Assembly (NCBI GenBank): GCA_934590355.1
Contig: CAKTOX010000001.1
Coordinates: 69,249-133,248 of the forward strand
Reading direction: 5' to 3'
Source: an uncultured Oscillospiraceae bacterium
GTDB taxonomy: Bacteria; Bacillota; Clostridia; Oscillospirales; Oscillospiraceae
DNA: 64,000 nt
Shown here: one piece after another, positions 1 through 64,000 of the stretch
How the letters are laid out: every line of letters begins with the position of its first letter
How positions within the stretch are numbered: position 1 is the first letter of the stretch
Program-made: the position numbers and the translations under genes
The notes under the pieces: generated by a model
The model's database searches: none
Seen by the model: the letters and a program-made list of their open reading frames with translations, nothing else
What the model was told of the DNA's origin: nothing

Positions 1-218
1 TTTTTATATAAAAGCGGCAGCAGTCCGGAATGGTCTATATGCGCATGGGTCACGAGCGCAAAGTCGAGCATCGACGCCGCGACTGGCAGCTCCTGATTTT
101 CAAAAATGTCCTTGCCCTGCTCCATGCCGCAGTCAACAACGCCCTTTTTATCCCCGATCTCGAGCAGAGTGCAGCTTCCCGTTACCTCGTGGGCAGCACC
201 TAAAAACGTAAGCTTCAT
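1..218 (-). CDS. MBL-fold metallo-hydrolase (beta-CASP/RNase J-like), N-terminal part; gene continues past the left window edge
   Basis: Own minus-strand translation from ATG 218-216: MKLTFLGAAHEVTGSCTLLEIGDKKGVVDCGMEQGKD...ALVTHAHIDHSGLLPLLYK with the HxHxDH zinc motif; too short for the ORF track. Confidence 0.7.
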   Translation of the reverse strand, partial: MKLTFLGAAHEVTGSCTLLEIGDKKGVVDCGMEQGKDIFENQELPVAASMLDFALVTHAHIDHSGLLPLLYK

Positions 219-231
219 TTTTCCTTTCGCC

Positions 232-1038
232 TCACAGTTCCGGAGTCCATCCGTCGGCAAAGGGGTCAGCCTGCGCGGGGCGGGTGAGCTCAACATAATA
301 TCCGGCGTAACTCAGATCCATGTACGGCAGCACGAAAAACTGCACGAATACGCCGAGTCCGATGACATTGAGAAATTCCGTCGCAAAGGACGGGGACATA
401 TACTCTGCAAGCGTAATGCCGAGCGACACGGCAAGCGCTACGAGCAGCAGCCAGCCTATAAAGCTAAAATCGAAGCAGAAAAGCTCCCATTTGTGGCCCT
501 TCATGATGCGCTTGCTCTCGTTTATGCAGGAAATCGGGTCCATTTCGGGGTGCTCAAGCAGCAGGTAGAGCGACATACGGTAGCGGTAAGCCGCGATGAT
601 GCCGGGAATGACAAACAGCAGCGACCACAGAAAGACGAATATCGCCTGAAGTATCGACAGCCAGATAACGCGCCAAAACATACCGAAGCCGTCAAAGAGA
701 TTCCAATAGCTCGACTGTCTTGCGCGAACTGTGTTGAGGCAGAAGATCGCAAAGCCCGCTCCGAGCACTATGCTCACGATCTCGATCGCAATGTTGAGGA
801 GCACGGCGGCAGGGCTCGGCGCAGCCTTCTCAAGCAGATACAGCACTCGGCTCTCATCGAGCATATCGCCCTGCGCGAGAATGGACTGCATCTCAATACG
901 GTAGCTGCCTACGAGCTTATACGACAGATAGCTGAGCAGCGCGCTGACGAAAATGAAAATGATCGCCATCAGCACGGGCTTGGGGTCGGCGGTTTTTATG
1001 AGTGTTTTTGACTGAGCCTTGATCTGTTTTCTGTTCAT
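232..1038 (-). CDS. DUF975-like polytopic membrane protein
   Basis: 268-aa ORF with several hydrophobic helices; N-terminus MNRKQIKAQSKTLIK resembles DUF975 proteins; GGAGG shortly upstream of the ATG. Confidence 0.5.
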   Translation of the reverse strand: MNRKQIKAQSKTLIKTADPKPVLMAIIFIFVSALLSYLSYKLVGSYRIEMQSILAQGDMLDESRVLYLLEKAAPSPAAVLLNIAIEIVSIVLGAGFAIFCLNTVRARQSSYWNLFDGFGMFWRVIWLSILQAIFVFLWSLLFVIPGIIAAYRYRMSLYLLLEHPEMDPISCINESKRIMKGHKWELFCFDFSFIGWLLLVALAVSLGITLAEYMSPSFATEFLNVIGLGVFVQFFVLPYMDLSYAGYYVELTRPAQADPFADGWTPEL

Positions 1039-1141
1039 ACGATCTGACCTCCGTTCTTTATGCTTCGATTATAGCATCTTCCTATAAAAAATAACAGAGC
1101 GTGCGCGAAAAAAATATTGCGTACCGCGAAGAAGAATTAGC

Positions 1142-1170
1142 TTGACAAGTCGCACGAGTGATGCTATTAT
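1142..1170 (+). promoter_or_regulatory. sigma-70-type promoter of tRNA-Leu
   Basis: TTGACA (1142-1147), 17-nt spacer, TATTAT (1165-1170), about 19 nt before the tRNA 5' end. Confidence 0.6.
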
Positions 1171-1188
1171 TATCAGGCACTTAAATGC

Positions 1189-1276
1189 GCGCGAGTGGTG
1201 GAATTGGCAGACTCGCTAGATTCAGGTTCTAGTGCTCACTCCGGGCGTGCGGGTTCAAGTCCCGCCTCGCGCACCA
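1189..1276 (+). tRNA. tRNA-Leu (anticodon CAG)
   Basis: Acceptor stem GCGCGAG/CTCGCGC, anticodon arm CTAGA-TTCAGGT-TCTAG, long variable arm (class II), T-loop GGTTCAAGTCC, encoded CCA end. Confidence 0.9.
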
Positions 1277-1289
1277 AACATTGTAAAAT

Positions 1290-1320
1290 CCCGCAGTCCT
1301 TGCGACTGCGGGAATTTTTA
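1290..1320 (+). terminator. Rho-independent terminator after tRNA-Leu
   Basis: 9-bp stem CCCGCAGTC/GACTGCGGG with 5-nt loop, followed by AATTTTTAT. Confidence 0.7.
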
Positions 1321-1333
1321 TATATTCAGGGGC

Positions 1334-1362
1334 TTGACTTTTGAATTTTTCTGCTGTAAACT
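1334..1362 (+). promoter_or_regulatory. promoter of the TetR-family gene
   Basis: TTGACT (1334-1339), 17-nt spacer, TAAACT (1357-1362). Confidence 0.5.
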
Positions 1363-1367
1363 GTATC

Positions 1368-1384
1368 TGTCAGTCAAACTGACA
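1368..1384. promoter_or_regulatory. 17-bp perfect palindrome, putative TetR operator (site 1)
   Basis: TGTCAGT-CAA-ACTGACA directly downstream of the -10 element and 25 nt before the TetR start codon. Confidence 0.55.
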
Positions 1385-1408
1385 ATTGCATAGGGGGAGG
1401 GACAGCAT

Positions 1409-2041
1409 TTGCCGCACGAGGAGCTGAGAGAAAAGAACATCAGGCTCGTAATCGAGAACGCCCTTGATAGTTTTTTGGAAAACGGAATAGAAAAAACCAA
1501 GGTAGCCGACATTGCGCGCCGCTCCGGGCTCACGGAGCGCTCGGTTTTTCGGTATTTTGAGACCAAGGCCGACCTCGTTTTGGCTGCATCGCTGCTGTAT
1601 TGGAACAGGATACTTGCGCTTATCGACCGTATGTCGCATGAAAATTCCGACGGCGGCACGACCGGCCTTGAGGACGCGGCAAACGTGCTCGTGTGCTACT
1701 CGATGCTGTATCACCTCGACCCCAAGGGCATGCGCTTCACGCTCGATGCGGAGCTGACCTTGCAGGCAGCAGGCAGGCTGCATGAGATAAAAAACCAGCC
1801 GCCCGAGCCGTTTGAGACCTCCGGAGGTCCCATGGCGAAGGCTATCCGCAAGGGTCTTGCCGACGGCTCGATAAGCCCCGAGGTGGACGTGAAGGAGATA
1901 TACTACAACTCCTACGACGCAATTCTGGGAATAATGCAGCGCCTTTCCATAGGTGGCAGCCCCAGCGCGAGAGAGCTCGATTACGACAGCAGAATGCTCC
2001 ATCTCAGCGAGATGTTCGTTAAAGCGCTCAGCGGAAAATAA
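1409..2041 (+). CDS. TetR/AcrR-family transcriptional regulator
   Basis: 210 aa; N-terminal HTH signature IEKTKVADIARRSGLTERSVFRYFETKADL; TTG start 8 nt after GGAGG. Confidence 0.85.
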   Translation: MPHEELREKNIRLVIENALDSFLENGIEKTKVADIARRSGLTERSVFRYFETKADLVLAASLLYWNRILALIDRMSHENSDGGTTGLEDAANVLVCYSMLYHLDPKGMRFTLDAELTLQAAGRLHEIKNQPPEPFETSGGPMAKAIRKGLADGSISPEVDVKEIYYNSYDAILGIMQRLSIGGSPSARELDYDSRMLHLSEMFVKALSGK

Positions 2042-2053
2042 CAAGCGAATTTC

Positions 2054-2079
2054 AAATCCCGAGTTATCGGGATTTGTGT
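2054..2079 (+). terminator. terminator hairpin after the TetR gene
   Basis: AAATCCCGA-GTTA-TCGGGATTT stem-loop followed by a short T-containing tail (weak U tract). Confidence 0.5.
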
Positions 2080-2090
2080 ATGCCCGCTTT

Positions 2091-2107
2091 TGTCAGCCTT
2101 GCTGACA
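2091..2107. promoter_or_regulatory. 17-bp palindrome, putative TetR operator (site 2) in front of dehydratase cassette 1
   Basis: TGTCAG-CCTTG-CTGACA; same half-sites and same total length as 1368-1384; about 44 nt upstream of ATG 2151. Confidence 0.5.
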
Positions 2108-2150
2108 TAAATGGGCAAATATAAAAAAACACACAGGAAGAAGGGCCGCA

Positions 2151-3356
2151 ATGAAAGAACTGAAGCATTTGATTTACTTTGAGAGCCTGCTGGAGGACAC
2201 GAACAACGAGCTTGTCCGCAAGGCAGAGTCGGAGGGGGACCTGGCGCTCGGTTACACCTGCTTTCACGCGCCGGAGGTGCTCATGAACTTGGGCAATTGC
2301 TTCTCCGTCCGGCTTCGTGCACCGCACACCAACTCCATGGAGCTGGCAACCTATTACATGGCCAACAACAGCTGCGAGTTCGCCCGTGCGCTTTTGGAGC
2401 GCGCGCTTGAGGGCAACTACGCATTTCTCCACGCCATGATAGGCGTTGACGTCTGCGAGGCGAATAACCGCGCCATCGAGAATATGGAGATCATGCACGC
2501 GCAGGGCGAGGACAAGGACAAATTCTTCTACTGCAATCTGGACATTCCCTATTCCGACGACGAGGACTGCGTCGAGCACATCCGCGAGCAGGTCTCCAGA
2601 AAAATTTTAAAGCCCCTGCGCGAAAACTACGGCATCGACACCTCGGACGACGCCATCCGCGCCGCCGTGAGCGAGCACAACGAGGTCTGCCGCATTTTGA
2701 CCGAGATAGGCGAGCTGCGCAAGCTGGATATCCCGCCCGTCACGGGCTATGAGTACGCCGTTTTGGTTTTGGTCAGCTACACCTGCCCCAAGCGGTTCAT
2801 TCTCCCCTACCTGCGCGAGACGCTTGAGGAGATAAAAAGCCGCAAGACCGACGCCGAGAAGGACTACCGCGTCCGCGTTGTCGTCGTCGGCTCGGAGATC
2901 GACGATCCTCAGCTCATCAAGCTCATCGAGGGCTGCGGCGCACTGGTGGTCGCCGACCGCTACTGCTACGGCTCCTTCCCCGGCAGACAGGAGATAGAGC
3001 TCACCGACACCGAGGACGCACTCACGCAGGTCTGCCGCTGGTATCTGCAAAACACGGAGTGCCCGCGCCAGAGCGCAATGCACCGCGTCAAGTACCGCAA
3101 CGACCACGTCGCGCAGCTTGTTAAGGACTTTAACGCCGACGGCGCTATTTACGAGCAGATGAAGTTCTGCACCTACTGGTCGTATGAGCGCGTCATCGCA
3201 AACCAGGTCATGCCCCGCGACTACGGCATCCACATTCTCTCCATAGACCGCCCCTACATTTCCGGTCAGAGCGGTCAGCTTCGCACGAGAGTGCAGGCCT
3301 TCGTGGAGAGCCTTGAAATGAAAAAGCTCAGGACAGCTCAGAAGGAGGAAAACTGA
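2151..3356 (+). CDS. 2-hydroxyacyl-CoA dehydratase/benzoyl-CoA reductase family protein, HgdB-like small subunit (cassette 1)
   Basis: 401 aa; six Cys conserved with the paralogs at 5278 and 11169 (GYTC, SCEF, VCEA, DRYCYGS, ECPR, KFC); overall HGD-D-family look; GGAAG RBS. Confidence 0.8.
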   Translation: MKELKHLIYFESLLEDTNNELVRKAESEGDLALGYTCFHAPEVLMNLGNCFSVRLRAPHTNSMELATYYMANNSCEFARALLERALEGNYAFLHAMIGVDVCEANNRAIENMEIMHAQGEDKDKFFYCNLDIPYSDDEDCVEHIREQVSRKILKPLRENYGIDTSDDAIRAAVSEHNEVCRILTEIGELRKLDIPPVTGYEYAVLVLVSYTCPKRFILPYLRETLEEIKSRKTDAEKDYRVRVVVVGSEIDDPQLIKLIEGCGALVVADRYCYGSFPGRQEIELTDTEDALTQVCRWYLQNTECPRQSAMHRVKYRNDHVAQLVKDFNADGAIYEQMKFCTYWSYERVIANQVMPRDYGIHILSIDRPYISGQSGQLRTRVQAFVESLEMKKLRTAQKEEN

Positions 3357-3357
3357 C

Positions 3358-4926
3358 ATGGCATACAACCCCAAAACCGGCAAAGGCTTGGGCAGATATT
3401 ACGATGCCGAGCACCGCGCCTTCCGCGCCCGCGAATGGAGAGGCTTTAAGGACACCTTTTACGATTTCTTCCGCTGGCTCTACCTGTACGGCTTCATGGC
3501 CGTAAAGCTGGGCTGCCACCCCATACTCATGGTCAAATCCATGCTGCGCTACCGCTGGATGGTCTCCTACCTCACCGCGGCGCACATGGTCGACCGCCAC
3601 ACCATGGGGCTGCGCGGCAAGGAGCTGCACTATGCCCACAACCAGTTCTTCTCCGTCCTGCACAACTCCGTCATCGGCGTTCGTGACATCATCGTGCGCG
3701 ACGAGAACCTGCGCCCGAACAGCAAGCGTGCGGCAAAGCTGCGCGAGAACACCGTCATGTTCGACGAGATGACCCCGCATCTTATCATGATGGGCTTCCC
3801 CACCGTCAAGTGGATCGACATCGCCATGTTCGCCATCGGTCTGCCCTCCGAGGTCGATCAGAACGCAAGTATGTTCTACATAGACGCAATGGAGCATCTC
3901 GGTCTGCCGGCAGACGTCTGCCCCGAGCCCGCCTCCGAGTGCGGCTGCGCCGTTGTTGACGACTACCCCCGCGTCGGCAAGTGCTACTTCACCGGCACCA
4001 TGCCCTGCGACGGTGCGATCTCCCAGACGAATATCCTCACCCGCCACTTCAAGGATCTGCCCTCGTTCCAGATAACTCCCCCGCAGAGAATAAACGAGCC
4101 CGAGGTGCAGACCTACGCGATCAAGAACCTCAAAAAGGGCATCGAATTTCTCGAGCAGCAGTTCGGCGTAAAGTGGGACTGGGACGCATTTTGGAAAAAT
4201 GCCGAAATGTACAACGAAAGCTCCCGCTGCATGGTCGAAAAGTGGGACGTCAACTGCACCGACTATCCTCAGGTCTGCGGCGCTGCGCTTGCGCTCCAGC
4301 GCGAGTATGAGTTTCAGGCGGCCGCATGCATGGACGAGTTCATGCTCAAGACCGACCGCAAGGTCACCAAGATGATGCTCAAGGGCTACGAAAAGGACAA
4401 GGCGGCCAACGCACCCAAGCCCAAGTACCGCTGCCTCGTTTGGGCATGCCCCGCGCATTATTACACCAACTTCACCTATTGGACTCAGCACTGCTGGGGC
4501 GTCACCTGCGTAAACGACATGGAGGCGATGCTCAGCTACCTGCCCATCAGCACCGACAACAAGGATCAGGCGCTTGCCGACCTCGTTCGCTGCTATGAGA
4601 GAATGATGATGCGCTCCCACACCAACGGAGGTTATGCAAACCTGCTCGACGAGTGCTGGAAGATGTGCGAGAAATTTAACGTCAACATCGTCATCATGTA
4701 CGACCACGTTTCCTGCAAAAACGTCGGCGGTCTGCACGGTCTGTTCGAGGATCAGGCGCGTGAGCGCGGCATCCACCTCATTTGGATACCCCACGATGTT
4801 ATGGACCCGCGTACCGTATCCCGCCGCGAAATGCGCGAGGCGTTCAATCAGTATATGACGACCGTACTGCGCGAGGAGCCCCTCGACCCGACGCTGCTCG
4901 ATTACGAAGACAATCTCAGCTGGTAA
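3358..4926 (+). CDS. 2-hydroxyacyl-CoA dehydratase family protein, HgdA-like large subunit (cassette 1)
   Basis: 522 aa; starts 1 nt after the preceding stop with GGAGG RBS; motifs REWRG, DVCPEP, MPCDG, HCWG, SCK shared with paralogs 6471 and 9976. Confidence 0.8.
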   Translation: MAYNPKTGKGLGRYYDAEHRAFRAREWRGFKDTFYDFFRWLYLYGFMAVKLGCHPILMVKSMLRYRWMVSYLTAAHMVDRHTMGLRGKELHYAHNQFFSVLHNSVIGVRDIIVRDENLRPNSKRAAKLRENTVMFDEMTPHLIMMGFPTVKWIDIAMFAIGLPSEVDQNASMFYIDAMEHLGLPADVCPEPASECGCAVVDDYPRVGKCYFTGTMPCDGAISQTNILTRHFKDLPSFQITPPQRINEPEVQTYAIKNLKKGIEFLEQQFGVKWDWDAFWKNAEMYNESSRCMVEKWDVNCTDYPQVCGAALALQREYEFQAAACMDEFMLKTDRKVTKMMLKGYEKDKAANAPKPKYRCLVWACPAHYYTNFTYWTQHCWGVTCVNDMEAMLSYLPISTDNKDQALADLVRCYERMMMRSHTNGGYANLLDECWKMCEKFNVNIVIMYDHVSCKNVGGLHGLFEDQARERGIHLIWIPHDVMDPRTVSRREMREAFNQYMTTVLREEPLDPTLLDYEDNLSW

Positions 4927-4943
4927 TTAAGGAGGAAATAAAA

Positions 4944-5099
4944 ATGGCTTGGTACTGGATAGTTCTGATAGTTCTCTTTACTCTGTTCTGTCTGCTGTTT
5001 CTGGCATACATGACCAACGCGGACATGAAGCTCATCGAAAAAATATACAACGCCCTTATAAAATACCACGACAGCAAGAGCGTCGAGGAAAAGATCTGA
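4944..5099 (+). CDS. 51-aa single-pass membrane mini-protein (cassette 1)
   Basis: ATG 4944 lies 8 nt after GGAGG (4931-4935) inside ORF-track entry 4782..5099; MAWYWIVLIVLFTLFCLLFLAYMTNADMKLIEKIYNALIKYHDSKSVEEKI; shares a motif with the mini-proteins at 8060 and 8444. Confidence 0.65.
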   Translation: MAWYWIVLIVLFTLFCLLFLAYMTNADMKLIEKIYNALIKYHDSKSVEEKI

Positions 5100-5136
5100 T
5101 CCGATCTTCAAAACAGCATAAAGCGCTATAACGAAA

Positions 5137-5164
5137 AGAGCAGGCATGAGCCTGCTCTTTTTTG
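5137..5164 (+). terminator. Rho-independent terminator ending cassette 1
   Basis: AGAGCAGGC-ATGA-GCCTGCTCT stem-loop followed by TTTTTT. Confidence 0.8.
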
Positions 5165-5195
5165 TCGGTTTTTCGACATAAAGCAAAGTTTTGTG

Positions 5196-5223
5196 TTGCA
5201 ATTCTCGCCGAAAATGTTAAAAT
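5196..5223 (+). promoter_or_regulatory. promoter of cassette 2
   Basis: TTGCAA (5196-5201), 16-nt spacer, TAAAAT (5218-5223). Confidence 0.5.
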
Positions 5224-5277
5224 ATTATCGGTTTGCTTTATGCAGGCCTATCGCTAAGATAAAAACACGGAGGAAAC

Positions 5278-6474
5278 ATGAAAGATTTAAAGCATCTGCT
5301 GTATTTTGAGAATCTTCTTCAAGAGGCTCAAAATGAACTGATCCTGCAGGCGCAGAGCGAGGGGGATATCTGCGTGGCTTATGTCTGCGAAAACACTCCC
5401 GAACCGCTGCTGAATCTGCCGGGAACATTCTCGACCCGCCTGCGTGCGCCGCGCACGGGCTCGATGGAAATGGCGACCTACTACATGACGAGCTTCCTTT
5501 GCGAGTACAGCCGCGCCCTGCTTGAGCGCGCGATCGAGGGCGGCTTCAACTTTGCCGACTGCATCATCACGCCCGACGGCTGCACGATGATGAACAGAGC
5601 CGTTGAGAATATGGAGCTTCTCAACGCCGTCGGCAAGGACAAGGAAAACTTCTTCTATGAGTACATGGAAATACCCATGAAGGCCGACGACAACGGTCTT
5701 AATCTCTACACGCTCCAGTGCAAAAACCACATTCTCACCCCGCTGCACGAGCACTACGGCATCGACGTTTCCGACGAGGCCATCCGCAAGGCAGTCGCGG
5801 AGCACAACCGCGTGTGCGAGCTCATACGCGCCATCGGCGAGTTCAGAAAGGGCGTCGCTCCGCGCATCACGGGCTATGAGTTCCACGTCATCACCCTTGC
5901 GACCTACGCCGCTCCCAAGGCGCTTCTCATCAGTAAGCTCGAGGAGACGCTCGAGGAGCTCAAGACCCGTGAGCCGGACGATACGAAATACCGCGCAAGA
6001 GTCCTCGTCGTGGGCTCGGAGATCGACGACACGGACTTTATTAAGCTCATCGAGAGCACCGGAGCATACGTCTGCGCCGACCGCTTCTGCTACGGCTCCC
6101 TGCCCGGCAGAGATCCCATCGTGCTCACCGATGATGAGGACGCGCTCACGCAGGTCTGCCGCCAGTATATGTACCGCGGTCAGTGCCCGAGATACATGAA
6201 CACCGCGAAAATGAACGGCAGACGCGAATACGTCAACGCCCTTGCCAAGGAATACGACGCCGACGGCATAATCTACGAGCAGATAAAGTTCTGCGATCCC
6301 TGGGCTTACGAGCGCATGATGGGCTCGCACATTCTGCACGATGACTACGGCTATCCCGTGCTCTCGGTCGACCGCCCGTACTGCATTTCGAGCTCCGGTC
6401 AGATGCGCACCCGCGTTCAGGCATTTGTCGAGAGCGTCGAGATCAAGAGGATCCAGGGAGGGGAAAAGAAATGA
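5278..6474 (+). CDS. HgdB-like small subunit (cassette 2)
   Basis: 398 aa; paralog of 2151..3356 along the full length (MKDLKHLLYFENLL..., ...GQMRTRVQAFVESVEIK); same six Cys. Confidence 0.8.
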   Translation: MKDLKHLLYFENLLQEAQNELILQAQSEGDICVAYVCENTPEPLLNLPGTFSTRLRAPRTGSMEMATYYMTSFLCEYSRALLERAIEGGFNFADCIITPDGCTMMNRAVENMELLNAVGKDKENFFYEYMEIPMKADDNGLNLYTLQCKNHILTPLHEHYGIDVSDEAIRKAVAEHNRVCELIRAIGEFRKGVAPRITGYEFHVITLATYAAPKALLISKLEETLEELKTREPDDTKYRARVLVVGSEIDDTDFIKLIESTGAYVCADRFCYGSLPGRDPIVLTDDEDALTQVCRQYMYRGQCPRYMNTAKMNGRREYVNALAKEYDADGIIYEQIKFCDPWAYERMMGSHILHDDYGYPVLSVDRPYCISSSGQMRTRVQAFVESVEIKRIQGGEKK

Positions 6475-8042
6475 GCAACAAGAGAATAGGCTGCGAGAAC
6501 TTCGGCAAGGTATATGTCGAGGGTAAGCGTTACAGAAGCCGCCGTGAGTGGCGCGGCGTCGTTGATACACTTTACGATTACTCCAGATGGCTTCACAACT
6601 GGTTTAACATGGCGAGGATCGTCCTTATAAAGCCCCGCAACGTCAAGGCGATGTTCCGCTACCGCTGGATGGCAAACTACCTCGCCGTTCCCATGATGAT
6701 CGACCGCCACACTCAGGGTCTGCGCGGCGAGCATCTGCGCATCTGCCACGCCGAGCAGGACGTCATCGTTGAGGACGTCGCAAAGCTGCTCGACAAGCTC
6801 TTCAAGGGCGACCGCCGCATCGGAAACGACACCGAGTTTTCCAAGAAGGTCGTGCTCGTTGACGAAAACGAGATGCAGTCCGTAATGATGGGCTTTCCCA
6901 CCGTCGTGCCGCTCAGCCGCGAGATAGCCTCGACCTACATTCCCGTGCTTCTCAACCAGCGCGCCGCCATACACTACATAGACGTTGCTCAGGAATACGG
7001 TCTTGCCGGCGACGTTTGCCCGATGCCGGAGGCTGAGGCGGGCGTTTCCATCGATGACGACGCACCCATCCTCGGCTGCTGCGCCGTGCAGTGCAACACC
7101 ACCTGCGACGGCTCGCTGCTCAGTAACGGCGTCATCTCAAAGCGCATGGAGCTCGAGGACGGCATCCCCGTTTTCCAGCTCGCATCCCCGCTGCGTCACG
7201 TTAACGAGGACGTTCAGGAATACGCCGCGCAGGAAATTCGCAACGCCATTGCCTTCATCGAGGAGCACACGGGCGAAAAGTGGGACTGGACCCACTACTT
7301 CGAGTGCGCAAGACGCGTAAACTACGCAACGAAGTGCCGTCTGGAGTGGCTTGAAATGAACAAGTCCCCCTATCCGCAGGTCTTCGGCTCGAACCTCGCT
7401 CTGTACACCGAGACCAACTACATGGCGATAAGCGGCAGACTGCCCATCTTCGAAAAGACCGACCGCAAGATAACGAAGCTTGCCGAGCGCGCGTACAAGA
7501 AAAAGAAGATGGTCGCAAACGAGTACCGCCACCGCGCAATCGTTTGGGGCGTGCAGTCGCATTATTACATGGATCTGCTCGTTTGGATGCTCAACTGCTG
7601 GGGCATCGTGCCGCTGACGGATATGCTCTCGATGGACAACACCGAGATGATCGCAGAGGTCGACACCCCCGAAAACCGCGAGCAGGCGATATACGACATT
7701 GCAATGCTCACCGAGCGCATGATAATGCGCAACCGCACCCACGGCGGCTATAAGGTGCTGCTTGACGACCTGTGGAAGTTCGTTGAGGAGTTTAACGCCG
7801 ACATGGTCATTCTCTGGGAGCACATGAGCTGCAAGGCTCTCGACGGTATGCACGGAATGTTCGAGGAGCGCGCCCGCGAGCGCGGCATCCACCTTGTGTG
7901 GGTCTCCCACGATCTGTTTGACCCGCGCGTGGTCTCCCGTCAGGGCGTGCGTGATCAGATAAACACCTATATGCGCACGGTCATGGGCGAGGAGCCCGTT
8001 GACCCGAGCCTTGAAATTCTCCCCGACGAGGAATCGTGGTAA
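6471..8042 (+). CDS. HgdA-like large subunit (cassette 2)
   Basis: 523 aa; ATGA start/stop overlap with the previous gene; GGAGG RBS; paralog of 3358..4926. Confidence 0.8.
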   Translation: MSNKRIGCENFGKVYVEGKRYRSRREWRGVVDTLYDYSRWLHNWFNMARIVLIKPRNVKAMFRYRWMANYLAVPMMIDRHTQGLRGEHLRICHAEQDVIVEDVAKLLDKLFKGDRRIGNDTEFSKKVVLVDENEMQSVMMGFPTVVPLSREIASTYIPVLLNQRAAIHYIDVAQEYGLAGDVCPMPEAEAGVSIDDDAPILGCCAVQCNTTCDGSLLSNGVISKRMELEDGIPVFQLASPLRHVNEDVQEYAAQEIRNAIAFIEEHTGEKWDWTHYFECARRVNYATKCRLEWLEMNKSPYPQVFGSNLALYTETNYMAISGRLPIFEKTDRKITKLAERAYKKKKMVANEYRHRAIVWGVQSHYYMDLLVWMLNCWGIVPLTDMLSMDNTEMIAEVDTPENREQAIYDIAMLTERMIMRNRTHGGYKVLLDDLWKFVEEFNADMVILWEHMSCKALDGMHGMFEERARERGIHLVWVSHDLFDPRVVSRQGVRDQINTYMRTVMGEEPVDPSLEILPDEESW

Positions 8043-8059
8043 TTGGAAAGGAGATAAAA

Positions 8060-8227
8060 ATGTCCAAGCTTTGCCCTGTTTTCAAAAAGCTCTCGCTGGC
8101 GGGACTGTCGTTTTTCGCCGTCACCTTCGCCGTGTATTATTTTAATCTCGACATGAAGATGACCTCGGCAATGGAGCCGGTGCTCGAATTTTTCTACGAC
8201 AGAGTAGACCGCGACCAGCACCTATGA
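8060..8227 (+). CDS. 55-aa single-pass membrane mini-protein (cassette 2)
   Basis: ATG 8060 lies 6 nt after AGGAG, inside ORF 8036..8227; MSKLCPVFKKLSLAGLSFFAVTFAVYYFNLDMKMTSAMEPVLEFFYDRVDRDQHL. Confidence 0.65.
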   Translation: MSKLCPVFKKLSLAGLSFFAVTFAVYYFNLDMKMTSAMEPVLEFFYDRVDRDQHL

Positions 8228-8241
8228 TCTATTAAATATGC

Positions 8242-8282
8242 AAAAACCTGCCGTGAGCTTTAACGTTCACGGCAGGTTTTTC
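8242..8282. terminator. bidirectional terminator between convergent cassettes 2 and 3
   Basis: 11-bp stem ACCTGCCGTGA/TCACGGCAGGT flanked by AAAAA on the left and TTTTT on the right. Confidence 0.8.
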
Positions 8283-8291
8283 TATCATATT

Positions 8292-8444
8292 TTACAGTCT
8301 GACGTCGCGCTTGCGGCTGTCGTAGACCTTGTTGAGGATAGGTCTTACGCCGTAGTACAGCAGCTTGTTGTCAAGGTTAAACCAATAGATGAGCATACTC
8401 AGAGGAACGATGCTCATTGCACCTATTAGGAGCTTCTTTTTCAT
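8292..8444 (-). CDS. 50-aa single-pass membrane mini-protein (cassette 3); not in the ORF track
   Basis: Own translation of the minus strand: MKKKLLIGAMSIVPLSMLIYWFNLDNKLLYYGVRPILNKVYDSRKRDVRL; ATG 5 nt after the stop of the large subunit; YWFNLDNK motif matches YYFNLDMK of cassette 2. Confidence 0.6.
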   Translation of the reverse strand: MKKKLLIGAMSIVPLSMLIYWFNLDNKLLYYGVRPILNKVYDSRKRDVRL

Positions 8445-8449
8445 TGCCG

Positions 8450-9976
8450 TCACCATCCTTCGTAATCGTCAAAGTCAACGAGGCTCGCGTCAAGCGGCTC
8501 CTCCTGCATGACCGCGGTCATGTAGTCGGAAAACTGTCTGCGCATTTCGTTTCTGCTTATAGTGCGGTGGTCAAACATATCGTTCTGCACCCAGACAAGG
8601 TGCTTGTTCTTCTCCTTGGCCTGATCGTTCACAACGCCGGAAAGGCCCATCGCGCCCTTGCAGGTTATGTCATCATACACGAGCACGATGTCGCAGTTAA
8701 ATCTCTCCGCCTCGTCCCAAACCTCGAGCAGATGCTGGTATCCGCCCGTGAGGTGACGGCGCATGACTCCGCGCTCGTAGTTGTGCGCAACTCCCAAAAG
8801 CGCATCGTCAAGGTTATCCTCGGAGATGATGACGTTGCCGGAGAACATATCCATTCCCGCAACGACGAGGACGCCCCAGCAGTTATATGCCCAGGTGTTA
8901 AAGTCGATGTAGTAGCAGCCCGGACCGCCCCAGGTTATCATGCGGTGGCGAGTTTTGTCGAAGCTGACGACCTTGTCGCGGTATGCCTTTTCCGCAATGC
9001 GCAGCGCCTTTTTCGCGGCCTTGTCGATGAAGGGCATCGTGCCGCCGGAGAAGGTGAAGTAAAACGCATGGAAAAGCGGGCAGATGACGTGTCCGTATGC
9101 CGAATACGGCGTTTTGGCGTACTCCCATGCCTCGAACTCGTTGCGCACCTCTTTGTTGTGCTGCTTGATGACGCTGAAAAACGCGCGCTCGTCGAATTTC
9201 TCGCCCGTCGTGTCCTCGATGAATTTTATCGTATCCTTCATCTGCGCAAGTGCGTATTTATCGGTAGACTCGTCCTCCCAGCGCATCGGGATACCCGCAA
9301 CGGTCGTGGGTATCTTAACGCGGCGTTCTATGAGCTGGCTGTTCATGGTCGAGGAGTCGCAGGGCATATTATTCGTGATAAGGCAGGCGCCTATCTCGGG
9401 ATAATCGTCGTTTATCGCAACGCCCGCGGCATTTGCGCTCAGGCGGCAGGAGTCGGCGGGAAGCCCGACGTTTTCCATGATGTCCATGTAAAACGGCGCG
9501 AGGTTCTGATCCATATAAGTGCCCAGAAGTCCCTGAAGCACCTCAAGCGGCAGTGTCTTGAGATTGGGAAAGCCCGCTGCTATCTCGGGGCACATGGTCT
9601 GCTCGAGCATGACGAATTTATCGGCGTACTTCGTGTCACCGAAGCGGCGGTCACCCTTCATGCTGTCGGCTATCATGTTCGTCGTGCCGGTCATGATAGC
9701 GTGCATCTGAGTGTGGGAAACGCGCAGCGCGGGGCCGCGCATTCCGGCGGTGCACTTATCTATCATGTGCAGGGCACCGATATAGCCGCCGAACCAGCGG
9801 TACTCGAAAAGTCCCTTGACTATGCGAACGGGCGATTTGCCCGCGAATTTCACGAGAATGCCGAGATTTATGACCCACTGGGTGTAATCATAGAAGGTGT
9901 CCTTCAGGCCGCGCCACTCGCGGTGCTTTGCGATGCCGCTGCCCTTGTAAAAGCGTTTTGCCTCGTTTGCCATCAC
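8450..9976 (-). CDS. HgdA-like large subunit (cassette 3)
   Basis: 508 aa; paralog of 3358..4926 and 6471..8042; ORF-track start is GTG 9976, and ATG at 9973 (TGATG overlap with the upstream stop) is an equally good start. Confidence 0.8.
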   Translation of the reverse strand: MMANEAKRFYKGSGIAKHREWRGLKDTFYDYTQWVINLGILVKFAGKSPVRIVKGLFEYRWFGGYIGALHMIDKCTAGMRGPALRVSHTQMHAIMTGTTNMIADSMKGDRRFGDTKYADKFVMLEQTMCPEIAAGFPNLKTLPLEVLQGLLGTYMDQNLAPFYMDIMENVGLPADSCRLSANAAGVAINDDYPEIGACLITNNMPCDSSTMNSQLIERRVKIPTTVAGIPMRWEDESTDKYALAQMKDTIKFIEDTTGEKFDERAFFSVIKQHNKEVRNEFEAWEYAKTPYSAYGHVICPLFHAFYFTFSGGTMPFIDKAAKKALRIAEKAYRDKVVSFDKTRHRMITWGGPGCYYIDFNTWAYNCWGVLVVAGMDMFSGNVIISEDNLDDALLGVAHNYERGVMRRHLTGGYQHLLEVWDEAERFNCDIVLVYDDITCKGAMGLSGVVNDQAKEKNKHLVWVQNDMFDHRTISRNEMRRQFSDYMTAVMQEEPLDASLVDFDDYEGW

Positions 9977-11169
9977 ATTTTACCTCCCTGAAGCTTTTTG
10001 ATCTCGATGCTCTCGACAAATGCCTGAAATCTCGTGCGAAGCTGTCCGGCGGAGGCCATGGTATATTCCTTCTCGACGCCTATGCAGGGTATGCCTTCGA
10101 CCTCGTTCATGTCGTGCACGCCCATGACGCGCTCGTAGCTCCAGAATTCGCAGAACTTCATTTGCAGATACAAAATGCCGTCGGCATTGTAATCGCGCAC
10201 GAGATCCTTGAGGCACTGTCTGCGCTGGAGCTGCTTTTCCTTGTTCATAAAGCGGGGGCACTGGCTCGTTGTGAGATAATGCCGCGCAACTGCCGTCAGA
10301 GCACTCTCGCCCTCGCGCAGCTCGATCTGCTCTCTGCCGGGAATGGAGCCGTAGCAGTAGCGGTCGGCGCAAACGTACGCTCCGCAGTCCTCAAGAAGCT
10401 TCGTGAACGCAGGATCGTCCACCTCGGAGCCGGTCACGACAAGGCGTGCGCGGTAGCCGGGCTTCGGGTCCGTCTTGCGCTTTTTGATCTCCTTGAGCGT
10501 TTCCTCGAGCTTTTCCTTTATGAGATACTGCGGGCAGCACTCGGAAACAAGCTGGATAACGTGGAATTCATAGCTCGTGACGGGCGGGTTGGGGAGCTTT
10601 CTCATGTCGCCTATTTCGCTCACTATGCGGCAGATCTCATTATGCTCTGCTATCGCGGCGCGGATAGCCCCGTCGGAAACGTCGACGCCGTAGACTCTCT
10701 CCAGCGGCTCGAGTATGTACTTTTTAAGCTGTCCCTCATAGTGCTCAAACGCCGCCTTCGTGGTCACGAACGGCACGTCCATCATGCTCAGGAAAAAGTC
10801 GGGATTCTGCTCCTTAACGAGCCCCATGATGTCAAAGTACTCGTGCGCACGGTGCATCATCTGGCAGGTCTCGGACGAGAACATCGCAGACAGGAAGTTG
10901 TAACCCCCCTCCATGCTGCGCTCAAGCACGCTGCGGGTAAACGGGCAGGTCTTGTTTGTCATGTAATAAGTGCCGATGTCGGTATTGCTCGTGCCGGGTG
11001 CGCGCAGTCTCACCGAGAAGCAGCCGCCGAGATTGAGCAGCACCTCAGGAACGAAATAGCAGGTGTAGCCCAGCGCCCTTTTCCCCTCAGACGCCGCCTG
11101 CTTGACAAGCTCGTTATTCGCATCCTGAAGCAGGTCTTCAAAATAAATCAGATGCTTTAAGTCTTTCAT
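9973..11169 (-). CDS. HgdB-like small subunit (cassette 3)
   Basis: 398 aa; MKDLKHLIYFEDLLQDANNELV... closest to the cassette-1 copy; GGAGGAGG RBS. Confidence 0.8.
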   Translation of the reverse strand: MKDLKHLIYFEDLLQDANNELVKQAASEGKRALGYTCYFVPEVLLNLGGCFSVRLRAPGTSNTDIGTYYMTNKTCPFTRSVLERSMEGGYNFLSAMFSSETCQMMHRAHEYFDIMGLVKEQNPDFFLSMMDVPFVTTKAAFEHYEGQLKKYILEPLERVYGVDVSDGAIRAAIAEHNEICRIVSEIGDMRKLPNPPVTSYEFHVIQLVSECCPQYLIKEKLEETLKEIKKRKTDPKPGYRARLVVTGSEVDDPAFTKLLEDCGAYVCADRYCYGSIPGREQIELREGESALTAVARHYLTTSQCPRFMNKEKQLQRRQCLKDLVRDYNADGILYLQMKFCEFWSYERVMGVHDMNEVEGIPCIGVEKEYTMASAGQLRTRFQAFVESIEIKKLQGGKM

Positions 11170-11246
11170 AATCTCCTCCTCCGCATTTTCACGCAGATCG
11201 CCGCGAACTTGCTTCGCGCTTCAAACCCGTGAATAATCACGAGAAA

Positions 11247-11275
11247 ATATTATCACATCGGTATTTTTGTGTCAA
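11247..11275 (-). promoter_or_regulatory. promoter of cassette 3
   Basis: On the minus strand TTGACA (11275-11270), 17-nt spacer, TAATAT (11252-11247). Confidence 0.55.
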
Positions 11276-11284
11276 TTATTATTC

Positions 11285-11313
11285 TTGACATTATGATCGA
11301 ATTCGGTCATAAT
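11285..11313 (+). promoter_or_regulatory. GntR-gene promoter with embedded 24-bp near-palindrome (putative GntR operator)
   Basis: TTGACA (11285-11290), 17 nt, CATAAT (11308-11313); ATTATGATCGAATTCGGTCATAAT (11290-11313) is self-complementary at 22/24 positions. Confidence 0.55.
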
Positions 11314-11367
11314 ATTTCCTGTGATCGTGATTAATCAATCACAAGATTTGAACGGAGCGGCGCAGCC

Positions 11368-12081
11368 ATGGAATTTGAAAAAATAAGCATCCCCTCTCCG
11401 AAGGAATGCTTTTTCGAGAACGTAAAATCGAAGATACTGACGGGCGAGCTCGCCCCCGGGCAGAAGCTGCCGTCCGAACGTGAGCTGGCCGAGCGCACGG
11501 GGATAAACCAATCGGCTATTCACCTCGCGATAAAAGACCTTGAGCGCACGGGCTTTCTGGACATCGTCCCCCGCCACGGAACGTATATCGCCGATTACGT
11601 TTCCAGCGGCAACTACGAGACGCTGCACGAAATCCTCAAATCCGGCAGCCGGCACATGACGGAGCAGCGCGTGATCTCGCTCGTGGAGACGCGAAACGCC
11701 ATAGAGGGCGGGGCGCTCATCCGCCTTGCAAGCGAGCACACGCCCGAGGACCTTAAGGCGCTTGAGGAGCACATCGCGCTTTTCCGAAGCGCGCGCGGCA
11801 AGGGCTTGGGCGCGGACGAGCTCGGAAAAATGACCAAGGACTTTCACTATCTCATCTGCAAGCTCAGCCGAAACGAGGTGTTTATACTGCTTATGAACTC
11901 CTTTGCCGAAATTTCGCAGGGGCTTTGGCGGCACTGCGCGGGGCATTGGGGGCTTGAGGGGCTCATTGAGCAAAGCGAGCATATCCTCTTGCTCATCAAG
12001 CAGGGGCGCGGGCTCGACGCGCAGGTCTATATAACCGAAAAATTCAACGAATACGTCCGCGACTGCGGCATAAAAATATGA
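11368..12081 (+). CDS. GntR-family transcriptional regulator (FadR/FCD-type C-terminal domain)
   Basis: 237 aa; winged-helix signature LPSERELAERTGINQSAIHLAIKDLERTGFLDIVPRHGTYI followed by an all-helical C-terminal half. Confidence 0.85.
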   Translation: MEFEKISIPSPKECFFENVKSKILTGELAPGQKLPSERELAERTGINQSAIHLAIKDLERTGFLDIVPRHGTYIADYVSSGNYETLHEILKSGSRHMTEQRVISLVETRNAIEGGALIRLASEHTPEDLKALEEHIALFRSARGKGLGADELGKMTKDFHYLICKLSRNEVFILLMNSFAEISQGLWRHCAGHWGLEGLIEQSEHILLLIKQGRGLDAQVYITEKFNEYVRDCGIKI

Positions 12082-12109
12082 AAACCGGTGTCAATGACAC
12101 CGGTTTTTT
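12081..12109. terminator. bidirectional terminator
   Basis: ACCGGTGTC-AAT-GACACCGGT flanked by AAAA and TTTTTT, between convergent genes. Confidence 0.8.
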
Positions 12110-12114
12110 CATCA

Positions 12115-12651
12115 TCAGCGCTTGTCGATGCACTCGATTATTTCACCCACAAAGACGAGATGGGGCTGCCAGCCGCCCTTAAAGTCGGGATAGACCCGCG
12201 GCATGGAGGCATAATACTCCTGAATTTCCGGCGCAAGATCCTCGCGCGAAAACTGATGCTGATACAGCTTCTTGCAAACGAAGGTGAGGCTCGCCTCCTC
12301 GTAGCTTATGCCCTTGCCGACCGTGACGGGAGTTAGCCCCGCGGCAGCGGCCTTGTCCTCAAATCTGCCCGTGTGAGTGCCGATATATGCAACGGCCTTG
12401 CGATACTGCTCAGGGTAAAAGCTCACCGTGAAGCACTCGCTTTTCGTGAGAAATTCGCTGGTGTATCTTGCCGGGTGCACGTAAACGGTCACCGTTGAGC
12501 AGCGCTTACCGTCGCGGCTCCATATAGTGCCGAGGCTGCCCCAGCTTACCGTGCAGCTGTTAAAATCGTCGGGCTCGCCCGCGGTCACGATCGCCCACTG
12601 CTTGTCAAACATCTCAAAAACCTTGTAGTCTTTTTCCTTGTAGCTATCCAT
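12115..12651 (-). CDS. flavin reductase-like (FMN-binding split-barrel) family protein
   Basis: WAIVTAGEPDDFNSCTVSWGSLGTIW...VYVHPARYTSEFL pattern typical of the Flavin_Reduct family; ATG 12651 lies 7 nt after AGGTGGA (the ORF track starts 12 nt earlier at a GTG inside the RBS). Confidence 0.65.
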   Translation of the reverse strand: MDSYKEKDYKVFEMFDKQWAIVTAGEPDDFNSCTVSWGSLGTIWSRDGKRCSTVTVYVHPARYTSEFLTKSECFTVSFYPEQYRKAVAYIGTHTGRFEDKAAAAGLTPVTVGKGISYEEASLTFVCKKLYQHQFSREDLAPEIQEYYASMPRVYPDFKGGWQPHLVFVGEIIECIDKR

Positions 12652-12694
12652 AATACTATCCACCTGAAATTTTAATTTGCCGTGCGATCTTTAT

Positions 12695-13990
12695 TTAGCC
12701 CGGCGCCCGAGCCTTCGGCTTCAGAAGAAGCGTGGACGCCATAAGCACGACGAACGGATTAACGACGTATCTGTAACGCGGCTGCACCTCAATGAGAAGG
12801 TACACAACAAAAAACACGCACACTATCGTTGTCATTAAACGCAGCGCAAAGCAGAATTCACGCTTGCGGCATACGAGCATTTTGACAACACCGGCCGCGG
12901 AAAGAAGGTACAGGCACAGCCTGTATGCACGCTCATAGAGATAAAAGCGCTTTGAAAACGTTTCAACATCAATTTCCATAACCTCGCCGGAGCTGCCCGT
13001 AAACACAAAATACAGCGGCTCGGCCGAATTCCAAAATGCCTCGATCTTGTTCAAGACGAGCGCGGGAATGCTCATGCCCTCGGCATAAGACTGCTTTATG
13101 GCGTTTATCGTTTCCTGCCAGCGCTGAGCGTTGTCGGTTATTGATAAAATGAAGCCGTTTCGACCTGTGTATGTTCCGCCTATCATGAAATCCAGTCCGA
13201 CGACAAACTTCCACTGAGGAGCGTTATTGCCTATTCCGTAGGGAGCGATGCCGCACAAGGCAAATATCTTACCGACCGCATACTGTAAAGTAAAATACAC
13301 AAGCGTGAGCAGCGCAACGGGCAAAATCGCTTTAAACTCCCTGCGGCAGCAGCGATAGATCATCACGCAGAAAATGATTGAAAGAATAATAACGACAGCC
13401 TCGGCGCGCATGAGATTTCCGACGGCGAGAAAAGCGCCTGCGGCAGCGGCCGAAACATAGCGGCTCTTTTTCCCTGCGTCCAAATATCTCAGATACACGT
13501 ATAGGCCCAACAGCATGAAAAACAGCGATATGTGCTGATTGGTGAGAACCGGCGTAAGTATAAACGCTGCCGGGCACAGAGCATATATAAATCCCGTGAG
13601 CACCGCCTTGTCCTGCCCGAGATACAAAGAGGAGATCATGTAAACGAGCCATATGCAGCCGGCGGCAAAGAAGATGTTCATTATCTGCAGCGCCCGCAGC
13701 GAATTGCATACAGACAGCACGAGCGCCTCATACATCACAAACGGGATCTGATACGCCCAGTTTCGGTAATACTGCGTCTCCAGCCATGAAAAATCACCGT
13801 TCAGAGCCGAGAGCGCACTGCTGTACATAAGTCCGAAGTCGCTGACGGGCTGTGAATCAACAGACACCACGGCGAGCACCTGGGACAGCACGGCAAAAAC
13901 GAGCAGCAGCGCAGGAGCCATAATTGCGCTGCGCTTGCCGGCAAATTTTGCCGCGGCGAAAATCGCGGCGAGCGCCGCAATGAGCAGCAA
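12695..13990 (-). CDS. polytopic membrane protein, ArnT/PMT_2 (GT39/GT83)-like glycosyltransferase
   Basis: 431 aa with more than 10 hydrophobic helices and overall similarity to dolichyl-phosphate-mannose-type glycosyltransferases; start (TTG 13990) is uncertain. Confidence 0.4.
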   Translation of the reverse strand: MLLIAALAAIFAAAKFAGKRSAIMAPALLLVFAVLSQVLAVVSVDSQPVSDFGLMYSSALSALNGDFSWLETQYYRNWAYQIPFVMYEALVLSVCNSLRALQIMNIFFAAGCIWLVYMISSLYLGQDKAVLTGFIYALCPAAFILTPVLTNQHISLFFMLLGLYVYLRYLDAGKKSRYVSAAAAGAFLAVGNLMRAEAVVIILSIIFCVMIYRCCRREFKAILPVALLTLVYFTLQYAVGKIFALCGIAPYGIGNNAPQWKFVVGLDFMIGGTYTGRNGFILSITDNAQRWQETINAIKQSYAEGMSIPALVLNKIEAFWNSAEPLYFVFTGSSGEVMEIDVETFSKRFYLYERAYRLCLYLLSAAGVVKMLVCRKREFCFALRLMTTIVCVFFVVYLLIEVQPRYRYVVNPFVVLMASTLLLKPKARAPG

Positions 13991-14171
13991 GGCAAACGGC
14001 GCGGCGTGCAGCAGAGCACGCTTTTCCGGTGTCGTCCGGAGTATGAGCGCAAAGGCCGCAAGCGCGAATAAAAGCTATATTATCCAGACAAAGTCCGAGA
14101 ATTTGAAGAAAAACGATGGCTTTTCATTTGAAGTTAGGTTCAAATTATCATTCATAAATCACAATAAAGTT

Positions 14172-14207
14172 ATATTGCCTCATGAAAAAGATCAGAGGCA
14201 ATATTCT
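14172..14207 (-). terminator. possible terminator after ybaB
   Basis: 9-bp stem TATTGCCTC/GAGGCAATA with a 13-nt loop, followed on the minus strand by a T-rich stretch. Confidence 0.35.
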
Positions 14208-14223
14208 TGTCGTAATATTTATA

Positions 14224-14550
14224 TCAGAACGGGAAGCCCATGGGGGTGAGCTTGCTCATTGCCTGATTGGTCGCATCCTCGCTGCGGGCAATGGCTTCGT
14301 TGACCGCGGCAACGATAAGATCCTGAAGCATCTCAACATCGTCGGGATCGACCGCAGAGGGGTCTATCTCTATGCTCTTGAGTGCGCGTGTGCCGATCAT
14401 GGTGGCCTTGACTGCACCGCCGCCGACGGTGGACACGAACTCCTTGCTCTCAAGCTCCTGCTGCATCTTCATGAACTCTTCCTGCATCTTCTGAGCCTGC
14501 TTCATCATATTTCCGCCGGGCATACCGCCGCGAAATCCGCCTTTTGCCAT
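14224..14550 (-). CDS. ybaB: YbaB/EbfC-family nucleoid-associated protein
   Basis: 108 aa from ATG 14550 (AGGAGG RBS): MAKGGFRGGMPGGNMMKQAQKMQEEFMKMQQELE...; conserved position downstream of dnaX. Confidence 0.9.
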   Translation of the reverse strand: MAKGGFRGGMPGGNMMKQAQKMQEEFMKMQQELESKEFVSTVGGGAVKATMIGTRALKSIEIDPSAVDPDDVEMLQDLIVAAVNEAIARSEDATNQAMSKLTPMGFPF

Positions 14551-14569
14551 AGTATTTTCCTCCTTAATA

Positions 14570-16291
14570 TTATACGAAACGGGTTTCCTTGAATTTTCTG
14601 AGCTCCTCGATGTCGCGCTTGGGTCTGCCGTCACCGTCGCTGAGCTCCCTGATGGTTATTTTAAGACTGCGTCCCGTCACGGCGTTTGCCGCCTCGCGCA
14701 GCCGCATGAGAACGTTCTGATTGTTGAGCGTGTTGAACGGGAAGCCCGGCATCGCCTCGAGCGTGATTGCATCGAAGCTTACCGTGCCGCGAGCCTGAAC
14801 GGGATTGGTCAGTATCGCAATGACGCTGAACGGGAGGCTCTCCTCCGCCTTTTCCACAACAGCATCCCAGAGCTTAACGGGATCCGTCGGGGCATTTTCT
14901 GCGCTCGGCGGAGCGTCGGGATTAAGGCTCACGGGGCTTGCCTTGTCCGGCAGATCGTCCTCGGGCTGATACTCGGCAAACTGCGCGGGATCAATGTCGT
15001 CCTCCGGCTCGGGGGTAAAGTCCCTGCGCGCCGGCGGCTCCTCGTCAAAGGGCATTTCGTCGAGGGTGGAGTGAAATTCCTCCTCATCCTCGTCGTCATC
15101 ATCCTGCACATTTTCCGGCTCCCGCACCGCCTGCGCCGTCATTTTCGGCGCGCGCTTAAAATCCTCCTCAAGACGCGACACTCTCGCGCGCAGTGCACCC
15201 ATGTCCTCCGTCAGACGCTCGTCGCACAGAGATATTATGCACAGCTCCGCCGTGAGCTTTGCGCTTTTCGAGTCACGAATTTTAAGAATATAGTCCGAGA
15301 CCGTATTTATATAGTTAACAAGCTCCGCCTTCGTGAGCTTTTTGCAGAACGCCGCAAGCACGTCCGTGCTGAAGCGCCCCGAAATGAGGCTCGCGCCGGA
15401 CTTGGGCGCAACAGACATCATAAGGCAGTCGCGCAGGAGCGTGTTGAGCTCATACAGCATCGTCGCGGGGTCTTTTCCGTCGTTCCAAAGCTGCGAAAAC
15501 AGCTTCAGTGCATCCTCCGTGCCGTGCTTTACCGCATAGTCGAGAAGCTGCGCCGTGCGGCGGTTTCCCGTAAGCCCCATTGCCGCATACACCGCGTCCG
15601 TGGTGATATCCTGCACGCCCGAGCACTGGTCAAGCAGCGAAAGCGCGTCGCGCATTCCGCCCTCGGCAAGGCCGGCAATGAGCATCGCCGCATCGTGGGC
15701 AAGATTGAAATGCTCGCACTCGGCAACGTGCTCAAGATGCGCCGCGATGACCGGCGGGTCAAGGCGCTTGAAGCTGTGCCGCTGGCAGCGCGAAAGTATC
15801 GTTGCGGGGACCTTGTTGAGCTCCGTCGTCGCAAGAATGAACACAAGGTGCTCCGGCGGCTCCTCAAGAATTTTCAGCAGAGCGTTAAATGCGGAGGTCG
15901 AGAGCATATGCACCTCGTCGATGATATACACGCGCTTTTTGACCGAAACGGGGGCAAATATCGCCTCCTCGCGGAGCTGGCGGACGTTGTCAACGCCGTT
16001 ATTGGACGCAGCGTCAATTTCAACGATGTCCATAATGCTGCCGTCCTCGATGCCGAGGCAGGCGGGACATTTGCCGCAGGGGTTGCCGTTTTCCGGGTGC
16101 TCGCAGTTGAGCGCCTTGGCAAGTATCTTCGCGCAGGTCGTTTTGCCCGTGCCGCGCGTGCCGATGAAAAGATAGGCGTGCGAGGTGCGGCCGGTCGATA
16201 TTTGGTTTTTGAGCGTTTCGGTTATATGCTGCTGGCCGACGACCTCATCAAATGTCTTGGGCCGCCATTTGCGGTATAGAGCCTGGTACAT
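14570..16291 (-). CDS. dnaX: DNA polymerase III subunit gamma/tau
   Basis: 573 aa; MYQALYRKWRPKTFDEVVGQQHI, Walker A GTRGTGKTT, zinc module CGKCPAC, acidic/proline-rich linker. Confidence 0.95.
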   Translation of the reverse strand: MYQALYRKWRPKTFDEVVGQQHITETLKNQISTGRTSHAYLFIGTRGTGKTTCAKILAKALNCEHPENGNPCGKCPACLGIEDGSIMDIVEIDAASNNGVDNVRQLREEAIFAPVSVKKRVYIIDEVHMLSTSAFNALLKILEEPPEHLVFILATTELNKVPATILSRCQRHSFKRLDPPVIAAHLEHVAECEHFNLAHDAAMLIAGLAEGGMRDALSLLDQCSGVQDITTDAVYAAMGLTGNRRTAQLLDYAVKHGTEDALKLFSQLWNDGKDPATMLYELNTLLRDCLMMSVAPKSGASLISGRFSTDVLAAFCKKLTKAELVNYINTVSDYILKIRDSKSAKLTAELCIISLCDERLTEDMGALRARVSRLEEDFKRAPKMTAQAVREPENVQDDDDEDEEEFHSTLDEMPFDEEPPARRDFTPEPEDDIDPAQFAEYQPEDDLPDKASPVSLNPDAPPSAENAPTDPVKLWDAVVEKAEESLPFSVIAILTNPVQARGTVSFDAITLEAMPGFPFNTLNNQNVLMRLREAANAVTGRSLKITIRELSDGDGRPKRDIEELRKFKETRFV

Positions 16292-16327
16292 AAATTCATC
16301 TCAATTCCCGACTGCGGATAGACTTAT

Positions 16328-16626
16328 GCGGCCTTTGACAAGACTGCACACCCAACTTCGAATAATGCCATATGCCCGCCCCACCGGCAGCCGGCTCAGA
16401 GCCGGCACCCTCGCGGCACACGAAAAGCACCGCTTAATGCTGCTCGGTTCCCCGCCTGACATGGTTCACGGGTTTCCGTTGCGCGAGACCGGCTCGTCAA
16501 CGCTGCTTACCGGAGTCAGACGACACATGACAGATCCTATGTTGGGAATTCATTCCTGCTGTAGCGGATTGCAGGTTACAGGGCACCGCTGGCTCCCCAA
16601 CTAGTGCAGCCTTGTCAAAAGCCGCG
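16328..16626 (-). ncRNA. ffs: signal recognition particle RNA, long Bacillus-type (with Alu domain)
   Basis: Minus strand reads GGGGAGCCAGCGGTGCCCTGTAACCTGCAATCCGCTACAGCAGG (Alu domain, close to B. subtilis scRNA) and GTGAACCATGTCAGGCGGGGAACCGAGCAGCATTAAGCGG (domain IV with GGAA loop); terminal stem GGCTTTTGACAAGGCTGCAC/GTGCAGTCTTGTCAAAGGCC; directly upstream of dnaX; ends +/-5 nt. Confidence 0.85.
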
Positions 16627-16631
16627 GAAAT

Positions 16632-16660
16632 ATTATAACTCAAATCGGAGATATAATCAA
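16632..16660 (-). promoter_or_regulatory. promoter of ffs(-dnaX)
   Basis: Minus strand TTGATT (16660-16655), 17 nt, TATAAT (16637-16632), about 7 nt before the RNA 5' stem. Confidence 0.6.
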
Positions 16661-16671
16661 TAAATATTTTC

Positions 16672-16699
16672 TTTACTTTTCTGAAAAGTGTGTTATAAT
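16672..16699 (+). promoter_or_regulatory. promoter of tRNA-Ala
   Basis: TTTACT (16672-16677), 16 nt, extended -10 TGTTATAAT (16691-16699); back-to-back with the ffs promoter. Confidence 0.5.
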
Positions 16700-16718
16700 A
16701 CTAAAGCTGATAGCACTT

Positions 16719-16794
16719 GGGCCCGTAGCGCAGCTGGGAGCGCGTTCGGTTCGCATCCGAGAGGTCGAGGGTTCGAATCCCTTCGGGTCCACCA
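16719..16794 (+). tRNA. tRNA-Ala (anticodon CGC)
   Basis: 76 nt; acceptor GGGCCCG/CGGGTCC with the G3:U70 alanine identity pair; anticodon loop TTCGCAT; T-loop GGTTCGAATCC; encoded CCA. Confidence 0.9.
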
Positions 16795-16798
16795 TAGT

Positions 16799-16839
16799 AA
16801 GCACGGTAATTTTGATAGAATTGCCGTGCTTTTTCTTTT
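16799..16839 (+). terminator. Rho-independent terminator after tRNA-Ala
   Basis: AAGCACGGTAATT/AATTGCCGTGCTT stem (one G-U pair) followed by TTTTCTTTT. Confidence 0.8.
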
Positions 16840-16960
16840 GCAGAAATATTGAATTCATTTCCCCTCCTCCGCGGCAAAGTCCTGATTATTGTACACCAAG
16901 CATGATAGAATAGCTTTGTAAAGCATATTAAGCCATCGCGGTTTTGGAAAGGAGACGGAG

Positions 16961-17842
16961 ATGAAAGCATACTTAAAGAGCTTCAGAATGCCGACAAGAG
17001 AGCAGGAGGAGGGCTTCTTAAACTACGACCGAAGGACTCTGCTGAGCTCAAAGTATCCCTTTAACGTGTTTCGCTATCGTGAGCTGCCTACCTTTGAATT
17101 CGGAGCAGTCACTATTTTCTGCGGCGGCAACGGCAGCGGCAAGTCCACCATACTCAACGTAATCGCCGAGAGACTTAATCTACGGCGCGGCGCGATTTAC
17201 AACCGTTCCGAAGAATTTGAGGATTACGTCGGGCTTTGCCGCCACGAGCTTTACTCCGGTATGATTATCCCGCCGGAGAGCAAGATCATCACAAGCGACG
17301 ATGTGTTTGACTATTTGCTGGATATCCGATATATAAACAGCGGCATTGACAAAAATCGCAATGAGCTGTTTGAAGCGTACTTCAGCAACAGGGGCGTCAG
17401 CCCGGAGGACGCGCGGCTGCGCTCTCTTGACGATTATGACCGCTGGCGGGAGATCGCCGACGCAAAGAAGCTCAAGAGACCTAATCCCGTGCCGTTTGTA
17501 AAGAATCGTGCGATGCGTAACTTGCAGGAGCGCTCCAACGGCGAAAGCGCACTTATGTACTTCACCGAGGAGATAAGGGAGAATGCCCTGTATCTGTTGG
17601 ATGAGCCGGAAAACAGCCTGTCGGCTGAGTTTCAGCTGGAGCTGATGCGGTTTTTGGAGGCATCCGTCCGCGCATATAACTGCCAGTTTATTATTTCCAC
17701 ACACTCGCCGTTTCTGCTTTCGATGCAGGATGCGGAAATATACGATCTGGACGCAACGCCGCCGAGAAAAAGAGCTTGGACCGAGCTTGGGAACGTTCGC
17801 GTCTACCACGATTTTTTCTTAGAGCATCAAGCGGATTTTTGA
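16961..17842 (+). CDS. stand-alone AAA/ABC-like ATPase (AAA_21-type)
   Basis: 293 aa; Walker A GGNGSGKST, Walker B/D-loop LYLLDEPENSLS, H-loop region IISTHSPFLLS; no transmembrane or partner gene. Confidence 0.7.
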   Translation: MKAYLKSFRMPTREQEEGFLNYDRRTLLSSKYPFNVFRYRELPTFEFGAVTIFCGGNGSGKSTILNVIAERLNLRRGAIYNRSEEFEDYVGLCRHELYSGMIIPPESKIITSDDVFDYLLDIRYINSGIDKNRNELFEAYFSNRGVSPEDARLRSLDDYDRWREIADAKKLKRPNPVPFVKNRAMRNLQERSNGESALMYFTEEIRENALYLLDEPENSLSAEFQLELMRFLEASVRAYNCQFIISTHSPFLLSMQDAEIYDLDATPPRKRAWTELGNVRVYHDFFLEHQADF

Positions 17843-17960
17843 TACCGTTTGTTTAAAACGGTATCTGAACGGATCATGAGCTCTGCGGCGCCTTACCCCC
17901 CCCCAAGCTCCCTCGCTGCGCACTCATCTTTCCTCGGCAGCATAGTTTTTTCGACAGACC

Positions 17961-17999
17961 AAAAGCGCCGTCTCGGAGTTCCGAAGCGGCGCTTTTTTT
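17961..17999. terminator. bidirectional terminator between the ATPase and SDR genes
   Basis: AAAGCGCCG...CGGCGCTTT hairpin flanked by AAAA and TTTTTTT. Confidence 0.65.
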
Positions 18000-18004
18000 A
18001 TATT

Positions 18005-18745
18005 TCAATGTGAGTCGGAGAAGCCGCCGTCGGCGCAGAGCACCTGACCGGTTATGAACGACGCCTTATCCGAGGCGAGAAATTCCACCGCAGCGGCAAT
18101 GTCCTCGGGTCTGCCGAGCCTGCCGAGCGGGGTCGCCTCGACGAGCATATCCATCGTTTCGCTGCCGAGCGACTGCACCATGTCGGTGTTTATAACTCCG
18201 GGCGCAACGCAGTTAACGCGGATATGCGACGGTGCAAGCTCCTGCGCGAGAGAGCGCGTGAGCCCGACTATCGCGTGCTTTGTCGCGGAATACGCCACCT
18301 CGCACGACGCGCCGTGCTCGCCCCATATCGACGATATGTTCACTATGCAGCCGGAGTGCTCATGCAGCATATCCGGCAGCACCTCCTGTATCGTATTGAA
18401 CGCGCCGCCTATGTTCACCGCCAAAACGCGCTGCCAATACTCGCTGCTTATGTCCTGAAACAGTCCCTGCTTTGCGATGCCCGCGTTATTGACAAGAAGC
18501 GTTATCTGCCCGAGACGCGAGCGCACCTCACACACCATTTCGTGCACGGCCTCGCGGTCGGCAACGTCGGCTCTGTACGACATCGCCTCGAAGCCGCGTG
18601 AAGTAAGCTCCTGCTCGAGCTGCCGCGCCATATCCTCGCGCTCTATATAATTTATGCACACCGCATAGCCCGCCTCGGCAAGCGCTGCGGCGCAGGCTCT
18701 TCCGATGCCGCGTGAGGAGCCTGTTATAAGTGCGACTTTTTTCAT
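18005..18745 (-). CDS. SDR-family oxidoreductase (FabG-like)
   Basis: MKKVALITGSSRGIGRA (TGxxxGIG), NNAG, YSATK catalytic motif; ATG 18745 lies 7 nt after AAGGTGA. Confidence 0.85.
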   Translation of the reverse strand: MKKVALITGSSRGIGRACAAALAEAGYAVCINYIEREDMARQLEQELTSRGFEAMSYRADVADREAVHEMVCEVRSRLGQITLLVNNAGIAKQGLFQDISSEYWQRVLAVNIGGAFNTIQEVLPDMLHEHSGCIVNISSIWGEHGASCEVAYSATKHAIVGLTRSLAQELAPSHIRVNCVAPGVINTDMVQSLGSETMDMLVEATPLGRLGRPEDIAAAVEFLASDKASFITGQVLCADGGFSDSH

Positions 18746-18750
18746 TATTA

Positions 18751-20532
18751 TCACCTTTCAAACTGACTTGTGTACAGCTCGCTGTACAGCCCGCCGGCAG
18801 CGAGAAGCTGCTCGTGCGTACCGCTTTCGACAACGTCGCCCTTGTCCATAACGAGGATGAGATCCGCGTTGCGGATGGTCGAAAGCCTGTGCGCTATGAC
18901 AAAGCTCGTGCGCCCGCTCGTGAGGCTGTCCATCGCCTTCTGCACGAGCGCCTCCGTGCGCGTATCGACCGAGCTCGTCGCCTCGTCGAGGATTATCATC
19001 GGCGCATTCTCGACCATGGCGCGCGCTATGGTAAGAAGCTGGCGCTGCCCCGCCGAGAGGCTGCTGCGGTCGCTCAGCTTAGTGTCGTAGCCCTCGGGCA
19101 GGGTCGAAATATAATGATCCATGCCGACGAGCCTGCACGCCGCGACGATCTGCTCATCGCTGACGTTTTCCTTGCCGTAGGCGATATTCTCGCGATAGGT
19201 CCCTTCAAAGAGCCATGTGTCCTGAAGCACCATGCCGAACATCGCGTGTACGTCGCTGCGCTTGAGGCTTGCAAGATCGACGCCGTCTATTTTTATTTTC
19301 CCGCTCCACACGTCGTAAAAGCGCATGAGCAGGTTCACCATCGTGGTCTTGCCCGCACCCGTCAGACCGACTATTGCGACCTTTTGACCGGGCTCAACGA
19401 CGGCGCTGAAGCCGTTTATTATCTGCTTGCCCTCCTCGTATCCGAAGCGCACGTCCTCAAACTCGACCTTACCGCGCACGTGGCATATCTGCTGCGTGCA
19501 GGAGCTGTCATCGGGCAGCTCCTCCTCGTCGAGGAAGCCGAAAACGCGCTCGCCCGCGGCGCCTGCGGACATGAGACTGCTCATGGCCTGAGAAATCTGG
19601 CTCAGTGGATTGGTGAAGAGCTTTACATAGCTTATAAACGCGACGACCGTGCCGAAGCTTATGCTCCCGCTCATCGTAAGAGCCGCGCCGACGACGCACA
19701 CGGCGACGTAGCCGAAGCTGCCGACGAAGCTCATGAGCGGCATAAGAAGTCCGCTGAAAAACTGCGACTTCCACGCGCTTGTGTACAGATCGTCGTTTAT
19801 TTTGTCAAACTGCTCGCGCGACTGCTTCATCGCGCCGTATGCACGCACAATGTCGTGGCCGGAGTACATCTCCTCGACGTGACCGTTCATGCACCCCAAA
19901 TTCTGCTGCTGGCGGCGGAAATACTTGCGCGATCGCGAGATGATGAAGAACATCAGCACGAAGCCGATGACGGTCGAGCCGACCGCGGTGAGTGCAAGGC
20001 GGCCGCTGGTGGCAAACATTATAATGATAACGCCGACAAACTGCACGACCGACTGCACGAGCGTCGTGATGCTTGAGTTTAGCGCCGAGCTTATGGTGTC
20101 AACATCGTTTGTGATGCGGCTGAGCACGTCGCCGACCGTGGTCTTGTCGAAAAACCTCAGCGGCAGGCGGTTTATCTTCCTGCTTATGCTGCCGCGCATA
20201 CTCCACGCAAGGCGCTGCATGACGGTTATCATCATGTAGCTTGAGGCGCAGGCGGCAAGGTTTGCCGAGATATAGATAACAAGTATCGTGACTATGGAGC
20301 CTATGACGAGCTTCATGTCAATACCGCTGACGAGCCCCGCGGCAATTGTGTCGGTGAGCTTGGCTAGCTTATCCGGCGCAATGAGCGTGAGCGCAGTGCT
20401 CAAAAGGCTGAATATGAGCGCGATGGCGACCGGCTTATACCACGGCTTGAGGTATTTAAGCAGCGAGAGCATCGCGGTTTTTGTGTTTTGGGGCTTTTCC
20501 TTGGCGCCCCTGCCCGGAGGAGAATGTTTCAT
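18751..20532 (-). CDS. ABC transporter ATP-binding/permease fusion protein (type I exporter half)
   Basis: Six-helix TMD followed by an NBD (GLTGAGKTT, LSAGQRQLLTIARA, IILDEATS); start ATG 20532 overlaps the upstream stop (ATATGA). Confidence 0.9.
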   Translation of the reverse strand: MKHSPPGRGAKEKPQNTKTAMLSLLKYLKPWYKPVAIALIFSLLSTALTLIAPDKLAKLTDTIAAGLVSGIDMKLVIGSIVTILVIYISANLAACASSYMMITVMQRLAWSMRGSISRKINRLPLRFFDKTTVGDVLSRITNDVDTISSALNSSITTLVQSVVQFVGVIIIMFATSGRLALTAVGSTVIGFVLMFFIISRSRKYFRRQQQNLGCMNGHVEEMYSGHDIVRAYGAMKQSREQFDKINDDLYTSAWKSQFFSGLLMPLMSFVGSFGYVAVCVVGAALTMSGSISFGTVVAFISYVKLFTNPLSQISQAMSSLMSAGAAGERVFGFLDEEELPDDSSCTQQICHVRGKVEFEDVRFGYEEGKQIINGFSAVVEPGQKVAIVGLTGAGKTTMVNLLMRFYDVWSGKIKIDGVDLASLKRSDVHAMFGMVLQDTWLFEGTYRENIAYGKENVSDEQIVAACRLVGMDHYISTLPEGYDTKLSDRSSLSAGQRQLLTIARAMVENAPMIILDEATSSVDTRTEALVQKAMDSLTSGRTSFVIAHRLSTIRNADLILVMDKGDVVESGTHEQLLAAGGLYSELYTSQFER

Positions 20533-22283
20533 ATGGCAAGCTCCTCCTCCGAAAGCTGACTGAGGGCTATCTGACGATACACCTCGCACGAGGACAGCAG
20601 CTCGCGGTGCGTCCCTATTCCGGCGATGCGTCCCTCGTCGAGCACGACTATCCTGTCCGCGCCCATGATGGTGCCGATGCGCTGCGCGACGATGAGCTTG
20701 GTCTGCCCCTCGGTCTTTTCCCTGAGCGCGTCCCGAAGCTGCCTGTCGGTCTTAAAATCCAAAGCGGAGAACGTGTCGTCAAAAATGAGTATCTCCGCAT
20801 CGCGGCAGAGTGCGCGGGCAATCGATAGCCGCTGCTTCTGGCCGCCGGAGAAATTCGTGCCGCCGCGCGCCACGTGTGCCTCCACTCCGTCCTCAAGCTC
20901 GAAAGCAAAGTCCGCGCTCGCGGTCTCAAGGGCGTCGTTCAATTTATCGGTATCGGCGTTTTTGCCGAACGCAACGTTATCCTTTATGCTGCCGGTGAAC
21001 ATGACCGCCTTCTGCGAAACGTAGCCTATCTTCGAATAAAGCGCCTCAAGCTCGTAATCCTTTACGTTTATTCCGTCAACGAGCACCTCGCCGTCCGTCG
21101 CGTCGTAAAAGCGCGGTATGAGATTTACAAGCGTCGTTTTGCCCGAACCCGTCGAGCCTATAAACGCGACAGTCTCGCCGCGCCGCGCCGTGAAGCTGAT
21201 ATTGCTCAGGACGCTGCCGCTGCCGCCGGGATAGGTAAAGCTCACGTTTTTAAACTCGACCGTGCCGACCGTGTCGCCGGAATCCGTGACGCTGCCGTCA
21301 ACGATCTTGGGCACCGTGCACAGCACCTCGCGGATGCGCTTTGCCGCCTCAAGTGCACGCGGTGCGATGATGACGACCATGACTATCATCACAAAGCTCA
21401 TGATGACCTGCATGGCGTAGGACATGAAAACTATCATGTCCGCGAATATGTCGATGCGCGCCGTGACTGCCGCCGCCGAGCTTATGAGCACCGCGCCTAT
21501 CCAATAGATGGACATATTAAGGCAGTTCATCACAAGCCCCATGAACGGCGTCAAAAGCGTCATGGCGCGGTTTGCAAACAGCGAATTTTCAAGCAGCTCC
21601 GTGTTTGCCTTCTCGAATTTTTTCTCCTGATACTCCTCGGCGTTATACGCTCTTACAACGCGGATGCCTGTGAGATTTTCACGCGCCGACCGGTTGAGCG
21701 CGTCCTGAAGCCATTGCAGTCTGCGAAAGCAGGGAAAGGTAAATTTTATCGCAAAGCCGAGTATCACGACAAGCAGCACCACGGCAAGCGCTGTGGCAAA
21801 CGACCACTGCCACGCCTTGCCCGCGATCTTCGTTATCGCCCAAGCCGCCATTAGCGGAGCCTTCACCACGACCTGAAGCGACATGACGATCATCATCTGC
21901 ACCTGCGAGACGTCATTGGTCGAGCGGGTTATGAGGCTTGCCGTCGAGAAGGCGTTTATCTCCTCAAGCGTGAAGCTCGAGACCTTGTCGAACATTTCCT
22001 TTCGCAGCCTGCGCGAAAACGCCGCCGCGATGCGGGATGCAAAAAAGCAGACAACGACGGAGGAAACGAGGCTCCCCAGAGCGCACAGCAGCATCATGCC
22101 GCCCGCGCTCCAGACATCGCCTATGGCGCTGCCGGGAGTCTCGATAAGCGTCGTTATCTGCGACATATAGTCGGGTATTTTCAGGTCGAGCACGACCTGA
22201 GCGCATACAAACACAAGGCTAAAGAGGAAAAACATCCACTCTTTAGCCTTGAGGTATCTGAAAAGCTTCATCAGATCTTTCAT
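20529..22283 (-). CDS. ABC transporter ATP-binding/permease fusion protein (partner half)
   Basis: 584 aa; GSTGSGKTT, FSGGQKQRLSIARA, LIFDDTFSALD; forms a heterodimer-type pair with the next gene. Confidence 0.9.
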   Translation of the reverse strand: MKDLMKLFRYLKAKEWMFFLFSLVFVCAQVVLDLKIPDYMSQITTLIETPGSAIGDVWSAGGMMLLCALGSLVSSVVVCFFASRIAAAFSRRLRKEMFDKVSSFTLEEINAFSTASLITRSTNDVSQVQMMIVMSLQVVVKAPLMAAWAITKIAGKAWQWSFATALAVVLLVVILGFAIKFTFPCFRRLQWLQDALNRSARENLTGIRVVRAYNAEEYQEKKFEKANTELLENSLFANRAMTLLTPFMGLVMNCLNMSIYWIGAVLISSAAAVTARIDIFADMIVFMSYAMQVIMSFVMIVMVVIIAPRALEAAKRIREVLCTVPKIVDGSVTDSGDTVGTVEFKNVSFTYPGGSGSVLSNISFTARRGETVAFIGSTGSGKTTLVNLIPRFYDATDGEVLVDGINVKDYELEALYSKIGYVSQKAVMFTGSIKDNVAFGKNADTDKLNDALETASADFAFELEDGVEAHVARGGTNFSGGQKQRLSIARALCRDAEILIFDDTFSALDFKTDRQLRDALREKTEGQTKLIVAQRIGTIMGADRIVVLDEGRIAGIGTHRELLSSCEVYRQIALSQLSEEELAI

Positions 22284-23128
22284 CTGGCGGCAGCACTCTC
22301 CTCTTCGGCAACGGCGTCAATATGCTCCTGAATCATCTGCTGGGCAAGCTGTGCGGTGTCGCGGGTCTTGTGCTCCTTGACATAGTCTGCGTCAATAACG
22401 CCGATGATGTCGATAAACACCTTTGTTTTCTTAAACGGGAAGTTGTGCTGCACCGCGTCGGTGTTCCAAAGCGACGCGCACACTACCGGAACTCCGGCGC
22501 GCTGCGCGATCTTGAACGAGCCCGCGTGGAAATCCAAAAGCTGCTGTCTGCGTCCGCGCGTGCCCTCGGGGTAAATGCAGACCGAGGCGTAATCCTTATC
22601 TATGTATTCGGTCGCCTGCTTTATGGTCTTGAGCGCCTCGCGGTTATTCTCTCTGTTAAGCGAAAGGCAGCCGCACTTGTGCATGACCTTTCCTCCGACG
22701 GGGATCTTATAGTTGCCGGGCTTGGAAACGTAAATGAGCTCCTCATCGCTTATCGCGGCCTCGGCAACGATGGGGTCAAAAAACGAGCGGTGGTTTGAAA
22801 CGAGAAGGTACCGCGTATCCTTCGGCAGCTTTTCGCGTCCCGTTACGATGACCTGTGCGCCGCTGTAACGGCATATCATCTTTGCGACCTCGCGCATATG
22901 CCATTTCCAAAACTTCGACGGACGCTCCTGCGGCTCGTCGAGCCTTATGAAAAGCTCCGTGGACAAAAGCATGAGAATGACGTAGGCAAGCTGCGAGCCG
23001 ATGAAATACTCAAAAAATCTGAGGACAAGCACCCCCGTGACCTTCAGGGCGCCTCCGCCCTGTCCGGCGATGAGCGTATGCAGACCCGCACCGACGGCGC
23101 CTATGGCCGCGAAAATTCTAAAAAGCAT
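22280..23128 (-). CDS. plsC: 1-acyl-sn-glycerol-3-phosphate (lysophospholipid) acyltransferase
   Basis: HX4D motif VSNHRSFFD, PEGTR motif (IYPEGTRG), N-terminal membrane helices; ATG 23128 after GGAGAG; 4-nt overlap with the downstream ABC gene. Confidence 0.8.
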   Translation of the reverse strand: MLFRIFAAIGAVGAGLHTLIAGQGGGALKVTGVLVLRFFEYFIGSQLAYVILMLLSTELFIRLDEPQERPSKFWKWHMREVAKMICRYSGAQVIVTGREKLPKDTRYLLVSNHRSFFDPIVAEAAISDEELIYVSKPGNYKIPVGGKVMHKCGCLSLNRENNREALKTIKQATEYIDKDYASVCIYPEGTRGRRQQLLDFHAGSFKIAQRAGVPVVCASLWNTDAVQHNFPFKKTKVFIDIIGVIDADYVKEHKTRDTAQLAQQMIQEHIDAVAEEESAAAR

Positions 23129-23454
23129 TTTTAAGATCTCTCCTGATGTGAAACACAATTATAATTGTATTCTTATATATTACCACGAGTTTGTGATTTT
23201 CCAATACGAATATTTTGAACATTTTAATAATTTTATATATTTTTTGACCACATTCTTCCCACAAAAAATACAATATTGACGCATTTTTGGCAAAACCGCA
23301 TGATATGCACCGTACTTTGTTATTCAAATGACAATGTTTTGACCTGTTTCGGTGCATTTTTGTGTGTTTTGCACACCTTGAGCGTCTAAAAACTGTTCGT
23401 TTCGTAAAAATTGATAAATTTGTGGATTTTCAACGAAAGACTTGTATTTTAAAA

Positions 23455-23483
23455 TTGATTTTTTGCCCTTAATAGTATAAAAT
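23455..23483 (+). promoter_or_regulatory. promoter of the pyrophosphatase gene
   Basis: TTGATT (23455-23460), 17 nt, TAAAAT (23478-23483). Confidence 0.45.
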
Positions 23484-23553
23484 ACATAAACGAGCTGTTA
23501 ATTGTCAGTTAACGGCCGCAGACGTGTAAATAATTTTTATAGGAGTGAAATCT

Positions 23554-25548
23554 ATGGAATCCCTTAAATTCCTGGCCCCCGCTCTTGCTGTTGTCGCTCT
23601 GCTGTTTGCTTTCTACAAGATAGCATTCGTCTCCAAGCAGGACGCGGGCACCGAGCGCATGAAGGAAATCGCCGCTGCCATTAACGACGGTGCGAAAGCT
23701 TTCCTTTTTGCCGAGTACAAGATCCTCGCGATCTTCGTAGCAATCCTGTTTGTAGCCATCGGTCTGTTCCTGAAGAGCTGGACGACCGCGGTGTGCTTCC
23801 TGTTCGGCGCCGCGTTTTCCATTCTCGCCGGCTACATAGGCATGAACGTCGCCACCAAGGCTAACGTCCGTACCGCAAACGCCGCTCGTGAAAGCGGCAT
23901 GAACAAGGCTCTGTCCATCGCCTTCTCCGGCGGCTCTGTCATGGGCATGTGCGTTGTAGGTCTCGGCCTTCTCGGCGCATCCGTTCTGTTCTTCATCTTC
24001 AAGGACACCAGCGTTTTGTTCGGCTTCTCCCTCGGCGCAAGCTCCATCGCTCTGTTTGCCCGTGTCGGCGGCGGTATCTACACCAAGGCTGCTGACGTCG
24101 GCGCCGACCTCGTCGGCAAGGTCGAGGCAGGCATCCCCGAGGACGACCCGCGCAACCCCGCTGTTATTGCCGATAACGTCGGCGACAACGTCGGCGACGT
24201 AGCCGGCATGGGCGCCGACCTCTTCGAGAGCTATGTCGGTGCTATCATCTCCGCAATGACCCTCGGCGCAGTCGTCGTCGCTCAGTTCGGCGAGCTGTCC
24301 GTCATCTTCCCGCTCGTCATCGCGGCATTCGGCATCCTCGCCTCTGTCATCGCGACCTTCTTCGTCCGCGGTAAGGAGGGTGCCAACCCCCATAAGGCGC
24401 TCAAGATGGGCTCCTATGTTTCCGCACTTCTCGTTGTTATTGCCTCCATCGTGATGAGCAAGATGATGCTCAACAGCTACGGCCCCGCGATCGCGATCGT
24501 TTCCGGTCTGGTCGTCGGCCTCGTCATCGGCGTCGTCACCGAGGTCTACACCTCCGGCGATTACAAGTTCGTTAAGAAGATCGCTCAGCAGTCCGAGACC
24601 GGCTCCGCCACCACCATCATCTCCGGCACCGCAGTCGGCATGATGTCCACTTGGGTCCCCGTCGTTCTCATCTGCGTCGGCATCTTCCTTGCATACCAAT
24701 TTGCCGGCCTCTACGGCATCGCACTTGCCGCAGTAGGCATGCTCTCCACCACCGGCATCACCGTTGCCGTTGACGCATACGGCCCCATCGCCGACAACGC
24801 CGGCGGCATCGCAGAGATGAGCGGCCTTGACCACTCCGTGCGTGAGATCACCGACAAGCTCGACGCAGTCGGCAACACCACCGCAGCAATGGGCAAGGGC
24901 TTCGCTATCGGCTCCGCCGCTCTGACCGCACTGGCTCTGTTCGTATCCTTCACTCAGGCAACCGGTCTGACCGCAGATCAGGTCGCTCTGACCAGCCCCA
25001 CCGTCGTTATCGGTCTGCTCATCGGCGGTATGCTCCCGTTCGTGTTCTCCGCAATGACCATGGACTCCGTTTCCAAGGCAGCGTACAGCATGATCGAAGA
25101 GGTTCGCCGTCAGTTCCGTGAGATCCCCGGCATCATGGAAGGCAAGGCAAAGCCCGACTACAAGACCTGCGTTGCCATCTCCACCACGGCGGCTCTCAAG
25201 GAGATGCTCGTTCCCGGTATCATGGCAGTCGTCGCACCTCTGGCAGTCGGCCTTATCCTCGGCTCGACCGCACTTGCGGGTCTGCTCGCAGGCTCCCTCG
25301 TTTCCGGCGTTATGATGGCAATGTTCATGTCCAACGCAGGCGGCGCATGGGATAACGCAAAGAAGTACATCGAGGAAGGCAACCACGGCGGCAAGGGCTC
25401 CGATGCTCACAAGGCTGCTGTCGTCGGCGATACCGTAGGCGACCCGTTCAAGGACACCTCCGGCCCGTCCATCAACATCCTCATCAAGCTCATGACCGTC
25501 GTTTCCACCGTTTTCGCGGCCATCTTCACCGCAACCGGTCTGTTCTGA
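23554..25548 (+). CDS. hppA: membrane-integral pyrophosphate-energized cation pump (K+-dependent type H+/Na+-PPase)
   Basis: [51 protein letters not shown] (Ala not Lys at the K+-dependence position); ATG 23554 lies 8 nt after AGGAG. Confidence 0.95.
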
Positions 25549-25562
25549 TAAGTCCTTTTTCA

Positions 25563-25595
25563 AGCCTCCGGAGCTTCGGCTTCGGAGGCTTTTTA
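25563..25595 (+). terminator. Rho-independent terminator after hppA
   Basis: 12-bp stem AGCCTCCGGAGC/GCTTCGGAGGCT closed by a TTCG loop, followed by TTTTT. Confidence 0.85.
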
Positions 25596-25731
25596 CATTT
25601 TAATCACACTTTATTAACAAAAACGAGGGCGTTTTGTGGCATAATTGCACTTGTGTGTAATATATATCCCCAAGCTTGACATTGGGTGTATAATATTATG
25701 GTAACCACAAATCCACAGATCGGAGATCATT

Positions 25732-26976
25732 ATGCTGAAGAAAAAATGCAAGAAGCTTTTTGCTTTCGCGTTGGCTATGGTCATGACCCTGAGTGTTATG
25801 TTCTCGCTCATGTCCGTTTCCGCGTTTGCAGTTACCCAGTCGGAGATCGACGCGCTTAAATCGCAGCGCTCCGAGCTGAGAGATCAGAAAAGCGGCGTTC
25901 AGTCCACCATCAATTCTCTCCAGGGTCAGCAGAGCGATCAGATAGCGCTCAAGAATGCGCTTGACGAGAAAAACGCCATCACCGTAAAGCAGATACTTAA
26001 CCTTACCGAACAGATAGACCTGCACACCTCGCTCATCGAGCAGAAGACCGTTGAGGTCGAGGAGGCGCAGAAGGTCGCCGACGAGCAGCTTGAGAAATAC
26101 AAGGTGCGTGTGCGCGCGATGGAGGAGGCCGGCAGATATAATTACTTCGAAGTCCTCTTCGGTGCAAACAGCATCGGCGAGTTCCTGAGCCTTATCGACG
26201 ACATCGGCGATATCATGAAGAGCGACAAGGAGCTTGAGGATTCTTACCGCCGGTCCGTCACCGAGCTTGAGACCGTCAAGACCGAGTATGAGGAAGCCAA
26301 GGCCGATATGGAGGACACCAAGGCGGAGCTTGAGGCCCTCAAGGTGCAGCAGGAGAAGGATATTGCTCAGGCAGACGCGGTCATCGCCACCTTGCAGGGG
26401 CAGATAAGCTCCAACTCCGGTATGCTCAGCCAGCTCACCGCTCAGGAGCAGCAGCTCAATAAGGACATCCAAGACAAGGTCAATGAGCTCAACCGCCAGA
26501 ACGAGCAGAATAAGCCTCAGCCCAATCCGGGCGGAGGCAGCACAGTCGGCACCGGCAATCTCGTATGGCCGAGCTACTGCACCTACATAACCAGCCGTCA
26601 GGGTCCGCGCACCCACCCCGTCACGGGCGAATATAAAAACCACGGCGGCACCGACATCGGCGCAAGCTACGGCAGCGCGATCTACGCGGCGGACTCCGGC
26701 ACGGTCGTGCGCTCCTCCGACGGTTGGAACGGCGGTTGGGGCAACTACGTCATGATCGACCACGGCAACGGAATGCAGACGCTTTACGCGCATATGTCCT
26801 CCCGCGCCGTCTCCGTAGGACAGACCGTTTCCCGCGGCCAGACCATCGGCTACGTCGGCTCCACCGGTATGTCCACCGGCCCGCATCTGCATTTTGAGAT
26901 GTACGTCAACGGCTCGAGGATAGACCCGCAGACCAAGTACCCCGGCGTCAGCTTCACCTACTCCGCCTCAGCATGA
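25732..26976 (+). CDS. M23-family peptidoglycan DD-metalloendopeptidase with N-terminal signal peptide and coiled coil (EnvC-like)
   Basis: HPVTGEYKNHGGTDI, NYVMIDHGNG, GSTGMSTGPHLHFE zinc-ligand motifs; about 230 aa of heptad-rich coiled coil before the catalytic domain. Confidence 0.9.
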   Translation: MLKKKCKKLFAFALAMVMTLSVMFSLMSVSAFAVTQSEIDALKSQRSELRDQKSGVQSTINSLQGQQSDQIALKNALDEKNAITVKQILNLTEQIDLHTSLIEQKTVEVEEAQKVADEQLEKYKVRVRAMEEAGRYNYFEVLFGANSIGEFLSLIDDIGDIMKSDKELEDSYRRSVTELETVKTEYEEAKADMEDTKAELEALKVQQEKDIAQADAVIATLQGQISSNSGMLSQLTAQEQQLNKDIQDKVNELNRQNEQNKPQPNPGGGSTVGTGNLVWPSYCTYITSRQGPRTHPVTGEYKNHGGTDIGASYGSAIYAADSGTVVRSSDGWNGGWGNYVMIDHGNGMQTLYAHMSSRAVSVGQTVSRGQTIGYVGSTGMSTGPHLHFEMYVNGSRIDPQTKYPGVSFTYSASA

Positions 26977-26989
26977 TGTGAATAATTTA

Positions 26990-27020
26990 CCCTCCCGTGT
27001 CAGACACGGGAGGGTTTTTT
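26990..27020 (+). terminator. Rho-independent terminator after the M23 gene
   Basis: 11-bp stem CCCTCCCGTGT/ACACGGGAGGG, loop CAG, then TTTTTT. Confidence 0.85.
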
Positions 27021-27055
27021 ACGCTTCGGCGGATATGAAAAACCGAGGAGCATAT

Positions 27056-27089
27056 AAAAACCCGAGAAGCACTTGCTTCTCGGGTTTTT
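27056..27089. terminator. bidirectional terminator (ends the minus-strand operon 30255-27094)
   Basis: 10-bp stem CCCGAGAAGC/GCTTCTCGGG flanked by AAAAA and TTTTT. Confidence 0.8.
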
Positions 27090-27093
27090 GTTA

Positions 27094-27789
27094 TCACGGA
27101 TGGGGCTTGCCCTCGCGGTAGGCAGCCATGATGTCGCGGAACACCTCGCCGTTGGAGGGGGGCGTCCAGGTTATGGCGTTTGCTCCGGCAGCGATGGTCT
27201 CCATGATGCTCTCCTCGGTGGGGCCGCCGGTCGCAATGACGGGCACATCCGGGTGAGTCCTCTTAATTCTGCGCACTATCTCGGGCGTATCGCCCGCCGC
27301 GGAGACATTGAACAGGTCTGCACCCGCCGCAAGGCGAGCCTCAATATCGACCTCCTTGCGCGCTATCGTGACGACGACGGGAATATCGACCGTGTTTCGC
27401 ACGAGCGAGAGCACGTCGTTTGAGGTCGGGTCGTTGAGAACGACGCCGGTAGCGCCCTGCATTTCGGCAAACATCGCAAGATTGACCGCTCTTTGACCCT
27501 GGGTCAAACCGCCGCCGACGCCGGAGAAAACGGGAATGTCCGCCGCGGAAAGCAGCGCCTGAGTGATAATGGGCTGCGGTGTGAAAGGGTAGACCGCCAG
27601 GATCGCATCGGCGTTCACATTACGTATGATGCTGATGTCGGTCGAAAACACGAGCGACTTTATCCTCTTGCCGAACACGAGGATGCCGCTGCATTTGTAG
27701 ATGCATTCCGGCACGCGCAGCGCGAATTTTCGAAGCGTGCCGTCCAGTGCGTTGGGAAATTTTTTCTCAATAGATACTTCATCATGCAT
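27094..27789 (-). CDS. uncharacterised TIM-barrel-like phosphate-binding protein
   Basis: 231 aa from ATG 27789 (GGAGAG RBS, 8-nt overlap with the upstream gene); alternating beta/alpha pattern with GVGGG and ATGGP glycine-rich loops; family not recognised with certainty. Confidence 0.35.
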   Translation of the reverse strand: MHDEVSIEKKFPNALDGTLRKFALRVPECIYKCSGILVFGKRIKSLVFSTDISIIRNVNADAILAVYPFTPQPIITQALLSAADIPVFSGVGGGLTQGQRAVNLAMFAEMQGATGVVLNDPTSNDVLSLVRNTVDIPVVVTIARKEVDIEARLAAGADLFNVSAAGDTPEIVRRIKRTHPDVPVIATGGPTEESIMETIAAGANAITWTPPSNGEVFRDIMAAYREGKPHP

Positions 27790-28939
27790 AATTTTCACTC
27801 TCCAATATTCTTTTAAATGCCTCAACGCCGACGAGGAGCGCCTCCTCGTCAAAGTCAAAGCGGCTGCTGTGCAGCGGCGCGCCGCCTCGTCCTCCGTTAA
27901 CGCCGAGGAACATGAACATACCTTCCACTTCCTGCTGATACTCAGCAAAATCCTCCGCCGCCATTACGGGCTCGACAAGGACGACGTCCTCCATCGAGTC
28001 GATGACGGTGTAAAACTTTTCAACCATACTGCGCGGGTTCGCAACGTACGGATAATGAACCACTGTCTCGAATTTTATGCTTGCGCCCGTGGCGAGCTCA
28101 AGGCCCTTCAAAAGTGCGGTTATCTGCTTCATGAGCCTGTCAAACAGGTCGTTGCTGAAAACGCGCAGAGTGCCGCTCATGGTGACCTCCTCGGCAATGA
28201 CGTTATGCGAGGTGCCGCCCTCGATCTTGCCGAGAGTGAGCAGCGCGTCCTGATGCGGGTCAACGTCGCGGGTTATTATCGACTGCACCATCGTTATTAG
28301 CTCCGCCGCAACGACTATCGCGTCAACGCCCATCTGCGGAGTCGAGGCATGGGCGCTTTTGCCGTGTATTTTAATGACGAAGTCGCTCGTCTGCGCCATG
28401 AGGTTCTCCCAGCGTATGCCTATCTTGCCCTCGGGCACGGTCGGCCAAAGATGCAGACCGTAGATGCGGTCTACCTTGGGATTTGTCAGTGCGCCCTCGT
28501 TTATCATCTGCCTTGCGCCTGCCCAGCCCTCTTCGCCGGGCTGGAACAGCAGCACGACATTGCAGCGCAGCTTGCTGCGGTTGTGCGATATCCACTTTGC
28601 AAGAAGCAGCAGTATCGTCATGTGTCCGTCGTGGCCGCAGCCGTGCATGACGCCGCGGTGTCTTGAGCGGAAGCGCACGCGGTTTTCCTCGGTGTTTCTC
28701 ATGCCGTCCATGTCCGCACGGAAAGCGATGGTGCGCTCTGCGCCCTTGGCATAGAAAATGACCTTGAAGCCCGTTTGGGCAAGCGTAATGAGCTCGTCCG
28801 GGCGGCAGTCTTCGAGAATGGGGCGAATATATTCGTGCGTTTTGTGAAGCTCAAAGCCGATCTCCGGTATGCGGTGGAGGTCGCGGCGTATTTTAATACA
28901 ATCGTCTCTCATGCTGAGGATCTGGTCGCTTATCTGCAT
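27782..28939 (-). CDS. M20-family amidohydrolase (N-acyl-L-amino-acid amidohydrolase/hippurate hydrolase-like)
   Basis: 385 aa; RADMDGM, MHGCGHDGHMTILL, PGEEG metal-ligand motifs. Confidence 0.85.
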   Translation of the reverse strand: MQISDQILSMRDDCIKIRRDLHRIPEIGFELHKTHEYIRPILEDCRPDELITLAQTGFKVIFYAKGAERTIAFRADMDGMRNTEENRVRFRSRHRGVMHGCGHDGHMTILLLLAKWISHNRSKLRCNVVLLFQPGEEGWAGARQMINEGALTNPKVDRIYGLHLWPTVPEGKIGIRWENLMAQTSDFVIKIHGKSAHASTPQMGVDAIVVAAELITMVQSIITRDVDPHQDALLTLGKIEGGTSHNVIAEEVTMSGTLRVFSNDLFDRLMKQITALLKGLELATGASIKFETVVHYPYVANPRSMVEKFYTVIDSMEDVVLVEPVMAAEDFAEYQQEVEGMFMFLGVNGGRGGAPLHSSRFDFDEEALLVGVEAFKRILESENYA

Positions 28940-28940
28940 A

Positions 28941-29516
28941 TCATTTCTCCGTAGCTATATATGTAGTGAGTCCCTCGGTTTTTATCCTGACTTCGCCCGC
29001 GTGCCGCGCAAGCATGAGCGCGGTGTAGCCGTCGCCGACCGTACCCGTAAGGTTAACAATGAATATCGCATAGCACTGCCAGAAGAATTTACCCGGCAGC
29101 ACGAGCATCAGAAGCACCATCGCAAGGCACACCGCGAGAGCCGGCGCAAAGCTAATCGTCATAAAGCTCTTTTTGTCGAGCCAGCAGCGAAACTCCGTGT
29201 ACGCCCAATACTTTTCGCGCACGATGCGCGCGGGCTTTCCCGTGACCCTGCCGACGACGGCGCATTTTATATACTCGCTTATATAAAGGCTCACAACGCA
29301 CATCACCGTTACAAGCACCATACGCAGCGCCAGCATCACAGCGCCCGCCGTTTCAAACAGAAGCCCGATATCCTTCACAAGGCTTCCGAGCAGCACGAGC
29401 ACGACCGCGATGACGGCAGCGGCGCCGCACAGCTTCAGCCGCAGCCGCGCGTCCTTTTCCGGCTCGATCACGAGCGTCCGCTCGAAGCCCTCCGGCAGCT
29501 TATTTTCAAACGTCAT
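28941..29516 (-). CDS. DUF3267-like membrane protein (putative zincin fold, HExxH degenerate)
   Basis: 191 aa from ATG 29516; four hydrophobic helices; C-terminal NLTGTVGDGY resembles the DUF3267 signature, but the HExxH position reads SEYIK. Confidence 0.4.
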   Translation of the reverse strand: MTFENKLPEGFERTLVIEPEKDARLRLKLCGAAAVIAVVLVLLGSLVKDIGLLFETAGAVMLALRMVLVTVMCVVSLYISEYIKCAVVGRVTGKPARIVREKYWAYTEFRCWLDKKSFMTISFAPALAVCLAMVLLMLVLPGKFFWQCYAIFIVNLTGTVGDGYTALMLARHAGEVRIKTEGLTTYIATEK

Positions 29517-29520
29517 TTTA

Positions 29521-30255
29521 TCACCGCATTTCCGGCAGCGGTATGCTCTTTTCAAGCAGCACCTTGCCAAAGCACATTATCGTTATCCCGGAGCTTGCGG
29601 GGATAAACACGTCCGCATCGCTTCTGTCACGGTTTGCGGAAAACAGGTGAACGTTGCCCGTATAATCCTGACAATACTGCTTGCACTTCATATCGCCGTC
29701 AACGAAAAACAGTCCGACGTCGCCGTCGTGGATTATTTCGCCGCGCCTGCACAGCGCGACCGAGCCGTCTTTAATATACGGCTGCATACTGTCGCCGTCT
29801 ATGCGCACGGCAAAGTCCGCCCTTGACGACGCGGGAACACTGTAATCCTCATAGTCGTCGCCCAGCGCCGGAGCGGCATAGCCTGCCGCGGCAGCCGTGG
29901 CATAAAGGGGGATTATCTTGGAGTCGGGCTTTTCGGTCTTTACCTCGGCATCAGGCTGCGCGCAAGACAGCTCATGCTCGATGACCATATCGACAAGGCT
30001 CTTCCCACTGTCTGTCAAACGACGGTACTTCCCGATAAACTGCCACTCGCGCAGGTCGGGCATTTTCGGAAGCTCCGTGTCGCAAAAGCGCTCGACCGGC
30101 ACACCGAGCTCGCGGCAGATATGCACCATCATGTCAAAATCGACCTTCTGATTATCGCGCTTGACCATGCTGTAAAGCGTCTGCGGGGATACGTTGAGCC
30201 GCCGAGCAAGCTCGCTTATATTCACATCCTGCTCGCGGAGTATCTCCTTCAGCAT
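29521..30255 (-). CDS. XRE-family HTH repressor fused to an S24 (LexA/CI-like) self-cleaving peptidase domain
   Basis: HTH ISELARRLNVSPQTLYSMVKRDN; S24 Ser motif DGDSMQP and Lys in DGDMKCKQY; an alternative GTG start at 30267 lies 7 nt after GGAGG. Confidence 0.8.
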   Translation of the reverse strand: MLKEILREQDVNISELARRLNVSPQTLYSMVKRDNQKVDFDMMVHICRELGVPVERFCDTELPKMPDLREWQFIGKYRRLTDSGKSLVDMVIEHELSCAQPDAEVKTEKPDSKIIPLYATAAAAGYAAPALGDDYEDYSVPASSRADFAVRIDGDSMQPYIKDGSVALCRRGEIIHDGDVGLFFVDGDMKCKQYCQDYTGNVHLFSANRDRSDADVFIPASSGITIMCFGKVLLEKSIPLPEMR

Positions 30256-30367
30256 CGAACCACGCACCGGACACACCTCCAAGTATACTATGATATAATA
30301 AGAATATCATTACACGCTTTTTATGTCAAGGGATAATTAAACGAGCGCAGTTTATGAGTATGCGGAT

Positions 30368-30396
30368 TTGACAATCGTTTTGCCTGCGTGTATCAT
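30368..30396 (+). promoter_or_regulatory. promoter of the P-type ATPase operon
   Basis: TTGACA (30368-30373), 17 nt, TATCAT (30391-30396). Confidence 0.55.
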
Positions 30397-30430
30397 TTAT
30401 TCTGGTGTTTTGTTACACGGAGGAATAATT

Positions 30431-32299
30431 ATGCGAAAAACAAGAAAAAAGCGCAGCAGGACGAGCGTTGAGCTTGAGCGTGAGCTTCTGATGCCGGCTC
30501 TGTCGCTGATGCTGCTTATAATAGTGAGCATTATTAAGGACGAGGTGCGAATGCAGTCGTGGCTCATTTCGGTACTGAGCATTTTGCCTATCATAGCTGC
30601 CGCAGTGCCGGTGGTGAGGAAAATCCCCGGAAAGAAGCTTCTGTCGGCGGAAGCGCTCGTCACGCTCGCCTGCATCGGCACAGCCGCAATGGGCAATTTC
30701 GGCGAGAGCTACACCGTCATGCTCATATTCGCGCTCACCGGCTGCTTCGGCATTTACGCCGACGGCAAGGCACACGCGCGCACGCCGGGGCTGTGTATGC
30801 TGCGCCCGGAATTTGTCCGAGTCGAGCAGGACGGCAGGGAGAATCTCGTTGACCCGGAACGTATTCGCCCGGGCACGGTGATGACCGTGGAAAAGGACGA
30901 GCTTATCCCGCTTGACGGAATTATCGTCGACGGCAGCGGCACGGTCGACTCCGCACCCTATACGGGGCAAACGACGCTCATAGACGTCGGCGCGGGCGTT
31001 GAGGTGGTGTCCGGCTGCATAAACCGCGGCGGCACGCTCAGAATTCGCACCACTGTTTTATATAACAACTCCACCCTCGTGCGCGCATCGGAGGCCGCGG
31101 AAAGAGCGCCCCTCTATGCGGGTCGGCGCGAGGTGCGGATCTCGAAAATCGCAAAGCGCTTTACCCCCGTCGTGTTCGTGCTTGCCGTAATTTTCGCGGT
31201 GACGGCGTCCATAATAACGGGCGACTGGCTCGAATGGGTGCACAAGGCGCTCATATTCCTTGTCGTTGCATCGTGTGCGCAGACGCTCTCCGGCGTTTGG
31301 CTCATTTATTTTAACTCCATGTGCTGCGCGGTGGACCACGGCATAATCGTGCGCGGCAAAACGGAGCTTGACACACTTGCAAAGGTCTCCACCGTCGTCA
31401 TGGACAAAACCGGCACCGTCACCGAGGGCAGCTTCTCCGTCATCGGCGCAGAGCCCGTCGGAATAAGCAGCGCAGACCTCATCACGCTCGCAGCCGCGGC
31501 GGAATACGGCTCGAGCCACCCTATCGCCGTTTCGCTTCGCAGGGCCTGCCCGAGCATTCCCGCCCCCAAGCACATCAGCGATATGCGCGAGCTGCCCGGC
31601 CGCGGAGTCGAGGCAAAGGTCTACGGACGGCAGGTGCTCGTGGGTACGGAGGCTCTCATGCGCTCAAACGGCATCTCCTGCCGCTATGCCGACAGGCATC
31701 AGTCCGTCGTGCACGTTGCGGCGGGCGGCATATACTACGGCTATATCATCATTGACGACCGTGTCAAGGACGGCGCAAAGGACGCGGTGCGCGAGCTGTA
31801 TGCTCTGGGCATCGAAAAGACCGTCCTGCTCACAGGCGACAGCGAGCGCACGGGGCGCGCCGTCGGCAGAGCGCTCGGAGTCAGCGAGGTGATGACGCAG
31901 CTCACCCCCGAGGACAAGGTCATCGCCGTCAGTGAGCTCATGCGCGAAAAGCACACCGGCAGACTCACCTTCGTGGGCGACGCAATAAGCGACGCGAGGG
32001 TTCTCGCAAGATCCGACTGCGGCGTTGCGATGGGCGCGATGAATCCGAGCTCGGCAGCGTCGAAGGCGCCGGTGCTCATAATGAGCGATGATATTCGCAA
32101 GCTGCCGCAGGCGCTGCGTATCTGCAAACGCGCCTCAAAGACCGTGCGGCTGAGCGTTGCCGCCGCCTGTGTAGTTAAGCTGGCGATCATACTGCTGGCA
32201 GCCCTCGGCTCGGTCGGCATGATAGCCGCAGTCACAGCGGAATGTGCGCTTTCCGTAATAACGGACGCCGCCGCGCTGCGCATATACGATAAGGAGTAA
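30431..32299 (+). CDS. P1B-like P-type ATPase with degenerate transport motifs
   Basis: 622 aa from ATG 30431 (GGAGG RBS); DKTGT, SHPIA, LLTGD and GDAISD present; no N-terminal CxxC/HMA domain; CPC position reads SCA; TGE reads TGQ. Confidence 0.8.
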   Translation: MRKTRKKRSRTSVELERELLMPALSLMLLIIVSIIKDEVRMQSWLISVLSILPIIAAAVPVVRKIPGKKLLSAEALVTLACIGTAAMGNFGESYTVMLIFALTGCFGIYADGKAHARTPGLCMLRPEFVRVEQDGRENLVDPERIRPGTVMTVEKDELIPLDGIIVDGSGTVDSAPYTGQTTLIDVGAGVEVVSGCINRGGTLRIRTTVLYNNSTLVRASEAAERAPLYAGRREVRISKIAKRFTPVVFVLAVIFAVTASIITGDWLEWVHKALIFLVVASCAQTLSGVWLIYFNSMCCAVDHGIIVRGKTELDTLAKVSTVVMDKTGTVTEGSFSVIGAEPVGISSADLITLAAAAEYGSSHPIAVSLRRACPSIPAPKHISDMRELPGRGVEAKVYGRQVLVGTEALMRSNGISCRYADRHQSVVHVAAGGIYYGYIIIDDRVKDGAKDAVRELYALGIEKTVLLTGDSERTGRAVGRALGVSEVMTQLTPEDKVIAVSELMREKHTGRLTFVGDAISDARVLARSDCGVAMGAMNPSSAASKAPVLIMSDDIRKLPQALRICKRASKTVRLSVAAACVVKLAIILLAALGSVGMIAAVTAECALSVITDAAALRIYDKE

Positions 32300-32301
32300 G
32301 C

Positions 32302-32874
32302 ATGAACACATTTGATTTTGACAAGACGATATTCTATCCCGACTCGTCAGTGACGTTTATTAAATGGTATCTGCACAAGCACCCGCTCAAGAGGCTGTGG
32401 TGGATACCGATGACCCTCGCCGCATTTTTGCTGTTTAAGCTGCACATCATCTCGAAGGAAAGGTTCAAGTCCTGCGGCTTTATCTTTATTCGCAAAATCG
32501 ACGATATCGACGCTCTCATGAACGAGTTCTGGGACGAGCACGAGGGGCAGATCGCCAAGTGGTATCTCGATATCAGACGCCCTGACGATCTCATCATCTC
32601 CGCCTCGCCGGAGTTCGTCGTAAAGCCAATGACCGACCGTCTCGGAGTCGAGCTTATCGCGACGCCCATGGATAAGCGCACAGCTTATCTCGAGCCGGGC
32701 AAAAACTGCTACGGCGAAGAAAAGGTACGCAGATTCTACGAGCGGCACCCCGGCGCCGTGACCGAGGCGTTTTACTCCGACTCGTTTTCCGACGCTCCCA
32801 TGGCGCGCATAGCCCAAAGCGCGTATCTCATCGTCGATAAGGGCCAGACCCCTATCCCATGGCCCGATAAATAG
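32302..32874 (+). CDS. HAD-superfamily hydrolase (subfamily IB-like)
   Basis: 190 aa; motif I FDFDKT at the N-terminus; starts 2 nt after the ATPase stop. Confidence 0.7.
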   Translation: MNTFDFDKTIFYPDSSVTFIKWYLHKHPLKRLWWIPMTLAAFLLFKLHIISKERFKSCGFIFIRKIDDIDALMNEFWDEHEGQIAKWYLDIRRPDDLIISASPEFVVKPMTDRLGVELIATPMDKRTAYLEPGKNCYGEEKVRRFYERHPGAVTEAFYSDSFSDAPMARIAQSAYLIVDKGQTPIPWPDK

Positions 32875-32875
32875 C

Positions 32876-32907
32876 AAAAAACCGCACCTGACAGGGTGCG
32901 GTTTTTT
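32876..32907. terminator. bidirectional terminator
   Basis: ACCGCACC-TGACAG-GGTGCGGT flanked by AAAAAA and TTTTTT. Confidence 0.85.
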
Positions 32908-32918
32908 GGTTCTAATTA

Positions 32919-34016
32919 TCAAAAGCCTAATTTAATGAGGTTTCTGTCGTTTGCAAAGCCGCTCATTTCCGCGACGAAGAGTATCTCATCGACGCCGTAG
33001 TCTTCAATAAGCTGCTGGGTCGAGCCCGCAAAATAGCGCATATCGAGCATGATTATCGTTTCGTAATCCGCCGTGAGCATCGGTGCGAGGCTGTTGGCAA
33101 ACGAGTCCTTTATCATGAGAAGTGTTTTGCCGTTTGTGCAGCCGCCCGTTATCACGGTCTGGCCGTAGTTACCGCCGAAAAAGACCTTGTACTTATCCTT
33201 TTCATTCGCTGCCGCCATGTTATACAACGTCGATTCCTTGCCGTCGGCGGTGACGCTCACGCCGTCGGGCACTGCGGAAATATAGACCTTGTCGGGTCTT
33301 GCGGCGGGGTCAAGGGTCTTTGAATAGGTCGTGCCGAGGAAGGAGTCGCTGAAAAGCTCGGGCGAGGCCTTGTACGCGCCGTCGGGCAGCAGCGTTTTAT
33401 ACGCCGTGTGCGCTCCGTACCACGTCCAGTGGTGGTCGGTGCGGTAATAAAGCTGATGATCCTTGTTGTTGAGCATCGCCGAATAAAGGTCGGGCACGTT
33501 CACGCCCGGCAGCGCGTTCCTGACGGTTTCGTATATTTTCTGCGCGTCATACATCTGCGCGTGAGCGGGCAGCTTATCGTTCATGACCGTACCCGTTGCG
33601 GGCACGAGGAGCATCGTCGCCGGCACGCCCTCGTTCTTTTCGGTAAACTCCTTGACGAGGCCGAGGTTTCGCCTGAGCGTTTCGTCGTTAACATCGTCTG
33701 GAGTTATCTTCTCCATGTAATACCCGTCGCGGCCGAGATATGCGCCGCCTATGTCCTTGAAGCCGGCAAGCTTTTTTATGCCCGTGCCGAGGCGGGTCCA
33801 TGTATCGCGTGCGGGGAACTGGTCGGAAATATACGAGGTTATCTTCTCCTGAAACGAGCCTGAGAGTATGCTGTTCACGCTAAGCTCCGGCGCGGTTTGG
33901 AGCATACGGTTTTCGTTGTCGGAGAAGGTCTTATCCTCGCCCGCAAAGACGAGCACCGCCGGCAGCGCTATGACCGCGAGGAAGAGTGCGATAAGCGCAA
34001 TATGGAATTTTTTCAT
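32919..34016 (-). CDS. DHHW-family protein (MBOAT-associated extracytoplasmic partner)
   Basis: Signal-anchor MKKFHIALIALFLAVIAL and the name-giving motif YYRTDHHWTWYGAH; ATG 34016 lies 5 nt after GAGGTGA (the ORF track begins at GTG 34025 inside the RBS). Confidence 0.8.
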   Translation of the reverse strand: MKKFHIALIALFLAVIALPAVLVFAGEDKTFSDNENRMLQTAPELSVNSILSGSFQEKITSYISDQFPARDTWTRLGTGIKKLAGFKDIGGAYLGRDGYYMEKITPDDVNDETLRRNLGLVKEFTEKNEGVPATMLLVPATGTVMNDKLPAHAQMYDAQKIYETVRNALPGVNVPDLYSAMLNNKDHQLYYRTDHHWTWYGAHTAYKTLLPDGAYKASPELFSDSFLGTTYSKTLDPAARPDKVYISAVPDGVSVTADGKESTLYNMAAANEKDKYKVFFGGNYGQTVITGGCTNGKTLLMIKDSFANSLAPMLTADYETIIMLDMRYFAGSTQQLIEDYGVDEILFVAEMSGFANDRNLIKLGF

Positions 34017-34028
34017 AACACTCACCTC

Positions 34029-35429
34029 TTAAAATCTGAAGTACAGGAAGGGATTGTAGCTGTCGCCGATGAGGAACACCATACTGACGGCAAGCAGCAC
34101 AAGGGTGAGCACGCCGCGCACCGCAAACGCGCCCTTTTCGCCGAGCTTGTCCGTTGCGGTGACGAAAAGCCGCTTGGGAAGCTGAGTGGACGCAACGGCG
34201 CAGACTATAAGCAGCACGCCCTTCGTCGTCAGCCAGTACACGTCGAGCCCGCCGAGGGCACCGTTAGCGCCGAACATTGAGCCGAGGTACGGCAGCATCA
34301 CGCTCACGTCGTCGCTTGCGAAGATGACCCAGCCGATGACGATGAGAAACAGCGCATATATATGGCGGACGAATTTCGGGGTCTTGTCGAGCGCCTTGAG
34401 AAGAAACAGCTTTTCGACAAACAGTATCACGAAATAATACAGTCCCCACATGATGAAGTTCCAGCCCGCGCCGTGCCAAAAGCCCGTGAGCGACCAGACT
34501 ATCAGGAGGTTGAGCGCCTGACGCGCAAGGCCGCGGCGGTTGCCGCCGAGCGGAATATAGAGATACTCCTTGAACCACGTGCTCAGGGTTATATGCCATC
34601 TGCGCCAGAAATCGGTTATCGACACGGACTGGTACGGATAGTTGAAGTTCTCGGGGAACTTAAAGCCGAACATCTTGCCGAGGCCGATCGCCATGTCCGA
34701 ATAGCCGGAGAAGTCAAAATAGATCTGGAAGGTGAACGCCGCTGCGCCTACCCATGCGGCAAGCGCACCGCTCACGCCGCCCATCGCGTAAATTTCGCTC
34801 CACACCGCGCCTATCTGGTTTGCAAGCAGCACCTTCTTGCCGAGACCCACGACAAAGCGCATGACGCCCTCGGCAAACTCTCCGCTCATAACGCTGCGCT
34901 GCGCAAGCTGATCCTCAACGTCGGAGTAGCGCACTATGGGGCCCGCTATGAGCTGCGGGAACATGGTGATATACATACCGAAGTCGATGAGATTTTTCTG
35001 CACGCGCACGTCGTCGCGGTAAACGTCGATGGTGTAGCTCATTGCCTGGAAGGTGTAGAAGGAAATACCTATGGGCAGGGCGATATGCAGGAGGTCAAAA
35101 TTCCCGCCGAAAACGGCGTTAACGTTCGTGATGATAAAATCCGTGTACTTAAACACGCCCAGGAGCCCGAGGTCAATGATGACAGACAAAACGAGCATGA
35201 GCTTGAGCCGCTTTGTGTTTGCGCGGTTTTTATCCATGAGCCTGCCGAAAATATAGTTTACCAGAATGGAGAACACCATCAGCAGAACGTACTTCGGCTC
35301 ACCCCATGCATAGAATATAAGGCTGGCTATCAGCAGGAATAAATTCCTCCCCCTCTTCGGGCAGATATAATACCCCAATAACACAAGGGGAAGATATACA
35401 CAAAGGAAGATAGTGCTGCTGAATACCAT
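34029..35429 (-). CDS. MBOAT-family O-acyltransferase (AlgI/DltB-like)
   Basis: 466 aa polytopic; conserved WRRWHITLSTWFKEYLYIPLGGNR block with the catalytic His. Confidence 0.9.
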   Translation of the reverse strand: MVFSSTIFLCVYLPLVLLGYYICPKRGRNLFLLIASLIFYAWGEPKYVLLMVFSILVNYIFGRLMDKNRANTKRLKLMLVLSVIIDLGLLGVFKYTDFIITNVNAVFGGNFDLLHIALPIGISFYTFQAMSYTIDVYRDDVRVQKNLIDFGMYITMFPQLIAGPIVRYSDVEDQLAQRSVMSGEFAEGVMRFVVGLGKKVLLANQIGAVWSEIYAMGGVSGALAAWVGAAAFTFQIYFDFSGYSDMAIGLGKMFGFKFPENFNYPYQSVSITDFWRRWHITLSTWFKEYLYIPLGGNRRGLARQALNLLIVWSLTGFWHGAGWNFIMWGLYYFVILFVEKLFLLKALDKTPKFVRHIYALFLIVIGWVIFASDDVSVMLPYLGSMFGANGALGGLDVYWLTTKGVLLIVCAVASTQLPKRLFVTATDKLGEKGAFAVRGVLTLVLLAVSMVFLIGDSYNPFLYFRF

Positions 35430-35441
35430 GTCTTAACTCCG

Positions 35442-35921
35442 TTATTTCACAAATTCTTTGAATGCCGTTTCGGCGTTTTGGGGCGCGGCGCTCATGATGA
35501 GCAGCACGCAATCGCCCACGGTCTTAATGACGGCACTTTGTGCGCGCTCTACCTCGCCGGGGCTGTAGGTCTTATAGGTCCTGACGCGGCTGTCGACGTG
35601 CTCGCGCAGGCTCTGCTCCATAGCAGAAGCATCGGATTTGTCCTTGAGCTGCACGACCGCAATTTCATACGCGCTGCCGTCGGCGGAATACGCCAAAAAA
35701 TAGCCTGACACTTTATTATACTCCAAGTCGGACATATATGAAAAGGCTTTTTCGGCATTTTCTTCCCAACTTCCCGTGACTTTCATCTCCGGCAGTGTCT
35801 TATCCGCGCTTATCATGCTCTTTTCGAGCTCATACATATCGATTTTCTGCGTTTTTTCGCCGCAGGCACACAAGCCGAGGCAAAGCGCCGCCGCGCACAG
35901 AAGGCAGAATATTCTTTTCAT
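35442..35921 (-). CDS. DUF4358-like lipoprotein
   Basis: Lipobox LGLCAC|G after MKRIFCLLCAAA; about 135-aa mature domain of the kind usually found beside MBOAT/DHHW genes. Confidence 0.55.
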   Translation of the reverse strand: MKRIFCLLCAAALCLGLCACGEKTQKIDMYELEKSMISADKTLPEMKVTGSWEENAEKAFSYMSDLEYNKVSGYFLAYSADGSAYEIAVVQLKDKSDASAMEQSLREHVDSRVRTYKTYSPGEVERAQSAVIKTVGDCVLLIMSAAPQNAETAFKEFVK

Positions 35922-36997
35922 CAGCCCACCGCCTCGCTGCCGTTATTGACGCTTGCGCCGAACGCCTTGGTCACGGCGCTGTCTATTCTCTGCCGAGTCG
36001 CCTCGTCAAGTCCGGCCTCGGGGTCTGAATCGCCGCCGTTATCCTCGTAGTTTATATTGATGCAGAACACGTTCTCGCCGCCAGCCTCGAGCCATTCCCA
36101 ACTCAGGCTCACACTCTTATCCGCGGCAAAGGGTGCAGTCTCCTCGATCTTGTTCATTATAGCCTCGATGACGTTATATGTATCATCGCTGACCTTCTCG
36201 CCGAAGTCGAAGCTCAAAACGCCCTTATTAGAATCAATGGCGGCGCGAAGAAGCTCGGGAATGGTGTAAACGTCGCTGCACTTAGTTTTGTTCATATAGG
36301 CGTAATTATACTCATATCCGTCCGCGGCTGGGAAGAAATCGGTATTCCACTCCTGAGCGTTCATCATCGTCCGGTCACACACGTTAAAATGCGAGAAGTT
36401 GCCGCCCGGGGTGTCGGCGTAAATGTCGGTGTGATACCACTTGCCGTCCAATTTCACAAGATCCCACGAGTGGGAAAGATACGAATCGTGCACGACCATG
36501 CATTCGATGTTCATCATCTGCATGAAAAGCCTGAAGGTCGTGGCATAGCCCACGCAGACAGCGCTGTGATATTTGAGCACGCCATAGGGATTATCGACCT
36601 CACCCGTTTCGCTCTCGGGGATAACGCTCAGCGAATTTTCGTCAAAGCCGATGTTCGAGGTCATCCAGCGGTAGACCGCAAGCTCCTTTTCATAGTCCGT
36701 CATGCCGTCGGTGATTATCCCGTCAAGCACGCTCTTTGCCATGTCGAGCGTTTCCTTGTCCTTATCCGACAGCTTTGACGAATCGCCCGATTTATATGCA
36801 TCGGAGATCTGCGTCGTTGACTTTATCACATAGTCGCCTATGCTCACGTCGTTTTCCTGCGCAACGTCCTCGGTGTTTTCGTCATAGCCGTTTTCAAGCG
36901 CATATACCTTATAAAGCGTAAATACGTTGAGCGCCAGCAGCAAAACGAGCATTACCGGCGTCACAACACGCATGATTTTCGAGCTTTTTGTTTTCAT
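35921..36997 (-). CDS. membrane-anchored transglutaminase-like cysteine peptidase domain protein
   Basis: N-terminal TM helix; core YHSAVCVGYATTF (Cys), SHSWDLVKLDGKWYHTD (His/Asp); TGATG overlap with the downstream gene. Confidence 0.7.
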   Translation of the reverse strand: MKTKSSKIMRVVTPVMLVLLLALNVFTLYKVYALENGYDENTEDVAQENDVSIGDYVIKSTTQISDAYKSGDSSKLSDKDKETLDMAKSVLDGIITDGMTDYEKELAVYRWMTSNIGFDENSLSVIPESETGEVDNPYGVLKYHSAVCVGYATTFRLFMQMMNIECMVVHDSYLSHSWDLVKLDGKWYHTDIYADTPGGNFSHFNVCDRTMMNAQEWNTDFFPAADGYEYNYAYMNKTKCSDVYTIPELLRAAIDSNKGVLSFDFGEKVSDDTYNVIEAIMNKIEETAPFAADKSVSLSWEWLEAGGENVFCININYEDNGGDSDPEAGLDEATRQRIDSAVTKAFGASVNNGSEAVG

Positions 36998-37218
36998 GAA
37001 AGACTCTCCTTTCGATAATACGTCTGAAAATTAAAAAAGTTTCAACAAATTTTCAAAGCTTCAAACTGTGTGGTTTGAGTTAGCACAGTTAATATACTCT
37101 GTGACGCAAATATTGTCAAGAGACTGACGCATAATTTTCCTGCTTGCTTTACGGAGAGAAAAATAATATACTTAAATAGTTAAATTAACGGTTTAGAAAA
37201 TTCGCAGGGGGGTTTTGT

Positions 37219-38679
37219 ATGACGGATCTGAAATTTTATTTTGACGGCACAAACGGTACGCCGGTAAACGGCGATATAAGCGTGAGCGTCATGATCTCGA
37301 AGGAGGATGCGCCCAACGCCATCGGAAGGCTCGGCTTTAAATACTCCGACTCATTTTTCCTGCGTTCGGCATGCTCATATAACCACGAGCTTGCCATAAC
37401 CTCGCTGGGACTTACAATGAGCGCCTTCACCTACAAGGACGACGGCGATAAGCACACACGCGCTGCGCTGCACGCCATCGGCTGCGATGACCGCACCATC
37501 GAGAGCTTCCGCTTCGGCGATCAGCAAAGCTGCGAGGACAGCTGCGGATATATCTTCGGCACGAAAAAGCTGCCGGACGACCGTTTTCTCATCCCCGTCG
37601 TCATTCGCAGCCACTGCTACGGCGGCGAGTGGGTCAGCAACGCCCACGCCGTTGACGAGGCCTACCCCGACTTTGCCGCGGGCTTTAAAATTGCCGCGGA
37701 CGGCGTTTACGATGCTCTGATGCAATACATAGAAAAGCGCGGCCTCGGCCGTGACAGGGTGAAAATATGGGTCTGCGGCTACAGTCGCGGAGGCGCTGTG
37801 ACTAACCTTCTCGGCGCGCGCCTGACCTTCGAAAGCGGGATAGGCAAGGATAACATTTTCGCGTACAGCTTTGCGACTCCGCCCACGGTGCTTGACCGTG
37901 CGGCCCAGTTTACGGACAATATTTTCAACATCATTTCCGAAATCGACGTCGTGCCGCGTATGCCGCTGAGATATTGGGGCTTCACGCGCTACGGCACGGA
38001 CATGACAGTGCCCTGCAAGGCGCGGCGCGGTGCGGCGGAATACACCCGCCTGCTCGGGCTCATGCAGGGTGAGTTTGCGAAGATAATGCAGGAGCTCGGC
38101 GTCGAGGCGGACTATGTTCCGCTTGCCGATCAGGAGCTTGCGCTCGACCTGATGTTCGATTATTTCGACGACCTGCTCGACACGCCCGCGAAGTTCCGCG
38201 ACGACGGCTATCAGAAGCTTGCGATGGACTATATGCGCAGCAAAACGAGCGGCAGCGTGTTTGAGCTCAAACGTTTCCTGCACTTTCTCCTTGACGGCAA
38301 CGAGGAAATGGCAAACGAGCTGGGCGATCTTATCGATAACTGGCACGATTCGAGCGGACGGGAAAAGCTCCAAAAGCTGGGGAGCATGATCTCAAAGCGC
38401 AAGCCCGGAGACAAATCTCCCGCGACGGAGATAATCTTCACGCTGCTGGGCATCCTGTTCCGCTATGCCGCGAAGCTTGCCGCAACGAAGGTCACAGGCG
38501 GTACGCAGGACTATTACTACGAGCAGCTCGTCATCCTCATCGTTGACACCTATCAGCGCGGCGGCGAATCGCTCATATTGCAGCAGCACTGGCCCGAGGC
38601 ATATCTCGCCTGGCTCAGGGCAGCGCCCGAAACGGAGCTTTTCCGCATGGGCAGCTACACTCGAAATTCGATAAAATGA
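37219..38679 (+). CDS. class-3 lipase-like alpha/beta hydrolase with a helical C-terminal extension
   Basis: 486 aa; nucleophile elbow VCGYSRGGAVTNLLG (GxSxG). Confidence 0.6.
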   Translation: MTDLKFYFDGTNGTPVNGDISVSVMISKEDAPNAIGRLGFKYSDSFFLRSACSYNHELAITSLGLTMSAFTYKDDGDKHTRAALHAIGCDDRTIESFRFGDQQSCEDSCGYIFGTKKLPDDRFLIPVVIRSHCYGGEWVSNAHAVDEAYPDFAAGFKIAADGVYDALMQYIEKRGLGRDRVKIWVCGYSRGGAVTNLLGARLTFESGIGKDNIFAYSFATPPTVLDRAAQFTDNIFNIISEIDVVPRMPLRYWGFTRYGTDMTVPCKARRGAAEYTRLLGLMQGEFAKIMQELGVEADYVPLADQELALDLMFDYFDDLLDTPAKFRDDGYQKLAMDYMRSKTSGSVFELKRFLHFLLDGNEEMANELGDLIDNWHDSSGREKLQKLGSMISKRKPGDKSPATEIIFTLLGILFRYAAKLAATKVTGGTQDYYYEQLVILIVDTYQRGGESLILQQHWPEAYLAWLRAAPETELFRMGSYTRNSIK

Positions 38680-38695
38680 TTTAACGGAGGACACT

Positions 38696-39610
38696 ATGGA
38701 TAAGACTATTGTTGTAATGGCAGCCGGTCTCGGCTCGCGCTACGGCGGAGTCAAGCAGATAGAGCGTCTCGGTCCCGACGGCGAAATACTCATGGAGTAT
38801 GCCCTGTACGATGCCGTCAAGGCGGGCTTTAACAAGATCGTTCTCATCATAAAGCCCGAGATGCTCAATGACGTGAAATCGCTTTTCGGCGACCGCGTCG
38901 AAAAAAGCACCGGCATCAAAATCAGCTACGCCTTCCAGACGCTCGACCGTTTTACCGAAAGCCGCCCCGAATTTTCGGACAGAACGAAGCCCTACGGCAC
39001 AGTGCACGCGGTCATCTGCGCAAAGGACGTGATCACGACCCCCTTTGCCGTCATGAACGCCGACGATTACTACGGCAGCGAGGCACTCGGCGTCATCTCC
39101 GCGCAGCTTGACAGGCTCGGCGGCGCGCAGGACGCGGTCATGGTCGCATACAGGCTCAAGAACACCGTCAGCGCCTTCGGCACCGTCACCCGCGGCGTGT
39201 GCATGGTCGAAAACGAGCTGCTCACCGGCATCCGCGAGACCTATAAGATAAAGCTCATGCCCGGCGGCGAGATACTCGCCGACGCCGAATCGGACAATGC
39301 CTATCCCCTCGCGCCGGACACCTTCGTTTCCATGAACCTCTGGGGCTATCATCAGGACATTCTGCCCGTGATGGAGAAGTATTTTGCCGATTTCTTCGCG
39401 GCACTGGGTGCGGACGACAAAAAGGCGGAGTGTCTGCTGCCAACGATGATGGGCGACCTCACCGATGAGGGCAGGATCAAAATTTCCGTTCTGAACACGA
39501 ACGACCGCTGGTTCGGTCTGACCTACAAGGAGGACAAGCCCGGAGTCGTGCGCGAACTCACAAGGCTGCACGCAGACGGCGTCTATCCCCCAACCTTATG
39601 GAATAGCTAA
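38696..39610 (+). CDS. sugar-phosphate nucleotidyltransferase family protein
   Basis: N-terminal IVVMAAGLGSRYGG (GxGxR signature); 304 aa; GGAGG RBS. Confidence 0.7.
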   Translation: MDKTIVVMAAGLGSRYGGVKQIERLGPDGEILMEYALYDAVKAGFNKIVLIIKPEMLNDVKSLFGDRVEKSTGIKISYAFQTLDRFTESRPEFSDRTKPYGTVHAVICAKDVITTPFAVMNADDYYGSEALGVISAQLDRLGGAQDAVMVAYRLKNTVSAFGTVTRGVCMVENELLTGIRETYKIKLMPGGEILADAESDNAYPLAPDTFVSMNLWGYHQDILPVMEKYFADFFAALGADDKKAECLLPTMMGDLTDEGRIKISVLNTNDRWFGLTYKEDKPGVVRELTRLHADGVYPPTLWNS

Positions 39611-39645
39611 AAAAATCAGGACACCTCTCGGTGTCCTGATTTTTC
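39609..39645. terminator. bidirectional terminator
   Basis: 10-bp stem ATCAGGACAC/GTGTCCTGAT flanked by A-run and TTTT. Confidence 0.8.
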
Positions 39646-39650
39646 ATTAT

Positions 39651-40313
39651 TTACTCTATAAGCGCGCGAATTTCGTCCGCGCCGCCCTTAACGTGGACGG
39701 GACCTGTGCTGTCAAAATCGGCAAAAGCGTCCTCGCCGTCAAAATAAAGCTCAATAAGCGTATCGTCACTGCCGAGGCAAATGGCGGCGTCCGGCTGTAT
39801 ATCCGGCGCGGCTTTTCCGTCGCTGCTTTCCTCAAGAAGCACCTTGAGCTGCGCTATCTTATTCTCGTCGGAAATGACCACGGCGCCGTGCTTGAGCGTA
39901 TAGTCTGCGTAGCTCGTGCAGATCATGTCATCGGCGGCATTGCCTACGGTCTCCGACGAATTTTCATTGTTTGCGCCGTCTACGCTTACATAGCTTGCTC
40001 CGTTAAAAAGCCCGAACCTCACTCCCGCGAAAATGACGAGCGCAAGGCAGGCGGCAGCGGAAAGAGTGCGCAGCCAAATGACCCGCGGCTTTTTCCGACG
40101 CTCACGGCTCACGGCCGCCATTATATCCTCATGCAGCCCCTCGGGAGGCTCCTCAAGCTGCGCCACGCTGCCCGACAGCGCCGCGAACGCATTGTACACG
40201 CTTTTGCACTCGTCGCAGGCGGCGATATGCTCGCGCACCGCGGCCTCCTCACTCTCGCTCAGCTCACCGTCAAGAAGGCAGCTTATGAGCTCTATACACT
40301 TTTCATGCTCCAT
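39651..40313 (-). CDS. anti-sigma factor (zf-HC2 type) with one TM helix
   Basis: HxxxCxxC motif REHIAACDECKSVY; TM LSAAACLALVIFAGV; 11-nt overlap with the sigma gene. Confidence 0.8.
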   Translation of the reverse strand: MEHEKCIELISCLLDGELSESEEAAVREHIAACDECKSVYNAFAALSGSVAQLEEPPEGLHEDIMAAVSRERRKKPRVIWLRTLSAAACLALVIFAGVRFGLFNGASYVSVDGANNENSSETVGNAADDMICTSYADYTLKHGAVVISDENKIAQLKVLLEESSDGKAAPDIQPDAAICLGSDDTLIELYFDGEDAFADFDSTGPVHVKGGADEIRALIE

Positions 40314-40926
40314 CGCAGTCCGCCTCCTCTCGATTATTTGACGCTATCGAGTCGGGAATGTTCCCGTCTCCGAGCAAAAATGCGCACAAATTTTTTCGCG
40401 CGCGGAAAATACGCGACTTGACCGTGCCCTCCTCAAGCGAAAGCTGTGCGGCTATCTCCGAATAGCTCAGACCGCCGAGCTCGCGCATGACGAGTATCTG
40501 TCTGTGCTTGGGCGGCAGCCTTTCAAGCCCGCGGTGCACCGCCTCCATGCCGAGCTTTTTCATAAGAAGCTCCTCCGGCATAGACTTGGGGTCGGGAATG
40601 TCGAGCTGACGCTCCTCGTCATCGTCCGAGGTGCTCAGCGAAACCTGCGGTCTGCGGCTTTTATGGCGCAGAAAATCGAGGCACACATTCGTCGTTATCC
40701 TGTACAGCCACGCGGAAAACCTGCTCTCGCCCCTGTATGACGGCAAGTTCGTCCACGCCTTCACGAAGGCCTCCTGCGTCATATCCGCAGCGTCGGCGCG
40801 GTCTCCCACCATGCGCAGCGCAAGGTTGTAGACCGTTTTTTCGTACCTCGTGACGAGCTCGGAAAACGCCTCCGTATCGCCGCCGAGAACGCGCCCGATT
40901 ATTTCCTTTTCGTTTATCTCGGTCAT
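40303..40926 (-). CDS. ECF-type RNA polymerase sigma-70 family factor
   Basis: Region 2 DMTQEAFVKAW...FSAWLYRITTNVCLDFLR and region 4 SYSEIAAQLSLEEGTVKSRIFRARKNL. Confidence 0.9.
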   Translation of the reverse strand: MTEINEKEIIGRVLGGDTEAFSELVTRYEKTVYNLALRMVGDRADAADMTQEAFVKAWTNLPSYRGESRFSAWLYRITTNVCLDFLRHKSRRPQVSLSTSDDDEERQLDIPDPKSMPEELLMKKLGMEAVHRGLERLPPKHRQILVMRELGGLSYSEIAAQLSLEEGTVKSRIFRARKNLCAFLLGDGNIPDSIASNNREEADCDGA

Positions 40927-41894
40927 ATCAGATCTCTTTTTATACCCTTTATGATCTTATAAAGTTCTTCCATGCTTTCGACTCTGACAAGCTGCTGCTT
41001 ATAATATCCCGCGTGAGCCACACCCTTGAGATACCACGGTATCTGATGCCGCGCCTCAAGACAGGCAAGGCGCTCGCCGAACACCTCGGCATACATCTGC
41101 GTATGGCGCACGGCAAGATCCATGCGCTCGGAAAGCGGCGGCTTTTCGGGCACGGGCTCGCCGCCAAGCAGCGCGTTTGCCTCGGCAAACAGCCACGGGT
41201 CGCCGAATATGCCCCTGCCTATCATGGCAAGCTCGCAGCCTGTGTAGCGCAGAATGTGCTCCGCATCCTGCGCGGAGAAAATATCGCCGTTTGCGATGAC
41301 GGGAATATTAACGGCTCCTTTCACGTCGCGGATAATGTCCCAATCGGCCTTGCCCGCGTACATCTGCGCGCGCGTCCTGCCGTGCACGGCTATTGCGGAC
41401 GCTCCCGCCTGCTGCATTATTTTCGCAAACTCCACGGCGTTGACGCTGCCGCCGTCAAAGCCCTTGCGGAACTTGACCGTCACGGGCACTCCCGCCGTTT
41501 TTACGACCTGCTCGACGATTTTTCCCGCAAGCTCCGGATCGCGCATGAGCGCCGAGCCGTCGCCGCTTTTGACGATCTTCCCGACCGGACAGCCCATGTT
41601 TATATCAAGTATATCCGCGCCCGAAAGCTCGATAGCCATCGGAGCCGCCTCCGCCATGACCTCCGGCTCGTGGCCGAATATCTGCGCGGCAAAGGGGCGG
41701 CACTCGGGCAGATTATACAAAAGGCTCTTTGTTTTTTTGTCGTTATAGCACAAAGCCTTCGCGCTGACCATCTCGGTCGTCGTGAGCGCGGCACCGAGCT
41801 CCGTGCATATGGCGCGAAATGCAAAATCCGTTACTCCCGCCATGGGCGCGAGCGTCATTTTGCCGTTTATCCGAACGCTTCCTATCTTCACCAT
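40923..41894 (-). CDS. dusB: tRNA dihydrouridine synthase B
   Basis: 323 aa; LAPMAGVTDFAFR, INMGCPV, HGRTRAQMY motifs. Confidence 0.9.
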   Translation of the reverse strand: MVKIGSVRINGKMTLAPMAGVTDFAFRAICTELGAALTTTEMVSAKALCYNDKKTKSLLYNLPECRPFAAQIFGHEPEVMAEAAPMAIELSGADILDINMGCPVGKIVKSGDGSALMRDPELAGKIVEQVVKTAGVPVTVKFRKGFDGGSVNAVEFAKIMQQAGASAIAVHGRTRAQMYAGKADWDIIRDVKGAVNIPVIANGDIFSAQDAEHILRYTGCELAMIGRGIFGDPWLFAEANALLGGEPVPEKPPLSERMDLAVRHTQMYAEVFGERLACLEARHQIPWYLKGVAHAGYYKQQLVRVESMEELYKIIKGIKRDLI

Positions 41895-42637
41895 AATATA
41901 TCAAGCCCCACGGGACAGTGATCCGAGCCCATAACCTCGGGCAGTATGTACGCATCTTTTATGTTCTCCCGCAGCCGCTCGGACACGACGAAATAGTCAA
42001 TGCGCCAGCCCACGTTTCTGCTGCGCGCGGCGGCGCGGTACGACCACCACGAATACGCATCGGTCTTATCTGGATACAGTGCGCGGAACGAATCGACAAA
42101 GCCCGCATCAAGAAGCTCGGAAAACTTACCGCGCTCGGCGTCGGAAAAGCCGGGGTTCATATGGTTCGAGTCGGGGTTTTTAAGGTCGATCGGCTCATGG
42201 GCAACGTTCATGTCGCCGCAGATTATGACGGGCTTTTTCCCGTCGAGGGCGCACAGGTACTCGCGGAAATCGTCCTCCCAGCTCATGCGGTAATCAAGGC
42301 GCTTGAGCTCGTTTTGGGAGTTGGGCGTGTAGACGCAGACGAGATAATACTCCTCGTACTCGAGCGTTATGACCCTGCCCTCGGTTTCGTGGCCGGGGAT
42401 GTTATAGCTGACGCTCAGCGGTGTGAGCTTTGTGAATATCGCGGTGCCGGAGTAGCCCTTTTTGTCGGCATAGCACCAGTATTTTTCGTATCCGGGCAGC
42501 TCAAGGTCTATCTGCCCCTGCTGGAGCTTTGTCTCCTGAATGCAGAAGTGGTCGGCGTCGAGCGCGTAGAAAATATCCTCAAAGCCCTTTTTCACGACGG
42601 CACGAAGACCGTTCACGTTCCAGCTTATAAATCTCAT
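41888..42637 (-). CDS. xth: exodeoxyribonuclease III
   Basis: 249 aa; MRFISWNVNGLRA, CIQETK, GDMNVAH, SDHCPV. Confidence 0.9.
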   Translation of the reverse strand: MRFISWNVNGLRAVVKKGFEDIFYALDADHFCIQETKLQQGQIDLELPGYEKYWCYADKKGYSGTAIFTKLTPLSVSYNIPGHETEGRVITLEYEEYYLVCVYTPNSQNELKRLDYRMSWEDDFREYLCALDGKKPVIICGDMNVAHEPIDLKNPDSNHMNPGFSDAERGKFSELLDAGFVDSFRALYPDKTDAYSWWSYRAAARSRNVGWRIDYFVVSERLRENIKDAYILPEVMGSDHCPVGLDILW

Positions 42638-43350
42638 TTGTTTATCCCCCTCGCGTCGGAGAGCGCAGCATCGCGCAGGCGCGGCACCTCGCCGCTCGCC
42701 CCGTTTTTCGTCTCCACCGTTTTTCGTGCGACAAGGCGGTTTATTTTAACGCCCTGGCTGCGGAATTTACTCTCGTAGTCCGTCATCACTCCGCCCGCGC
42801 CGTCGGCGTGCAGGTCGTTTGTCACGTCGTCAAGCTCCCAGCCCTCGGAGAACAGCTGCTGCACCGACCACTCAAACAGCGGCAGGTTGTCGGTCTTAAA
42901 GTGCACCTCGCCGCCCATGGGCAGCAGGTCTGCGTAAATGCGAAGGAAATTCGGGGAGGTCAGCCTGTGCTTTGCGTCGCGGCTTTTGGGCCACGGGTCG
43001 CAGAAATTGACGAATATCCGCTCGACCTCGCCGGGCGAAAACACCTCACGCAGCTTGAGCGCGTCCATGGAAATGAATCTTGCGTTCTGCACCGCGGCCT
43101 CCTCCGTGCGCTCCATTGCGATGACCATAGCGTCCTCGACCTTTTCAAGGGCAACAAGCATCACCTCCGGGTGCTCCTGCGCCGTACCAACCGTAAACTT
43201 CCCCTTGCCGCAGCCTATTTCGAGCCACAGCGCGCTGCGCTCCGGAAAGCTCTCGCGCCACCTGCCGCAAAGCTCCTCGGGCTTTTTTATCCAAACGCCT
43301 GCGCACTTTTCCATGCGCGGCTGCAAATTCGGTTTTTTTCTCATTCTCAT
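42634..43350 (-). CDS. trmB: tRNA (guanine-N7)-methyltransferase
   Basis: 238 aa; LEIGCGKGKF SAM motif, FCDPWPK, HFKTDN. Confidence 0.85.
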   Translation of the reverse strand: MRMRKKPNLQPRMEKCAGVWIKKPEELCGRWRESFPERSALWLEIGCGKGKFTVGTAQEHPEVMLVALEKVEDAMVIAMERTEEAAVQNARFISMDALKLREVFSPGEVERIFVNFCDPWPKSRDAKHRLTSPNFLRIYADLLPMGGEVHFKTDNLPLFEWSVQQLFSEGWELDDVTNDLHADGAGGVMTDYESKFRSQGVKINRLVARKTVETKNGASGEVPRLRDAALSDARGINK

Positions 43351-43492
43351 GTTTTTTCACGCTCCGTAACGCGCCGACAGCCTTGTTAAAAGTCGGCTTA
43401 TCCTTTAAAATACCACATATCCGTAAAAACCACAAGAGCGTTACGCGCGCGATTTTGGTCATAATACAGAACATTATTCGACAATCTTGCAC

Positions 43493-43521
43493 TTGAAATG
43501 TTAAAAAACCTATGCTATAAT
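43493..43521 (+). promoter_or_regulatory. promoter of rex
   Basis: TTGAAA (43493-43498), 17 nt, TATAAT (43516-43521). Confidence 0.55.
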
Positions 43522-43586
43522 TTATAAATCAAATAATTAACATCATTGTCTGTCGCTTAAATAGGGCGAATCAAGGGGTAATCTAT

Positions 43587-44255
43587 ATGAAGCGAGTAAA
43601 AGTATCCAATAACGTAATAAGGCGTCTGCCCCGCTATCTGCGCAAGCTCGATGAGCTTACCGAGGCCGGTGTCAGCCGCATTTCTTCGGGCGAGTTGGGC
43701 CGTCAGCTTGGTCTGACCCCCTCGCAGATCCGTCAGGACTTCAGCTGCTTCGGTGAATTCGGGCAACAGGGCTACGGGTATAAAGTCACCGCACTGCGCG
43801 CGGAGATCGCCTCGATCCTCGGCATGGACAGGGGTTACAGCGCCATTCTTATCGGCGTCGGCAACCTCGGTCAGGCGCTCATGTGCAACTTTTCGTTCAA
43901 GACCTGGGGCTTCGAGCTCAAGGCCGCGTTCGATATTAAGCCCGAGCTTATCGGCACGAACTACGAGGGTGTGACCATTCACGACATGGCCACCCTGCCG
44001 CAGTATCTGAGCGAAAACAAGATCGACGCTGCCGTTTTGTGTGTTCCCAAGGCGCACGCGATAGCAACGACGGAGCTTCTCACCTCCCACGGCATCAATG
44101 CCATCTGGAACTTCACGAACGTTGAGCTGACCTCCCCCGAGAGCAGCACCATCGTCGAGAATATCCACTTCTCCGACAGTCTGCTTTCCCTGAGCTACTT
44201 CATCTCCGAGGATAACGACGAGAAGGCTGCCCGTGCGGCAAGAATGAACAAGTAA
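43587..44255 (+). CDS. rex: redox-sensing transcriptional repressor Rex
   Basis: RRLPRYLRKLDEL...ISSGELG...TPSQIRQDFSCFGEFGQQGYGY, then Rossmann GVGNLGQAL. Confidence 0.95.
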   Translation: MKRVKVSNNVIRRLPRYLRKLDELTEAGVSRISSGELGRQLGLTPSQIRQDFSCFGEFGQQGYGYKVTALRAEIASILGMDRGYSAILIGVGNLGQALMCNFSFKTWGFELKAAFDIKPELIGTNYEGVTIHDMATLPQYLSENKIDAAVLCVPKAHAIATTELLTSHGINAIWNFTNVELTSPESSTIVENIHFSDSLLSLSYFISEDNDEKAARAARMNK

Positions 44256-44271
44256 TGCTTAAAGAACACTG

Positions 44272-44297
44272 AAAAAGCGGGCTATGCCCGCTTTTTG
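44272..44297 (+). terminator. Rho-independent terminator after rex
   Basis: AAAGCGGGC-TAT-GCCCGCTTT followed by TTGCTTTTT. Confidence 0.75.
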
Positions 44298-44317
44298 CTT
44301 TTTAAAGGAGAATGACC

Positions 44318-45676
44318 ATGTCCGATACGATAGCTGCGGTATCAACAGGCTCGCAGGTGAGCGCCATCGGCATCGTGCGCCTGTCCGGCCCCGCCGCAAC
44401 GGATATTGCCGACCGGCTCTTTGCACCCGTTTCGGGCGCGAGCATGGCCTCATGCGAGGACAGAAGGCTCATATACGGAAATCTCAGCGACGAAAACGGC
44501 AGGCTCTTGGACATTTGCCTGTGCACGATTAGCCGCGCCCCCAACAGCTACACGGGCGAGGACACCGCGGAGTTTCAGTGCCACGGCTCTCCGGTCGTGC
44601 TGCGCGCCGTGCTTGAGGCCGCGTTCGCACTCGGTGCGCGTCAGGCGCTGCCGGGCGAATTCACAAAGCGCGCGTTTTTGAACGGGCGCATGGATCTTGC
44701 GGGAGCGGAGGCGGTCGCCGATATTATAGACGCCGAGACCGCCGAGGCAGCTCACAACGCCGCGGGTCAGCTCGCGGGAGCCATCTCGCGCAGGATCAGC
44801 GCCGTTTACGATACGCTCAAGGACATAAGCTCGCATTACCACGCCGTGCTCGATTACCCGGACGAGGACATCGAGCCCTTCGTAATGGATCGCTACAAGA
44901 CCGACATCAAAGCCGCCGAGGCTACTCTTCGCGCTCTGCGCAAAAGCTACGACAGCGGACGGCTGCTGCGCACGGGCGTGCCCGCCGCTATCGTCGGCAG
45001 ACCCAACGCGGGAAAAAGCTCGCTTTTAAACGCGCTGCTCGGCTATGACCGCGCGATCGTCACGAATATCCCCGGCACGACGCGCGACACCATCGAGGAA
45101 AAGCTTCGTCTGGGCAGCGTGCTGCTCAGGCTGACGGACACCGCCGGCATACGCGAAACGAGCGACGAGATCGAGCGCCTCGGAGTCGATCGCTCGCGCC
45201 GCGCCATGCTCGACGCGGAGCTCGTCATCGCGGTCATCGACGGCAGCGGCGAGTTCACCGAGGAGGACGCGCAGATAGTAAAATGCGCCGAGGACGCGCC
45301 TCACGGCGTCGTCGTGCTCTCGAAATCCGACGTCGGCAGCACGGTCAAGGCGCCGCAGACGAGCCTCCCTGTCGTAACGATAAGCTCCGTGACCGGCGAA
45401 GGGCTCAAGGAGCTTGAGGGCACCGTCGGCGCACTGTTTCCGCTGCCGGACGCGCCCGCGGGCGAGATACTCACAAACGCGAGGCAGTTTGACGCCGTCA
45501 GCCGCGCGCTTGAATCGGTCACGGCGGCGCTCGGCGCGATGGAGCTCGGCTGCACGCCCGATATCGTCCTCACCGAGACCGAGACCGCCATGGCAGCCCT
45601 CGGCGAGCTCACGGGCCGCACCGTGCGCGATGAGGTCACAAACAGAATATTCGAACGCTTTTGCGTAGGAAAATAG
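44318..45676 (+). CDS. mnmE: tRNA modification GTPase MnmE
   Basis: DTIAAVSTG...IVRLSGP, G-domain GRPNAGKSSLLNAL, DTAG, C-terminal FCVGK; ATG 44318 lies 7 nt after AGGAG (ORF-track ATG 44312 is only 1 nt after it). Confidence 0.95.
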   Translation: MSDTIAAVSTGSQVSAIGIVRLSGPAATDIADRLFAPVSGASMASCEDRRLIYGNLSDENGRLLDICLCTISRAPNSYTGEDTAEFQCHGSPVVLRAVLEAAFALGARQALPGEFTKRAFLNGRMDLAGAEAVADIIDAETAEAAHNAAGQLAGAISRRISAVYDTLKDISSHYHAVLDYPDEDIEPFVMDRYKTDIKAAEATLRALRKSYDSGRLLRTGVPAAIVGRPNAGKSSLLNALLGYDRAIVTNIPGTTRDTIEEKLRLGSVLLRLTDTAGIRETSDEIERLGVDRSRRAMLDAELVIAVIDGSGEFTEEDAQIVKCAEDAPHGVVVLSKSDVGSTVKAPQTSLPVVTISSVTGEGLKELEGTVGALFPLPDAPAGEILTNARQFDAVSRALESVTAALGAMELGCTPDIVLTETETAMAALGELTGRTVRDEVTNRIFERFCVGK

Positions 45677-45710
45677 AAAAACCTCCGGTTGAGCCGGAGG
45701 TTTATTTTTA
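45677..45710. terminator. bidirectional terminator
   Basis: ACCTCCGG-TTGAG-CCGGAGGT flanked by AAAAA and TTATTTTT. Confidence 0.8.
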
Positions 45711-45719
45711 TATATAAGC

Positions 45720-46826
45720 TTAATCGAGCTTCATGTCGCCGTCCTTTATCCAGCCGAGCTTGCGGCAGATAAGGCCGAACGCCCACGCGAGCACCGCAGG
45801 GAGCACGACGGCAACGAGCGCAAGGCCTATCCAGTCGAACGCCGTGGGGCTCATGGCAAGCGCACCGTCGCGCAGCGCCTCTGCCGAGGGGCTTGCCCAG
45901 CCGGTCCACACGCCGATGGGGCCGACCAGTCCGCAGGTGCCCATGCCGGAGGACACCGCCGCGCCGTTCATTTCAAGCTTGAACAGGCAGGTCGCAATGG
46001 GCCCCGTTACGGCGCTTGCCGCAATTGCGGGTATCCAGATCCTCGGGTTGCGCACGATGTTGCCCATCTGGAGCATCGAGGTGCCCAGACCCTGAGACAC
46101 GATGCCGCCCCAGCCGTTTTCCTTAAACGAAACGACCGCAAAGCCGACCATGTTCGCACAGCAGCCGGCAAGTGCCGCGCCGCCCGCGAGACCAGTGAGG
46201 CTGAGTGCCGCGCAGATAGCCGCCGAGGAGATGGGGAGCGTCAGCGCGATGCCGACGAGAACGGAAACGAGCACGCCCATGACGAAGGGCTGCTGCGTGG
46301 TCGCCCATTTTATAAGCGTGCCGACCGCCATGGCGCCCTTGCCGATGGGAGCCGCGATGAAGTACGCAACGCCGATGCCGACAAGTATCGTGACGATGGG
46401 GGTCACGAGAATGTCGATCTTGGTTTCCTTGGAGACCATTTTGCCGAATTCCGCCGCGATTATCGCAACGACATAAACCGCAAGCGGGCCGCCCGCGCCG
46501 CCCATGACGTTTGTCGCATAGCCGACGGGAATTAGCGAAAACAGCACCATTGCAGGCGCATGAAGCGCGTAGCCGATAGCAACCGCCATCGCGGGGCCTA
46601 CCATCGACGAGGCGAACTTGCCTATCGTGTAGCCGACTTCGCCGATTTTGATAAGGGGAGTTGCCAGAAACGCGATGCCGAGCTGCGTGCCGAGCGTATC
46701 AAGTATCGTGCCGACGAGCAGGGTGCAGAAAAGTCCCTGCGCCATCGCACCGAGCGCGTCGATGCCGTAGCGCTTTAAGCTGACCTCAACATCCTTGCGC
46801 TTTAAAAAGCTCTTTACCTTTGCCAT
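45720..46826 (-). CDS. PfoR/COG3641-type (PTS_EIIC_2-like) permease; candidate NiaR-controlled transporter
   Basis: 368 aa with about 10 glycine/alanine-rich helices; N-terminus MAKVKSFLKRKDVEVSLKRYGIDALGAMAQGLFCTLLVGTI resembles PfoR-family proteins. Confidence 0.55.
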   Translation of the reverse strand: MAKVKSFLKRKDVEVSLKRYGIDALGAMAQGLFCTLLVGTILDTLGTQLGIAFLATPLIKIGEVGYTIGKFASSMVGPAMAVAIGYALHAPAMVLFSLIPVGYATNVMGGAGGPLAVYVVAIIAAEFGKMVSKETKIDILVTPIVTILVGIGVAYFIAAPIGKGAMAVGTLIKWATTQQPFVMGVLVSVLVGIALTLPISSAAICAALSLTGLAGGAALAGCCANMVGFAVVSFKENGWGGIVSQGLGTSMLQMGNIVRNPRIWIPAIAASAVTGPIATCLFKLEMNGAAVSSGMGTCGLVGPIGVWTGWASPSAEALRDGALAMSPTAFDWIGLALVAVVLPAVLAWAFGLICRKLGWIKDGDMKLD

Positions 46827-46843
46827 ATATTATACCTCCAAAA

Positions 46844-46877
46844 AGACCATACAGGTGTCTTGACACTTGTATGGTCT
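46844..46877. promoter_or_regulatory. 34-bp near-perfect palindrome, putative NiaR operator
   Basis: AGACCATACAGGTGTC-TT-GACACTTGTATGGTCT (one arm mismatch); starts immediately downstream of the -10 of the permease promoter and ends 18 nt before its start codon. Confidence 0.6.
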
Positions 46878-46906
46878 ACTTTAACTCTTGTTTTCACTTT
46901 TGTCAA
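46878..46906 (-). promoter_or_regulatory. promoter of the permease gene
   Basis: Minus strand TTGACA (46906-46901), 17 nt, TAAAGT (46883-46878). Confidence 0.55.
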
Positions 46907-46930
46907 TGAGCAATTTGCCCTTTGCGCATA

Positions 46931-47443
46931 TTATTCGGTGTAAAGAAGCCCGTTTTTCTCAAGCTCGGCCTTTGTGCGCTCAAAGCACTCGCGGCTCGGG
47001 CAGGAGAGCGCGTGCAGGTGGATGCCGCCCGTGAGCGTGCTCAGGGGACTTGCACCGTCCTCGCGGCACTTTTTCACAAACTGCGACACATCATAGCGGT
47101 TTGACAGATGCAGCTGACCGACGAGCTGACCGTACAGCGGGTGCTCGACCGTGACGTTTATGACCGTGCAGCCGTTATCGACCATGATATTGAGCTCTTT
47201 TTCCATGTTCTCAAAATCATGCACGCACGCAAGCGTGTACACCCCGTCGTCGCTTGTGCGCTCCATGACATAGCCGCGGGGTGTGGCCGTGATACTCACA
47301 CCGGAAGCGCGGAGAAGCGCGATGTCGCCGACGATTATCTGACGGCTGACCGACAGCTCCTCACCGAGCACGGTCGCACTCACGGGCTTGATGCTTGCCT
47401 TGAGCTTTTCGATTATGTACTCTCGGCGTTTTGCTGCTTGCAT
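46931..47443 (-). CDS. niaR: NiaR (YrxA)-family transcription repressor, HTH_11 + 3H domain
   Basis: 170 aa; VSATVLGEELSVSRQIIVGDIALLRASG HTH, then the three-His domain (VHDFEN...VEHPLYG...GGIHLH). Confidence 0.85.
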   Translation of the reverse strand: MQAAKRREYIIEKLKASIKPVSATVLGEELSVSRQIIVGDIALLRASGVSITATPRGYVMERTSDDGVYTLACVHDFENMEKELNIMVDNGCTVINVTVEHPLYGQLVGQLHLSNRYDVSQFVKKCREDGASPLSTLTGGIHLHALSCPSRECFERTKAELEKNGLLYTE

Positions 47444-47447
47444 TGCT

Positions 47448-48893
47448 TCACCTCTTAGCTTTCAGCATTTCGTCCTTGAGCTCCATGAGCTTTTCGGACA
47501 GATCGACATAGTACTGGTGCGGGAAATCAAATCTCTTGACCTCGGGCCAGAGCGTGCTGACCTCGTAGGCGCAGCGGCGGCGAATTTCGTCAAGGCTCGG
47601 CAGTGAGTAGACAAGCTCGCCGTTTTTGAATATCGGCACGAGCAGCTCCTGAGCCGTGAAATTCTCAAGCGTTTTACGCTTCCATCTCGCCTCGGGGTCG
47701 CAAATTTCAAGAGGCTTGGTATCGTCCACGACCTCGTCTGCAAGGCAAATGTAATCCGCCTCCGCCATACCGTTTTCCCTCTCGAAGAAGCGATAGACCT
47801 TCTTGAAGCCGGGGTTCGTTATCTTGCCTACGTTTTCGCTTATTTTTATTTTGGGAATGACCGTGCCGTCCTCGCCCTCAACGGCGCACAGCTTGTAGAC
47901 TCCGCCGAAAACGGGGTCGGACTTCGCGGTTATGAGCCTCTCGCCGACGCCGAAGGAGTCGATCTTCGCGCCCTGGAGCATGAGCTCGGTTATAAGTCTC
48001 TCGTCGAGGGAGTTCGAAACGGTTATCTTGCAGTCCGTCCAGCCCGCCTCGTCGAGCATAACACGGGCCTTGCGCGTGAGATATGCCATGTCGCCGGAGT
48101 CAAAGCGGATACCGCACTTGGTAATGCCGAGGGGCTTTAAGACCTCGTTAAAGGCGCGGATCGCGTTGGGCACACCGCTCTTGAGGGAATTGTAGGTATC
48201 CACGAGCAGCGTCGCGTTTGTCGGGTAGGTCTGGCAGTATGCCTTGAACGCCTCGTACTCGGAGTCGAACATCTGCACCCATGAATGAGCCATCGTGCCG
48301 CCCGCAGGGACGCCGTAGAGAGTGTCCGACAGTGCGCAGGCAGTACCCGCGCAGCCGCCTATATATGCCGCTCTTGCGCCAGTGACGGCGCCGTCAATGC
48401 CCTGAGCGCGGCGCGAGCCGAATTCGAGCACCACCCTGCCCTCGGCGGCGCGGCAAACGCGGTTTGCCTTGGTTGCGATAAGGCTCTGATGGTTTATCTG
48501 AAGCAGCACATAGGTTTCTATAAGCTGCGCCTGGATAGCCGGGGCGCGCACGACCATGAGCGGCTCGCGCGGGAACACGGGAGTGCCCTCCGGCACAGCC
48601 CAGATATCGCCCTCGAATTTGAAATTGCGCAGATATTCGAGAAATTCCTCGGAGAACATCTTCCTGCCGCGCAGGTATTCAATGTCCTCATCGTCAAAGT
48701 GCAGGTTCCGGATATACTCCACAACCTGCTCAAGTCCCGCGGCGATGGCGAATCCTCCATTGTCGGGATTTTGTCTGTAAAAGACGTCAAAATATGTGAT
48801 CTTATCACTCATGCCATGGTCAAAATATCCGTTGCCCATGGTCAGTTCGTAGTAATCGCACAGCATCGTGAGATTGAGCTTTCTGTCGTTCAT
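47448..48893 (-). CDS. pncB: nicotinate phosphoribosyltransferase
   Basis: 481 aa; LTMLCDYYELTMGNGYF N-terminus, FGSRRAQG, GGTMAHSW. Confidence 0.9.
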   Translation of the reverse strand: MNDRKLNLTMLCDYYELTMGNGYFDHGMSDKITYFDVFYRQNPDNGGFAIAAGLEQVVEYIRNLHFDDEDIEYLRGRKMFSEEFLEYLRNFKFEGDIWAVPEGTPVFPREPLMVVRAPAIQAQLIETYVLLQINHQSLIATKANRVCRAAEGRVVLEFGSRRAQGIDGAVTGARAAYIGGCAGTACALSDTLYGVPAGGTMAHSWVQMFDSEYEAFKAYCQTYPTNATLLVDTYNSLKSGVPNAIRAFNEVLKPLGITKCGIRFDSGDMAYLTRKARVMLDEAGWTDCKITVSNSLDERLITELMLQGAKIDSFGVGERLITAKSDPVFGGVYKLCAVEGEDGTVIPKIKISENVGKITNPGFKKVYRFFERENGMAEADYICLADEVVDDTKPLEICDPEARWKRKTLENFTAQELLVPIFKNGELVYSLPSLDEIRRRCAYEVSTLWPEVKRFDFPHQYYVDLSEKLMELKDEMLKAKR

Positions 48894-49038
48894 AGCAGCC
48901 TCCGCGGTATTTTCATACCGATTTTATATGATTATCATACTTCGGATTATATAACATATTTGCATTTATGCAACCATTGTTATTAAAAAAATTAACGCCC
49001 CGGTCTCCCAAGGCGTTAATATTGCCGTTAACTTATGC

Positions 49039-50424
49039 TTACGCTTCGATTGCGGCGGACTCGGATGCCGGCTTCTTCGCCATAGTGATGATGACCGCAA
49101 ATGCGACCGCAATAACGGTGAAGAGGATTATGCCGACAAGCTGGAGAGTGCCGGAGTAGGTGCCGTCCTTGAGCGGATAGGTGTAACCGTGGTAGCGGGT
49201 GGCTATACCGAACACATTGCAAACGAGTGCGAGTGCTGCGGTGATTATGCCGAGCACGGAGGATATCTTCTTGCCCGCAAGAGCAAGAGAAGCGCTGACG
49301 ATCGCAAGAACACTCGTGATCGCAAGTGCGAGATAGAGAACGAAGCGCATGGTGAGCTCGTTGGTAACGTCGGCGACGTGGTCTGCAACGGACTCACGGA
49401 AGCTCTTGCAGACTACGAGGCACTGGTCGAGATCGAGGTACGGATCGCCGGTGCGCAGGGTCATGAGCTTGCCGTTTTCGTCATACTTTTTCCAATCAAA
49501 ATCGGAGCCGAGGCGCTGCTCGGGACCGGGAACCGCCATTGCGCCGTTATAACGGTAGATGGGGGCGTTCTTGTAGCAGGTCATGGTGTACTCATCAACA
49601 AGAGCCATGCCGCCCTCGAAGGTCTCGAGGTCTGCCTTGCCTGCCGCGAGCTTTGCAGCGCCTGCTGCCAGCTCATTTGCGCCCGCCGCGAGCTGTGCCT
49701 CGCCGTCTGCGAGCTGCTTCTCTGCCGCCTTGAGAGCTGCCTCACCGGCCGCTATCTCCGCCTTGCCTGCCTCGAGCTGAGCCAGACCGTCCTCATACTC
49801 CTTGAGCTGAGCCTTGCCCGCTGCGACCATCTGGTTCATGTATGCGGGGAAATCGGTGACGTCTGCGGGGATCTCAAGACCCGCACGAGCCGCTATCGGG
49901 CGAACGACGCCGACGAACCATGCCTGAGCGTTGTCGAAGCCGGGCAGCTTGCCGATGGTGCCGTCGCGGAACTGAATGTACTGGTTAAGATACGGCATGA
50001 GGGGCTCGATCTTTGCGAGCATCGCCTTGCCCTCGTTGTATGCCTGAGTGTTGGCGTCTATCATCGCCTGACCCTCTGCGAGCTTTGCCTTGCCCTCTGC
50101 GAGAGCCTTCTTGCCTGCCTCATAGTCCATGTAGCCCTGATTGAGCTCTGCCTTGCCGGAGTTATACGCCTTCTGACCTGCCGAGTAATCGCTCAGGCCC
50201 TTGCTGTATGCGCCGACACCCTCGAGGTAAGCTGCCTCATTCTCCTTGAGCAGGCCGATAGCCTTCTCAAGCTCTCCCACGACGTCTGCTGCCTTAGCAT
50301 CGTCTTCTTTGTACTGCTTGATCGCAAGGCCGTCTTTTACGCCGAAACCGGCAACGACGAGGCCGAACACACCCGCAACGATGAGCAGTATGCTGATGAT
50401 GGTGGTAAGTGCTGATTTTTTCAT
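49039..50424 (-). CDS. membrane protein with XXXLXXG heptad repeats (YhgE/Pip-like central region), 1 N-terminal + 3 C-terminal TM helices
   Basis: 461 aa from ATG 50424 (MKKSALTTIISILLIVAGVFGLVVAG); runs such as LAEGKAKLAEGQA and LAAGANELAAGAAKLAAGKADL; the ORF-track entry extends 5' to 51078 only because that frame lacks stops. Confidence 0.6.
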   Translation of the reverse strand: MKKSALTTIISILLIVAGVFGLVVAGFGVKDGLAIKQYKEDDAKAADVVGELEKAIGLLKENEAAYLEGVGAYSKGLSDYSAGQKAYNSGKAELNQGYMDYEAGKKALAEGKAKLAEGQAMIDANTQAYNEGKAMLAKIEPLMPYLNQYIQFRDGTIGKLPGFDNAQAWFVGVVRPIAARAGLEIPADVTDFPAYMNQMVAAGKAQLKEYEDGLAQLEAGKAEIAAGEAALKAAEKQLADGEAQLAAGANELAAGAAKLAAGKADLETFEGGMALVDEYTMTCYKNAPIYRYNGAMAVPGPEQRLGSDFDWKKYDENGKLMTLRTGDPYLDLDQCLVVCKSFRESVADHVADVTNELTMRFVLYLALAITSVLAIVSASLALAGKKISSVLGIITAALALVCNVFGIATRYHGYTYPLKDGTYSGTLQLVGIILFTVIAVAFAVIITMAKKPASESAAIEA

Positions 50425-50479
50425 GTTTCTTCCCTTCGACTTTTTCCAGTAGTACGTGACTTTACACGCAAGTGTTAAT

Positions 50480-50508
50480 ATTTTATTCACAAACACAGCT
50501 TTTGTCAA
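50480..50508 (-). promoter_or_regulatory. promoter of the heptad-repeat membrane protein gene
   Basis: Minus strand TTGACA (50508-50503), 17 nt, TAAAAT (50485-50480). Confidence 0.55.
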
Positions 50509-50551
50509 TACCCAAGTGCAAACACGCGAAAAAACAATGTTTGTACAGTCC

Positions 50552-50580
50552 TTGAAATTTTCACGCGAATGTGCTAAATT
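50552..50580 (+). promoter_or_regulatory. promoter of the DivIVA-like gene
   Basis: TTGAAA (50552-50557), 17 nt, TAAATT (50575-50580). Confidence 0.5.
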
Positions 50581-50610
50581 TATTTCATACGCAAGCACGG
50601 AGGAAGAAAA

Positions 50611-51063
50611 ATGGCTGTAACGGAGGAGTTTCTGGACTCTATCGGCTTTGATATCGCAAAGCAGAAATATTATAACGCAAACAAGGTCGACGCAAAAATG
50701 GCGGAGATAAAAAGCGCCCTGCGCGAGCTCATTGAGGAAAACGAGCGGCTCAGGGCGGAGGCGGCAAGCGTCGGAGAAATGAAAAGCCGCGCGGCGCAGC
50801 TCATGCTCGGCGCGCAAGAGCAGGCGGCGAAAATCGAAGAGGACGCGAAAAAAAAGGCCGCGCAGATCATCGAAAACGCCCGCAGCGAGGCGGACGGCAT
50901 CGTGGCGGCAAAGCGCGTGCAGTCGTCCGGCGCGGGACTGTCCGCGGCGCAGATGGAGGCTATCGACAAGATAAACCGCCAGCTTGACGACCTGAGCGTT
51001 TCTCAGACTACGCAGATTTTCCGCATAAAGCAGGCGCTCATGGGCGTTGCGATCGATAAATAA
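50611..51063 (+). CDS. DivIVA-domain coiled-coil protein
   Basis: 150 aa; N-terminal FDIAKQKYYNANKVDAKMAEI resembles the DivIVA F..x..GY..xxVD motif, followed by coiled coil. Confidence 0.5.
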   Translation: MAVTEEFLDSIGFDIAKQKYYNANKVDAKMAEIKSALRELIEENERLRAEAASVGEMKSRAAQLMLGAQEQAAKIEEDAKKKAAQIIENARSEADGIVAAKRVQSSGAGLSAAQMEAIDKINRQLDDLSVSQTTQIFRIKQALMGVAIDK

Positions 51064-51124
51064 AAAAGCAATATCCAAAACAAAAGCAAGCAGCGTGAAG
51101 TGCTCATACCGCTTGATTTTTCAC

Positions 51125-51153
51125 TTGCTTTTTTGCAGGTTTTATTTTATAAT
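51125..51153 (+). promoter_or_regulatory. promoter of the second TetR-family gene
   Basis: TTGCTT (51125-51130), 17 nt, TATAAT (51148-51153). Confidence 0.55.
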
Positions 51154-51160
51154 CTATTAT

Positions 51161-51178
51161 AGTAGAGTCGATTCTACT
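51161..51178. promoter_or_regulatory. inverted repeat, possible operator of the second TetR
   Basis: AGTAGA-GTCGAT-TCTACT, 8 nt downstream of the -10 element. Confidence 0.35.
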
Positions 51179-51202
51179 TATAACTGGAAAGAGTACCAAA
51201 AA

Positions 51203-51889
51203 ATGCGCACAAGATACGACACACCCGAAACAAAAAAGAGAATTCTTTCGACCTGCGTCCGTCTTTTTATAAAGCAGGGCTACAAGAACACCCCACCCAG
51301 GCAGATATTTGTCGAAGCCGATGTCAGCTCCGGCACTTTTTATCATCTTTTCCCCTCGAAAGGCAAAATTTTAATTGAACTTACGGACTTCATGTTCACA
51401 AGCCAGTTTGACATTGCCGGGCAAATCGCGGGAAAAGACGCGACGCCTGCGATGCTCTACGCCGTTGAGACCGCCATTCAGCTCACCCTCGTTGAGCTCA
51501 ACGAAAATCTGCGCGAGATTTACGTCGAGGCATACACGAACAAAGAGCTGCTCGGGATCATACACGAGAAGATGTCCGAGGCGCTTATTAAGATCTTCAC
51601 GCCCTACACCCCCGAGCGCAGCGGCAAGGATTTCTACGAGCTTGAGATAGGCACGGCGGGCATGATGCGCGGCTATATGGCGCGCCCCTGCGATGAGGAT
51701 TTCACGCTCGAGCAGAAGCTTCAGCGCTTTCTCGGCATTACCCTGCGCATATTCTGCGTGCCCCGCGAGGAGCGCGAGCACATTCTCGAAACCATCGGCG
51801 CACTGGATATGCGCAAAGTGGCGGACGAGGTCATGCAGACGCTTTTCTCCGCGCTCGAAATGAAATACGATTTCAAATTGTCCAAGTAA
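51203..51889 (+). CDS. TetR/AcrR-family transcriptional regulator
   Basis: 228 aa from ATG 51203; HTH ILSTCVRLFIKQGYKNTPPRQIFVEADVSSGTFYHLFPSKGKI. Confidence 0.85.
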   Translation: MRTRYDTPETKKRILSTCVRLFIKQGYKNTPPRQIFVEADVSSGTFYHLFPSKGKILIELTDFMFTSQFDIAGQIAGKDATPAMLYAVETAIQLTLVELNENLREIYVEAYTNKELLGIIHEKMSEALIKIFTPYTPERSGKDFYELEIGTAGMMRGYMARPCDEDFTLEQKLQRFLGITLRIFCVPREEREHILETIGALDMRKVADEVMQTLFSALEMKYDFKLSK

Positions 51890-51893
51890 AAGT

Positions 51894-51938
51894 AAAAATT
51901 CCCCTGCATCGTAAGAAACGATGCAGGGGAATTTTTTA
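51894..51938. terminator. bidirectional terminator
   Basis: 15-bp stem AATTCCCCTGCATCG/CGATGCAGGGGAATT flanked by AAAAA and TTTTT. Confidence 0.85.
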
Positions 51939-52370
51939 TTCTTCGATCTTTATCTCGTCGCCCTTTTTGAGCGTGCCGGATTCGAGGACCTTTACGAATA
52001 TGCCCTCGCGCGGCATGACGCAGTCGCCGGCCGCCTTGCGGATGGCGCAGTCGCTGTGGCACTCCTTGCCTATCTGCGTCACCTCGCACAGCGCCGTGCC
52101 GATGCGAAGCCTTGTCCCGACGGGCAGGGTGTGCACCGCCATGCCCTCAACGAGTATATTTTCCGCAAAAGCGCCGTGCTTTAGCTCAAAGCTGAGCTTT
52201 TCCTGGAGCTTTGCAACGCTGTCAACGGACAAAAGACTTATCTGTCTGTGCCAATTTCCCGCGTGGGCATCGCCCTCGATGCCCCAGTCCTTGCGAAGCG
52301 TCGCCTCGGGTATCTCATGCTTCTGGATACCGCGCACCTCGCTTATGCAAATTGCCGCTGCCTTAGCCAT
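51936..52370 (-). CDS. MOSC domain-containing protein
   Basis: 144 aa; GIEGDAHAG...RQISLL and C-terminal beta-barrel pattern typical of small clostridial MOSC proteins. Confidence 0.75.
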   Translation of the reverse strand: MAKAAAICISEVRGIQKHEIPEATLRKDWGIEGDAHAGNWHRQISLLSVDSVAKLQEKLSFELKHGAFAENILVEGMAVHTLPVGTRLRIGTALCEVTQIGKECHSDCAIRKAAGDCVMPREGIFVKVLESGTLKKGDEIKIEE

Positions 52371-52373
52371 GAT

Positions 52374-53330
52374 TCAGCCTCCTATACGATACATACTGCG
52401 CCGCGCCTCGCTGCGCTCTGTGGCAGAGAGCGCAACGTGCATCTGCGGCTTATGCGACACTGCCGTGAGTATCGCCTGCTTTAGCTGCTCGCCGTGCAGC
52501 CCGCGCACACTCAGCTCCTCGGCGGAGTGCAGACAGGGCTTCAGGCAGCCGTCCGCAGTCAGACGCAGACGGTTGCACTCGGCGCAAAAATGGTTGCTCA
52601 AGGGGCTTATGAGCCCGACCTCGCCCTTTGCGCCGGGGAGCCTGTACAGCCGCGCGACGGTGTGCTTTTCGCTCGGCACGGGCACAAGCTGCGGCAGACG
52701 CTCAAGCACGGTGCTGTCCGGCAGATACGCCTGCGCGGGGAAGTCTCCGGTGTTTCCGATGGGCATGAGCTCGATAAATCTCAGCTGCACCGGATAGCGC
52801 ACGGTCATTTCCGCGAGAGCCGCTATCTCGTCGTCGTTAAAGCCGCCTATGAGCACGGTGTTGAGCTTCACGGGGCTAATTCCCGCCGCCATTGCCGCAC
52901 GAATCCCCTCAAGCGCGTCCGAGAGCCTGCCGCCGCGGGTTATCTCCGCGTATTTTTCCGGCATGAGCGTGTCGAGGCTTATGTTTATCCTGCGTATCCC
53001 CGCCTTGTAAAGCTCCTCGGCGCAGGGCGCGAGCAGCGTTGCGTTCGTCGTCATGCTCATATCCTCGATGCCCTGCACGGCGCCCAGTGCGCGAACGAGG
53101 GGGATAATGTCGCCTCTGACAAGCGGCTCCCCTCCCGTTATGCGCAGCTTTTTCATACCTAGCTCCGCCGCGGCACGCGCGATTTCGACAAATTCGTCGG
53201 CACTCATCGCCGTGCGGCACGGACACTCCGCCATACCGTCCGGCGGCATACAGTAGCGGCAGCGCAGATTGCAGCCGTCCGTCACCGACATACGCAGATA
53301 TTCGATTTTTCTGCCGTAAGCGTCTGTCAT
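52374..53330 (-). CDS. moaA: GTP 3',8-cyclase (molybdenum cofactor biosynthesis protein A)
   Basis: 318 aa; radical-SAM CNLRCRYC, C-terminal cluster CAECNRLRLTADGCLKPCL, terminal GG. Confidence 0.9.
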   Translation of the reverse strand: MTDAYGRKIEYLRMSVTDGCNLRCRYCMPPDGMAECPCRTAMSADEFVEIARAAAELGMKKLRITGGEPLVRGDIIPLVRALGAVQGIEDMSMTTNATLLAPCAEELYKAGIRRINISLDTLMPEKYAEITRGGRLSDALEGIRAAMAAGISPVKLNTVLIGGFNDDEIAALAEMTVRYPVQLRFIELMPIGNTGDFPAQAYLPDSTVLERLPQLVPVPSEKHTVARLYRLPGAKGEVGLISPLSNHFCAECNRLRLTADGCLKPCLHSAEELSVRGLHGEQLKQAILTAVSHKPQMHVALSATERSEARRSMYRIGG

Positions 53331-53344
53331 TTTTGCTTCTCCGT

Positions 53345-54328
53345 TTATTCGCAGAATACTCCTCTGCTCTTTCTGAATGCGCTGATGCGCTCGTCGCGGA
53401 TGACGCCGTCCTTTATGACGGTCGCCTTCTTGAGTGATTCGGGGTATTCGTCAAAGTCCTTTTCGACGATGGTGTCGATGTAGTTTGCAATGCCCTCGCT
53501 GAGAACCTTCGTGACGGTGATGGGGTACATTGCGGGGGTGTTGTCAACGGCGTAGTGGATAACTCCGTCAACGGTGTAGACGGGGTCGTCGATGGTCGTC
53601 GGGTGAGAGGTCTCAATCTCAAGATAGGGGTCGCAGCTCACATCGATGATGAGCGTGCCGGGCTTCATTTTCTTGAGATCCTCCTTGTAGATTATCCTGT
53701 CCGTGCGGGAGGTGTCCCACATGACGCAGTTTATGAGCACGTCGTAATCGAACATATTCTTGCGGAAGAGCTGCTCGAGGCGGTGGCTGTAAACATCGAC
53801 CTTTGCGCCGAGGCCGTGCAGGATGCGCATTGCGCCCTTTGCGGTCTGGCCGTTGCCGAGGATGGCCACGCGGGTGTCATAGGGCATCTTGCCGCAGTAG
53901 CGGAAGGCCTGCATGACGGCTGCCTCGCCCGCGACCTCGCGGTTGCGGTAGAAGATATAGCGGCCGTGCTCGAATATCTCCTCCCACGCGATGACGGTGT
54001 GCTTTTTGCGGATCATGTCGCTTGTAAAATCAATATTCTGCACCGCGTGCGCCCAGCCGAACATTATCTTGCTCCGGCTTATCTCGTCAAGGTAGTCCGC
54101 GTCGCCGAGCTTAACGTCGGTGATGACGTCGCAGGCAAGAGCCTGCTCGCGGGAGACGATGTTCGCACCGTGTGCGCGGTACTCCTCGTCAAGAGCGCCG
54201 ACCGCCTCGCCGTAGCCCTCCTCAAAAAAGAGCTTATCGACGTTTTTTATCTTATCAAGCTGCTCGGGCAGCAGCGCGCGGCGGCCCTCGCCGTTTTTGT
54301 GGCTTATGAGAAATCCTATCGTTTTCAT
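53345..54328 (-). CDS. AlaDH/PNT-family NAD(P)-dependent enzyme, N5-(carboxyethyl)ornithine synthase-like
   Basis: 327 aa from ATG 54328; ERRALLP N-terminal motif, Rossmann ILGNGQTAKGA; the alternative ATG 54355 overlaps the upstream stop. Confidence 0.55.
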   Translation of the reverse strand: MKTIGFLISHKNGEGRRALLPEQLDKIKNVDKLFFEEGYGEAVGALDEEYRAHGANIVSREQALACDVITDVKLGDADYLDEISRSKIMFGWAHAVQNIDFTSDMIRKKHTVIAWEEIFEHGRYIFYRNREVAGEAAVMQAFRYCGKMPYDTRVAILGNGQTAKGAMRILHGLGAKVDVYSHRLEQLFRKNMFDYDVLINCVMWDTSRTDRIIYKEDLKKMKPGTLIIDVSCDPYLEIETSHPTTIDDPVYTVDGVIHYAVDNTPAMYPITVTKVLSEGIANYIDTIVEKDFDEYPESLKKATVIKDGVIRDERISAFRKSRGVFCE

Positions 54329-54348
54329 ATCTTGCTTTTCCTTTCCGT

Positions 54349-56598
54349 TTACCATTTTTTCAGATCGTACCTTTTGGCCTTGAGCGCGAGCTTATCGCGG
54401 AAGAAGGCCTTGAACTCCTCCGAGTGCTCCGCGACCTTGTGCAGATCCTGATGTATGTTTATCTCGATTATCTTGAAGCCGTCGTCGGTTATCGCAATGT
54501 CAAAGCCGAGGTATTCAAGCTCCGGCATGAACCGGCATATATCCGTTATGCCCTTTTTCATGAGCTCCCAGTTGGGCACCGTGCCCTCTATCTCGACTCC
54601 CGTGTCCGGATGTATCGGACAGGGCGTAAAGACGTGGTTTATTATCTTCTGCGGGCAGTAGTAATGTCCCGTGGGTATGTCGATCTTCGCGCAGATGCCG
54701 CCGTAGCCGACGTTGTCGGTGAAGCCCGTGGAGGAGGAGCCGATGCGCATATAGGTCTGCATGATCTTCGGCTCGTATGCCGTCTGATTTACGACCGCGA
54801 CGCGGATCGTGTTGACGGAATAGGGGTAAATTTTCTTGAGCTCGCGGTGCATAAAGAGATACTCGGTGACGATATAAATGGACTTAAACTCCGATATCAT
54901 CGCAACTATCTCGTCCTGCGTCATTTCCTTGCCGTTTATGAGATATTTTTCGCCGTCATACTCCATGCGGTAGAAGCCGTCGCCGTGGGTGCCGGAGGAG
55001 GGCTTGAGCGCGAGCAGCTTTTCGCGGCGCAGCAGGCGGAACAGCTCGTCAAACGATGCGCCGAAGCCCTCGGGAATATCCTGAAGCGCCTTTATGCACG
55101 TTTCGCCCTGCATTTTTATTATGTCGTAATAATACTTGGCGAAATACTGCTTATACGGCTCAAAGACAAATCTCGTCGTCGTTTTGTCGTTTATCCAGAT
55201 CTGATAGTCGTTATTTATTCTGTTGAGCCAGTGATACTGATAATCGGACAGGAAGCTTTTATAATTATCCTTTGTGAGCCCGTACTGCTTTATTCTGAAC
55301 GAGAGGAAGCCGCGCTTATAGCACCATAGCTTCTGCGCAAGCGTCGTGTCCTTGTTGTGGCGCAGATCGTCCCAAACGGAGGTGAGCCAGAGCTTTTCCA
55401 TGTAGGGGCGCATTCCCGGGCGGCAGAAGTGTCGGACAAATGCCTTGTAGCGCTTGTACTTAAACGCCTTGAACCACTTTTCCCTCGTCACGACGACGGT
55501 CTCGCGCTTTTTCTCAAGCCGTTCGAGTAGGAAATCGTTGAGCTGCTTACTGTGCGCGACGGGAGGCAGCTCGGGGTTTGTGTCAACGGAGTCGATTATA
55601 AAGCCGTCGCGCGTCGGGATAATGCCGACGGAGAAGTATTCGATCTCGCTTATAAAGCGTGCAAGGCGCGTGACCTCGGCGCATATTTCGTCCCAGCGCT
55701 CGATTTTTTCGCCGTCTGCGACGCCCTCGCGGGAGACCGCGCGGCAGCTCTCCTTACCGTCAACGAGCTTGGTTTCGTAAAAGTCCAAAAGCCGTGTCGA
55801 GCTCAGCTTCTCGTTTGCAACGTAGATGCGCAGCATCCTCGCCTCCTGCGGCTCGACATTGTACGGCTCTGCTATGACGTAGCCGTATTTAAGGGTAGAA
55901 ATAAGCTCATAGAGGCTATCCTTATCGTAGCTGTCTCGCTTGCAGGGATTTTCCTCAAAGTCCTCGGGCAGCTCCTCGGGAAGCTCGGTGACAAGATACT
56001 CCCTGTCGTACCGGCCGCCCGCAAGCTCCATGCGCGCGCGGCTGAGCTCGGCGGGGAGCAGCTTATATTCGCCCTGCCCCACGCGCACGATCCTGTACGC
56101 GCTGCGGTAGGCGGAAAATCTGTCGGGGCGGATTATGAGCTCGCCCTTTTCCTCAAGCAGCTTTATAAAATCGTCGTAATTTTCGCCGTCCGAGCGCGAA
56201 ACGGTGTCGATCGGGAGAAATATCTTTTTCTCCTCGCGCTCTATGATATTAAAATACAGCCTCGGCAGATGCTCGCGGTAGTCGACGAGAACCTTGTTTG
56301 CGGTCACAAGATCGCGCACCCACTTGGTGAAGCTGTTGTTAAACGGCTTAAGGTACATATAATCCAGATCCGTTATGTAATTCGTCTCGGGATTATTTTT
56401 AAGATCGTACTTTGCGATGCTGTCGGAGAAATACTTATGCTGATGCGCCCATTTCTTATCCGCCCTTGAAACTCCGTTGTCGGTCTCGAGATCCTTTACC
56501 GTCTTTCGATAATATGAATTCGCAAGTCGCCTCGAATAGCCCTGTCTGAGCCAGGGTCGGATAAATATCTCGCGCTTTACGCGGCCTATTATGCCCAT
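54349..56598 (-). CDS. didomain sugar-transfer-associated ATP-grasp (ATPgrasp_ST) protein: degenerate N-terminal copy + intact C-terminal copy
   Basis: 749 aa; C-half LALKPSSGTHGDGFY, TGFTDNVGYGGICAKID, ELEYLGFDIAITDDGFKIIEINIHQD; N-half retains only the fold markers (EIEYFSVGIIPTRDGFIIDSVDTNPE). Confidence 0.7.
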   Translation of the reverse strand: MGIIGRVKREIFIRPWLRQGYSRRLANSYYRKTVKDLETDNGVSRADKKWAHQHKYFSDSIAKYDLKNNPETNYITDLDYMYLKPFNNSFTKWVRDLVTANKVLVDYREHLPRLYFNIIEREEKKIFLPIDTVSRSDGENYDDFIKLLEEKGELIIRPDRFSAYRSAYRIVRVGQGEYKLLPAELSRARMELAGGRYDREYLVTELPEELPEDFEENPCKRDSYDKDSLYELISTLKYGYVIAEPYNVEPQEARMLRIYVANEKLSSTRLLDFYETKLVDGKESCRAVSREGVADGEKIERWDEICAEVTRLARFISEIEYFSVGIIPTRDGFIIDSVDTNPELPPVAHSKQLNDFLLERLEKKRETVVVTREKWFKAFKYKRYKAFVRHFCRPGMRPYMEKLWLTSVWDDLRHNKDTTLAQKLWCYKRGFLSFRIKQYGLTKDNYKSFLSDYQYHWLNRINNDYQIWINDKTTTRFVFEPYKQYFAKYYYDIIKMQGETCIKALQDIPEGFGASFDELFRLLRREKLLALKPSSGTHGDGFYRMEYDGEKYLINGKEMTQDEIVAMISEFKSIYIVTEYLFMHRELKKIYPYSVNTIRVAVVNQTAYEPKIMQTYMRIGSSSTGFTDNVGYGGICAKIDIPTGHYYCPQKIINHVFTPCPIHPDTGVEIEGTVPNWELMKKGITDICRFMPELEYLGFDIAITDDGFKIIEINIHQDLHKVAEHSEEFKAFFRDKLALKAKRYDLKKW

Positions 56599-56737
56599 TA
56601 TGCTGTGTCCTCTCTGCCATAATAAATTATAACAAATAATAAAAAGTTATATAATAAAATGAATTTCCGCATAGGTATCCATTTTAGTCTAAGTATTATA
56701 TTACTTATTTCGGCAAAATTCAACTTAATATAATGAA

Positions 56738-56766
56738 TTGCACATAATGTTGTTATATAGTATAAT
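56738..56766 (+). promoter_or_regulatory. promoter of the second ATP-grasp gene
   Basis: TTGCAC (56738-56743), 17 nt, TATAAT (56761-56766) in a 198-bp very AT-rich divergent spacer. Confidence 0.5.
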
Positions 56767-56796
56767 GATTAAATATCTTAAAATCGGAGTTTTCAC

Positions 56797-58812
56797 ATGA
56801 AAGCATCAAAACTTTTAAAAAGCGGCGCGCTGCTGTTTCGCGGCTTTACCATGGCAACGGCCGCGCAGTGGCTTTATCTTGACGGCATAAAAAAATACAA
56901 GCGTCCGAACAACATCGGCATGAGCGACAAGGAGATATTCTCCCTTCTGCCCTTTGACGCGAAATTCGACAAGCTTTTCGGCGACGCGCTCTCGCTGTCC
57001 TATGCTCTCGATAAGCACTCCGAGCTTCTGCCCGAGCGCTATTACAGTCTTCTCACCCGCGACGGAGAGCGCTTTATTCTCCCGCTCGAAACCGGACTTG
57101 AGCAGAGCCTTGACGGCGTCGTGAGCCTCATCCGCGAAAAGGGCGAGGTTCTCGTGGGCGGCGCATCCAACTCGGTCAAAGCGAAAAGCGCCGTGTATGG
57201 CTTTGACGGGGAGAGCTTTTTCGCTGACGGCAAAGCTCTCGGCGAGGACGAGCTGCGCGAAAGGCTATTAAGGGTGCCCGACGGTACGATAATAACCCAG
57301 CTTATCCGCTCGGACTTTGCGCCGACGCTGCACCTTGCGTTTTTAAACCGCGGCGACGCACCGGAGCTTTTATATTCCGTACTCACCGAGGAGGAGAGCG
57401 GCTGCGCGAAAAACTGGTACACCCAAAACCGTGAGCTGTCCCCCGTTTCCGAGGACGGCAGCTTTAACGGCGGCAGGATCGCGGATTTCGAGCGCATCAA
57501 AAACGAGCTGTGCGCGATAGCGGGCGAATTTTCCGAGCTTGAATACATGAGCTTTGCCGTGCGTATAACGCCCTCGGGCTTTAAGATACTGCGCGTTGAC
57601 ACCGGCGCGGACTTCACCTATCTTGAGCATTTTAACGACAAGGCCGCAAGCTTCATCCGCGAAAAGCGCCGCGCGAAGCCCCGCTTTGTGAGCTTTAAGC
57701 AGGCGCTGCGGATAATCGACCGCTACACATGGAGCATAAGAGCGAAGCGCCGCGGCTTCATGGACTATATGTACCGCGGCTGGAAAAAGGCGCTGCGCGA
57801 GGATAAGCGGGACAAATTCACGACCCGCGAGGAGAAAAAATGGGCTCACGAGCGCGGATTTTTCTCCTACCACATAAAGCAGTACGGTCTTACCGACGAT
57901 AACTGGCGCGAATTTCTCTCCGACCGCGATTACAAATGGCTGCGCCCCATAAACAACGACTACCGCAAGCTTTTATGGGACAAGGTCACCCTGCGCTACT
58001 GTCTGGACAAATACGCAAAATATCTGCCGGAATATTATTTCCACATCGTCCCGCGTGACGGAAAAATGCAGGTGCTCAAAATGCCCGACTGTCCGCAGTA
58101 CATAAGCCGCAGCCTTGAGGGCATCACGGCGCTGCTGCGGGAAAAGAAAATTCTCGCCATGAAGCCCACCGTCGGCTCGCACGGCATAGGCTTTTACAAG
58201 CTGCAATATGACGGCGAGAGCTACGTCGTAAACGGCGAGGCCATGGACGAGGCGCATATGCTCAAATTTCTCGCTGGGCTCAATGACTACTACAACATTT
58301 CCGAGTACATCGTCATGCACGAGAGCCTGCGCAGGATATACAGCGAGGTCGCCTGCACGGTACGCATAATGGTCATAAACCGCACGGGCTTTGACCCCGT
58401 CATCGAGAACGCATATTTCCGCATCGGTACGAAAAGCACGGGCTTTACCGACAACATAGGCTCAGGCGGCGTTTTCGCCTATGTTGATGAGAAAACCGGC
58501 TTCTTCCACGACGCGGAGGTCATAAAGGAGCACGTCATAACCCCCTGCCCCATCCACCCCGATTCGGGCGAAATGATCGAAGGCTACCTTCCGCATTGGG
58601 ACGAGGTGCTGCGCACGCTGCCGGAGCTGTGCCGATACATAAGTCCGCTTGAATACCTCGGCTTTGACGTCGTCATCACGGACGCGGGCTTTAAGATCCT
58701 CGAAATAAACACCCATCAGGATCTGCACCGCTACCCGACCTATAACGAAAACGTCCGCTCGTATTTTATGAATAAGCTCGCTCTCAAAAAGGCAGGCAGG
58801 AAGCTTTGTTAA
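56797..58812 (+). CDS. didomain ATPgrasp_ST protein (paralog of 54349..56598)
   Basis: 671 aa; C-half LAMKPTVGSHGIGFY, TGFTDNIGSGGVFAYVD, PLEYLGFDVVITDAGFKILEINTHQD; N-half ELEYMSFAVRITPSGFKILRVDTGAD without the lysine/glycine motifs. Confidence 0.7.
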   Translation: MKASKLLKSGALLFRGFTMATAAQWLYLDGIKKYKRPNNIGMSDKEIFSLLPFDAKFDKLFGDALSLSYALDKHSELLPERYYSLLTRDGERFILPLETGLEQSLDGVVSLIREKGEVLVGGASNSVKAKSAVYGFDGESFFADGKALGEDELRERLLRVPDGTIITQLIRSDFAPTLHLAFLNRGDAPELLYSVLTEEESGCAKNWYTQNRELSPVSEDGSFNGGRIADFERIKNELCAIAGEFSELEYMSFAVRITPSGFKILRVDTGADFTYLEHFNDKAASFIREKRRAKPRFVSFKQALRIIDRYTWSIRAKRRGFMDYMYRGWKKALREDKRDKFTTREEKKWAHERGFFSYHIKQYGLTDDNWREFLSDRDYKWLRPINNDYRKLLWDKVTLRYCLDKYAKYLPEYYFHIVPRDGKMQVLKMPDCPQYISRSLEGITALLREKKILAMKPTVGSHGIGFYKLQYDGESYVVNGEAMDEAHMLKFLAGLNDYYNISEYIVMHESLRRIYSEVACTVRIMVINRTGFDPVIENAYFRIGTKSTGFTDNIGSGGVFAYVDEKTGFFHDAEVIKEHVITPCPIHPDSGEMIEGYLPHWDEVLRTLPELCRYISPLEYLGFDVVITDAGFKILEINTHQDLHRYPTYNENVRSYFMNKLALKKAGRKLC

Positions 58813-58822
58813 CATTTTTCAG

Positions 58823-58851
58823 GTGACAAAGTCGTTTCGCCGTCGTATAAT
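58823..58851 (+). promoter_or_regulatory. possible internal promoter before the TagF-like gene
   Basis: GTGACA (58823-58828), 17 nt, TATAAT (58846-58851). Confidence 0.4.
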
Positions 58852-58887
58852 TGAGCGAACTATCAAAGGACATAAGATTGGAGTAAT

Positions 58888-60099
58888 ATGACAATTGCAG
58901 TTATTTTGCTGCGCTGGGTGATGAATTTCGTCTATTTCTTTCTGAAGCTCCTCCCCACCGACCGCAGCAAGGTGTTATTCCTCAGCCGTCAATCGAATAC
59001 AGCCACGGAGGATTTCATTTTCCTCGCCGACAGGCTCCGCGAGCTTTGCCCCGCAGTTAAGATCGTCATGATAACAAAGCGCGCGGACAAGGGGCTTTTG
59101 AGCCTGCTCGGCTATGCAGGAGCGACGCTGCGCAGTATGTATCATCTTGCGACGGCGCGCGTGTGCGTGCTCGATTCATACTGGCCCGCGGTGTCCGTGC
59201 TGCATCACAAAAAGCAGCTTGCCGTTATCCAGATGTGGCACGCCATGGGCAAGATAAAAAAATCCGGATATCAGTCGCTCGGCAAGAAATTCGGACGCAG
59301 CGACATGATAGCGCGCGAGATGCGTATGCACCGCAACTATGACGTCGTCATCGCCGGCGGCAGGGCGTTCAATCCCTTCTACTGCGCCTCCTTCGACATA
59401 AGCCCCGATATTCTATATAATGTAGGGCTGCCGAGGATGGATAAGCTGCGCGAGGGCGTTGAGGACGCAAGGCGCGAATTTTACGAGCGCTATCCCAAGC
59501 TGCGCGGCAAGAAGATCGTCCTGTACGCGCCGACCTTCCGCAAGGGGCAGGCGCTCGACCCGAAGGAGCTCGTGCGCGCCTTCCATTTTAACGGGGAGCA
59601 GGTGCTTATAATAAAGCGCCACCCCAACCAGCTTCTCGTCGTTGACAATCTTGCGCCGGCAATGACCTGCCCGGGTATGCCGACCTCGACGATACTTTCG
59701 GTGTGCGACTGCGTCATAACGGACTATTCCGCCATAACGATAGAGGCCGCGCTTCTCGGAAAGCCCGTGTACTTCTACCTTTTCGACTACGAGGACTATC
59801 TTGATCACAACGGGCTCAACGTCAAACTCTTCGACGAATTTCCCGACTGCATCTTCCTTGATCCGGAAAAGCTTGCAGACGCCATAGACAGCGGCGAATA
59901 CGACACGGAAAACTACCGGCGCTTCTGCAAAAAATATCTGCCCGACCAAAGCGGCAGAGCAACGGATAAGATCGCCGGACTTATAATCGACTGCATGGAG
60001 AGAGATAAACATGATGCGATTTCTGAGCAAATTGCTCGCCAAAATAAAATTGACGGTGCTGTGGATAGTGAGGATACTGTTTGCGCCCAATCACTTTAA
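58888..60099 (+). CDS. CDP-glycerol glycerophosphotransferase (TagB/TagF) family protein
   Basis: 403 aa; QMWHAMGKIKK, LYAPTFRKG, IIKRHPNQ, ITDYSAITIEAALLGKPV blocks typical of Glyphos_transf. Confidence 0.8.
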   Translation: MTIAVILLRWVMNFVYFFLKLLPTDRSKVLFLSRQSNTATEDFIFLADRLRELCPAVKIVMITKRADKGLLSLLGYAGATLRSMYHLATARVCVLDSYWPAVSVLHHKKQLAVIQMWHAMGKIKKSGYQSLGKKFGRSDMIAREMRMHRNYDVVIAGGRAFNPFYCASFDISPDILYNVGLPRMDKLREGVEDARREFYERYPKLRGKKIVLYAPTFRKGQALDPKELVRAFHFNGEQVLIIKRHPNQLLVVDNLAPAMTCPGMPTSTILSVCDCVITDYSAITIEAALLGKPVYFYLFDYEDYLDHNGLNVKLFDEFPDCIFLDPEKLADAIDSGEYDTENYRRFCKKYLPDQSGRATDKIAGLIIDCMERDKHDAISEQIARQNKIDGAVDSEDTVCAQSL

Positions 60100-61060
60100 G
60101 CTCCCGCTCTACAAAAGGATACATTACAGCATTTTCGGCGGCTACATGATAGACCAGGTCGCCATGTATGACTTTAAGCACAACGACGAAAAGCAGTACC
60201 TGTCCGAATTTGACTGGTACCGCTCGCGGTGCATAAACGACCCGTACAGCGAGATGCTCAACAACAAGGTCGTTTTCACGCAGATAATAGAGCGCTATTG
60301 CAGCACGCCGGAGATATACTGCGTCAAAAAGGAAAAGCGCCTTGCCGGAATGAACGGCAGGGTCATAAACGGCTATGACGACCTCATCGGTCTGCTGCAC
60401 GAGGTGGGGGCGTTTGTCGTCAAGCCCGTGCGCGCGGGCAAGGGCAAGGGCGTATACGTCGTTAAATATAACGGTCATGGCATAATCTGCAACGACGAGC
60501 CTCACACGGAGGCCGAGCTCGCCGCAAGGCTCGAGCACGACGAGGAGTGGCTCATCTGCGCCTATGCGCATCAGGCGGAATATCTCAACAAGCTCTATGC
60601 AAATTCCGCCAACACCCTGCGCATGATAGTCCTGCGCTCGGCGCAGACGAAGGAGTTTGAGCTGTGCTTTGCCGTGCAGCGCATAGGAGCGGCATGGACG
60701 GGCGCGGTGGATAACGGCAGCCGCGGCGGTCTTGTCGCAAACGTTGACATCGCAACGGGCGAAATGAGCCACGCGCGCACCCTGCATAATCTCACCGTTT
60801 ACGAGACTCACCCCGACACGGGTGCCGCCATCCGGGGCACCGTCATTCCGAATTGGCAGGCACTCAAGCAGGGCGTTCTCGACATAAGCCTCCGCTTTCC
60901 CTATCTTGACATCATCGCATGGGACATTCTCCCGACCGACGACGGCTTCACCGTTATAGAAGCCAACACCTCCTCGGGCGTCAACATCATTCAGCTTTGG
61001 GGACCGCAGCGCTACGGCAGGCTCGGTGATTTCTACCGCGAGCATGGGATAATAAAATGA
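60011..61060 (+). CDS. single-domain ATPgrasp_ST protein
   Basis: 349 aa; VVKPVRAGKGKGVY, GAVDNGSRGGLVANVD, YLDIIAWDILPTDDGFTVIEANTSSG; ATG 60011 lies 6 nt after GGAGAGAG and overlaps the TagF-like gene by 89 nt. Confidence 0.7.
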   Translation: MMRFLSKLLAKIKLTVLWIVRILFAPNHFKLPLYKRIHYSIFGGYMIDQVAMYDFKHNDEKQYLSEFDWYRSRCINDPYSEMLNNKVVFTQIIERYCSTPEIYCVKKEKRLAGMNGRVINGYDDLIGLLHEVGAFVVKPVRAGKGKGVYVVKYNGHGIICNDEPHTEAELAARLEHDEEWLICAYAHQAEYLNKLYANSANTLRMIVLRSAQTKEFELCFAVQRIGAAWTGAVDNGSRGGLVANVDIATGEMSHARTLHNLTVYETHPDTGAAIRGTVIPNWQALKQGVLDISLRFPYLDIIAWDILPTDDGFTVIEANTSSGVNIIQLWGPQRYGRLGDFYREHGIIK

Positions 61061-61653
61061 AATACGTCATAATGGCCGACGGCAAGGGCGGCAGATGGAA
61101 CAATTTCATGGGTCACTCGAAGCAGGAGATCCGCGTTTTCGGCGAGACCCTGCTTGAGCGCACGGTGCGCCTTGTGCATGAGTGCGACGAAAATGCCGAG
61201 GTCATCATCACCTCGCACGATAAAAGCCTTGAGATACCGGGCGCGGTGCGCTATGAGCCGAAAAACAACGTGCTTGAGATCGACCGCTTCACGGCCGAGC
61301 TCATAGGCGACGATATGTGCTTTCTCTACGGCGACGTGGTATATTCCGAAAACGCCGTGAAAACCATCGTTTCCGCGCGCGGCAGGGAGAGCATTTTGTT
61401 CTTTGGCAGCGAAAAAAGCATCTGCGCGGTGCTCATAAGAGACGGCGAGCTTTTCCGCGGGCTTTATCTTGAGATCAGGCGGCTTTTCACCGAGGGGTGC
61501 ATCGCGGAATGTAAGGGCTGGGAGGTCTATCACCTGTATGCGCAGCTTCCGCTGTGCTCGCGCGAGATAGGCAAAAGCTACGTCCTTCTCGACAGCTTTA
61601 CCCGCGATTTTAACACTCCGGAAGACTTTCTAAACTCCGAGTTCAAAAATTGA
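61057..61653 (+). CDS. small nucleotidyltransferase-like protein (MobA/LicC-like GT-A fold)
   Basis: 198 aa; N-terminal YVIMADGKGGRW resembles the GxGxR nucleotidyltransferase loop; ATGA overlap with the preceding gene. Confidence 0.4.
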   Translation: MKYVIMADGKGGRWNNFMGHSKQEIRVFGETLLERTVRLVHECDENAEVIITSHDKSLEIPGAVRYEPKNNVLEIDRFTAELIGDDMCFLYGDVVYSENAVKTIVSARGRESILFFGSEKSICAVLIRDGELFRGLYLEIRRLFTEGCIAECKGWEVYHLYAQLPLCSREIGKSYVLLDSFTRDFNTPEDFLNSEFKN

Positions 61654-61759
61654 TATGGAATTCTTAATAAGACTGTGTTATAATTGTGTGATTATATGGG
61701 CATTTTCGCCCTGCAAATATCATTATACACGGTCTTATTTTTTAAGGAGATAACGTTTT

Positions 61760-62527
61760 ATGACTTCAGACAAGACCAACCGCGGTTTTCTTCTTGTTGA
61801 GCTTATAAGGCGAGATTTTGTGAAAAAATACAAGCGCACTACCTTCGGCATACTTTGGAGTGCGCTTTCGCCGCTGTTTCTGCTGCTGACGATGGACGTC
61901 GTGTTCGGTACGTTTTTCGGCCGCAATATGCCGCACTACACCATTTACCTGTTTTGCGGCCTGCTGCTGTTTAACTACTTCGCCGCGGCAACGCGAAGCG
62001 CCATGCGCGTGTTGTATGACAATGCGCCCATTTACAGCAAGGTGCCCGTTCCCAAGCACTATTTTCTCATCTCGCAGAGCGTTGCGCAGTTTATCGATTT
62101 TCTCGTTTCGCTGCTGGTGTTTTTCATTTTCGTTGCGATCGACGGGATCGAGTTCCACACGCGCTTTTTCTACCTGCTCTACCCCATCGTATGCCTTTAT
62201 TTCATGAACTTCGGCATAGGGCTTTTCCTCAGCACCCTCTACATCTTCTTCCGCGACGTCAACTATCTCTGGCCCGTCGTGACGAGGATAATCATGTACG
62301 CCTCGGCGATTTTCTACGATGTTTCCATTCTGCCTGGCATCATGCGCAGGCTTTTGAACTGCAACCCGCTGTATATGTGCGTAAGCTACTTCCGCGAGCT
62401 TATAATCCACTCGACCGTGCCGAACATTTCAACGCATCTCGTGCTGGGTGCAATGGCGGCGTTCTGTATGCTCGGCGGCTGGTTTACCTACCGCATCGCG
62501 CGCGATAAGATCGCGCTGTACGTGTAA
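61760..62527 (+). CDS. tagG: ABC-2-type polymer export permease (TagG-like)
   Basis: 255 aa, six helices; N-terminal LLVELIRRDFVKKYKRTTFGILWSALSPL signature of teichoic-acid/O-antigen exporters. Confidence 0.8.
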   Translation: MTSDKTNRGFLLVELIRRDFVKKYKRTTFGILWSALSPLFLLLTMDVVFGTFFGRNMPHYTIYLFCGLLLFNYFAAATRSAMRVLYDNAPIYSKVPVPKHYFLISQSVAQFIDFLVSLLVFFIFVAIDGIEFHTRFFYLLYPIVCLYFMNFGIGLFLSTLYIFFRDVNYLWPVVTRIIMYASAIFYDVSILPGIMRRLLNCNPLYMCVSYFRELIIHSTVPNISTHLVLGAMAAFCMLGGWFTYRIARDKIALYV

Positions 62528-62537
62528 GGAGGGCACC

Positions 62538-63986
62538 ATGGAAGACAACAAGGTTCTTGTTCTTGACGACGTTTCGGTGCGCTACCGCAAGCAGGATTCG
62601 CGCTCAACCGCGGATATATTTAAGCGCATTCTCGGAAAAAGCCCCCGCTCCAACGAGTTCTGGGCGCTCAAAAACATCTCGTTCTCGCTTGAAAAGGGCG
62701 ATATGCTCGGCGTCATCGGCAAAAACGGCGCGGGCAAATCGACGATGATGAAGGCCATAAGCGGCACGCTCACGCCCGCCTCGGGCACGATAACGAAGGA
62801 AGGCCGCATCTGCGCTCTGCTCGAGCTCGGAACTGGCTTTGACCGCGAAATGACCGTGCGCGAAAACGTCTATCTGCGCGGTGCGTTCATGGGCTATTCC
62901 AGAGAATTCATCGACTCGAAGTACGACGAGATAATAAACTTCGCGGATATGCGGGAATTCCAAAACAGCCCCTTCCGCACACTTTCAAGCGGCATGAAAA
63001 GCCGCATAGCCTTCGCCATTGCAAGCATGGTGGAGCCGGATATTATAATCCTTGACGAGATATTCGCCGTCGGCGACGGTGATTTCCGCAAGCGCAGCCA
63101 GCAGAAGATGCAGAGCATCATCGACTCCGGCTACACGACGGCGCTCATGGTCTCGCACTCGATGCAAACCGTGCGTGAGCAGTGCAACAAGGTGCTTTGG
63201 CTCGACAAGGGCCGCATGGTCATGTTCGGCGACCCGAAAACCGTCTGCGACGCCTACGCCGAGTATCTCAACTCCGGCAAGCTGCCGCAGACGGAGGCGC
63301 TGCAAAAAACGCAGGAGAGCCCCCGCAACAAGCTCAAAAAGAGCAAGGGCAAGCTCGCCGCCGAGATCGCAGTCTACTTCATGCTCATCCTCGCCGCCAT
63401 AGCCGGCTGCTTCGTTTGGGCGCAGTATGACCTGCTCAAGTCCTACGTTCTCGCACAGAACCTCGACTCGGAGCAGATAATGCAGTCGGCGCAGAGCTAT
63501 CATTCCGAAATAGACCGGATGCTCGGAGCGGACACCTCGCGCTGGGACTACGAGATATTCACCGAGGGCGCGCAGAGGATAATTGCCGAGGAGGCGACCT
63601 ACACTGACGTCGCCAAGGAGGTGCTGCTCCAGTCCGGCAACCTCAGCCGTGAGCAGTACAAAAAGACGCTTGCCGCCGCCGAAATAGAGGCGATAAAATA
63701 TTCCCACATGGCGCGGCTGGACGCTCTCGTTGAGCAGATACGCGCGGAATTCGCAGCCCAGCCCGAGGGCAAATACCGCAGTCTCATGGTCTATGCCTAT
63801 CTCAATTGCGACAGGTTCTACGAGCTTGAGGAGGCCTGCGAAAACGACATGCAAAAGGTCATCGAGGAAATTCGCTCATTCCAGCGCAAGGCGGGCGAGC
63901 CGGAGGAGCTTGCCGACCACGTTTGGAACGCCTACAAGGCGGAGAAAACGTATCTTCTGTCATACTACTGCGTAAAGCTCAGGTAA
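62538..63986 (+). CDS. tagH: polymer-export ABC ATPase (TagH-like) with a TM helix and a ~190-aa C-terminal extension
   Basis: 482 aa from ATG 62538 (GGAGGG RBS); GKNGAGKST, LSSGMKSRIAFAIA, IIILDEIF; then AAEIAVYFMLILAAIAGCFVWA and a helical domain. Confidence 0.8.
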   Translation: MEDNKVLVLDDVSVRYRKQDSRSTADIFKRILGKSPRSNEFWALKNISFSLEKGDMLGVIGKNGAGKSTMMKAISGTLTPASGTITKEGRICALLELGTGFDREMTVRENVYLRGAFMGYSREFIDSKYDEIINFADMREFQNSPFRTLSSGMKSRIAFAIASMVEPDIIILDEIFAVGDGDFRKRSQQKMQSIIDSGYTTALMVSHSMQTVREQCNKVLWLDKGRMVMFGDPKTVCDAYAEYLNSGKLPQTEALQKTQESPRNKLKKSKGKLAAEIAVYFMLILAAIAGCFVWAQYDLLKSYVLAQNLDSEQIMQSAQSYHSEIDRMLGADTSRWDYEIFTEGAQRIIAEEATYTDVAKEVLLQSGNLSREQYKKTLAAAEIEAIKYSHMARLDALVEQIRAEFAAQPEGKYRSLMVYAYLNCDRFYELEEACENDMQKVIEEIRSFQRKAGEPEELADHVWNAYKAEKTYLLSYYCVKLR

Positions 63987-64000
63987 GAATATTTAAGCGT

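Follow-up and report, generated by a model that had tools for sequence, protein, structure and literature searches.

We consider it probable that the block examined here represents three independently regulated catalytic-core cassettes of a clade of the BCR/HAD (PF06050) family. Each would encode a BzdNO-like heterodimer (B and A subunits) and a mini-protein, depend on helpers supplied in trans, and serve a different substrate. The block lies in a 64-kb stretch of DNA, all of which was analyzed (the window). No description of this clade was found in the literature searched.

We propose that a BzdNO-like B-A heterodimer is formed from each cassette. An electron would be injected by an ATP-dependent activase into the [8Fe-9S] double cubane of B, which would take in and store low-potential electrons. 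The substrate would then be reduced or dehydrated via radical intermediates at the [4Fe-4S] cluster of A, which would have three Cys ligands and an open iron site. The mini-protein, a hydrophobic helix of ~50 aa, probably anchors or stabilizes this complex at the membrane. The activase, a CooC-like ATPase, and an acetyl-CoA-synthase (ACS)-like protein are most likely provided from elsewhere in the genome, either by a full operon or by another activase. Because A is highly diverged and the ligand-responsive repressors differ (TetR with a conserved candidate operator; GntR/FCD), each of the three A subunits most likely has a small-molecule substrate of its own.

Gene layout and family membership

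The nine ORFs that the earlier note had arranged in three triplets were all present, and independent gene callers agreed on their positions in identical metagenome contigs (Table 1). The cassettes span 2151-5099 (+), 5278-8227 (+), and 11169-8292 (-), and each encodes B (~400 aa), A (~510-520 aa), and a mini-protein (~50 aa). The gene callers started A3 at the ATG at 9973 (507 aa), with an ATGA overlap with B3. As had been expected, PF06050 was matched by all six large ORFs (B, ~290 bits; A, ~120-125 bits; cut-off, 28.4), and the assignment of the two subunit sizes as beta-like and alpha-like was supported. The dN/dS ratios of 0.03-0.25 across the nine cassette genes (B1, 0.06-0.11; B2, 0.18 against L015; A1, 0.03-0.04; A3, 0.08; M1, 0.04-0.06) indicate purifying selection.

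Table 1. Positions of the cassette genes and neighboring features in the window
Feature	Coordinates	Strand	Evidence
tRNA-Leu(CAG), directly upstream of module 1	1189..1276	+	ARAGORN
17-bp palindrome TGTCAG-N5-CTGACA upstream of TetR gene, candidate operator	1368..1384	.	Pattern search
TetR-family regulator of module 1	1409..2041	+	PF00440
Second TGTCAG-N5-CTGACA palindrome, ~45 nt upstream of B1, candidate operator	2091..2107	.	Pattern search
B1, BzdN/DCCP-like subunit	2151..3356	+	PF06050 at 290 bits; predicted [8Fe-9S]
A1, BzdO/HadB-like catalytic subunit	3358..4926	+	PF06050; AF2 model; Foldseek
M1, 51-aa mini-protein	4944..5099	+	Alignment of 78 unique homologs
Intrinsic terminator after cassette 1	5133..5162	+	13-bp stem and T-run; fold
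Promoter-like site of cassette 2 (TTGCAA-16-TAAAAT with TG)	5196..5223	+	Consensus scan only
B2, BzdN/DCCP-like subunit	5278..6474	+	PF06050; Cys conservation
A2, BzdO/HadB-like catalytic subunit, A2-type clade	6471..8042	+	PF06050
M2, 55-aa mini-protein, A2-type tail ...FNLDMK...YD..DRDQHL	8060..8227	+	Homolog comparison
Bidirectional intrinsic terminator common to convergent cassettes 2 and 3	8242..8281	.	Inverted repeat I13; fold
M3, 50-54-aa mini-protein	8292..8456	-	Start 8444 or 8456; alignment
A3, BzdO/HadB-like catalytic subunit, A3-type clade	8450..9976	-	PF06050; comparative loci
B3, BzdN/DCCP-like subunit	9973..11169	-	PF06050; residue-by-residue alignment with BzdN 8s02_B
Divergent promoter-like sites between B3 and GntR gene	11247..11313	.	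Consensus scan
GntR/FCD-family regulator, divergent from cassette 3	11368..12081	+	PF00392, PF07729

Among the cassettes, A diverges far more than B: paralog identity was 35-39% for A and 50-53% for B (53.0% for cassettes 1-2, 53.3% for 1-3, and 50.4% for 2-3). Identity among the minis was 24-37%. The greater divergence of A and the presence of dedicated TetR or GntR regulators support the earlier idea of substrate-specialized isoenzymes. However, the earlier suggestion that cassettes 1 and 3 look closest was not borne out; pairs 1-2 and 1-3 are nearly tied for B, and the closest A pair is 1-2 (39.0%). No DNA repeat between cassettes exceeded 74% identity or 211 nt. Therefore, the cassettes are not an assembly repeat, in agreement with the earlier note.

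Predicted metal clusters of the B and A subunits

Exactly six Cys, the number previously counted, are invariant in B in all 61 aligned sequences (C37, C75, C102, C272, C304, and C340 in B1). For B3, the paralog measured, the best PDB match was BzdN (8s02_B, 3e-26), and the six Cys aligned with BzdN Cys36/73/100/263/293/327, the ligands of [8Fe-9S]. Based on Cys conservation and homology, B is predicted to bind an [8Fe-9S] double cubane of the BzdN/DCCP type. The former label of an HgdB-like [4Fe-4S] protein was correct for the superfamily, but too coarse for this six-Cys signature.

In A, exactly three Cys are invariant (78/78 sequences; C188, C217, and C453 in A1). The conservation of Cys in A had been recognized; however, four had been regarded as invariant, whereas the CWG Cys occurs in 68 of the 78 sequences. 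The three Cys of A1 map onto BzdO C95/C128/C380, and the top Foldseek matches of its AF2 model (pLDDT 92) were BzdO, HadB, and DCCP. A would thus bind a three-Cys catalytic [4Fe-4S] cluster of the BzdO/HadB kind, a prediction with the same basis as that for B. The quoted motifs MK[ED]LKHL[IL]YFE (start of B) and REWRG..DT.YD (A) were found. GQ[LM]RTR[VF]QAFVES is also present in B, but 10-25 residues before the end rather than at the C terminus.

Mini-proteins

The mini-protein called in the earlier note is real and conserved across ~80 loci, with type-specific tails. M1 consists of a hydrophobic helix followed by a Y.TN.D.KL..K.Y..L....D motif. The gene callers placed the start of M3 at 8456 (54 aa), and its ortholog in L095 has 53 aa. 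The maximum KD value over 19 residues was 2.74 for M1, which is clearly hydrophobic, and 1.58 and 1.68 for M2 and M3, respectively, which are borderline; membrane insertion is therefore uncertain. The membrane tethering previously suggested is inferred from hydropathy, which supports it for M1, but only marginally for M2 and M3. The mini-protein is probably a third, type-specific subunit of the complex.

Regulatory elements

The palindrome TGTCAG-N5-CTGACA matched twice in the window (0.29 expected). The copy 5' of the TetR gene, which also occupies this position in L002 and L011-L022, may be an operator for autoregulation, and the copy upstream of B1 is a candidate for the control of cassette 1. 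The palindrome also precedes the P gene (see below) of full operons in L033, L051, L057, L058, L065, L072, and L075. The TetR gene (dN/dS 0.07) adjoins B1-A1-M1 in 13 loci, and in other species its homologs (cluster 6) precede full operons. The promoter-like region of cassette 2 is 92% conserved in the L011 remnant. On the far side of cassette 3, the divergent sites read TTGACA-17-TAATAT (minus strand) and TTGACA-17-CATAAT (plus strand); the GntR-B3-A3-M3 arrangement is conserved in L095 and L096 (GntR gene dN/dS 0.11). Promoter-like and terminator-like sites accompany each cassette, as previously claimed; however, cassettes 2 and 3 share one hairpin (-30 kcal/mol, flanked by an A-tract and a T-tract). 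The separate regulation of the cassettes is supported by the TetR or GntR regulators found with the modules. Module 1 is also located just downstream of tRNA-Pro, tRNA-Gln, and tRNA-Met in L011, L013, and L015, and the adjacent tRNA is a possible insertion hot spot.

Full operons of relatives and the source of helpers

In ~65 species genomes and ~60 metagenome loci, relatives form a canonical operon, P-B-A-activase-mini-X, in which P is a CooC-like ATPase and X an ACS-like protein; an ene-reductase (OYE) gene often follows. Genes for P, activase, X, OYE, IsrA-like protein, and HypA were not found within the window. The unusual layout previously noted, with neither an activase nor a CoA-transferase at the block, was thus confirmed. 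The notion of a branch without an activase holds for the lineage of the window, but not for most relatives, in which a dedicated in-operon activase accompanies the CooC-like and ACS-like proteins.

P resembles the CooC/AcsF Ni-insertion ATPases; its best PDB match was CooC1 (3KJE), and the metal-binding C-x-C motifs of the two proteins aligned. X (~235 aa) matched Pfam CdhC and aligned to residues 340-506 of Moorella ACS. Unlike acetyl-CoA synthase, X lacks the Ni-binding Cys-Gly-Cys region and has a C-terminal C-x2-C-x5-C motif. No CODH/ACS genes were found near P/X operons, and no description of such helpers associated with a BCR/HAD enzyme was found in the literature searched. The activase (263 aa, homodimer-type, one gene) scored above the cut-off of TIGR00241 (acyl-CoA dehydratase activase). 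Its identity is 76-82% across operon types, whereas their A subunits share just ~40%.

One full operon lies beside a bare B-A-mini cassette in six metagenome loci (L147, L154, L156, L158, L166, and L175), which supports the sharing of helpers in trans. No activase was found in the 64 kb of the window; the activase and helpers would most likely be supplied from outside it. If P and X are essential, bare cassettes need even more trans factors.

Alternatively, bare cassettes may be independent of an activase and receive electrons directly from ferredoxin, flavodoxin, or a flavin reductase, such that nothing is missing. The tree indicates that the activase gene was lost at least twice while B-A-mini was kept, bare cassettes near mobile-element genes must function in new hosts, and flavodoxin-like, Fe-S aldo-keto-reductase, or flavin-reductase genes adjoin cassette-3-type modules. 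However, we consider this unlikely: characterized HAD, class I BCR, and DCCP enzymes require ATP-driven electron injection according to the literature consulted, the activase is exceptionally conserved, and the loci pairing a bare cassette with an activase-bearing operon fit sharing.

Comparison with known systems

The closest known system is BzdNO/MbdON, the catalytic module of ATP-dependent class I benzoyl-CoA reductase (PDB 8S02, 9G87; Nat Commun 2025, PMC11971306). Its two PF06050 subunits likewise form a heterodimer, in which one subunit carries a six-Cys [8Fe-9S] cluster and the other a three-Cys open-site [4Fe-4S] cluster; B and A align on all six and all three Cys, and BzdNO ranked first among the sequence matches of B and the structural matches of A. 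However, identity is just 12-25%, and NCBIfam BzdN/BzdO scores were far below the cut-offs. A has a helical N-terminal extension (~130 aa in A1) and an invariant C-terminal Trp, the latter already reported, and the mini-protein is an additional subunit. The BzdP/BzdQ pair contrasts with the single activase of the related operons, no benzoate-CoA ligase or ring-cleavage genes occur with the cassettes, and BzdNO is from denitrifying Proteobacteria, whereas the hosts here are gut Clostridia.

The cassettes may instead dehydrate three different 2-hydroxyacyl-CoAs, similar to HadBC, HgdAB, FldBC, and LcdAB (activators HadI, HgdC, and FldI). The superfamily, alpha/beta architecture, and activase family of relatives are in common, A resembles HadB in fold and three-Cys cluster, and 6 of ~61 full operons are followed by a gene of the CoA-transferase family. 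Nevertheless, this appears quite unlikely. The six invariant Cys of B are those of BzdN and DCCP, whereas HadC has a single cluster and lacks at least two of them, and NCBIfam HadB/HadC scores were 17-81 bits against cut-offs of 700-750. CoA-transferase, 2-hydroxyacid dehydrogenase, acyl-CoA dehydrogenase, and Etf genes were absent from the window and most related loci. The mini-protein also sets the clade apart, and its genes are usually accompanied by those for OYE-type or IsrA-like reductases, the CooC-like ATPase, and the ACS-like protein, partners that are not known from HAD operons. Since a CoA-transferase gene adjoins so few full operons, the substrates may be either CoA esters or free compounds.

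We regard as very unlikely a DCCP-like function, in which the cassette enzymes would reduce small molecules, inorganic or unsaturated (acetylene, azide, or hydrazine type), at the double cubane of B, and A would have a structural role. B shares the six-Cys signature of DCCP (with DCCP-R; PDB 6ENO, 7YYL), its top NCBIfam match was the double-cubane model NF040772, DCCP was among the top matches of both subunits, and cassette relatives have an ATP-dependent reductase partner. However, the scores of 129-149 bits are far below the cut-off of 350 bits. DCCP is a one-gene homodimer, whereas B is obligately paired with a dedicated A, which lacks the distal sub-cluster ligands and retains the open-site cluster with three Cys found in the active site of BzdO/HadB. 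Moreover, A evolves fast and presumably binds the substrate, and in BzdNO the double cubane stores electrons and is not where catalysis occurs.

Origin of the block

Despite the identical gene order, tight coupling, and adjacency of the cassettes, the old triplication of one ancestral cassette in place, as proposed in the earlier note, is highly improbable because each cassette shares 72-93% identity with other genomes or clades against 35-53% within the block, and near-identical strains differ in cassette content. Sequence comparisons instead identify the block as an assembly of three old subfamilies. A1, A2, and A3 fall in separate deep clades. A1 shares 72% identity with A subunits encoded in full operons of other families, and A2 is 74-93% identical to relatives elsewhere, including one in a full operon (75%, L098) and one in a bare cassette that is accompanied by HypA and an IsrA-like gene (82%, L100). 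Every sampled member of the A3-type clade is a bare cassette. Strains with a 99%-identical A1 have a single cassette or a decayed B2 remnant, and in L015 and L017 the A2-type cassette that accompanies cassette 1 is another one, just 65% identical. Bare cassettes carry TetR or GntR regulators, vary from strain to strain, and sometimes adjoin mobile-element genes. The three cassettes of this gut Clostridia genome look like a system of swappable modules for difficult reductions.

The nine genes and their family

The earlier note had described nine ORFs in three cassettes, each consisting of a B gene (~400 aa), an A gene (~510-520 aa) and a mini-protein gene (M, ~50 aa). All nine were confirmed, with minor start corrections for A3 and M3, and gene calls on identical metagenome contigs agreed, down to the three mini-ORFs. 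PF06050 (HGD-D), which had been expected on the six large ORFs, matched all six at 119.7-294 bits against a cut-off of 28.4. Among the paralogs in the window, the B copies were 50-53% identical, the A copies 35-39% and the minis 24-37%. Since DNA similarity between cassettes was at most ~74% over ~200 nt, we agree with the earlier view that the copies are old and not an assembly artefact. Cassettes 1 and 3 did not emerge as the closest pair, as had been supposed. All nine genes are under strong purifying selection (for M1, dN/dS = 0.04-0.06).

Coordinates and remarks for the genes of the block, its surroundings and related loci
Feature	Locus	Coordinates	Strand	Remarks
B1	window	2151-3356	+	ORF
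A1	window	3358-4926	+	ORF
M1	window	4944-5099	+	ORF
B2	window	5278-6474	+	ORF
A2	window	6471-8042	+	ORF
M2	window	8060-8227	+	ORF
B3	window	11169-9973	-	ORF
A3	window	9976-8450	-	ORF; gene callers prefer ATG at 9973
M3	window	8444-8292	-	ORF; gene callers prefer start at 8456
tRNA-Leu	window	1189-1276	+	upstream of module 1
tRNA-Pro	L011	7887-7962		upstream of module 1
tRNA-Gln	L013	7585-7658		upstream of module 1
tRNA-Met	L015	7384-7460		upstream of module 1
tRNA-Ala	window	16719-16794		
SDR	window	18005-18754		housekeeping
Two ABC exporters	window	18751-22283		housekeeping
H+-pyrophosphatase	window	23545-25548	+	longer minus-strand ORF there is a shadow ORF
LexA-like repressor	window	29521-30282		
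P-type ATPase	window	30368-32299		
MBOAT and DHHW pair	window	32919-35429		
Acyltransferase, M23 peptidase, M20 peptidase	window	within 16961-39610		housekeeping
P	full operon			253-aa MinD/ParA-type ATPase, first gene
Activase	full operon			263-aa BcrAD_BadFG, between A and mini; TIGR00241, 213 bits
X	full operon			~235 aa, after mini
IsrA-like oxidoreductase	L097	5078-8295		
IsrA-like oxidoreductase	L098	13306-16137		
IsrA-like oxidoreductase	L100	5520-8702		
IsrA-like oxidoreductase	L094	570-3622		

Architecture of the B-A pair

The closest solved structure to B is BzdN (8S02_B, E = 3e-26) of BzdNO, the catalytic module of class I benzoyl-CoA reductase, followed by HadC and the double-cubane cluster protein (DCCP). 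The [8Fe-9S] ligands of BzdN are Cys36/73/100/263/293/327 (PMC11971306). In a HMMER alignment of B3 to BzdN, these six ligands coincided with C37, C75, C102, C272, C304 and C340 of B (B1 numbering), and an Arg in B3 matched BzdN Arg53. Exactly these six Cys are invariant in B (61/61 non-identical sequences from the fetched loci). HadC was without counterparts of C37 and C272 in the alignment. B is therefore predicted from sequence to be a double-cubane [8Fe-9S] subunit.

A is very divergent in sequence, and its best PDB match was DCCP (E = 1e-3). An AlphaFold2 model of A1, built on an alignment of 79 sequences, was confident (pLDDT 92, pTM 0.90); its top match in Foldseek was BzdO (8S02_A), and HadB (3O3M_A), DCCP and MbdO were also found. 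In a profile-to-PDB alignment, C188, C217 and C453 of A mapped to Cys95, Cys128 and Cys380 of BzdO, the ligands of the catalytic [4Fe-4S]-OH2 cluster (PMC11971306). These are the only invariant Cys in A (78/78 sequences); family-wide, the four shared Cys listed earlier are reduced to three. At the N-terminus of A, ~130 aa form a helical extension in which the motif REW.G..DT is invariant, and the C-terminal Trp is invariant too. A is predicted to be the catalytic subunit with an open-site [4Fe-4S] cluster. All three window cassettes have the clade features, namely REW.G..DT, the three Cys and the C-terminal Trp in A, the six Cys in B and N.D.K in the mini-protein.

Because the invariant Cys of B and A and the A1 model match BzdN and BzdO, we concluded that the B-A pair is built like BzdNO, with an electron-storing double-cubane subunit and an open-site [4Fe-4S] catalytic subunit, the clusters themselves being predicted from matching six-Cys (N-type) and three-Cys (O-type) ligand sets. 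The earlier assignment to an HgdA/HgdB-type family thus holds for PF06050 membership. However, the HgdAB build does not fit, since the beta subunit of HadBC, HgdAB, FldBC and LcdAB has a single [4Fe-4S]-type site with three Cys, whereas B has six invariant Cys. The pair also fell well short of the NCBIfam equivalog levels of BzdN (TIGR03190; B 82-92 bits, cut-off 453.8), BzdO (TIGR03191; A at most 17.8 bits, cut-off 448.6) and DCCP (NF040772, 350 bits; B 129-149 bits, A 26-34 bits). The BcrB/C and HadB/C models were likewise missed widely, and the pair therefore represents a separate branch.

Among known systems, BzdNO is the closest by architecture, and the 2-hydroxyacyl-CoA dehydratase (HAD) and DCCP systems are the closest by activator type. 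However, BzdNO is served by the two-subunit ATPase BzdP/BzdQ, whereas the full operons of relatives carry a single 263-aa activase gene. DCCP is a homodimer encoded by a single gene, while B invariably comes with a separate A gene. The SAO selenoprotein locus was rejected as the same system. The isoprene-reductase operon was also rejected, although IsrA-like genes adjoin A2-type cassettes (A1-, A2- and A3-type being sub-branches named after the window A subunits).

The mini-protein

Homologs of M1-M3 are placed after the A gene or after the activase gene in ~80 loci. Their order relative to the activase is reversed (B-A-mini-activase) in L168 and L172, and a mini gene was not detected at the tblastn threshold in the full operons of L120, L156, L158, L161, L173 and L177. 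In an alignment of 78 unique sequences, a hydrophobic helix at the N-terminus precedes the motif Y-x-[TF]-N-x-D-x-K-[LM]..K.Y..L....D. Each A/B type has its own C-terminal tail, with ...YD.IDRD.HL at the end of A2-type minis and the sequence ...NLDNKL.YY.VRP in A3-type minis, which argues for a direct partnership with A/B. The hydrophobicity of M1 (KD 2.74) is clearly sufficient for a transmembrane helix, the values for M2 and M3 (1.58 and 1.68) are borderline, and A and B contain no segment of this grade. Therefore, membrane anchoring through the mini-proteins appears plausible.

The full operon in relatives

In species genomes, the family occupies at least 566 loci, and clusters at 90% identity can each contain thousands of metagenome members. 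Loci were sampled by closeness to A1 or to the activase, and the frequencies are thus approximate. Among the best 80 of these (at least 566) loci by closeness to A1, all those outside the window's own lineage (L024-L090) have the order P-B-A-activase-mini-X or a contig-truncated part of it. Among solved structures, P is closest to that of the Ni-insertion ATPase CooC1 (3KJE, 2e-14); the CYC motif of P aligns with the metal-binding C-x-C of CooC. Two of three X proteins scored above the Pfam CdhC threshold; X matches Moorella acetyl-CoA synthase (ACS) over residues 340-506 of the latter and has C-x2-C-x5-C at its end. This pairing of a CooC-like ATPase with an ACS middle-domain protein is seen at 7999-8760 and 12531-13268 of L005, a related locus, with equivalents in ~60 loci. 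In the literature searched, we found no report of such a pair associated with a benzoyl-CoA reductase or HAD enzyme.

Approximately half of these full operons add a 760-aa OYE/BaiCD-like flavoenzyme; 6 of ~61 have an acetyl-CoA hydrolase/transferase-family (AcetylCoA_hyd_C) gene instead, and a few have a MATE transporter gene. CoA-transferases and ligases are rare at related loci, and the substrates need not be CoA esters. In A1-type operons, the partner is the OYE/BaiCD-like flavoenzyme in place of an IsrA-like one. Fe-S/FAD oxidoreductases of ~890-940 aa (Fer4_20 and Pyr_redox_2), of the kind proposed as the isoprene reductase IsrA and often paired with HypA, recur beside A2-type cassettes and occur once beside an A3-type cassette. 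The recurrence of these two kinds of C=C reductase suggests a reducible double bond in either the product of B-A or its substrate. A dearomatised ring, or an enoate arising through dehydration, could be involved in the reaction.

Across operon types, the activases have 76-82% identity but the corresponding A subunits only ~40%, and B (50-60%) is far better conserved than A. This pattern is in keeping with a docking and electron-entry side that is common and a substrate side that varies.

Bare cassettes and the probable supply of an activase

The window cassettes are of the bare form (B-A-mini only), as in L002, L011-L023, L091-L096 and L100. Using the proteins of relatives, tblastn gave no match to the activase, P, X, OYE, IsrA-like protein or HypA in the 64-kb window, and a regular expression for the activase motif found nothing there. 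The 64 kb also contains no BcrAD_BadFG (BzdP/BzdQ-type) gene, and the annotated window no benzoyl-CoA pathway genes. HAD operons carry an activator and a CoA-transferase; here neither of these nor a 2-hydroxyacid dehydrogenase is present in the window, which bears out the atypical layout described earlier, and CoA-transferase-family genes occur in only the 6 of ~61 full operons. According to the annotation (given above for 16961-39610), the 16-40-kb region contains housekeeping genes only. A gene with a Flavin_Reduct domain (12115-12663, minus strand) follows the GntR gene of the block. In L095, an Fe-S-domain aldo/keto reductase gene and a flavodoxin-like gene (11873-13465) lie downstream of a cassette-3 ortholog. 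Both sets are possible electron-donor or pathway partners.

Since the window has no activase, we infer that it would be supplied from elsewhere in the genome. Supply in trans is reasonable because the activases are highly conserved, the nine genes are under purifying selection and mixed loci exist. In metagenomes, a full operon lies directly beside a bare B-A-mini cassette in a convergent (L154, L156, L158 and L166), tandem (L147 and L175) or divergent (L171) arrangement. When metagenomes were scanned with the activase, none of the 80 best loci had an activase without B-A.

Origin and possible mobility of the block

In a neighbour-joining tree of A subunits (simple distance, midpoint rooting), the three window cassettes fall into three deep sub-branches. 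The A1 bare clade is nested inside full-operon clades, the A2 clade is mixed and the A3 clade is all bare. The tree and the position of the activase between A and the mini imply that the activase was removed, with B-A-mini kept, at least twice. This repeated removal marks B-A-mini as a functional catalytic unit.

A1 is 59-72% identical to the A subunits of full operons, and the bare TetR-B1-A1-M1 arrangement (module 1) occurs, among the matches listed, only in the window's lineage (Candidatus Limivicinus, CAG:555, CAG:24053_14 and related MAGs). For A2, there are hundreds of relatives (74-93% identity). A 75% relative lies in a full operon followed by a 943-aa IsrA-like Fe-S/FAD oxidoreductase gene (L098/L099), and an 82% relative (L100) is a bare B-A-mini behind an IsrA-like gene and HypA, with a divergent TetR gene, adjoining Mob_Pre and TnpV; a Mogibacterium relative (L097) is arranged similarly. 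All A3-type relatives (52-85%) are bare. They frequently occur as tandem pairs, are accompanied by TetR or GntR regulators and a YdhR-like gene, and in one case lie beside conjugation genes. The YdhR-like (PF08803) gene adjoins A3-type cassettes at four loci (L091-L093 8282-8770, with L093 at 1015-1503, and L094 11743-12102).

Cassette content varies between strains. L011 and L013 have a 99% identical A1, yet carry cassette 1 only. What remains of cassette 2 in L011 is its promoter region and ~90 initial codons of B2 (11994-12403, corresponding to window 5136-5547, 92% identical), the latter broken by a stop codon and a frameshift. This remnant is direct evidence of cassette loss. In L015 and L017, cassette 1 is paired with a different A2-type cassette. 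SstT-like and Na+/neurotransmitter-symporter-like genes, as judged by eye, separate the two cassettes in L015 (11874-14765), and a gene resembling FMN-dependent alpha-hydroxyacid dehydrogenases is convergent to cassette 2 (L015 18092-19237; L017 18163-19275).

In L002, module 1 lies beside conjugative-transfer genes, and its A1 protein is identical to that of the window. Bare cassettes of all three types adjoin conjugation or mobilisation genes (L002 58-3433; L091 1-6942; L100 1-1242), which include TraG/VirD4, TrbL, DUF3801, ArdC, Maff2, a group II intron RT, Mob_Pre and TnpV. In each of four genomes, module 1 lies 100-600 bp downstream of a different tRNA gene, and in L011 and L012 DNA homology begins within the final ~25 nt of the tRNA. 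Neither an integrase nor an att repeat was seen at the tRNA-linked module 1 loci, and no direct repeat of the tRNA-Leu 3' end flanks the window block. A tblastn search of PLSDB plasmids with A1 gave no match. Between the window (1409-5099) and L013, dS is mosaic (B1/A1 0.18-0.25, M1 0.63, TetR 1.0), a pattern suggesting that the B1-A1 segment recently recombined or was transferred between strains.

The earlier note had explained the three cassettes by an old local triplication. The deep sub-branches and strain-variable cassette content contradict this explanation; together with the differing tRNA and conjugative contexts, they lead us to conclude that the block is an accretion of accessory modules.

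Regulation

The TetR gene and B1 are each preceded by a 17-bp palindrome, TGTCAG-N5-CTGACA (1368-1384 and 2091-2107, respectively). It is kept at both positions in L002 and L011-L022 and is also found upstream of P in full operons with a TetR homolog (L033, L051, L057, L058, L065, L072 and L075). The palindrome is likely to be a TetR operator pair common to bare cassettes and full operons across species. An operator common to cassettes 1 and 2 was rejected: the palindromic sequence before cassette 2 (TGTCGGTTTTTCGACA) departs from this consensus and is not kept in the L011 remnant. Cassette 3 and a GntR/FCD gene are transcribed divergently, strong promoter-like sites lie in the interval, and the layout is conserved. 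Cassettes 2 and 3 have a predicted bidirectional terminator in common.

Proposed mechanism and significance

By analogy with BzdNOPQ, HAD and DCCP, an ATP-hydrolysing activase would inject a low-potential electron into the double cubane of B. The electron may then move to the open-site [4Fe-4S] cluster of A, where the bound substrate would undergo radical reduction or dehydration. We tentatively extend this to a modular radical-reductase system, an extension that we consider unlikely to hold as a whole. One conserved set of activase, CooC-like ATPase and ACS-like metalloprotein would serve exchangeable, substrate-specific, membrane-anchored BzdNO-like cassettes, which gut Clostridia gain and lose partly through mobile elements and keep under small-molecule-responsive repressors. 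These cassettes would perform Birch- or ketyl-type reduction or dehydroxylation of compounds, other than CoA esters, from the diet or the host, and would feed OYE-type or IsrA-like ene-reductases.

BzdNO is the first double-cubane enzyme whose function is defined, and what DCCP-like proteins do physiologically is not yet known (PMC11971306). The searchable literature on gut HADs, double-cubane proteins, CooC/ACS and steroid 21-dehydroxylation contained no description of this clade, its mini-subunit or its CooC- and ACS-like helpers. The superfamily is known; what is new, as far as the literature was searched, is the set of subunits, the set of helpers and the modular organisation in bare cassettes.

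The clade is widespread in gut and rumen Clostridia and joins a BzdNO cluster architecture with a mini-subunit, a CooC-like ATPase and an ACS-derived protein. In the window, the enzyme is reduced to exchangeable, separately regulated catalytic cores. The ligands of the TetR and GntR regulators could point to the substrates, and three paralogs in one organism allow a direct comparison. If the substrates are dietary or host molecules, the clade would be a new enzyme class in gut microbial reductive metabolism. If the modular system exists as proposed, it would represent an unrecognised gut route of reductive xenobiotic or phytochemical metabolism.

Follow-up and report, generated by a model that had tools for sequence, protein, structure and literature searches.

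Three gene pairs for small (A) and large (B) subunits of HGD-D-type enzymes lie within the 64,000 nucleotides of DNA from a gut Oscillospiraceae bacterium analysed here (the window), and each pair is followed by a short ORF that an earlier note had proposed to encode a membrane anchor. This raises the question of whether the three ORFs are genuine, to which enzyme the encoded mini-proteins (minis) belong and what they may do there. The features discussed are collected in Table 1; related loci in other genomes carry L numbers.

Table 1. Coordinates of the three A-B-mini triplets and neighbouring features in the window.
Feature	Position	Strand	Details
TetR-family regulator, upstream of triplet 1	1409..2041	+	ORF; syntenic L085 gene has PF00440 TetR_N
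A1, small HGD-D subunit, BzdN-like	2151..3356	+	401 aa; PF06050, E 3.6e-86
B1, large HGD-D subunit, BzdO/HadB-like, putatively catalytic	3358..4926	+	522 aa; PF06050 on residues 169-496 only
S1 mini-protein	4944..5099	+	51 aa, TNADMK subtype
Intrinsic terminator, end of operon 1	5133..5172	+	13-bp stem, then T-run
A2, small HGD-D subunit	5278..6474	+	398 aa; PF06050, E 4.3e-86
B2, large HGD-D subunit	6471..8042	+	523 aa; PF06050, E 6.7e-36
S2 mini-protein	8060..8227	+	55 aa, 'FNLDMK[LM]T...RDQHL' subtype
Bidirectional terminator hairpin between convergent S2 and S3	8241..8283	.	fold energy -31.1 kcal/mol, z = -10.6
S3 mini-protein	8292..8444 (read 8444-8292)	-	50 aa, 'FNLDNKL' subtype
B3, large HGD-D subunit	8450..9976	-	508 aa from GTG at 9976; PF06050, E 9.1e-35
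A3, small HGD-D subunit	9973..11169	-	398 aa; PF06050, E 2.7e-87
GntR/FCD regulator, divergent from triplet 3	11368..12081	+	ORF; syntenic L085 gene has PF00392 and PF07729

The three mini-ORFs of the window

The ORFs lie where they were first described and the translations then given were confirmed, as were the close spacing to the large subunit (17, 17 and 5 nt from the stops of B1, B2 and B3 to the starts of S1, S2 and S3) and the Shine-Dalgarno-like sequences of the first two (AGGAGG 8 nt upstream of S1, AAGGAG upstream of S2). S3 had been thought to be absent from the ORF listing, but the listing does contain it, as an ORF of 54 aa (8292-8456, minus strand) that uses an alternative in-frame ATG at 8456; public gene callers give 50 or 54 aa. 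Each mini is the final gene ahead of a strong terminator, and the hairpin between S2 and S3 has an A-run on one side and a T-run on the other. The A2 stop overlaps the B2 start, B2 shares 38% identity with B1 and 33% with B3, and B3 read from the ATG at 9973 has 507 aa, as in public gene calls. In L097 and L098, too, a GntR gene comes immediately after the mini of the S3 type.

A profile HMM was trained on the mini-ORFs of L010-L080 only, loci whose B proteins are at most 66% identical to B1 and with nothing from the window included, and was then used to search the whole window, split into its 1,358 stop-to-stop segments. Exactly S1, S2 and S3 were recovered (E 5.7e-22, 2.6e-12 and 9.9e-9, respectively), and the fourth-ranked match had an E of 0.18. 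By this measure the three are far beyond chance and can be regarded as genuine ORFs. In indexed public assemblies the exact S2 sequence, called there as a gene, turns up in 514 blocks, and that of S3 in 143. Among S1 orthologs (L001-L009) dN/dS was 0.04-0.11 with synonymous sites near saturation, which indicates strong purifying selection on the S1-type mini at the amino-acid level. A Shine-Dalgarno-like sequence stands upstream of 52 of 74 minis, and the minis are probably translated.

Family size and operon context

The minis are a large, uniform and undescribed protein family; clustering at 90% identity gives at least 4,732 clusters (E<=0.01), and among the 120 matches listed, members have 51-64 aa and no Pfam domain. 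At 50% identity there are 304 representative clusters, with lengths of 37-149 aa among the 150 listed. No Pfam, NCBIfam or Rfam model matched at threshold and annotation is only 'hypothetical'. In a Pfam search of 21 members nothing reached threshold, and the weak matches below it were to small transmembrane families, e.g. DUF4446, CcmD_alt and a holin family.

The earlier note proposed to examine whether the mini-ORF co-occurs with the large subunit in related genomes, and it is present at every one of the 71 related loci whose downstream DNA is long enough (B proteins 44-99% identical to B1); nine loci without a mini, outside these 71, are all contigs that end too early. Divergent minis examined singly also adjoin HGD-D or activase genes. 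That the mini trails the large subunit is true of the three pairs in the window, but in most genomes it comes after the activase in a six-gene operon with the usual order CooC-like ATPase, A, B, activase (PF01869, TIGR00241 CoA_E_activ), mini and CdhC-like protein, where the mini stop overlaps the ATG of the CdhC-like gene in 55 of 74 loci. No encoded membrane partner was found in this canonical operon, and a search for proteins in which the mini is naturally fused to A, to B or to the activase found none. The window holds three 'satellite' A-B-mini triplets without ATPase, activase and CdhC-like genes, and in the satellites at L001-L009 and L071 the mini is likewise kept and these genes are gone. 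Since nothing but A, B and the mini is left in satellites, the mini stays with A-B when all else is lost, and its predicted partner is the A-B pair. In some strains triplet 2 has been lost as a whole and triplets 1 and 3 remain, each with its own mini.

S1-, S2- and S3-type minis trail B1-, B2- and B3-type enzymes, respectively, in other organisms as well, as seen for the S2 type at L099 and L095 and for the S3 type at L097 (B 64% identical, mini 62%). Divergence of the mini follows that of B (Mantel r 0.73; 0/5,000 permutations as high), which is also the expectation for any genes with a common operon history. Together with the synteny, the low dN/dS and the Shine-Dalgarno-like sequences, this upholds the earlier view of the minis as conserved ORFs that look translated and have a functional link with the enzyme pair.

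The partner enzyme

The enzymes had been compared with HgdAB. Membership of the HGD-D family (PF06050) holds, but the characterised enzyme closest to them is BzdNO, the core of a benzoyl-CoA reductase, and not HgdAB. The best PDB match of the A profile is BzdN (8s02_B, E 8.5e-31), and all six cysteine ligands of the BzdN [8Fe-9S] double-cubane cluster, as taken from the BzdNO structure (PDB 8S02; PMC11971306), align in A (C37/75/102/272/304/340 vs BzdN C36/73/100/263/293/327). The AF2 model of B1 (pLDDT 89.4) has extra helices at 30-114, and its top Foldseek matches are HadB (3o3m_A, first), BzdO (8s02_A), MbdO and DCCP; C188 of B aligns with C95 of BzdO. The N-terminal helical extension of B is Trp/Arg/Tyr-rich and occurs only in this B subfamily.

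With BzdNO(PQ), the Bzd-type class I benzoyl-CoA reductase, the A-B enzymes would share a core heterodimer of two HGD-D-fold subunits and a gene order of small subunit, large subunit and then ASKHA-type activase, and the model of B can be superposed on both BzdO and HadB. Identity is low, however, with A and B scoring far under the cut-offs of the NCBIfam models for BzdN and for double-cubane proteins, and the extension of B places some 110-150 residues outside the Pfam and structural matches. BzdNO has two activase genes (BzdP, BzdQ) whereas the canonical operon has one and adds the CooC-like ATPase, the CdhC-like protein and the mini. The BzdNO paper nowhere mentions a membrane (PMC11971306).

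The HAD enzymes HgdAB, HadBC and FldBC, with the activator HgdC or HadI, have in common with the A-B enzymes PF06050 and the activase type of the canonical operon (PF01869/TIGR00241), but they are described as heterodimers of an alpha and a beta subunit, each with one [4Fe-4S]-type cluster, have no described small subunit and differ in gene order, whereas A retains the six-cysteine double-cubane set; the NCBIfam HadC model gives 69.8 bits vs a cut-off of 700. A Fusobacterium enzyme reportedly has a third subunit of 24 kDa, much larger than, and unlike, the 6-kDa mini. DCCP with DCCP-R (PDB 6ENO, 7YYL) is matched by both A and B in sequence and fold, and NF040772 is the best NCBIfam match of A, but DCCP is a homodimer of a single polypeptide with no small subunit described, and A reaches 139 bits vs a cut-off of 350. 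The structure papers and reviews consulted on HAD, BCR and DCCP make no mention of a membrane or a small subunit, in agreement with the earlier statement that HgdAB-type enzymes have no such subunit described.

Anatomy and transmembrane-like features of the mini-proteins

A mini consists of a variable hydrophobic N-terminal segment, an invariant juxtamembrane motif and a 22-23-residue, usually basic helix. The shared motif previously noticed does exist, but its pattern was shifted by one residue in S1 and should read Y-x-[FT]-N-[LA]-D-[MN]-K; the second motif, then given as Y[DH][SR] about 12-14 residues later, is [YH]-D and lies 17-18 residues past the N. Neither Cys nor His is among the invariant residues, which are Y, N, D, K and D. 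For S1, AF2 predicts a helix at 3-25, a break at 26-29 and a helix at 30-50.

The uncharged run has a mode of 22 residues. Net charge averages +0.14 in the N-flank and +3.15 in the C-tail; in 80% of minis it is the tail that has the more positive charge, which fits the positive-inside rule. Conservation is weak in the N-terminal half of the hydrophobic helix (1.6 bits), which varies in length, and high in the membrane-proximal half and the motif (2.6-4.3 bits). The hydrophobic part spans 10 to 47 residues and can be duplicated to two or three segments; P0177 (74 aa), with two or more hydrophobic segments, was confirmed within a canonical operon. The 22-residue mode, the charge bias, the variable N-terminal half and the two-segment variants are consistent with the membrane anchor suggested earlier. 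Against this, a few lineages (L033, L053, L071, P0232, P0169 and P0239) have only about 10 hydrophobic residues before the motif, too few to cross a bilayer, so not every member needs a complete membrane span. These shortened minis retain exactly the -10 to 0 half of the helix and drop the rest. A one-sided conservation stripe runs along this conserved half (p = 0.018), and it would fit packing on protein as well as on lipid. For the copies in the window the topology is ambiguous, because the S1 subtype has a tail with a net charge close to zero, and in S2 and S3 the hydrophobic segment is flanked by lysines at either end.

Function of the mini-proteins

The best reading of these data, in which we place middling confidence, is that each mini is a dedicated third subunit that tethers one BzdNO-like A-B iron-sulfur heterodimer to the membrane. 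The variable hydrophobic helix would enter the cytoplasmic membrane with the short N-terminus out and the C-terminus in, and the juxtamembrane segment (F..TF.[IV]Y.[FT]N[LA]D[MN]K) and the following cytoplasmic helix would dock on the mini's own A-B pair, plausibly on the N-terminal extension of B.

We consider it unlikely, but of some weight, that the mini is instead a structural or assembly subunit of a soluble enzyme, with its hydrophobic helix buried in an A-B groove, e.g. against the B extension, where it would stabilise the complex or gate a substrate channel. The concentration of conservation on one face of the C-terminal half of the helix, the preservation of just this half in truncated variants, the retention of the mini with A-B in satellites, its co-divergence with B and the operon's lack of a membrane partner all speak for such a subunit, and the aromatic-rich extension specific to this B subfamily could form a cradle for it. 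A fixed groove is nevertheless a poor fit for an N-terminal half in which nearly every hydrophobic sequence is accepted, as are insertions and duplication, and the positive-inside asymmetry also tells against burial. Less probable still is an adaptor or maturation factor that brings the shared activase, or CooC-like/CdhC-like cluster-assembly machinery, to each A-B pair, and of which every paralogous pair would therefore need its own copy. Its place between the activase and the CdhC-like gene, with the frequent stop-start overlap, would suit such a role, as would the satellites, which rely on activase and maturation proteins acting in trans and keep the mini as sole accessory gene; but nothing in the sequence hints at metal or nucleotide binding, a 22-residue hydrophobic helix would be needless, and a common activase would keep the mini uniform rather than let it co-diverge with B subtypes.

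Very improbable, and largely refuted already by the conservation data, is the idea that the minis are chance ORFs or unrelated small membrane peptides (toxin-like, regulatory or translational-coupling spacers) hitch-hiking in the operon. Small hydrophobic ORFs are common, the weak Pfam matches point to assorted small transmembrane families and the overlap in canonical operons could suggest coupling; yet synteny is complete over a wide range of B divergence, selection acts on the amino-acid sequence, motif and tail length are constant, the leave-out HMM matches are strong (E 1e-8 to 6e-22), all Pfam, NCBIfam and Rfam searches stay below threshold, and in satellites the mini comes last before the terminator, with no gene left for coupling.

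A tethering subunit of this kind has functional analogues. OadG/GcdD/MmdD (OAD_gamma, PF04277) are small single-pass subunits of Na+-translocating decarboxylases, whose N-terminal helix spans the membrane and whose C-terminal part, on the cytoplasmic side, keeps the soluble catalytic subunit there. The analogy is functional only: they too are small and encoded within the enzyme operon, but bear no sequence relationship to the mini (21 members, no Pfam match at threshold) and belong to systems with an integral-membrane pump subunit, whereas no membrane partner is encoded here. CydX, AcrZ, KdpF and MgtS are single-pass proteins of <60 residues, encoded in or near the operon of the complex they bind, and proteins of this type are usually missed by gene callers and curated family databases; they have no sequence similarity to the mini and bind large integral membrane complexes, whereas the mini's conserved partners are soluble-type iron-sulfur proteins only. 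If the minis are indeed membrane tethers, the canonical operon's activase, CooC-like ATPase and CdhC-like protein would act in trans, which may be why satellites have been reduced to A, B and the mini, and the docked mini would keep at the membrane surface an enzyme that is ATP-activated, of low potential and otherwise soluble.

Small conserved ORFs accompany the dehydratase-like genes

All six A and B proteins (small and large HGD-D subunits) of the three paralogous pairs matched PF06050, with E-values from 1e-34 to 1e-87, and the A and B genes of each pair are joined by a stop-start overlap or a 1-nt gap. The three short ORFs (S1-S3, minis) that had been proposed after the large subunits were found where the earlier note placed them, with the same gaps, and both their translations and the Shine-Dalgarno-like sequences in front of the first two were correct. 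A shared motif does exist, but for S1 the pattern originally written for it is shifted by one residue; the true common motif of S1-S3 reads Y-x-[FT]-N-[LA]-D-[MN]-K. Since a terminator follows S1, and S2 and S3 share a hairpin between them, each mini gene is the last cistron of its own operon.

Features of the A-B-mini triplets and their surroundings (window coordinates)
Feature	Position	Strand	Remarks
tRNA gene	1189-1273	+	Rfam RF00005, 47.7 bits; between DUF975 membrane-protein gene and TetR regulator
TetR regulator	1409-2041	+	precedes triplet 1
A1	2151-3356	+	HGD-D (PF06050), small subunit
B1	3358-4926	+	HGD-D (PF06050), large subunit; N-terminal extension 3358-3800
S1 mini	4944-5099	+	17-nt gap after B1; AGGAGG upstream
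Terminator 3' of S1	5133-5162		13-bp stem
A2	5278-6474	+	HGD-D (PF06050), small subunit
B2	6471-8042	+	HGD-D (PF06050), large subunit; N-terminal extension 6471-6930
S2 mini	8060-8227	+	17-nt gap after B2; AAGGAG upstream
Hairpin common to convergent S2 and S3	8241-8283		-31 kcal/mol, z = -10.6
S3 mini	8444-8292	-	5-nt gap after B3; alternative ATG at 8456
B3	9976-8450	-	HGD-D (PF06050), large subunit; N-terminal extension 9976-9520
A3	11169-9973	-	HGD-D (PF06050), small subunit
GntR/FCD regulator	11368-12081	+	divergent; adjoins triplet 3
Flavin-reductase-like gene	12115-12663	-	just past GntR regulator; PF01613 in syntenic locus L085

Relatives were sampled as 80 loci of large-subunit homologs (99-44% identity), drawn from 573 confirmed matches in species-representative genomes. 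The mini co-occurs with the enzyme, a point that the earlier note had proposed to check: a peptide profile detected a homologous mini-ORF in 71 of these loci, and the nine loci without one are all on contigs that break off at B or the activase gene or shortly behind it. An HMM trained on loci L010-L080 only, and then run over the 64-kb window, returned exactly three matches, S1 (5.7e-22), S2 (2.6e-12) and S3 (9.9e-9), the next best having an E-value of 0.18. The S1 orthologs are under purifying selection (dN/dS 0.04-0.11), as synonymous differences are near saturation while the protein is almost unchanged, and the exact S2 and S3 sequences occur in hundreds of human-gut assemblies, where they are called as genes. 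Chance or artefact ORFs are ruled out by the leave-out HMM, the dN/dS values and the synteny. An RNA element in place of a protein was also rejected, since Rfam found only the tRNA gene in the first 14 kb and the sole strong structures near the minis are the downstream terminators.

The family is large. Searching 5.8 billion proteins with the mini profile gave at least 4,732 clusters; the best 120 of them are 51-64 aa long, carry no Pfam domain and, if named, are almost always called 'hypothetical protein'. When 1.84 billion cluster representatives were searched exhaustively with HMMER, 304 clusters passed E<=1e-3, and the best 150 of these span 37-149 aa. Pfam and NCBIfam scans of S1-S3 and 21 diverse members brought no family to its cut-off (best DUF4446, 16.8 bits against 27.4), and identity with a known small-protein family was therefore rejected. 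Among the best 150 representatives and the long B homologs, no fusion that joins the mini to A, B or the activase was found; the longer representatives P0159, P0233, P0261 and P0262 appear to be frameshifted or read-through fragments. Some B homologs with a length of 543-594 aa (P0360, P0377, P0381, P0385; L101:5001-6755) have a further N-terminal extension of ~25-70 residues that is amphipathic-looking and is not a fused mini; the P0360 contig ends before the mini position.

The mini is retained with A and B in different operon forms

In 51 of the 80 loci we observed a complete canonical operon of six genes; it is seen among L010-L080, and also at L081:3680-8842 and in L095. It encodes, in order, a P-loop ATPase of ~255 aa with a GCYC motif (best PDB match CooC1, 3kje, E 6e-15), A (~398 aa), B (~509-527 aa), a BcrAD_BadFG activase of ~265 aa (PF01869, E 4e-58; TIGR00241, 218 bits), the mini and a cysteine-rich protein of ~228-241 aa with a weak match to CdhC (acetyl-CoA synthase beta, PF03598). 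The earlier description of the mini as trailing the large subunit is thus true of the three pairs in the window, whereas in most relatives it does not directly follow B. In 55 of 74 cases the mini stop codon and the start codon (ATG) of the gene that follows have one base in common. The CooC-like ATPase and the CdhC-like protein hint at an unusual metallocluster maturation route for an enzyme of this type. In L095, where the canonical operon has a mini with two hydrophobic segments, an extra B-like gene (L095:6951-8504; 517 aa, 66% identical to B2) lies after the CdhC-like gene, without an A subunit or mini of its own.

The second form is a satellite consisting of A, B and mini only, which is found three times in the window and also in L001-L009 and L071. 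By tblastn the whole 64-kb window holds no homolog of the activase, the CooC-like ATPase or the CdhC-like protein, and an activase encoded elsewhere in the genome presumably acts on these triplets in trans. The mini is the sole accessory gene that stays with A-B. In some strains triplet 2 is missing and triplets 1 and 3 are both retained with their respective minis, which makes the triplet the modular unit. The content of the cluster varies between strains: in the close strains L090, L092 and L093 the region of triplet 2 (5278-8227) instead holds an SNF-family transporter and small ORFs, and in L001, L003 and L005 the neighbourhood 3' of S1 also differs. With TetR and GntR genes beside them, the satellites resemble substrate-specific modules, each under separate regulation. 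A GntR gene of another organism (L097:4284-4994) directly follows, and overlaps, an S3-type mini. The flavin-reductase-like gene next to the GntR regulator may encode a redox partner for the enzymes nearby or have no connection with them.

The A-B enzyme belongs to an uncharacterised clade

The best PDB match of the A subunits was BzdN (8s02_B, E 8.5e-31). When the A profile HMM was aligned with this chain, C37, C75, C102, C272, C304 and C340, all invariant in A1-A3, paired with BzdN C36, C73, C100, C263, C293 and C327, which are the ligands of the [8Fe-9S] double-cubane cluster (PMC11971306). Having kept all six cysteines, the three A subunits are probably double-cubane carriers. In BzdO the catalytic [4Fe-4S] cluster is bound by C95, C128 and C380. 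B C188 aligns with the first of these and C217 lies one residue from the second, while the alignment does not cover the region of C380; all of 85 B sequences have C188, C217 and C453. The AF2 model of B1 (pLDDT 89.4) superposes on HadB, BzdO, MbdO and the double-cubane cluster protein (DCCP) with TM-scores of ~0.7, normalised to target length. The last residue of all B proteins is an invariant Trp, with acidic residues before it. Their N-terminal ~110-150 aa form a subfamily-specific extension, predicted as helices at 30-114 by AF2, with invariant Trp, Arg and Tyr residues (REWRG, RW, YRW) and covered by neither PF06050 nor any PDB match.

Although the A subunits carry the six N-type double-cubane cysteines of Bzd-type benzoyl-CoA reductases (BCR), they fall short of an equivalog-level match, as TIGR03190 (bzdN) scored 82 bits where 454 are required, and no BzdO model matched B. 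The HgdAB/HadBC dehydratase label used previously did not hold: the HadC model NF052456 scored 69.8 bits against a cut-off of 700, and A keeps the full six-cysteine set where HadC has a reduced one (PMC11971306). Against the DCCP model (NF040772, cut-off 350) A reached 139 and B 28.6 bits, and DCCP is a homodimer of a single polypeptide, unlike the A-B heterodimer. With the models for BzdN, HadC and DCCP all missed by wide margins, the enzymes represent an uncharacterised clade of the superfamily of class I BCR, 2-hydroxyacyl-CoA dehydratases (HAD) and DCCP. The A-B architecture is nearer to BzdNO than to HgdAB.

Mini-proteins diverge together with their large subunits

S1-S3 share only 20-30% identity with each other, and B1-B3 (33-38%) are about as far apart. 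The mini subtypes recur in other organisms beside the corresponding B subtype: minis of the TNADMK type with B1-like enzymes (59-84% identity with B1), 'FNLDMK[LM]T...RDQHL' minis with B2-like enzymes (L099, L095), and an 'FNLDNKL..Y' mini with a B3-like enzyme in L097 (B 64%, mini 62% identical), where a GntR regulator again adjoins. Pairwise identities of B and mini are correlated (Mantel r = 0.73; none of 5,000 permutations as high), a correlation that is partly due to shared operon history. The telling point is the paralog-specific pairing inside a single genome.

Anatomy and possible function of the mini-proteins

We aligned 74 non-redundant members, anchored on the invariant Asn. The N-terminal hydrophobic half (-22 to -12) has low information (mean 1.6 bits) and the membrane-proximal half (-11 to -1) is well conserved, with F-10, T-7, F-6 and Y-3 on one helical face (p = 0.018). 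It is followed by the nearly invariant N-L-D-M-K-L stretch (3.1-4.3 bits) and a tail with conserved Y+17, D+18, R+22 and L+26, which ends exactly 22-23 residues past the motif in 77 of 106 representatives. The composition is transmembrane-like, the uncharged run having a mode of 22 residues and a length of at least 18 in 232 of 242 members. The mean net charge in these members is +3.15 for the C-tail and +0.14 for the N-flank, the C-tail being more positive in 80%, and this asymmetry predicts an N-out, C-in topology. On such sequence features the minis are candidate single-pass anchors, with a segment long enough to span a bilayer and a positive-inside bias, apart from ~10 members in which the run is 10-15 residues long, and from S1 with its near-neutral tail. 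For S1, AF2 predicted helices at 3-25 and 30-50 with a break at A-D-M-K (pLDDT 72). Conservation in the tail helix showed no significant periodicity (p = 0.97), and the hydrophobic moment of the tail was significant for canonical minis, S2 and S3, not for S1. The multi-TM variants P0150 and P0264 are on contigs of <700 bp.

The most economical hypothesis is that the mini is a dedicated third subunit, which would anchor each A-B heterodimer to the membrane on its cytoplasmic side. If translated and inserted in the predicted orientation, it may bind A-B at a putative docking site through the conserved juxtamembrane motif and the cytoplasmic helix, and the variable N-terminal helix would serve as membrane anchor. 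The main rival explanation is that the mini is a buried, non-membrane subunit, which would account for the one-sided stripe of conserved residues and for the truncated variants (L033, L053, L071 and P0232), in which only ~10 hydrophobic residues remain and exactly the conserved helix half is kept. The N-terminal hydrophobic part, however, varies freely in length and sequence and is even duplicated, as in P0177 (74 aa), a mini with two hydrophobic segments that is encoded in a canonical operon and starts 14 nt past the activase stop; such freedom argues against burial.

A role as an adaptor or maturation factor is possible, but would leave the hydrophobic helix unexplained, and a hitch-hiking peptide or chance ORF is effectively excluded by the selection and strict synteny with the enzyme genes. 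The nearest functional analogues of a membrane-anchoring subunit would be small single-pass subunits of the OadG/GcdD type and accessory proteins of the CydX/AcrZ type, although the mini has no sequence relationship to these and its partner is a soluble-type enzyme.

Implications for the BCR/HAD family

Enzymes of the BCR/HAD/DCCP family perform some of the most reducing chemistry in biology and are described as soluble two-component systems. We found no mention of a small or membrane subunit in the reviews and structure papers on HAD, BCR and DCCP that we consulted, and our literature search brought up nothing relevant on this operon. What is new is a conserved mini-subunit, together with accessory genes, on a known enzyme superfamily. 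The function is known for <1% of the members of these gut metalloenzyme families, HAD included.

Taken together, our results define a large uncharacterised clade in gut Firmicutes (at least 573 loci in genomes that represent species), its conserved six-gene operon, and a previously unnamed small-protein family that is the most faithful companion of the clade. The finding on this family is real and merits experimental follow-up. The family offers a clean, testable case of a functional protein of ~50 residues that is absent from curated family databases. Should the mini prove to be an essential third subunit or a membrane tether, attempts to express the enzyme in other hosts and to study its biochemistry will probably fail if the mini is left out, and its presence would point to the location of the substrate or electron donor. 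A wider reading, which we consider rather unlikely, is that the whole BzdNO-like, ATP-activated double-cubane clade, abundant in gut Clostridia, works at the membrane with the mini as obligatory tether, either because its substrates are membrane-resident or hydrophobic or because the enzyme exchanges electrons with a redox partner in the membrane, with the CooC-like and CdhC-like partners adding an unusual, possibly nickel-dependent route of cluster maturation. Candidate substrates would then be, for example, steroid-, lipid- or quinone-like, the TetR- and GntR-controlled satellites would give different specificities, and the BCR/HAD radical-enzyme family would gain its first membrane-bound branch.

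Follow-up and report, generated by a model that had tools for sequence, protein, structure and literature searches.

A predicted ATP-grasp assembly and ABC export locus for a phosphate-linked wall polymer in an uncultured Oscillospiraceae bacterium

Wall polymers and their charge-modifying decorations govern phage binding, resistance to antimicrobial peptides and immune recognition, and the wall polymers of the dominant gut Clostridia are, to our knowledge, almost unknown. The wall teichoic acid pathway of Bacillus and Staphylococcus (TagD/TarI, TagB/TagF/TarL, TagGH and Dlt) follows a CDP-donor logic. During amidation of the Campylobacter jejuni HS:2 capsule (the C-terminal domain of Cj1438, Cj1437, Cj1436 and Cj1435), a soluble ATP-grasp enzyme adds an amine group before ABC export; the TupA-like ATP-grasp domain Cj1438C was shown to amidate capsule glucuronate, and dedicated enzymes provide the unusual amine (PMC11800379). 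Amino acids, N-epsilon-(1-carboxyethyl)-lysine among them, are well documented in amide linkage to surface glycans (PMC10609480). A literature search on ATPgrasp_ST (PF14397) found no characterised member of this family.

A 64-kb stretch of DNA from an uncultured Oscillospiraceae bacterium, hereafter the window, was analysed. A sequence-only reading had placed a teichoic-acid-like export and polymerase locus at positions 53345–63986. All eight open reading frames were verified at the positions it gave, one start being called differently in public assemblies; the locus extends beyond the end of the window. The TagF/TagB-family, TagG-like, TagH-like and GxGxR nucleotidyltransferase-like genes that it named, the three ATPgrasp_ST proteins with their motif set and the extremely AT-rich divergent spacer were all recovered, with the evidence given below. 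The probable role of the cluster is the synthesis and export of a phosphate-linked cell-wall polymer, with amino acids added inside the cell by ATP-grasp ligases.

Gene products of the locus

Pfam profile search assigned the three ATP-grasp proteins to PF14397 with scores of 111.5 bits (749 residues), 98.6 bits (671 residues) and 138.9 bits (330 or 349 residues, depending on the start), all well over the cutoff of 31.4 bits. No match to PF14305, the TupA-like ATP-grasp family of the Cj1438C type, was obtained at E<0.01 in any of them, and no relatives were found in the PDB by sequence. The catalytic set of K-P, Gly loop, TDNxGxGG or DNGSRGG, and D...E-x-N was found in exactly three domains. 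The ATP-binding Lys, the Gly-rich loop and the D/E...E-x-N Mg ligands are intact in the C-terminal domains of the two larger proteins and in the 330-residue protein, and are missing from both N-terminal domains. The C-terminal domain of the 749-residue protein (approximately residues 401–749; 54349–55398, minus strand; PF14397 match at residues 516–720) carries K-P, the Gly loop, TGFTDNVGYGG and D...E-x-N. [quoted passage not shown] The C-terminal domain of this protein (57787–58812, plus strand) has intact catalytic motifs and is 44.5% identical to that of the 749-residue protein. Judged from these motifs, both large proteins are predicted to combine a dead N-terminal ATP-grasp domain with an active C-terminal ATPgrasp_ST domain.

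The core single-domain ligase, which the sequence-only reading had put at 60011–61060, is a real gene, except that public assemblies start it at 60068 (60068–61060, plus strand; 330 residues), the start at 60011 giving 349 residues. K119, D286, E298 and N300 of the protein do not vary across 20 homologs. The closest families are the RimK-related ligase TIGR02291, LysX and Ddl, all amide ligases, and the NxxxGG-type loop is conserved. The nearest solved folds to its AlphaFold model (pLDDT 84) are LysX/ArgX, PurK, RimK, Ddl and a Streptomyces peptide ligase, with the D-Ala-D-Lac ligase VanA and the ATP-grasp kinase Asp1 as further matches; the model thus suggests a place among carboxylate-amine ligases. 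Transmembrane segments are absent from the three ATP-grasp proteins, as well as from the nucleotidyltransferase and the dehydrogenase described below, and the ligases must therefore act before export.

The 403-residue phosphotransferase encoded at 58888–60099 (plus strand) belongs to the TagF/TagB family: it matches PF04464 with 170.8 bits and retains the His that acts as catalytic base on the acceptor hydroxyl. The closest solved relative is TarL (8va1, 2.5e-29). In the alignment, His118 of the motif IQMWH118AMG falls on TarL H300, which is N in the 8va1 mutant, and on TagF H444, the catalytic His of each enzyme. Residues 81–363 align to TarL 263–556, and only approximately 80 residues precede them, including one hydrophobic helix (residues 1–19). 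The protein thus consists of the GT-B catalytic domain and does not contain the extra N-terminal domain said to mark TagF/TarL-type polymerases (PMC10901376). Its top NCBIfam match is the primase TarB. N-terminally truncated TagF still polymerises in vitro. The family assignment made in the sequence-only reading stands, but the polymerase role it implied is uncertain.

The start of the next gene (61057–61653, plus strand) overlaps the stop of the core ligase by 4 nt. Its 198-residue product has a weak IspD match and does not reach the Pfam threshold (NTP_transf_3, 18.9 bits where 27 are required), and no PDB sequence match was found even by profile search. Its AlphaFold model (pLDDT 86.6) matched PntC, MurU, RmlA, IspD, KdsB and IMPCT in Foldseek with a probability of 1.0 and TM scores of 0.55–0.71. 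G9-x-G11-x-R13, K22 and D93 are invariant among 25 homologs. The GT-A-like fold, the G-x-G-x-R motif and the conserved Lys and Asp of LicC/IspD-like enzymes are all present. On the strength of a fold match at TM 0.55–0.71 and sub-threshold Pfam scores, the protein appears to be a small-molecule cytidylyltransferase or nucleotidyltransferase. LicC/COG1213-type enzymes activate phosphoglycerate, phosphoglutamine and phosphocholine (PMC12275187).

The exporter is encoded by the next two genes. The ABC-2 type permease (61760–62527, plus strand; TagG/Wzm-like) matches PF01061 with 55.5 bits and has at least four hydrophobic segments. The ATPase (62538–63986, plus strand; TagH/Wzt-like) matches PF00005 with 88.5 bits and has one transmembrane helix (residues 277–295) and a C-terminal domain of approximately 187 residues. 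Its best NCBIfam matches are teichoic-acid export ATPases, at 183 and 165 bits where 538 and 320 are required, and a galactan Wzt model scores it equally well.

The sequence-only reading had seen no dlt genes, TagD or TagO in the window. The precomputed annotation of three overlapping stretches spanning nearly the whole window contains no TagO, TagA, TagD or DltA/C/D, and no TagO/TagA linkage-unit enzyme or TagD/TarI-type cytidylyltransferase is annotated in the window or in the 10 kb downstream. A DltB-family MBOAT gene at 34029–35429 scores 157 bits against the DltB cutoff of 375 bits. Together with an ALGX/DHHW partner it occupies 32.9–35.4 kb. Within the locus there is no glycosyltransferase, initiating transferase, LCP or TagD/TarI-type gene, and the acceptor in the scheme proposed below is therefore hypothetical.

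The remaining gene (53345–54328, minus strand; an alternative ATG at 54355 gives 336 residues in place of 327) was left undescribed in the sequence-only reading. It is the final gene of a leftward operon and encodes an AlaDH/PNT-family dehydrogenase (AlaDh_PNT_N and AlaDh_PNT_C) that scores 105 bits with the alanine dehydrogenase equivalog model, whose cutoff is 392. Homologs at 74–77% identity carry the name N5-(carboxyethyl)ornithine synthase (CEOS) in JGI and NCBI annotation, and by sequence the product resembles this enzyme. In Wzx/Wzy polysaccharide clusters of other genomes, members of the family adjoin genes of the TupA-like or ATPgrasp_ST type. Next to this type of locus it is found only in the nearest 10 or so genomes, and in other genomes it adjoins AzlCD or AzlD genes without glycan genes; it may be a metabolic neighbour. 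Gene neighbourhoods suggest that CEOS-type genes take part in glycan decoration, a connection that was not found in the literature searched.

Composition, conservation and setting of the locus

The GC content of the locus is 0.535, the lowest value among all 10.6-kb segments and approximately 2 SD under the mean, compared to 0.556 in the rest of the window. The AT-richness seen by eye in the sequence-only reading is thus real but small, a dip of only 2 points. A codon profile did not follow it: GC3 is 0.69–0.79 in genes of the locus and 0.71–0.79 in the other genes of the window, with one outlier at 0.58, so there is no compositional shift at the codon level. The locus is also syntenic between moaA and a fadD-like gene (the AMP-binding gene that follows the TagH-like gene) in many related genomes. 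Since GC3 is unchanged and gene order is kept among relatives, the locus is not a foreign island, and the proposal of a variable surface-polymer island was not upheld; only the accessory ATP-grasp set varies, at larger distances among relatives.

The divergent spacer (56599–56796) has a GC content of 0.237. Promoter-like −35/−10 pairs are present on both strands at 56695–56766. In 17 related genomes the orthologous spacer keeps both pairs; that of this species has, in addition, an AT-rich insertion of 38 nt. No Rfam family matched the spacer, which is predicted to be a conserved divergent promoter region.

The genes for the TagF-like protein, the core ATP-grasp and the nucleotidyltransferase form a conserved trio. 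They are adjacent and co-oriented in 70 of the 71 loci having all three (Clostridia and Coriobacteriia), with median gaps of −32 nt and +1 nt; in the window, the TagF-like and ATP-grasp genes share 32 nt. The three-gene core occurs in many gut Gram-positive species, including the cultured Emergencia timonensis, Anaerofustis butyriciformans and Collinsella tanakaei, where the proteins are only 47–50% identical. Neighbours in related loci include a TagG/H-like exporter (approximately 55 loci), an LCP ligase (12 loci) and an alanine racemase, which adjoins the exporter (3 loci), as well as initiating Bac_transf, CapA-like PGA_cap, CapB-like Mur ligase and TupA-like ATP-grasp genes; the CapA-like and CapB-like genes are sometimes fused to ATPgrasp_ST. 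In one genome the trio stands alone amid housekeeping genes, without an exporter. Three of the closest relatives of the nucleotidyltransferase are joined to two-domain ATPgrasp_ST proteins, one such fusion (P0484) aligning with residues 19–742 of the 749-residue protein, and another relative is fused to an Asp/Glu racemase.

A proposed assembly-export line and its alternatives

We propose, with a probability of about one half, that the locus is a cytoplasmic assembly-export line for a phosphodiester-linked wall polymer, or a substituent of such a polymer, with amino acids or a short peptide attached. The 198-residue nucleotidyltransferase would use CTP to convert a phosphorylated head group, X-P, to CDP-X, and the core ATP-grasp would join X to an amino acid through an amide or ester. 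The active C-terminal domains of the 671- and 749-residue proteins would attach further residues, while their dead N-terminal domains probably provide an internal pseudo-dimer partner or hold the substrate. The CEOS-like dehydrogenase would supply or create a residue of the opine type, namely ornithine or lysine with an N-(1-carboxyethyl) group. The TagF-like enzyme, with His118 as a base, would take the phospho-head group off the CDP donor and transfer it to a lipid-linked acceptor whose genes would lie in another part of the genome, and the TagG/TagH-like transporter would export the product. Mur ligases act on UDP-MurNAc before transfer by MraY, and by analogy we favour ligation on the nucleotide-linked precursor over ligation after transfer. 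What stands of the ATP-grasp-dependent, Dlt-independent decoration put forward in the sequence-only reading is the idea of loading by soluble ligases before ABC export; an ester or amide on poly(glycerol phosphate) would be one of several conceivable chemistries. Calling the chemistry undemonstrated was too strong, given the Cj1438 amidation (PMC11800379) and the documented amino-acid amides (PMC10609480); the novelty would lie in the PF14397 family and in a teichoic-type substrate.

Other readings divide the same evidence differently. The product may be a teichoic acid of the classical poly(glycerol- or ribitol-phosphate) kind, with the TagF-like enzyme as its polymerase and with polyol hydroxyls that ATP-grasps, acting as an intracellular Dlt substitute, esterify with D-Ala or other amino acids. 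The PF04464 match with its His, the TagG/H-like exporter, the racemase beside the exporter in three related loci and the absence of Dlt genes from the window all agree with this, and ATP-grasp enzymes can form esters, as does VanA, one of the fold matches. We nevertheless consider it doubtful. A dedicated nucleotidyltransferase of a novel kind, always coupled, and sometimes fused, to the ATP-grasp is hard to square with an ordinary CDP-glycerol donor; RimK and LysX, among the nearest ATP-grasps, activate a bound carboxylate and not a free amino acid; three ligases alongside a putative opine synthase point to more than one ester bond; and the transferase, whose best match is a primase, is without the polymerase N-terminal domain (PMC10901376). 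A product that is mainly a poly-amino-acid or peptide chain, similar to poly-gamma-glutamate or teichuronopeptide, polymerised by ATP-grasps on one phospho-head-group primer and exported by the ABC transporter, is unlikely: there is no sign of processivity, the CapA/B-like genes are missing from this locus, and the trio also occurs without an exporter. It would nevertheless account for a locus without glycosyltransferases and with a primase-sized TagF-like enzyme, for the CapA- and CapB-like genes of related loci with their ATPgrasp_ST fusions and for the racemase fusion; RimK, among the nearest folds, is a processive poly-Glu ligase.

Cj1418 is an ATP-grasp-containing glutamine kinase, and the core ATP-grasp could likewise be a kinase that makes the head group, in a LicA-like role, for activation by the nucleotidyltransferase and transfer by the TagF-like enzyme. 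Its strict place in a make, activate and transfer module, the fold match to the kinase Asp1 and the LicC-type class of phosphoglutamine cytidylyltransferase (PMC12275187) point this way. The NxxxGG-type loop, the amide ligases as closest families and the racemase, Mur-ligase and CapA/B-like neighbours favour amino-acid ligation instead and make a kinase very unlikely. Equally little weight, if not less, is given to ATP-grasps that add side-chain or cross-bridge amino acids to peptidoglycan precursors, with the TagF-like and ABC genes as bystanders. The D-aspartate ligase Aslfm of Enterococcus faecium, an ATP-grasp enzyme, is a precedent, FemAB genes lie upstream of one related locus, and MurT/GatD and a racemase are found a few kb downstream of the locus. 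However, four unrelated genes separate MurT/GatD from the locus, the TagF-like gene adjoins the ATP-grasp gene in 70/71 loci with overlapping reading frames, and nucleotidyltransferase-ATP-grasp fusions occur in some genomes.

Returning to the assembly-export line, a bolder and quite tentative version of it is that the trio marks an unrecognised pathway widespread in gut Clostridia and Coriobacteriia. A new kind of head group activated with CDP, such as CDP-glycerate or a different phosphoester bearing a carboxyl or amino group, would be peptidylated on the nucleotide by ATP-grasp ligases, in the manner of the Mur pathway, and then transferred as a phospho-peptidyl unit. The outcome would be a new class of peptide-bearing teichoic-type wall polymers that contain D-amino acids, together with an opine residue in the case of this genus. 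The assembly-export line, if true, would give the first function for the Pfam family ATPgrasp_ST, and since the trio is present in cultured species the question is directly testable.

Comparison with known systems

The proposed line shares with the Campylobacter HS:2 system a soluble ATP-grasp that acts in the cytoplasm, ahead of ABC export. The family there is PF14305, whereas here it is PF14397; the acceptor there is a glucuronate carboxylate in the glycan, while here no uronic-acid or glycosyltransferase gene is present, and the partners of the ligase are a TagF-like phosphotransferase and a small nucleotidyltransferase. Gene fusions and neighbours suggest an analogy with the Mur ligase and MraY steps: ATP-dependent amide ligases would act serially on a nucleotide precursor, including racemase-derived D-forms, and a phosphotransferase would shift the phospho-precursor to a membrane acceptor, with ATP-grasps in place of Mur ligases, a TagF-like GT-B enzyme in place of MraY and CDP in place of UDP as carrier.

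In Caulobacter CpgD/CpgA, which make CDP-glycerate for ceramide diphosphoglycerate, and in LicC/COG1213 enzymes, the enzyme that activates the non-sugar phospho head group is a small cytidylyltransferase with no relation to TagD, and a carboxylated head group of this kind, such as phosphoglycerate, would offer an ATP-grasp a carboxylate to amidate (PMC12275187). No similarity at the sequence level was seen, and the Caulobacter system is without an ATP-grasp partner. Like N5-(carboxyethyl)ornithine synthase of Lactococcus, the dehydrogenase of the locus belongs to the AlaDH/PNT family and has fewer residues than alanine dehydrogenase. Opine-glycan chemistry is known from the O-antigens of Providencia and Proteus, which contain N-epsilon-(1-carboxyethyl)-lysine amides (PMC10609480), and the recurrent pairing of CEOS-like genes with glycan ATP-grasps offers a candidate gene for such amino acids, long known in O-antigens.

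With the wall teichoic acid pathway the locus has in common the CDP-donor logic, a PF04464 enzyme with its catalytic His, an ABC-2 exporter with an ATPase that combines a transmembrane helix with an external C-terminal domain, and LCP ligases in related loci. It differs in that TagO, TagA, TagD and TarIJ are absent from the window, the nucleotidyltransferase is of the LicC/IspD-like fold class and the transferase is primase-sized. Amino acids are added there by extracellular Dlt, whereas here they are predicted to be added by cytoplasmic ATP-grasps which, if this is true, would load a phosphodiester-linked wall component by a second route beside Dlt.

Protein families and the conserved three-gene unit

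Every open reading frame that the sequence-only reading had named at window positions 53345–63986 is present, and Pfam searches bore out its family assignments. The 749-, 671- and 330-aa proteins (the last is 349 aa long with an alternative start) matched PF14397, ATPgrasp_ST, at 111.5, 98.6 and 138.9 bits, respectively, against a cutoff of 31.4 bits. The 403-aa protein, taken for a TagF/TagB-family transferase, matched PF04464 at 170.8 bits, and the TagG-like permease and TagH-like ATPase matched PF01061 and PF00005. Sub-threshold relatives in NCBIfam were a RimK-related glutamate ligase for the ATP-grasp proteins, TarB, TarL and TarF for the TagF-like transferase, and TagH and Wzt for the ATPase. 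A cluster look-up gave a name to none of the eight locus proteins.

In the 749- and 671-aa proteins, the N-terminal half is a diverged version of the ATP-grasp domain itself (blastp 1e-20); in both, the Gly and substrate loops are gone, as are the ATP-binding Lys and the Mg triad. Because these copies have lost the catalytic elements, three of the ATP-grasp domains encoded at the locus are predicted to be active and two to be dead. The AlphaFold model of the 330-aa protein (pLDDT 84) is closest in fold to LysX/ArgX, PurK, RimK, Ddl and a Streptomyces peptide ligase; sequence and profile searches of the PDB with the ATP-grasp query gave no match. The TagF-like protein retains the catalytic His; it begins with a hydrophobic helix and contains a GT-B domain only. 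An extra N-terminal domain has been reported for polymerases (PMC10901376). The ATPase has a single transmembrane helix and an outside domain.

The 198-aa nucleotidyltransferase-like protein gave only weak NTP_transf_3 and IspD matches in Pfam and, like the ATP-grasp query, no match in sequence and profile searches of the PDB. Its AlphaFold model (pLDDT 86.6) resembles PntC, MurU, RmlA, IspD, KdsB and IMPCT. The residues G-x-G-x-R13, K22 and D93 are constant across 25 homologs. A profile search over 1.84 billion representatives found 1418 relatives. Three of the closest are fused to a two-domain ATPgrasp_ST protein, and one of these covers residues 19–742 of the 749-aa protein when aligned; another close relative, 51% identical, is fused to an Asp/Glu racemase. 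Farther out in the family, the fusion partners are glycosyltransferases, a sulfotransferase or a methyltransferase. A 316-aa protein with a seeming fusion (P0347) was left out, as it looks chimeric or miscalled.

Relatives of the 330-aa ATP-grasp protein were sought in one genome per species and are encoded in 232 stretches, 80 loci of which served for gene-order counts. The genes for the TagF-like transferase, the 330-aa ligase and the 198-aa protein, hereafter the trio, are all found in 71 of the 80 loci and are adjacent and co-oriented in 70 of these 71; the gaps between them have medians of −32 and +1 nt. The arrangement holds at 47–50% identity in Eubacterium, Anaerovoracaceae, Lachnospiraceae and Coriobacteriia; cultured carriers are Emergencia timonensis, Anaerofustis butyriciformans and Collinsella tanakaei. 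One genome has a solitary trio, flanked by ribF and a transglutaminase/PG-binding gene. A TagG/H-like exporter is encoded in about 55 loci, an LCP ligase in 12, and an alanine racemase gene adjoins the exporter in three. Further neighbours are a Bac_transf initiating transferase, CapA-like PGA_cap proteins, CapB-like Mur ligases, TupA-like ATP-grasps, and SerA/SerC-like and FemAB genes. The large ATP-grasp gene pair is present in a subset of loci only; tandem TupA-like ATP-grasps substitute for it in some relatives.

Several neighbourhoods have features of their own. Very large PGA_cap (CapA-like) fusions adjoin the trio in four related loci (L073 5430–8660, L057 11659–16659, L059 9604–15512, L083 13850–16768); PGA_cap is joined there to BspA-type LRR repeats plus either ATPgrasp_ST or Mur-ligase (CapB-like) domains, or else to an acyltransferase with a GDSL domain. 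In two Anaerovoracaceae loci (L049 105–4697, L051 3941–8596) PylC-like, PylS-like (class II aaRS core) and PylD-like genes lie upstream of the trio, followed by a CobW-type GTPase and a PadR regulator, in what appears to be a pyrrolysine-type cluster beside wall-polymer genes. We regard these Pyl-like genes, ThrRS beside the trio in the same family, and SpoVA genes as conserved neighbours with no functional link.

Composition, synteny and the divergent spacer

The sequence-only reading had described the locus as AT-rich and as a variable island. Its GC content is indeed lower than that of the rest of the window (0.535 vs 0.556), and it forms the lowest-GC 10.6-kb window, about 2 SD under the mean; GC3 of its genes (0.69–0.79) is equal to that elsewhere in the window. 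The dip is therefore due to protein composition and the spacer, not to foreign origin. Gene order in near relatives is kept from moaA to the fadD-like gene. With GC3 unchanged and synteny conserved, a foreign-DNA island was rejected. Identical copies of the locus occur in human-gut metagenome contigs, Hadza samples among them, and the nearest genome record (L007), at 97% protein identity, is that of an uncultured Oscillospiraceae MAG. The Oscillospiraceae-type locus was also found at 68–88% protein identity in L009, L010, L017, L018, L019 and L040, and at 50% in L056; the genome bins that hold these contigs bear the labels Phascolarctobacterium, Escherichia coli, Bacteroidaceae, Collinsella aerofaciens, Hallerella and Alistipes, and the contigs are most likely mis-binned rather than cases of gene transfer.

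The 198-bp divergent spacer between the 749- and 671-aa genes has a GC content of 0.237. Promoter-like hexamers lie on both of its strands, and 17 related genomes keep them in their orthologous spacers. This species also has an AT-rich stretch of about 38 nt inserted at 56621–56658; the orthologous spacers of 16 related genomes lack it, and it includes a second copy of the GTTATATA(A/G)TA(A/T)AATGA word from the rightward −10 region. A riboswitch or structured RNA in the spacer was considered and rejected: no Rfam family matched the locus, spacer included, and the repeats are short promoter-like AT words.

Elsewhere in the window, at 2151–11169, the HGD-D family (2-hydroxyacyl-CoA dehydratase or activator-dependent dehydratase subunits) is represented by six genes in three pairs, adjoining TetR and GntR regulators. 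A large bacterial SRP RNA (16344–16609, minus strand, 205.7 bits) and two tRNA genes (1189–1273 and 16719–16791, both plus strand) were also found.

A proposed pathway and its alternatives

We propose that a small phospho head group would first be CDP-activated, that amino acids would then be ligated to it by the ATP-grasp enzymes, that the TagF-like protein would transfer the product onto a lipid-linked acceptor made by genes elsewhere in the genome, and that an ABC transporter would finally export it. No transmembrane segments were found in the ligases, the nucleotidyltransferase or the CEOS-like protein (see below); since the ligases have none, ATP-dependent ligation must precede export. 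With the Mur ligases and MraY as a model, we favour ligation at the stage of a nucleotide-linked precursor, because of the gene fusions and overlapping reading frames. A carboxylated head group such as phosphoglycerate, for which CpgD offers a precedent (PMC12275187), would suit RimK/LysX-like chemistry. Glycerol phosphate bearing ester-linked amino acids, as in the sequence-only reading, is a possible alternative to such a carboxylated precursor. A Dlt analogue was sought in the genes that follow the TagH-like gene where the locus continues beyond the window; these encode a FadD-like acyl-CoA ligase (AMP-binding), a GDSL protein and a second DUF4358 protein; it was rejected because the ligase is of the FadD type and a carrier protein is absent. 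The other DUF4358 gene belongs to a minus-strand group of four at 32919–36997, together with genes for a transglutaminase-core protein, an MBOAT protein of the DltB/AlgI family (157 bits vs the 375-bit DltB cutoff) and an ALGX/DHHW protein. This group has the look of a wall-polymer O-acylation system.

The CEOS-like gene and comparison with known systems

An AlaDH/PNT-family gene (53345–54328) lies 20 nt past the stop of the 749-aa gene, in the same direction. Its product falls below the alanine dehydrogenase equivalog (105 vs 392 bits), and JGI and NCBI give relatives 74–77% identical to it the name N5-(carboxyethyl)ornithine synthase (hence CEOS-like). The gene adjoins the locus only in the nearest 10 or so genomes. 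Genes 74–76% identical to it are found inside Wzx/Wzy polysaccharide clusters (L091 7001–8949; L092 3589–5534; L097/L098 4872–10178). In one such cluster a TupA-like ATP-grasp is immediately downstream; in another the gene is flanked by three ATPgrasp_ST and one TupA-like gene, and a UDP-sugar dehydrogenase is encoded close by. Two further contexts place it beside AzlCD or AzlD, and glycan genes are absent there. Of five independent contexts elsewhere, three are glycan ATP-grasp clusters and two are not, so that a chance neighbourhood is rejected only in part. Surface glycans are known to carry N-epsilon-(1-carboxyethyl)-lysine and ornithine in amide linkage (PMC10609480), and the CEOS-like genes in glycan clusters are a candidate genetic basis for such opine-type amino acids.

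Literature searches on PF14397/ATPgrasp_ST, or on ATP-grasp with teichoic acid, found no study of the family, and those on the 198-aa family or the trio found none either. The claim that decoration of this kind is undemonstrated chemistry was too broad, because in Campylobacter jejuni the TupA-like ATP-grasp domain of Cj1438 is established to amidate a surface polysaccharide (PMC11800379).
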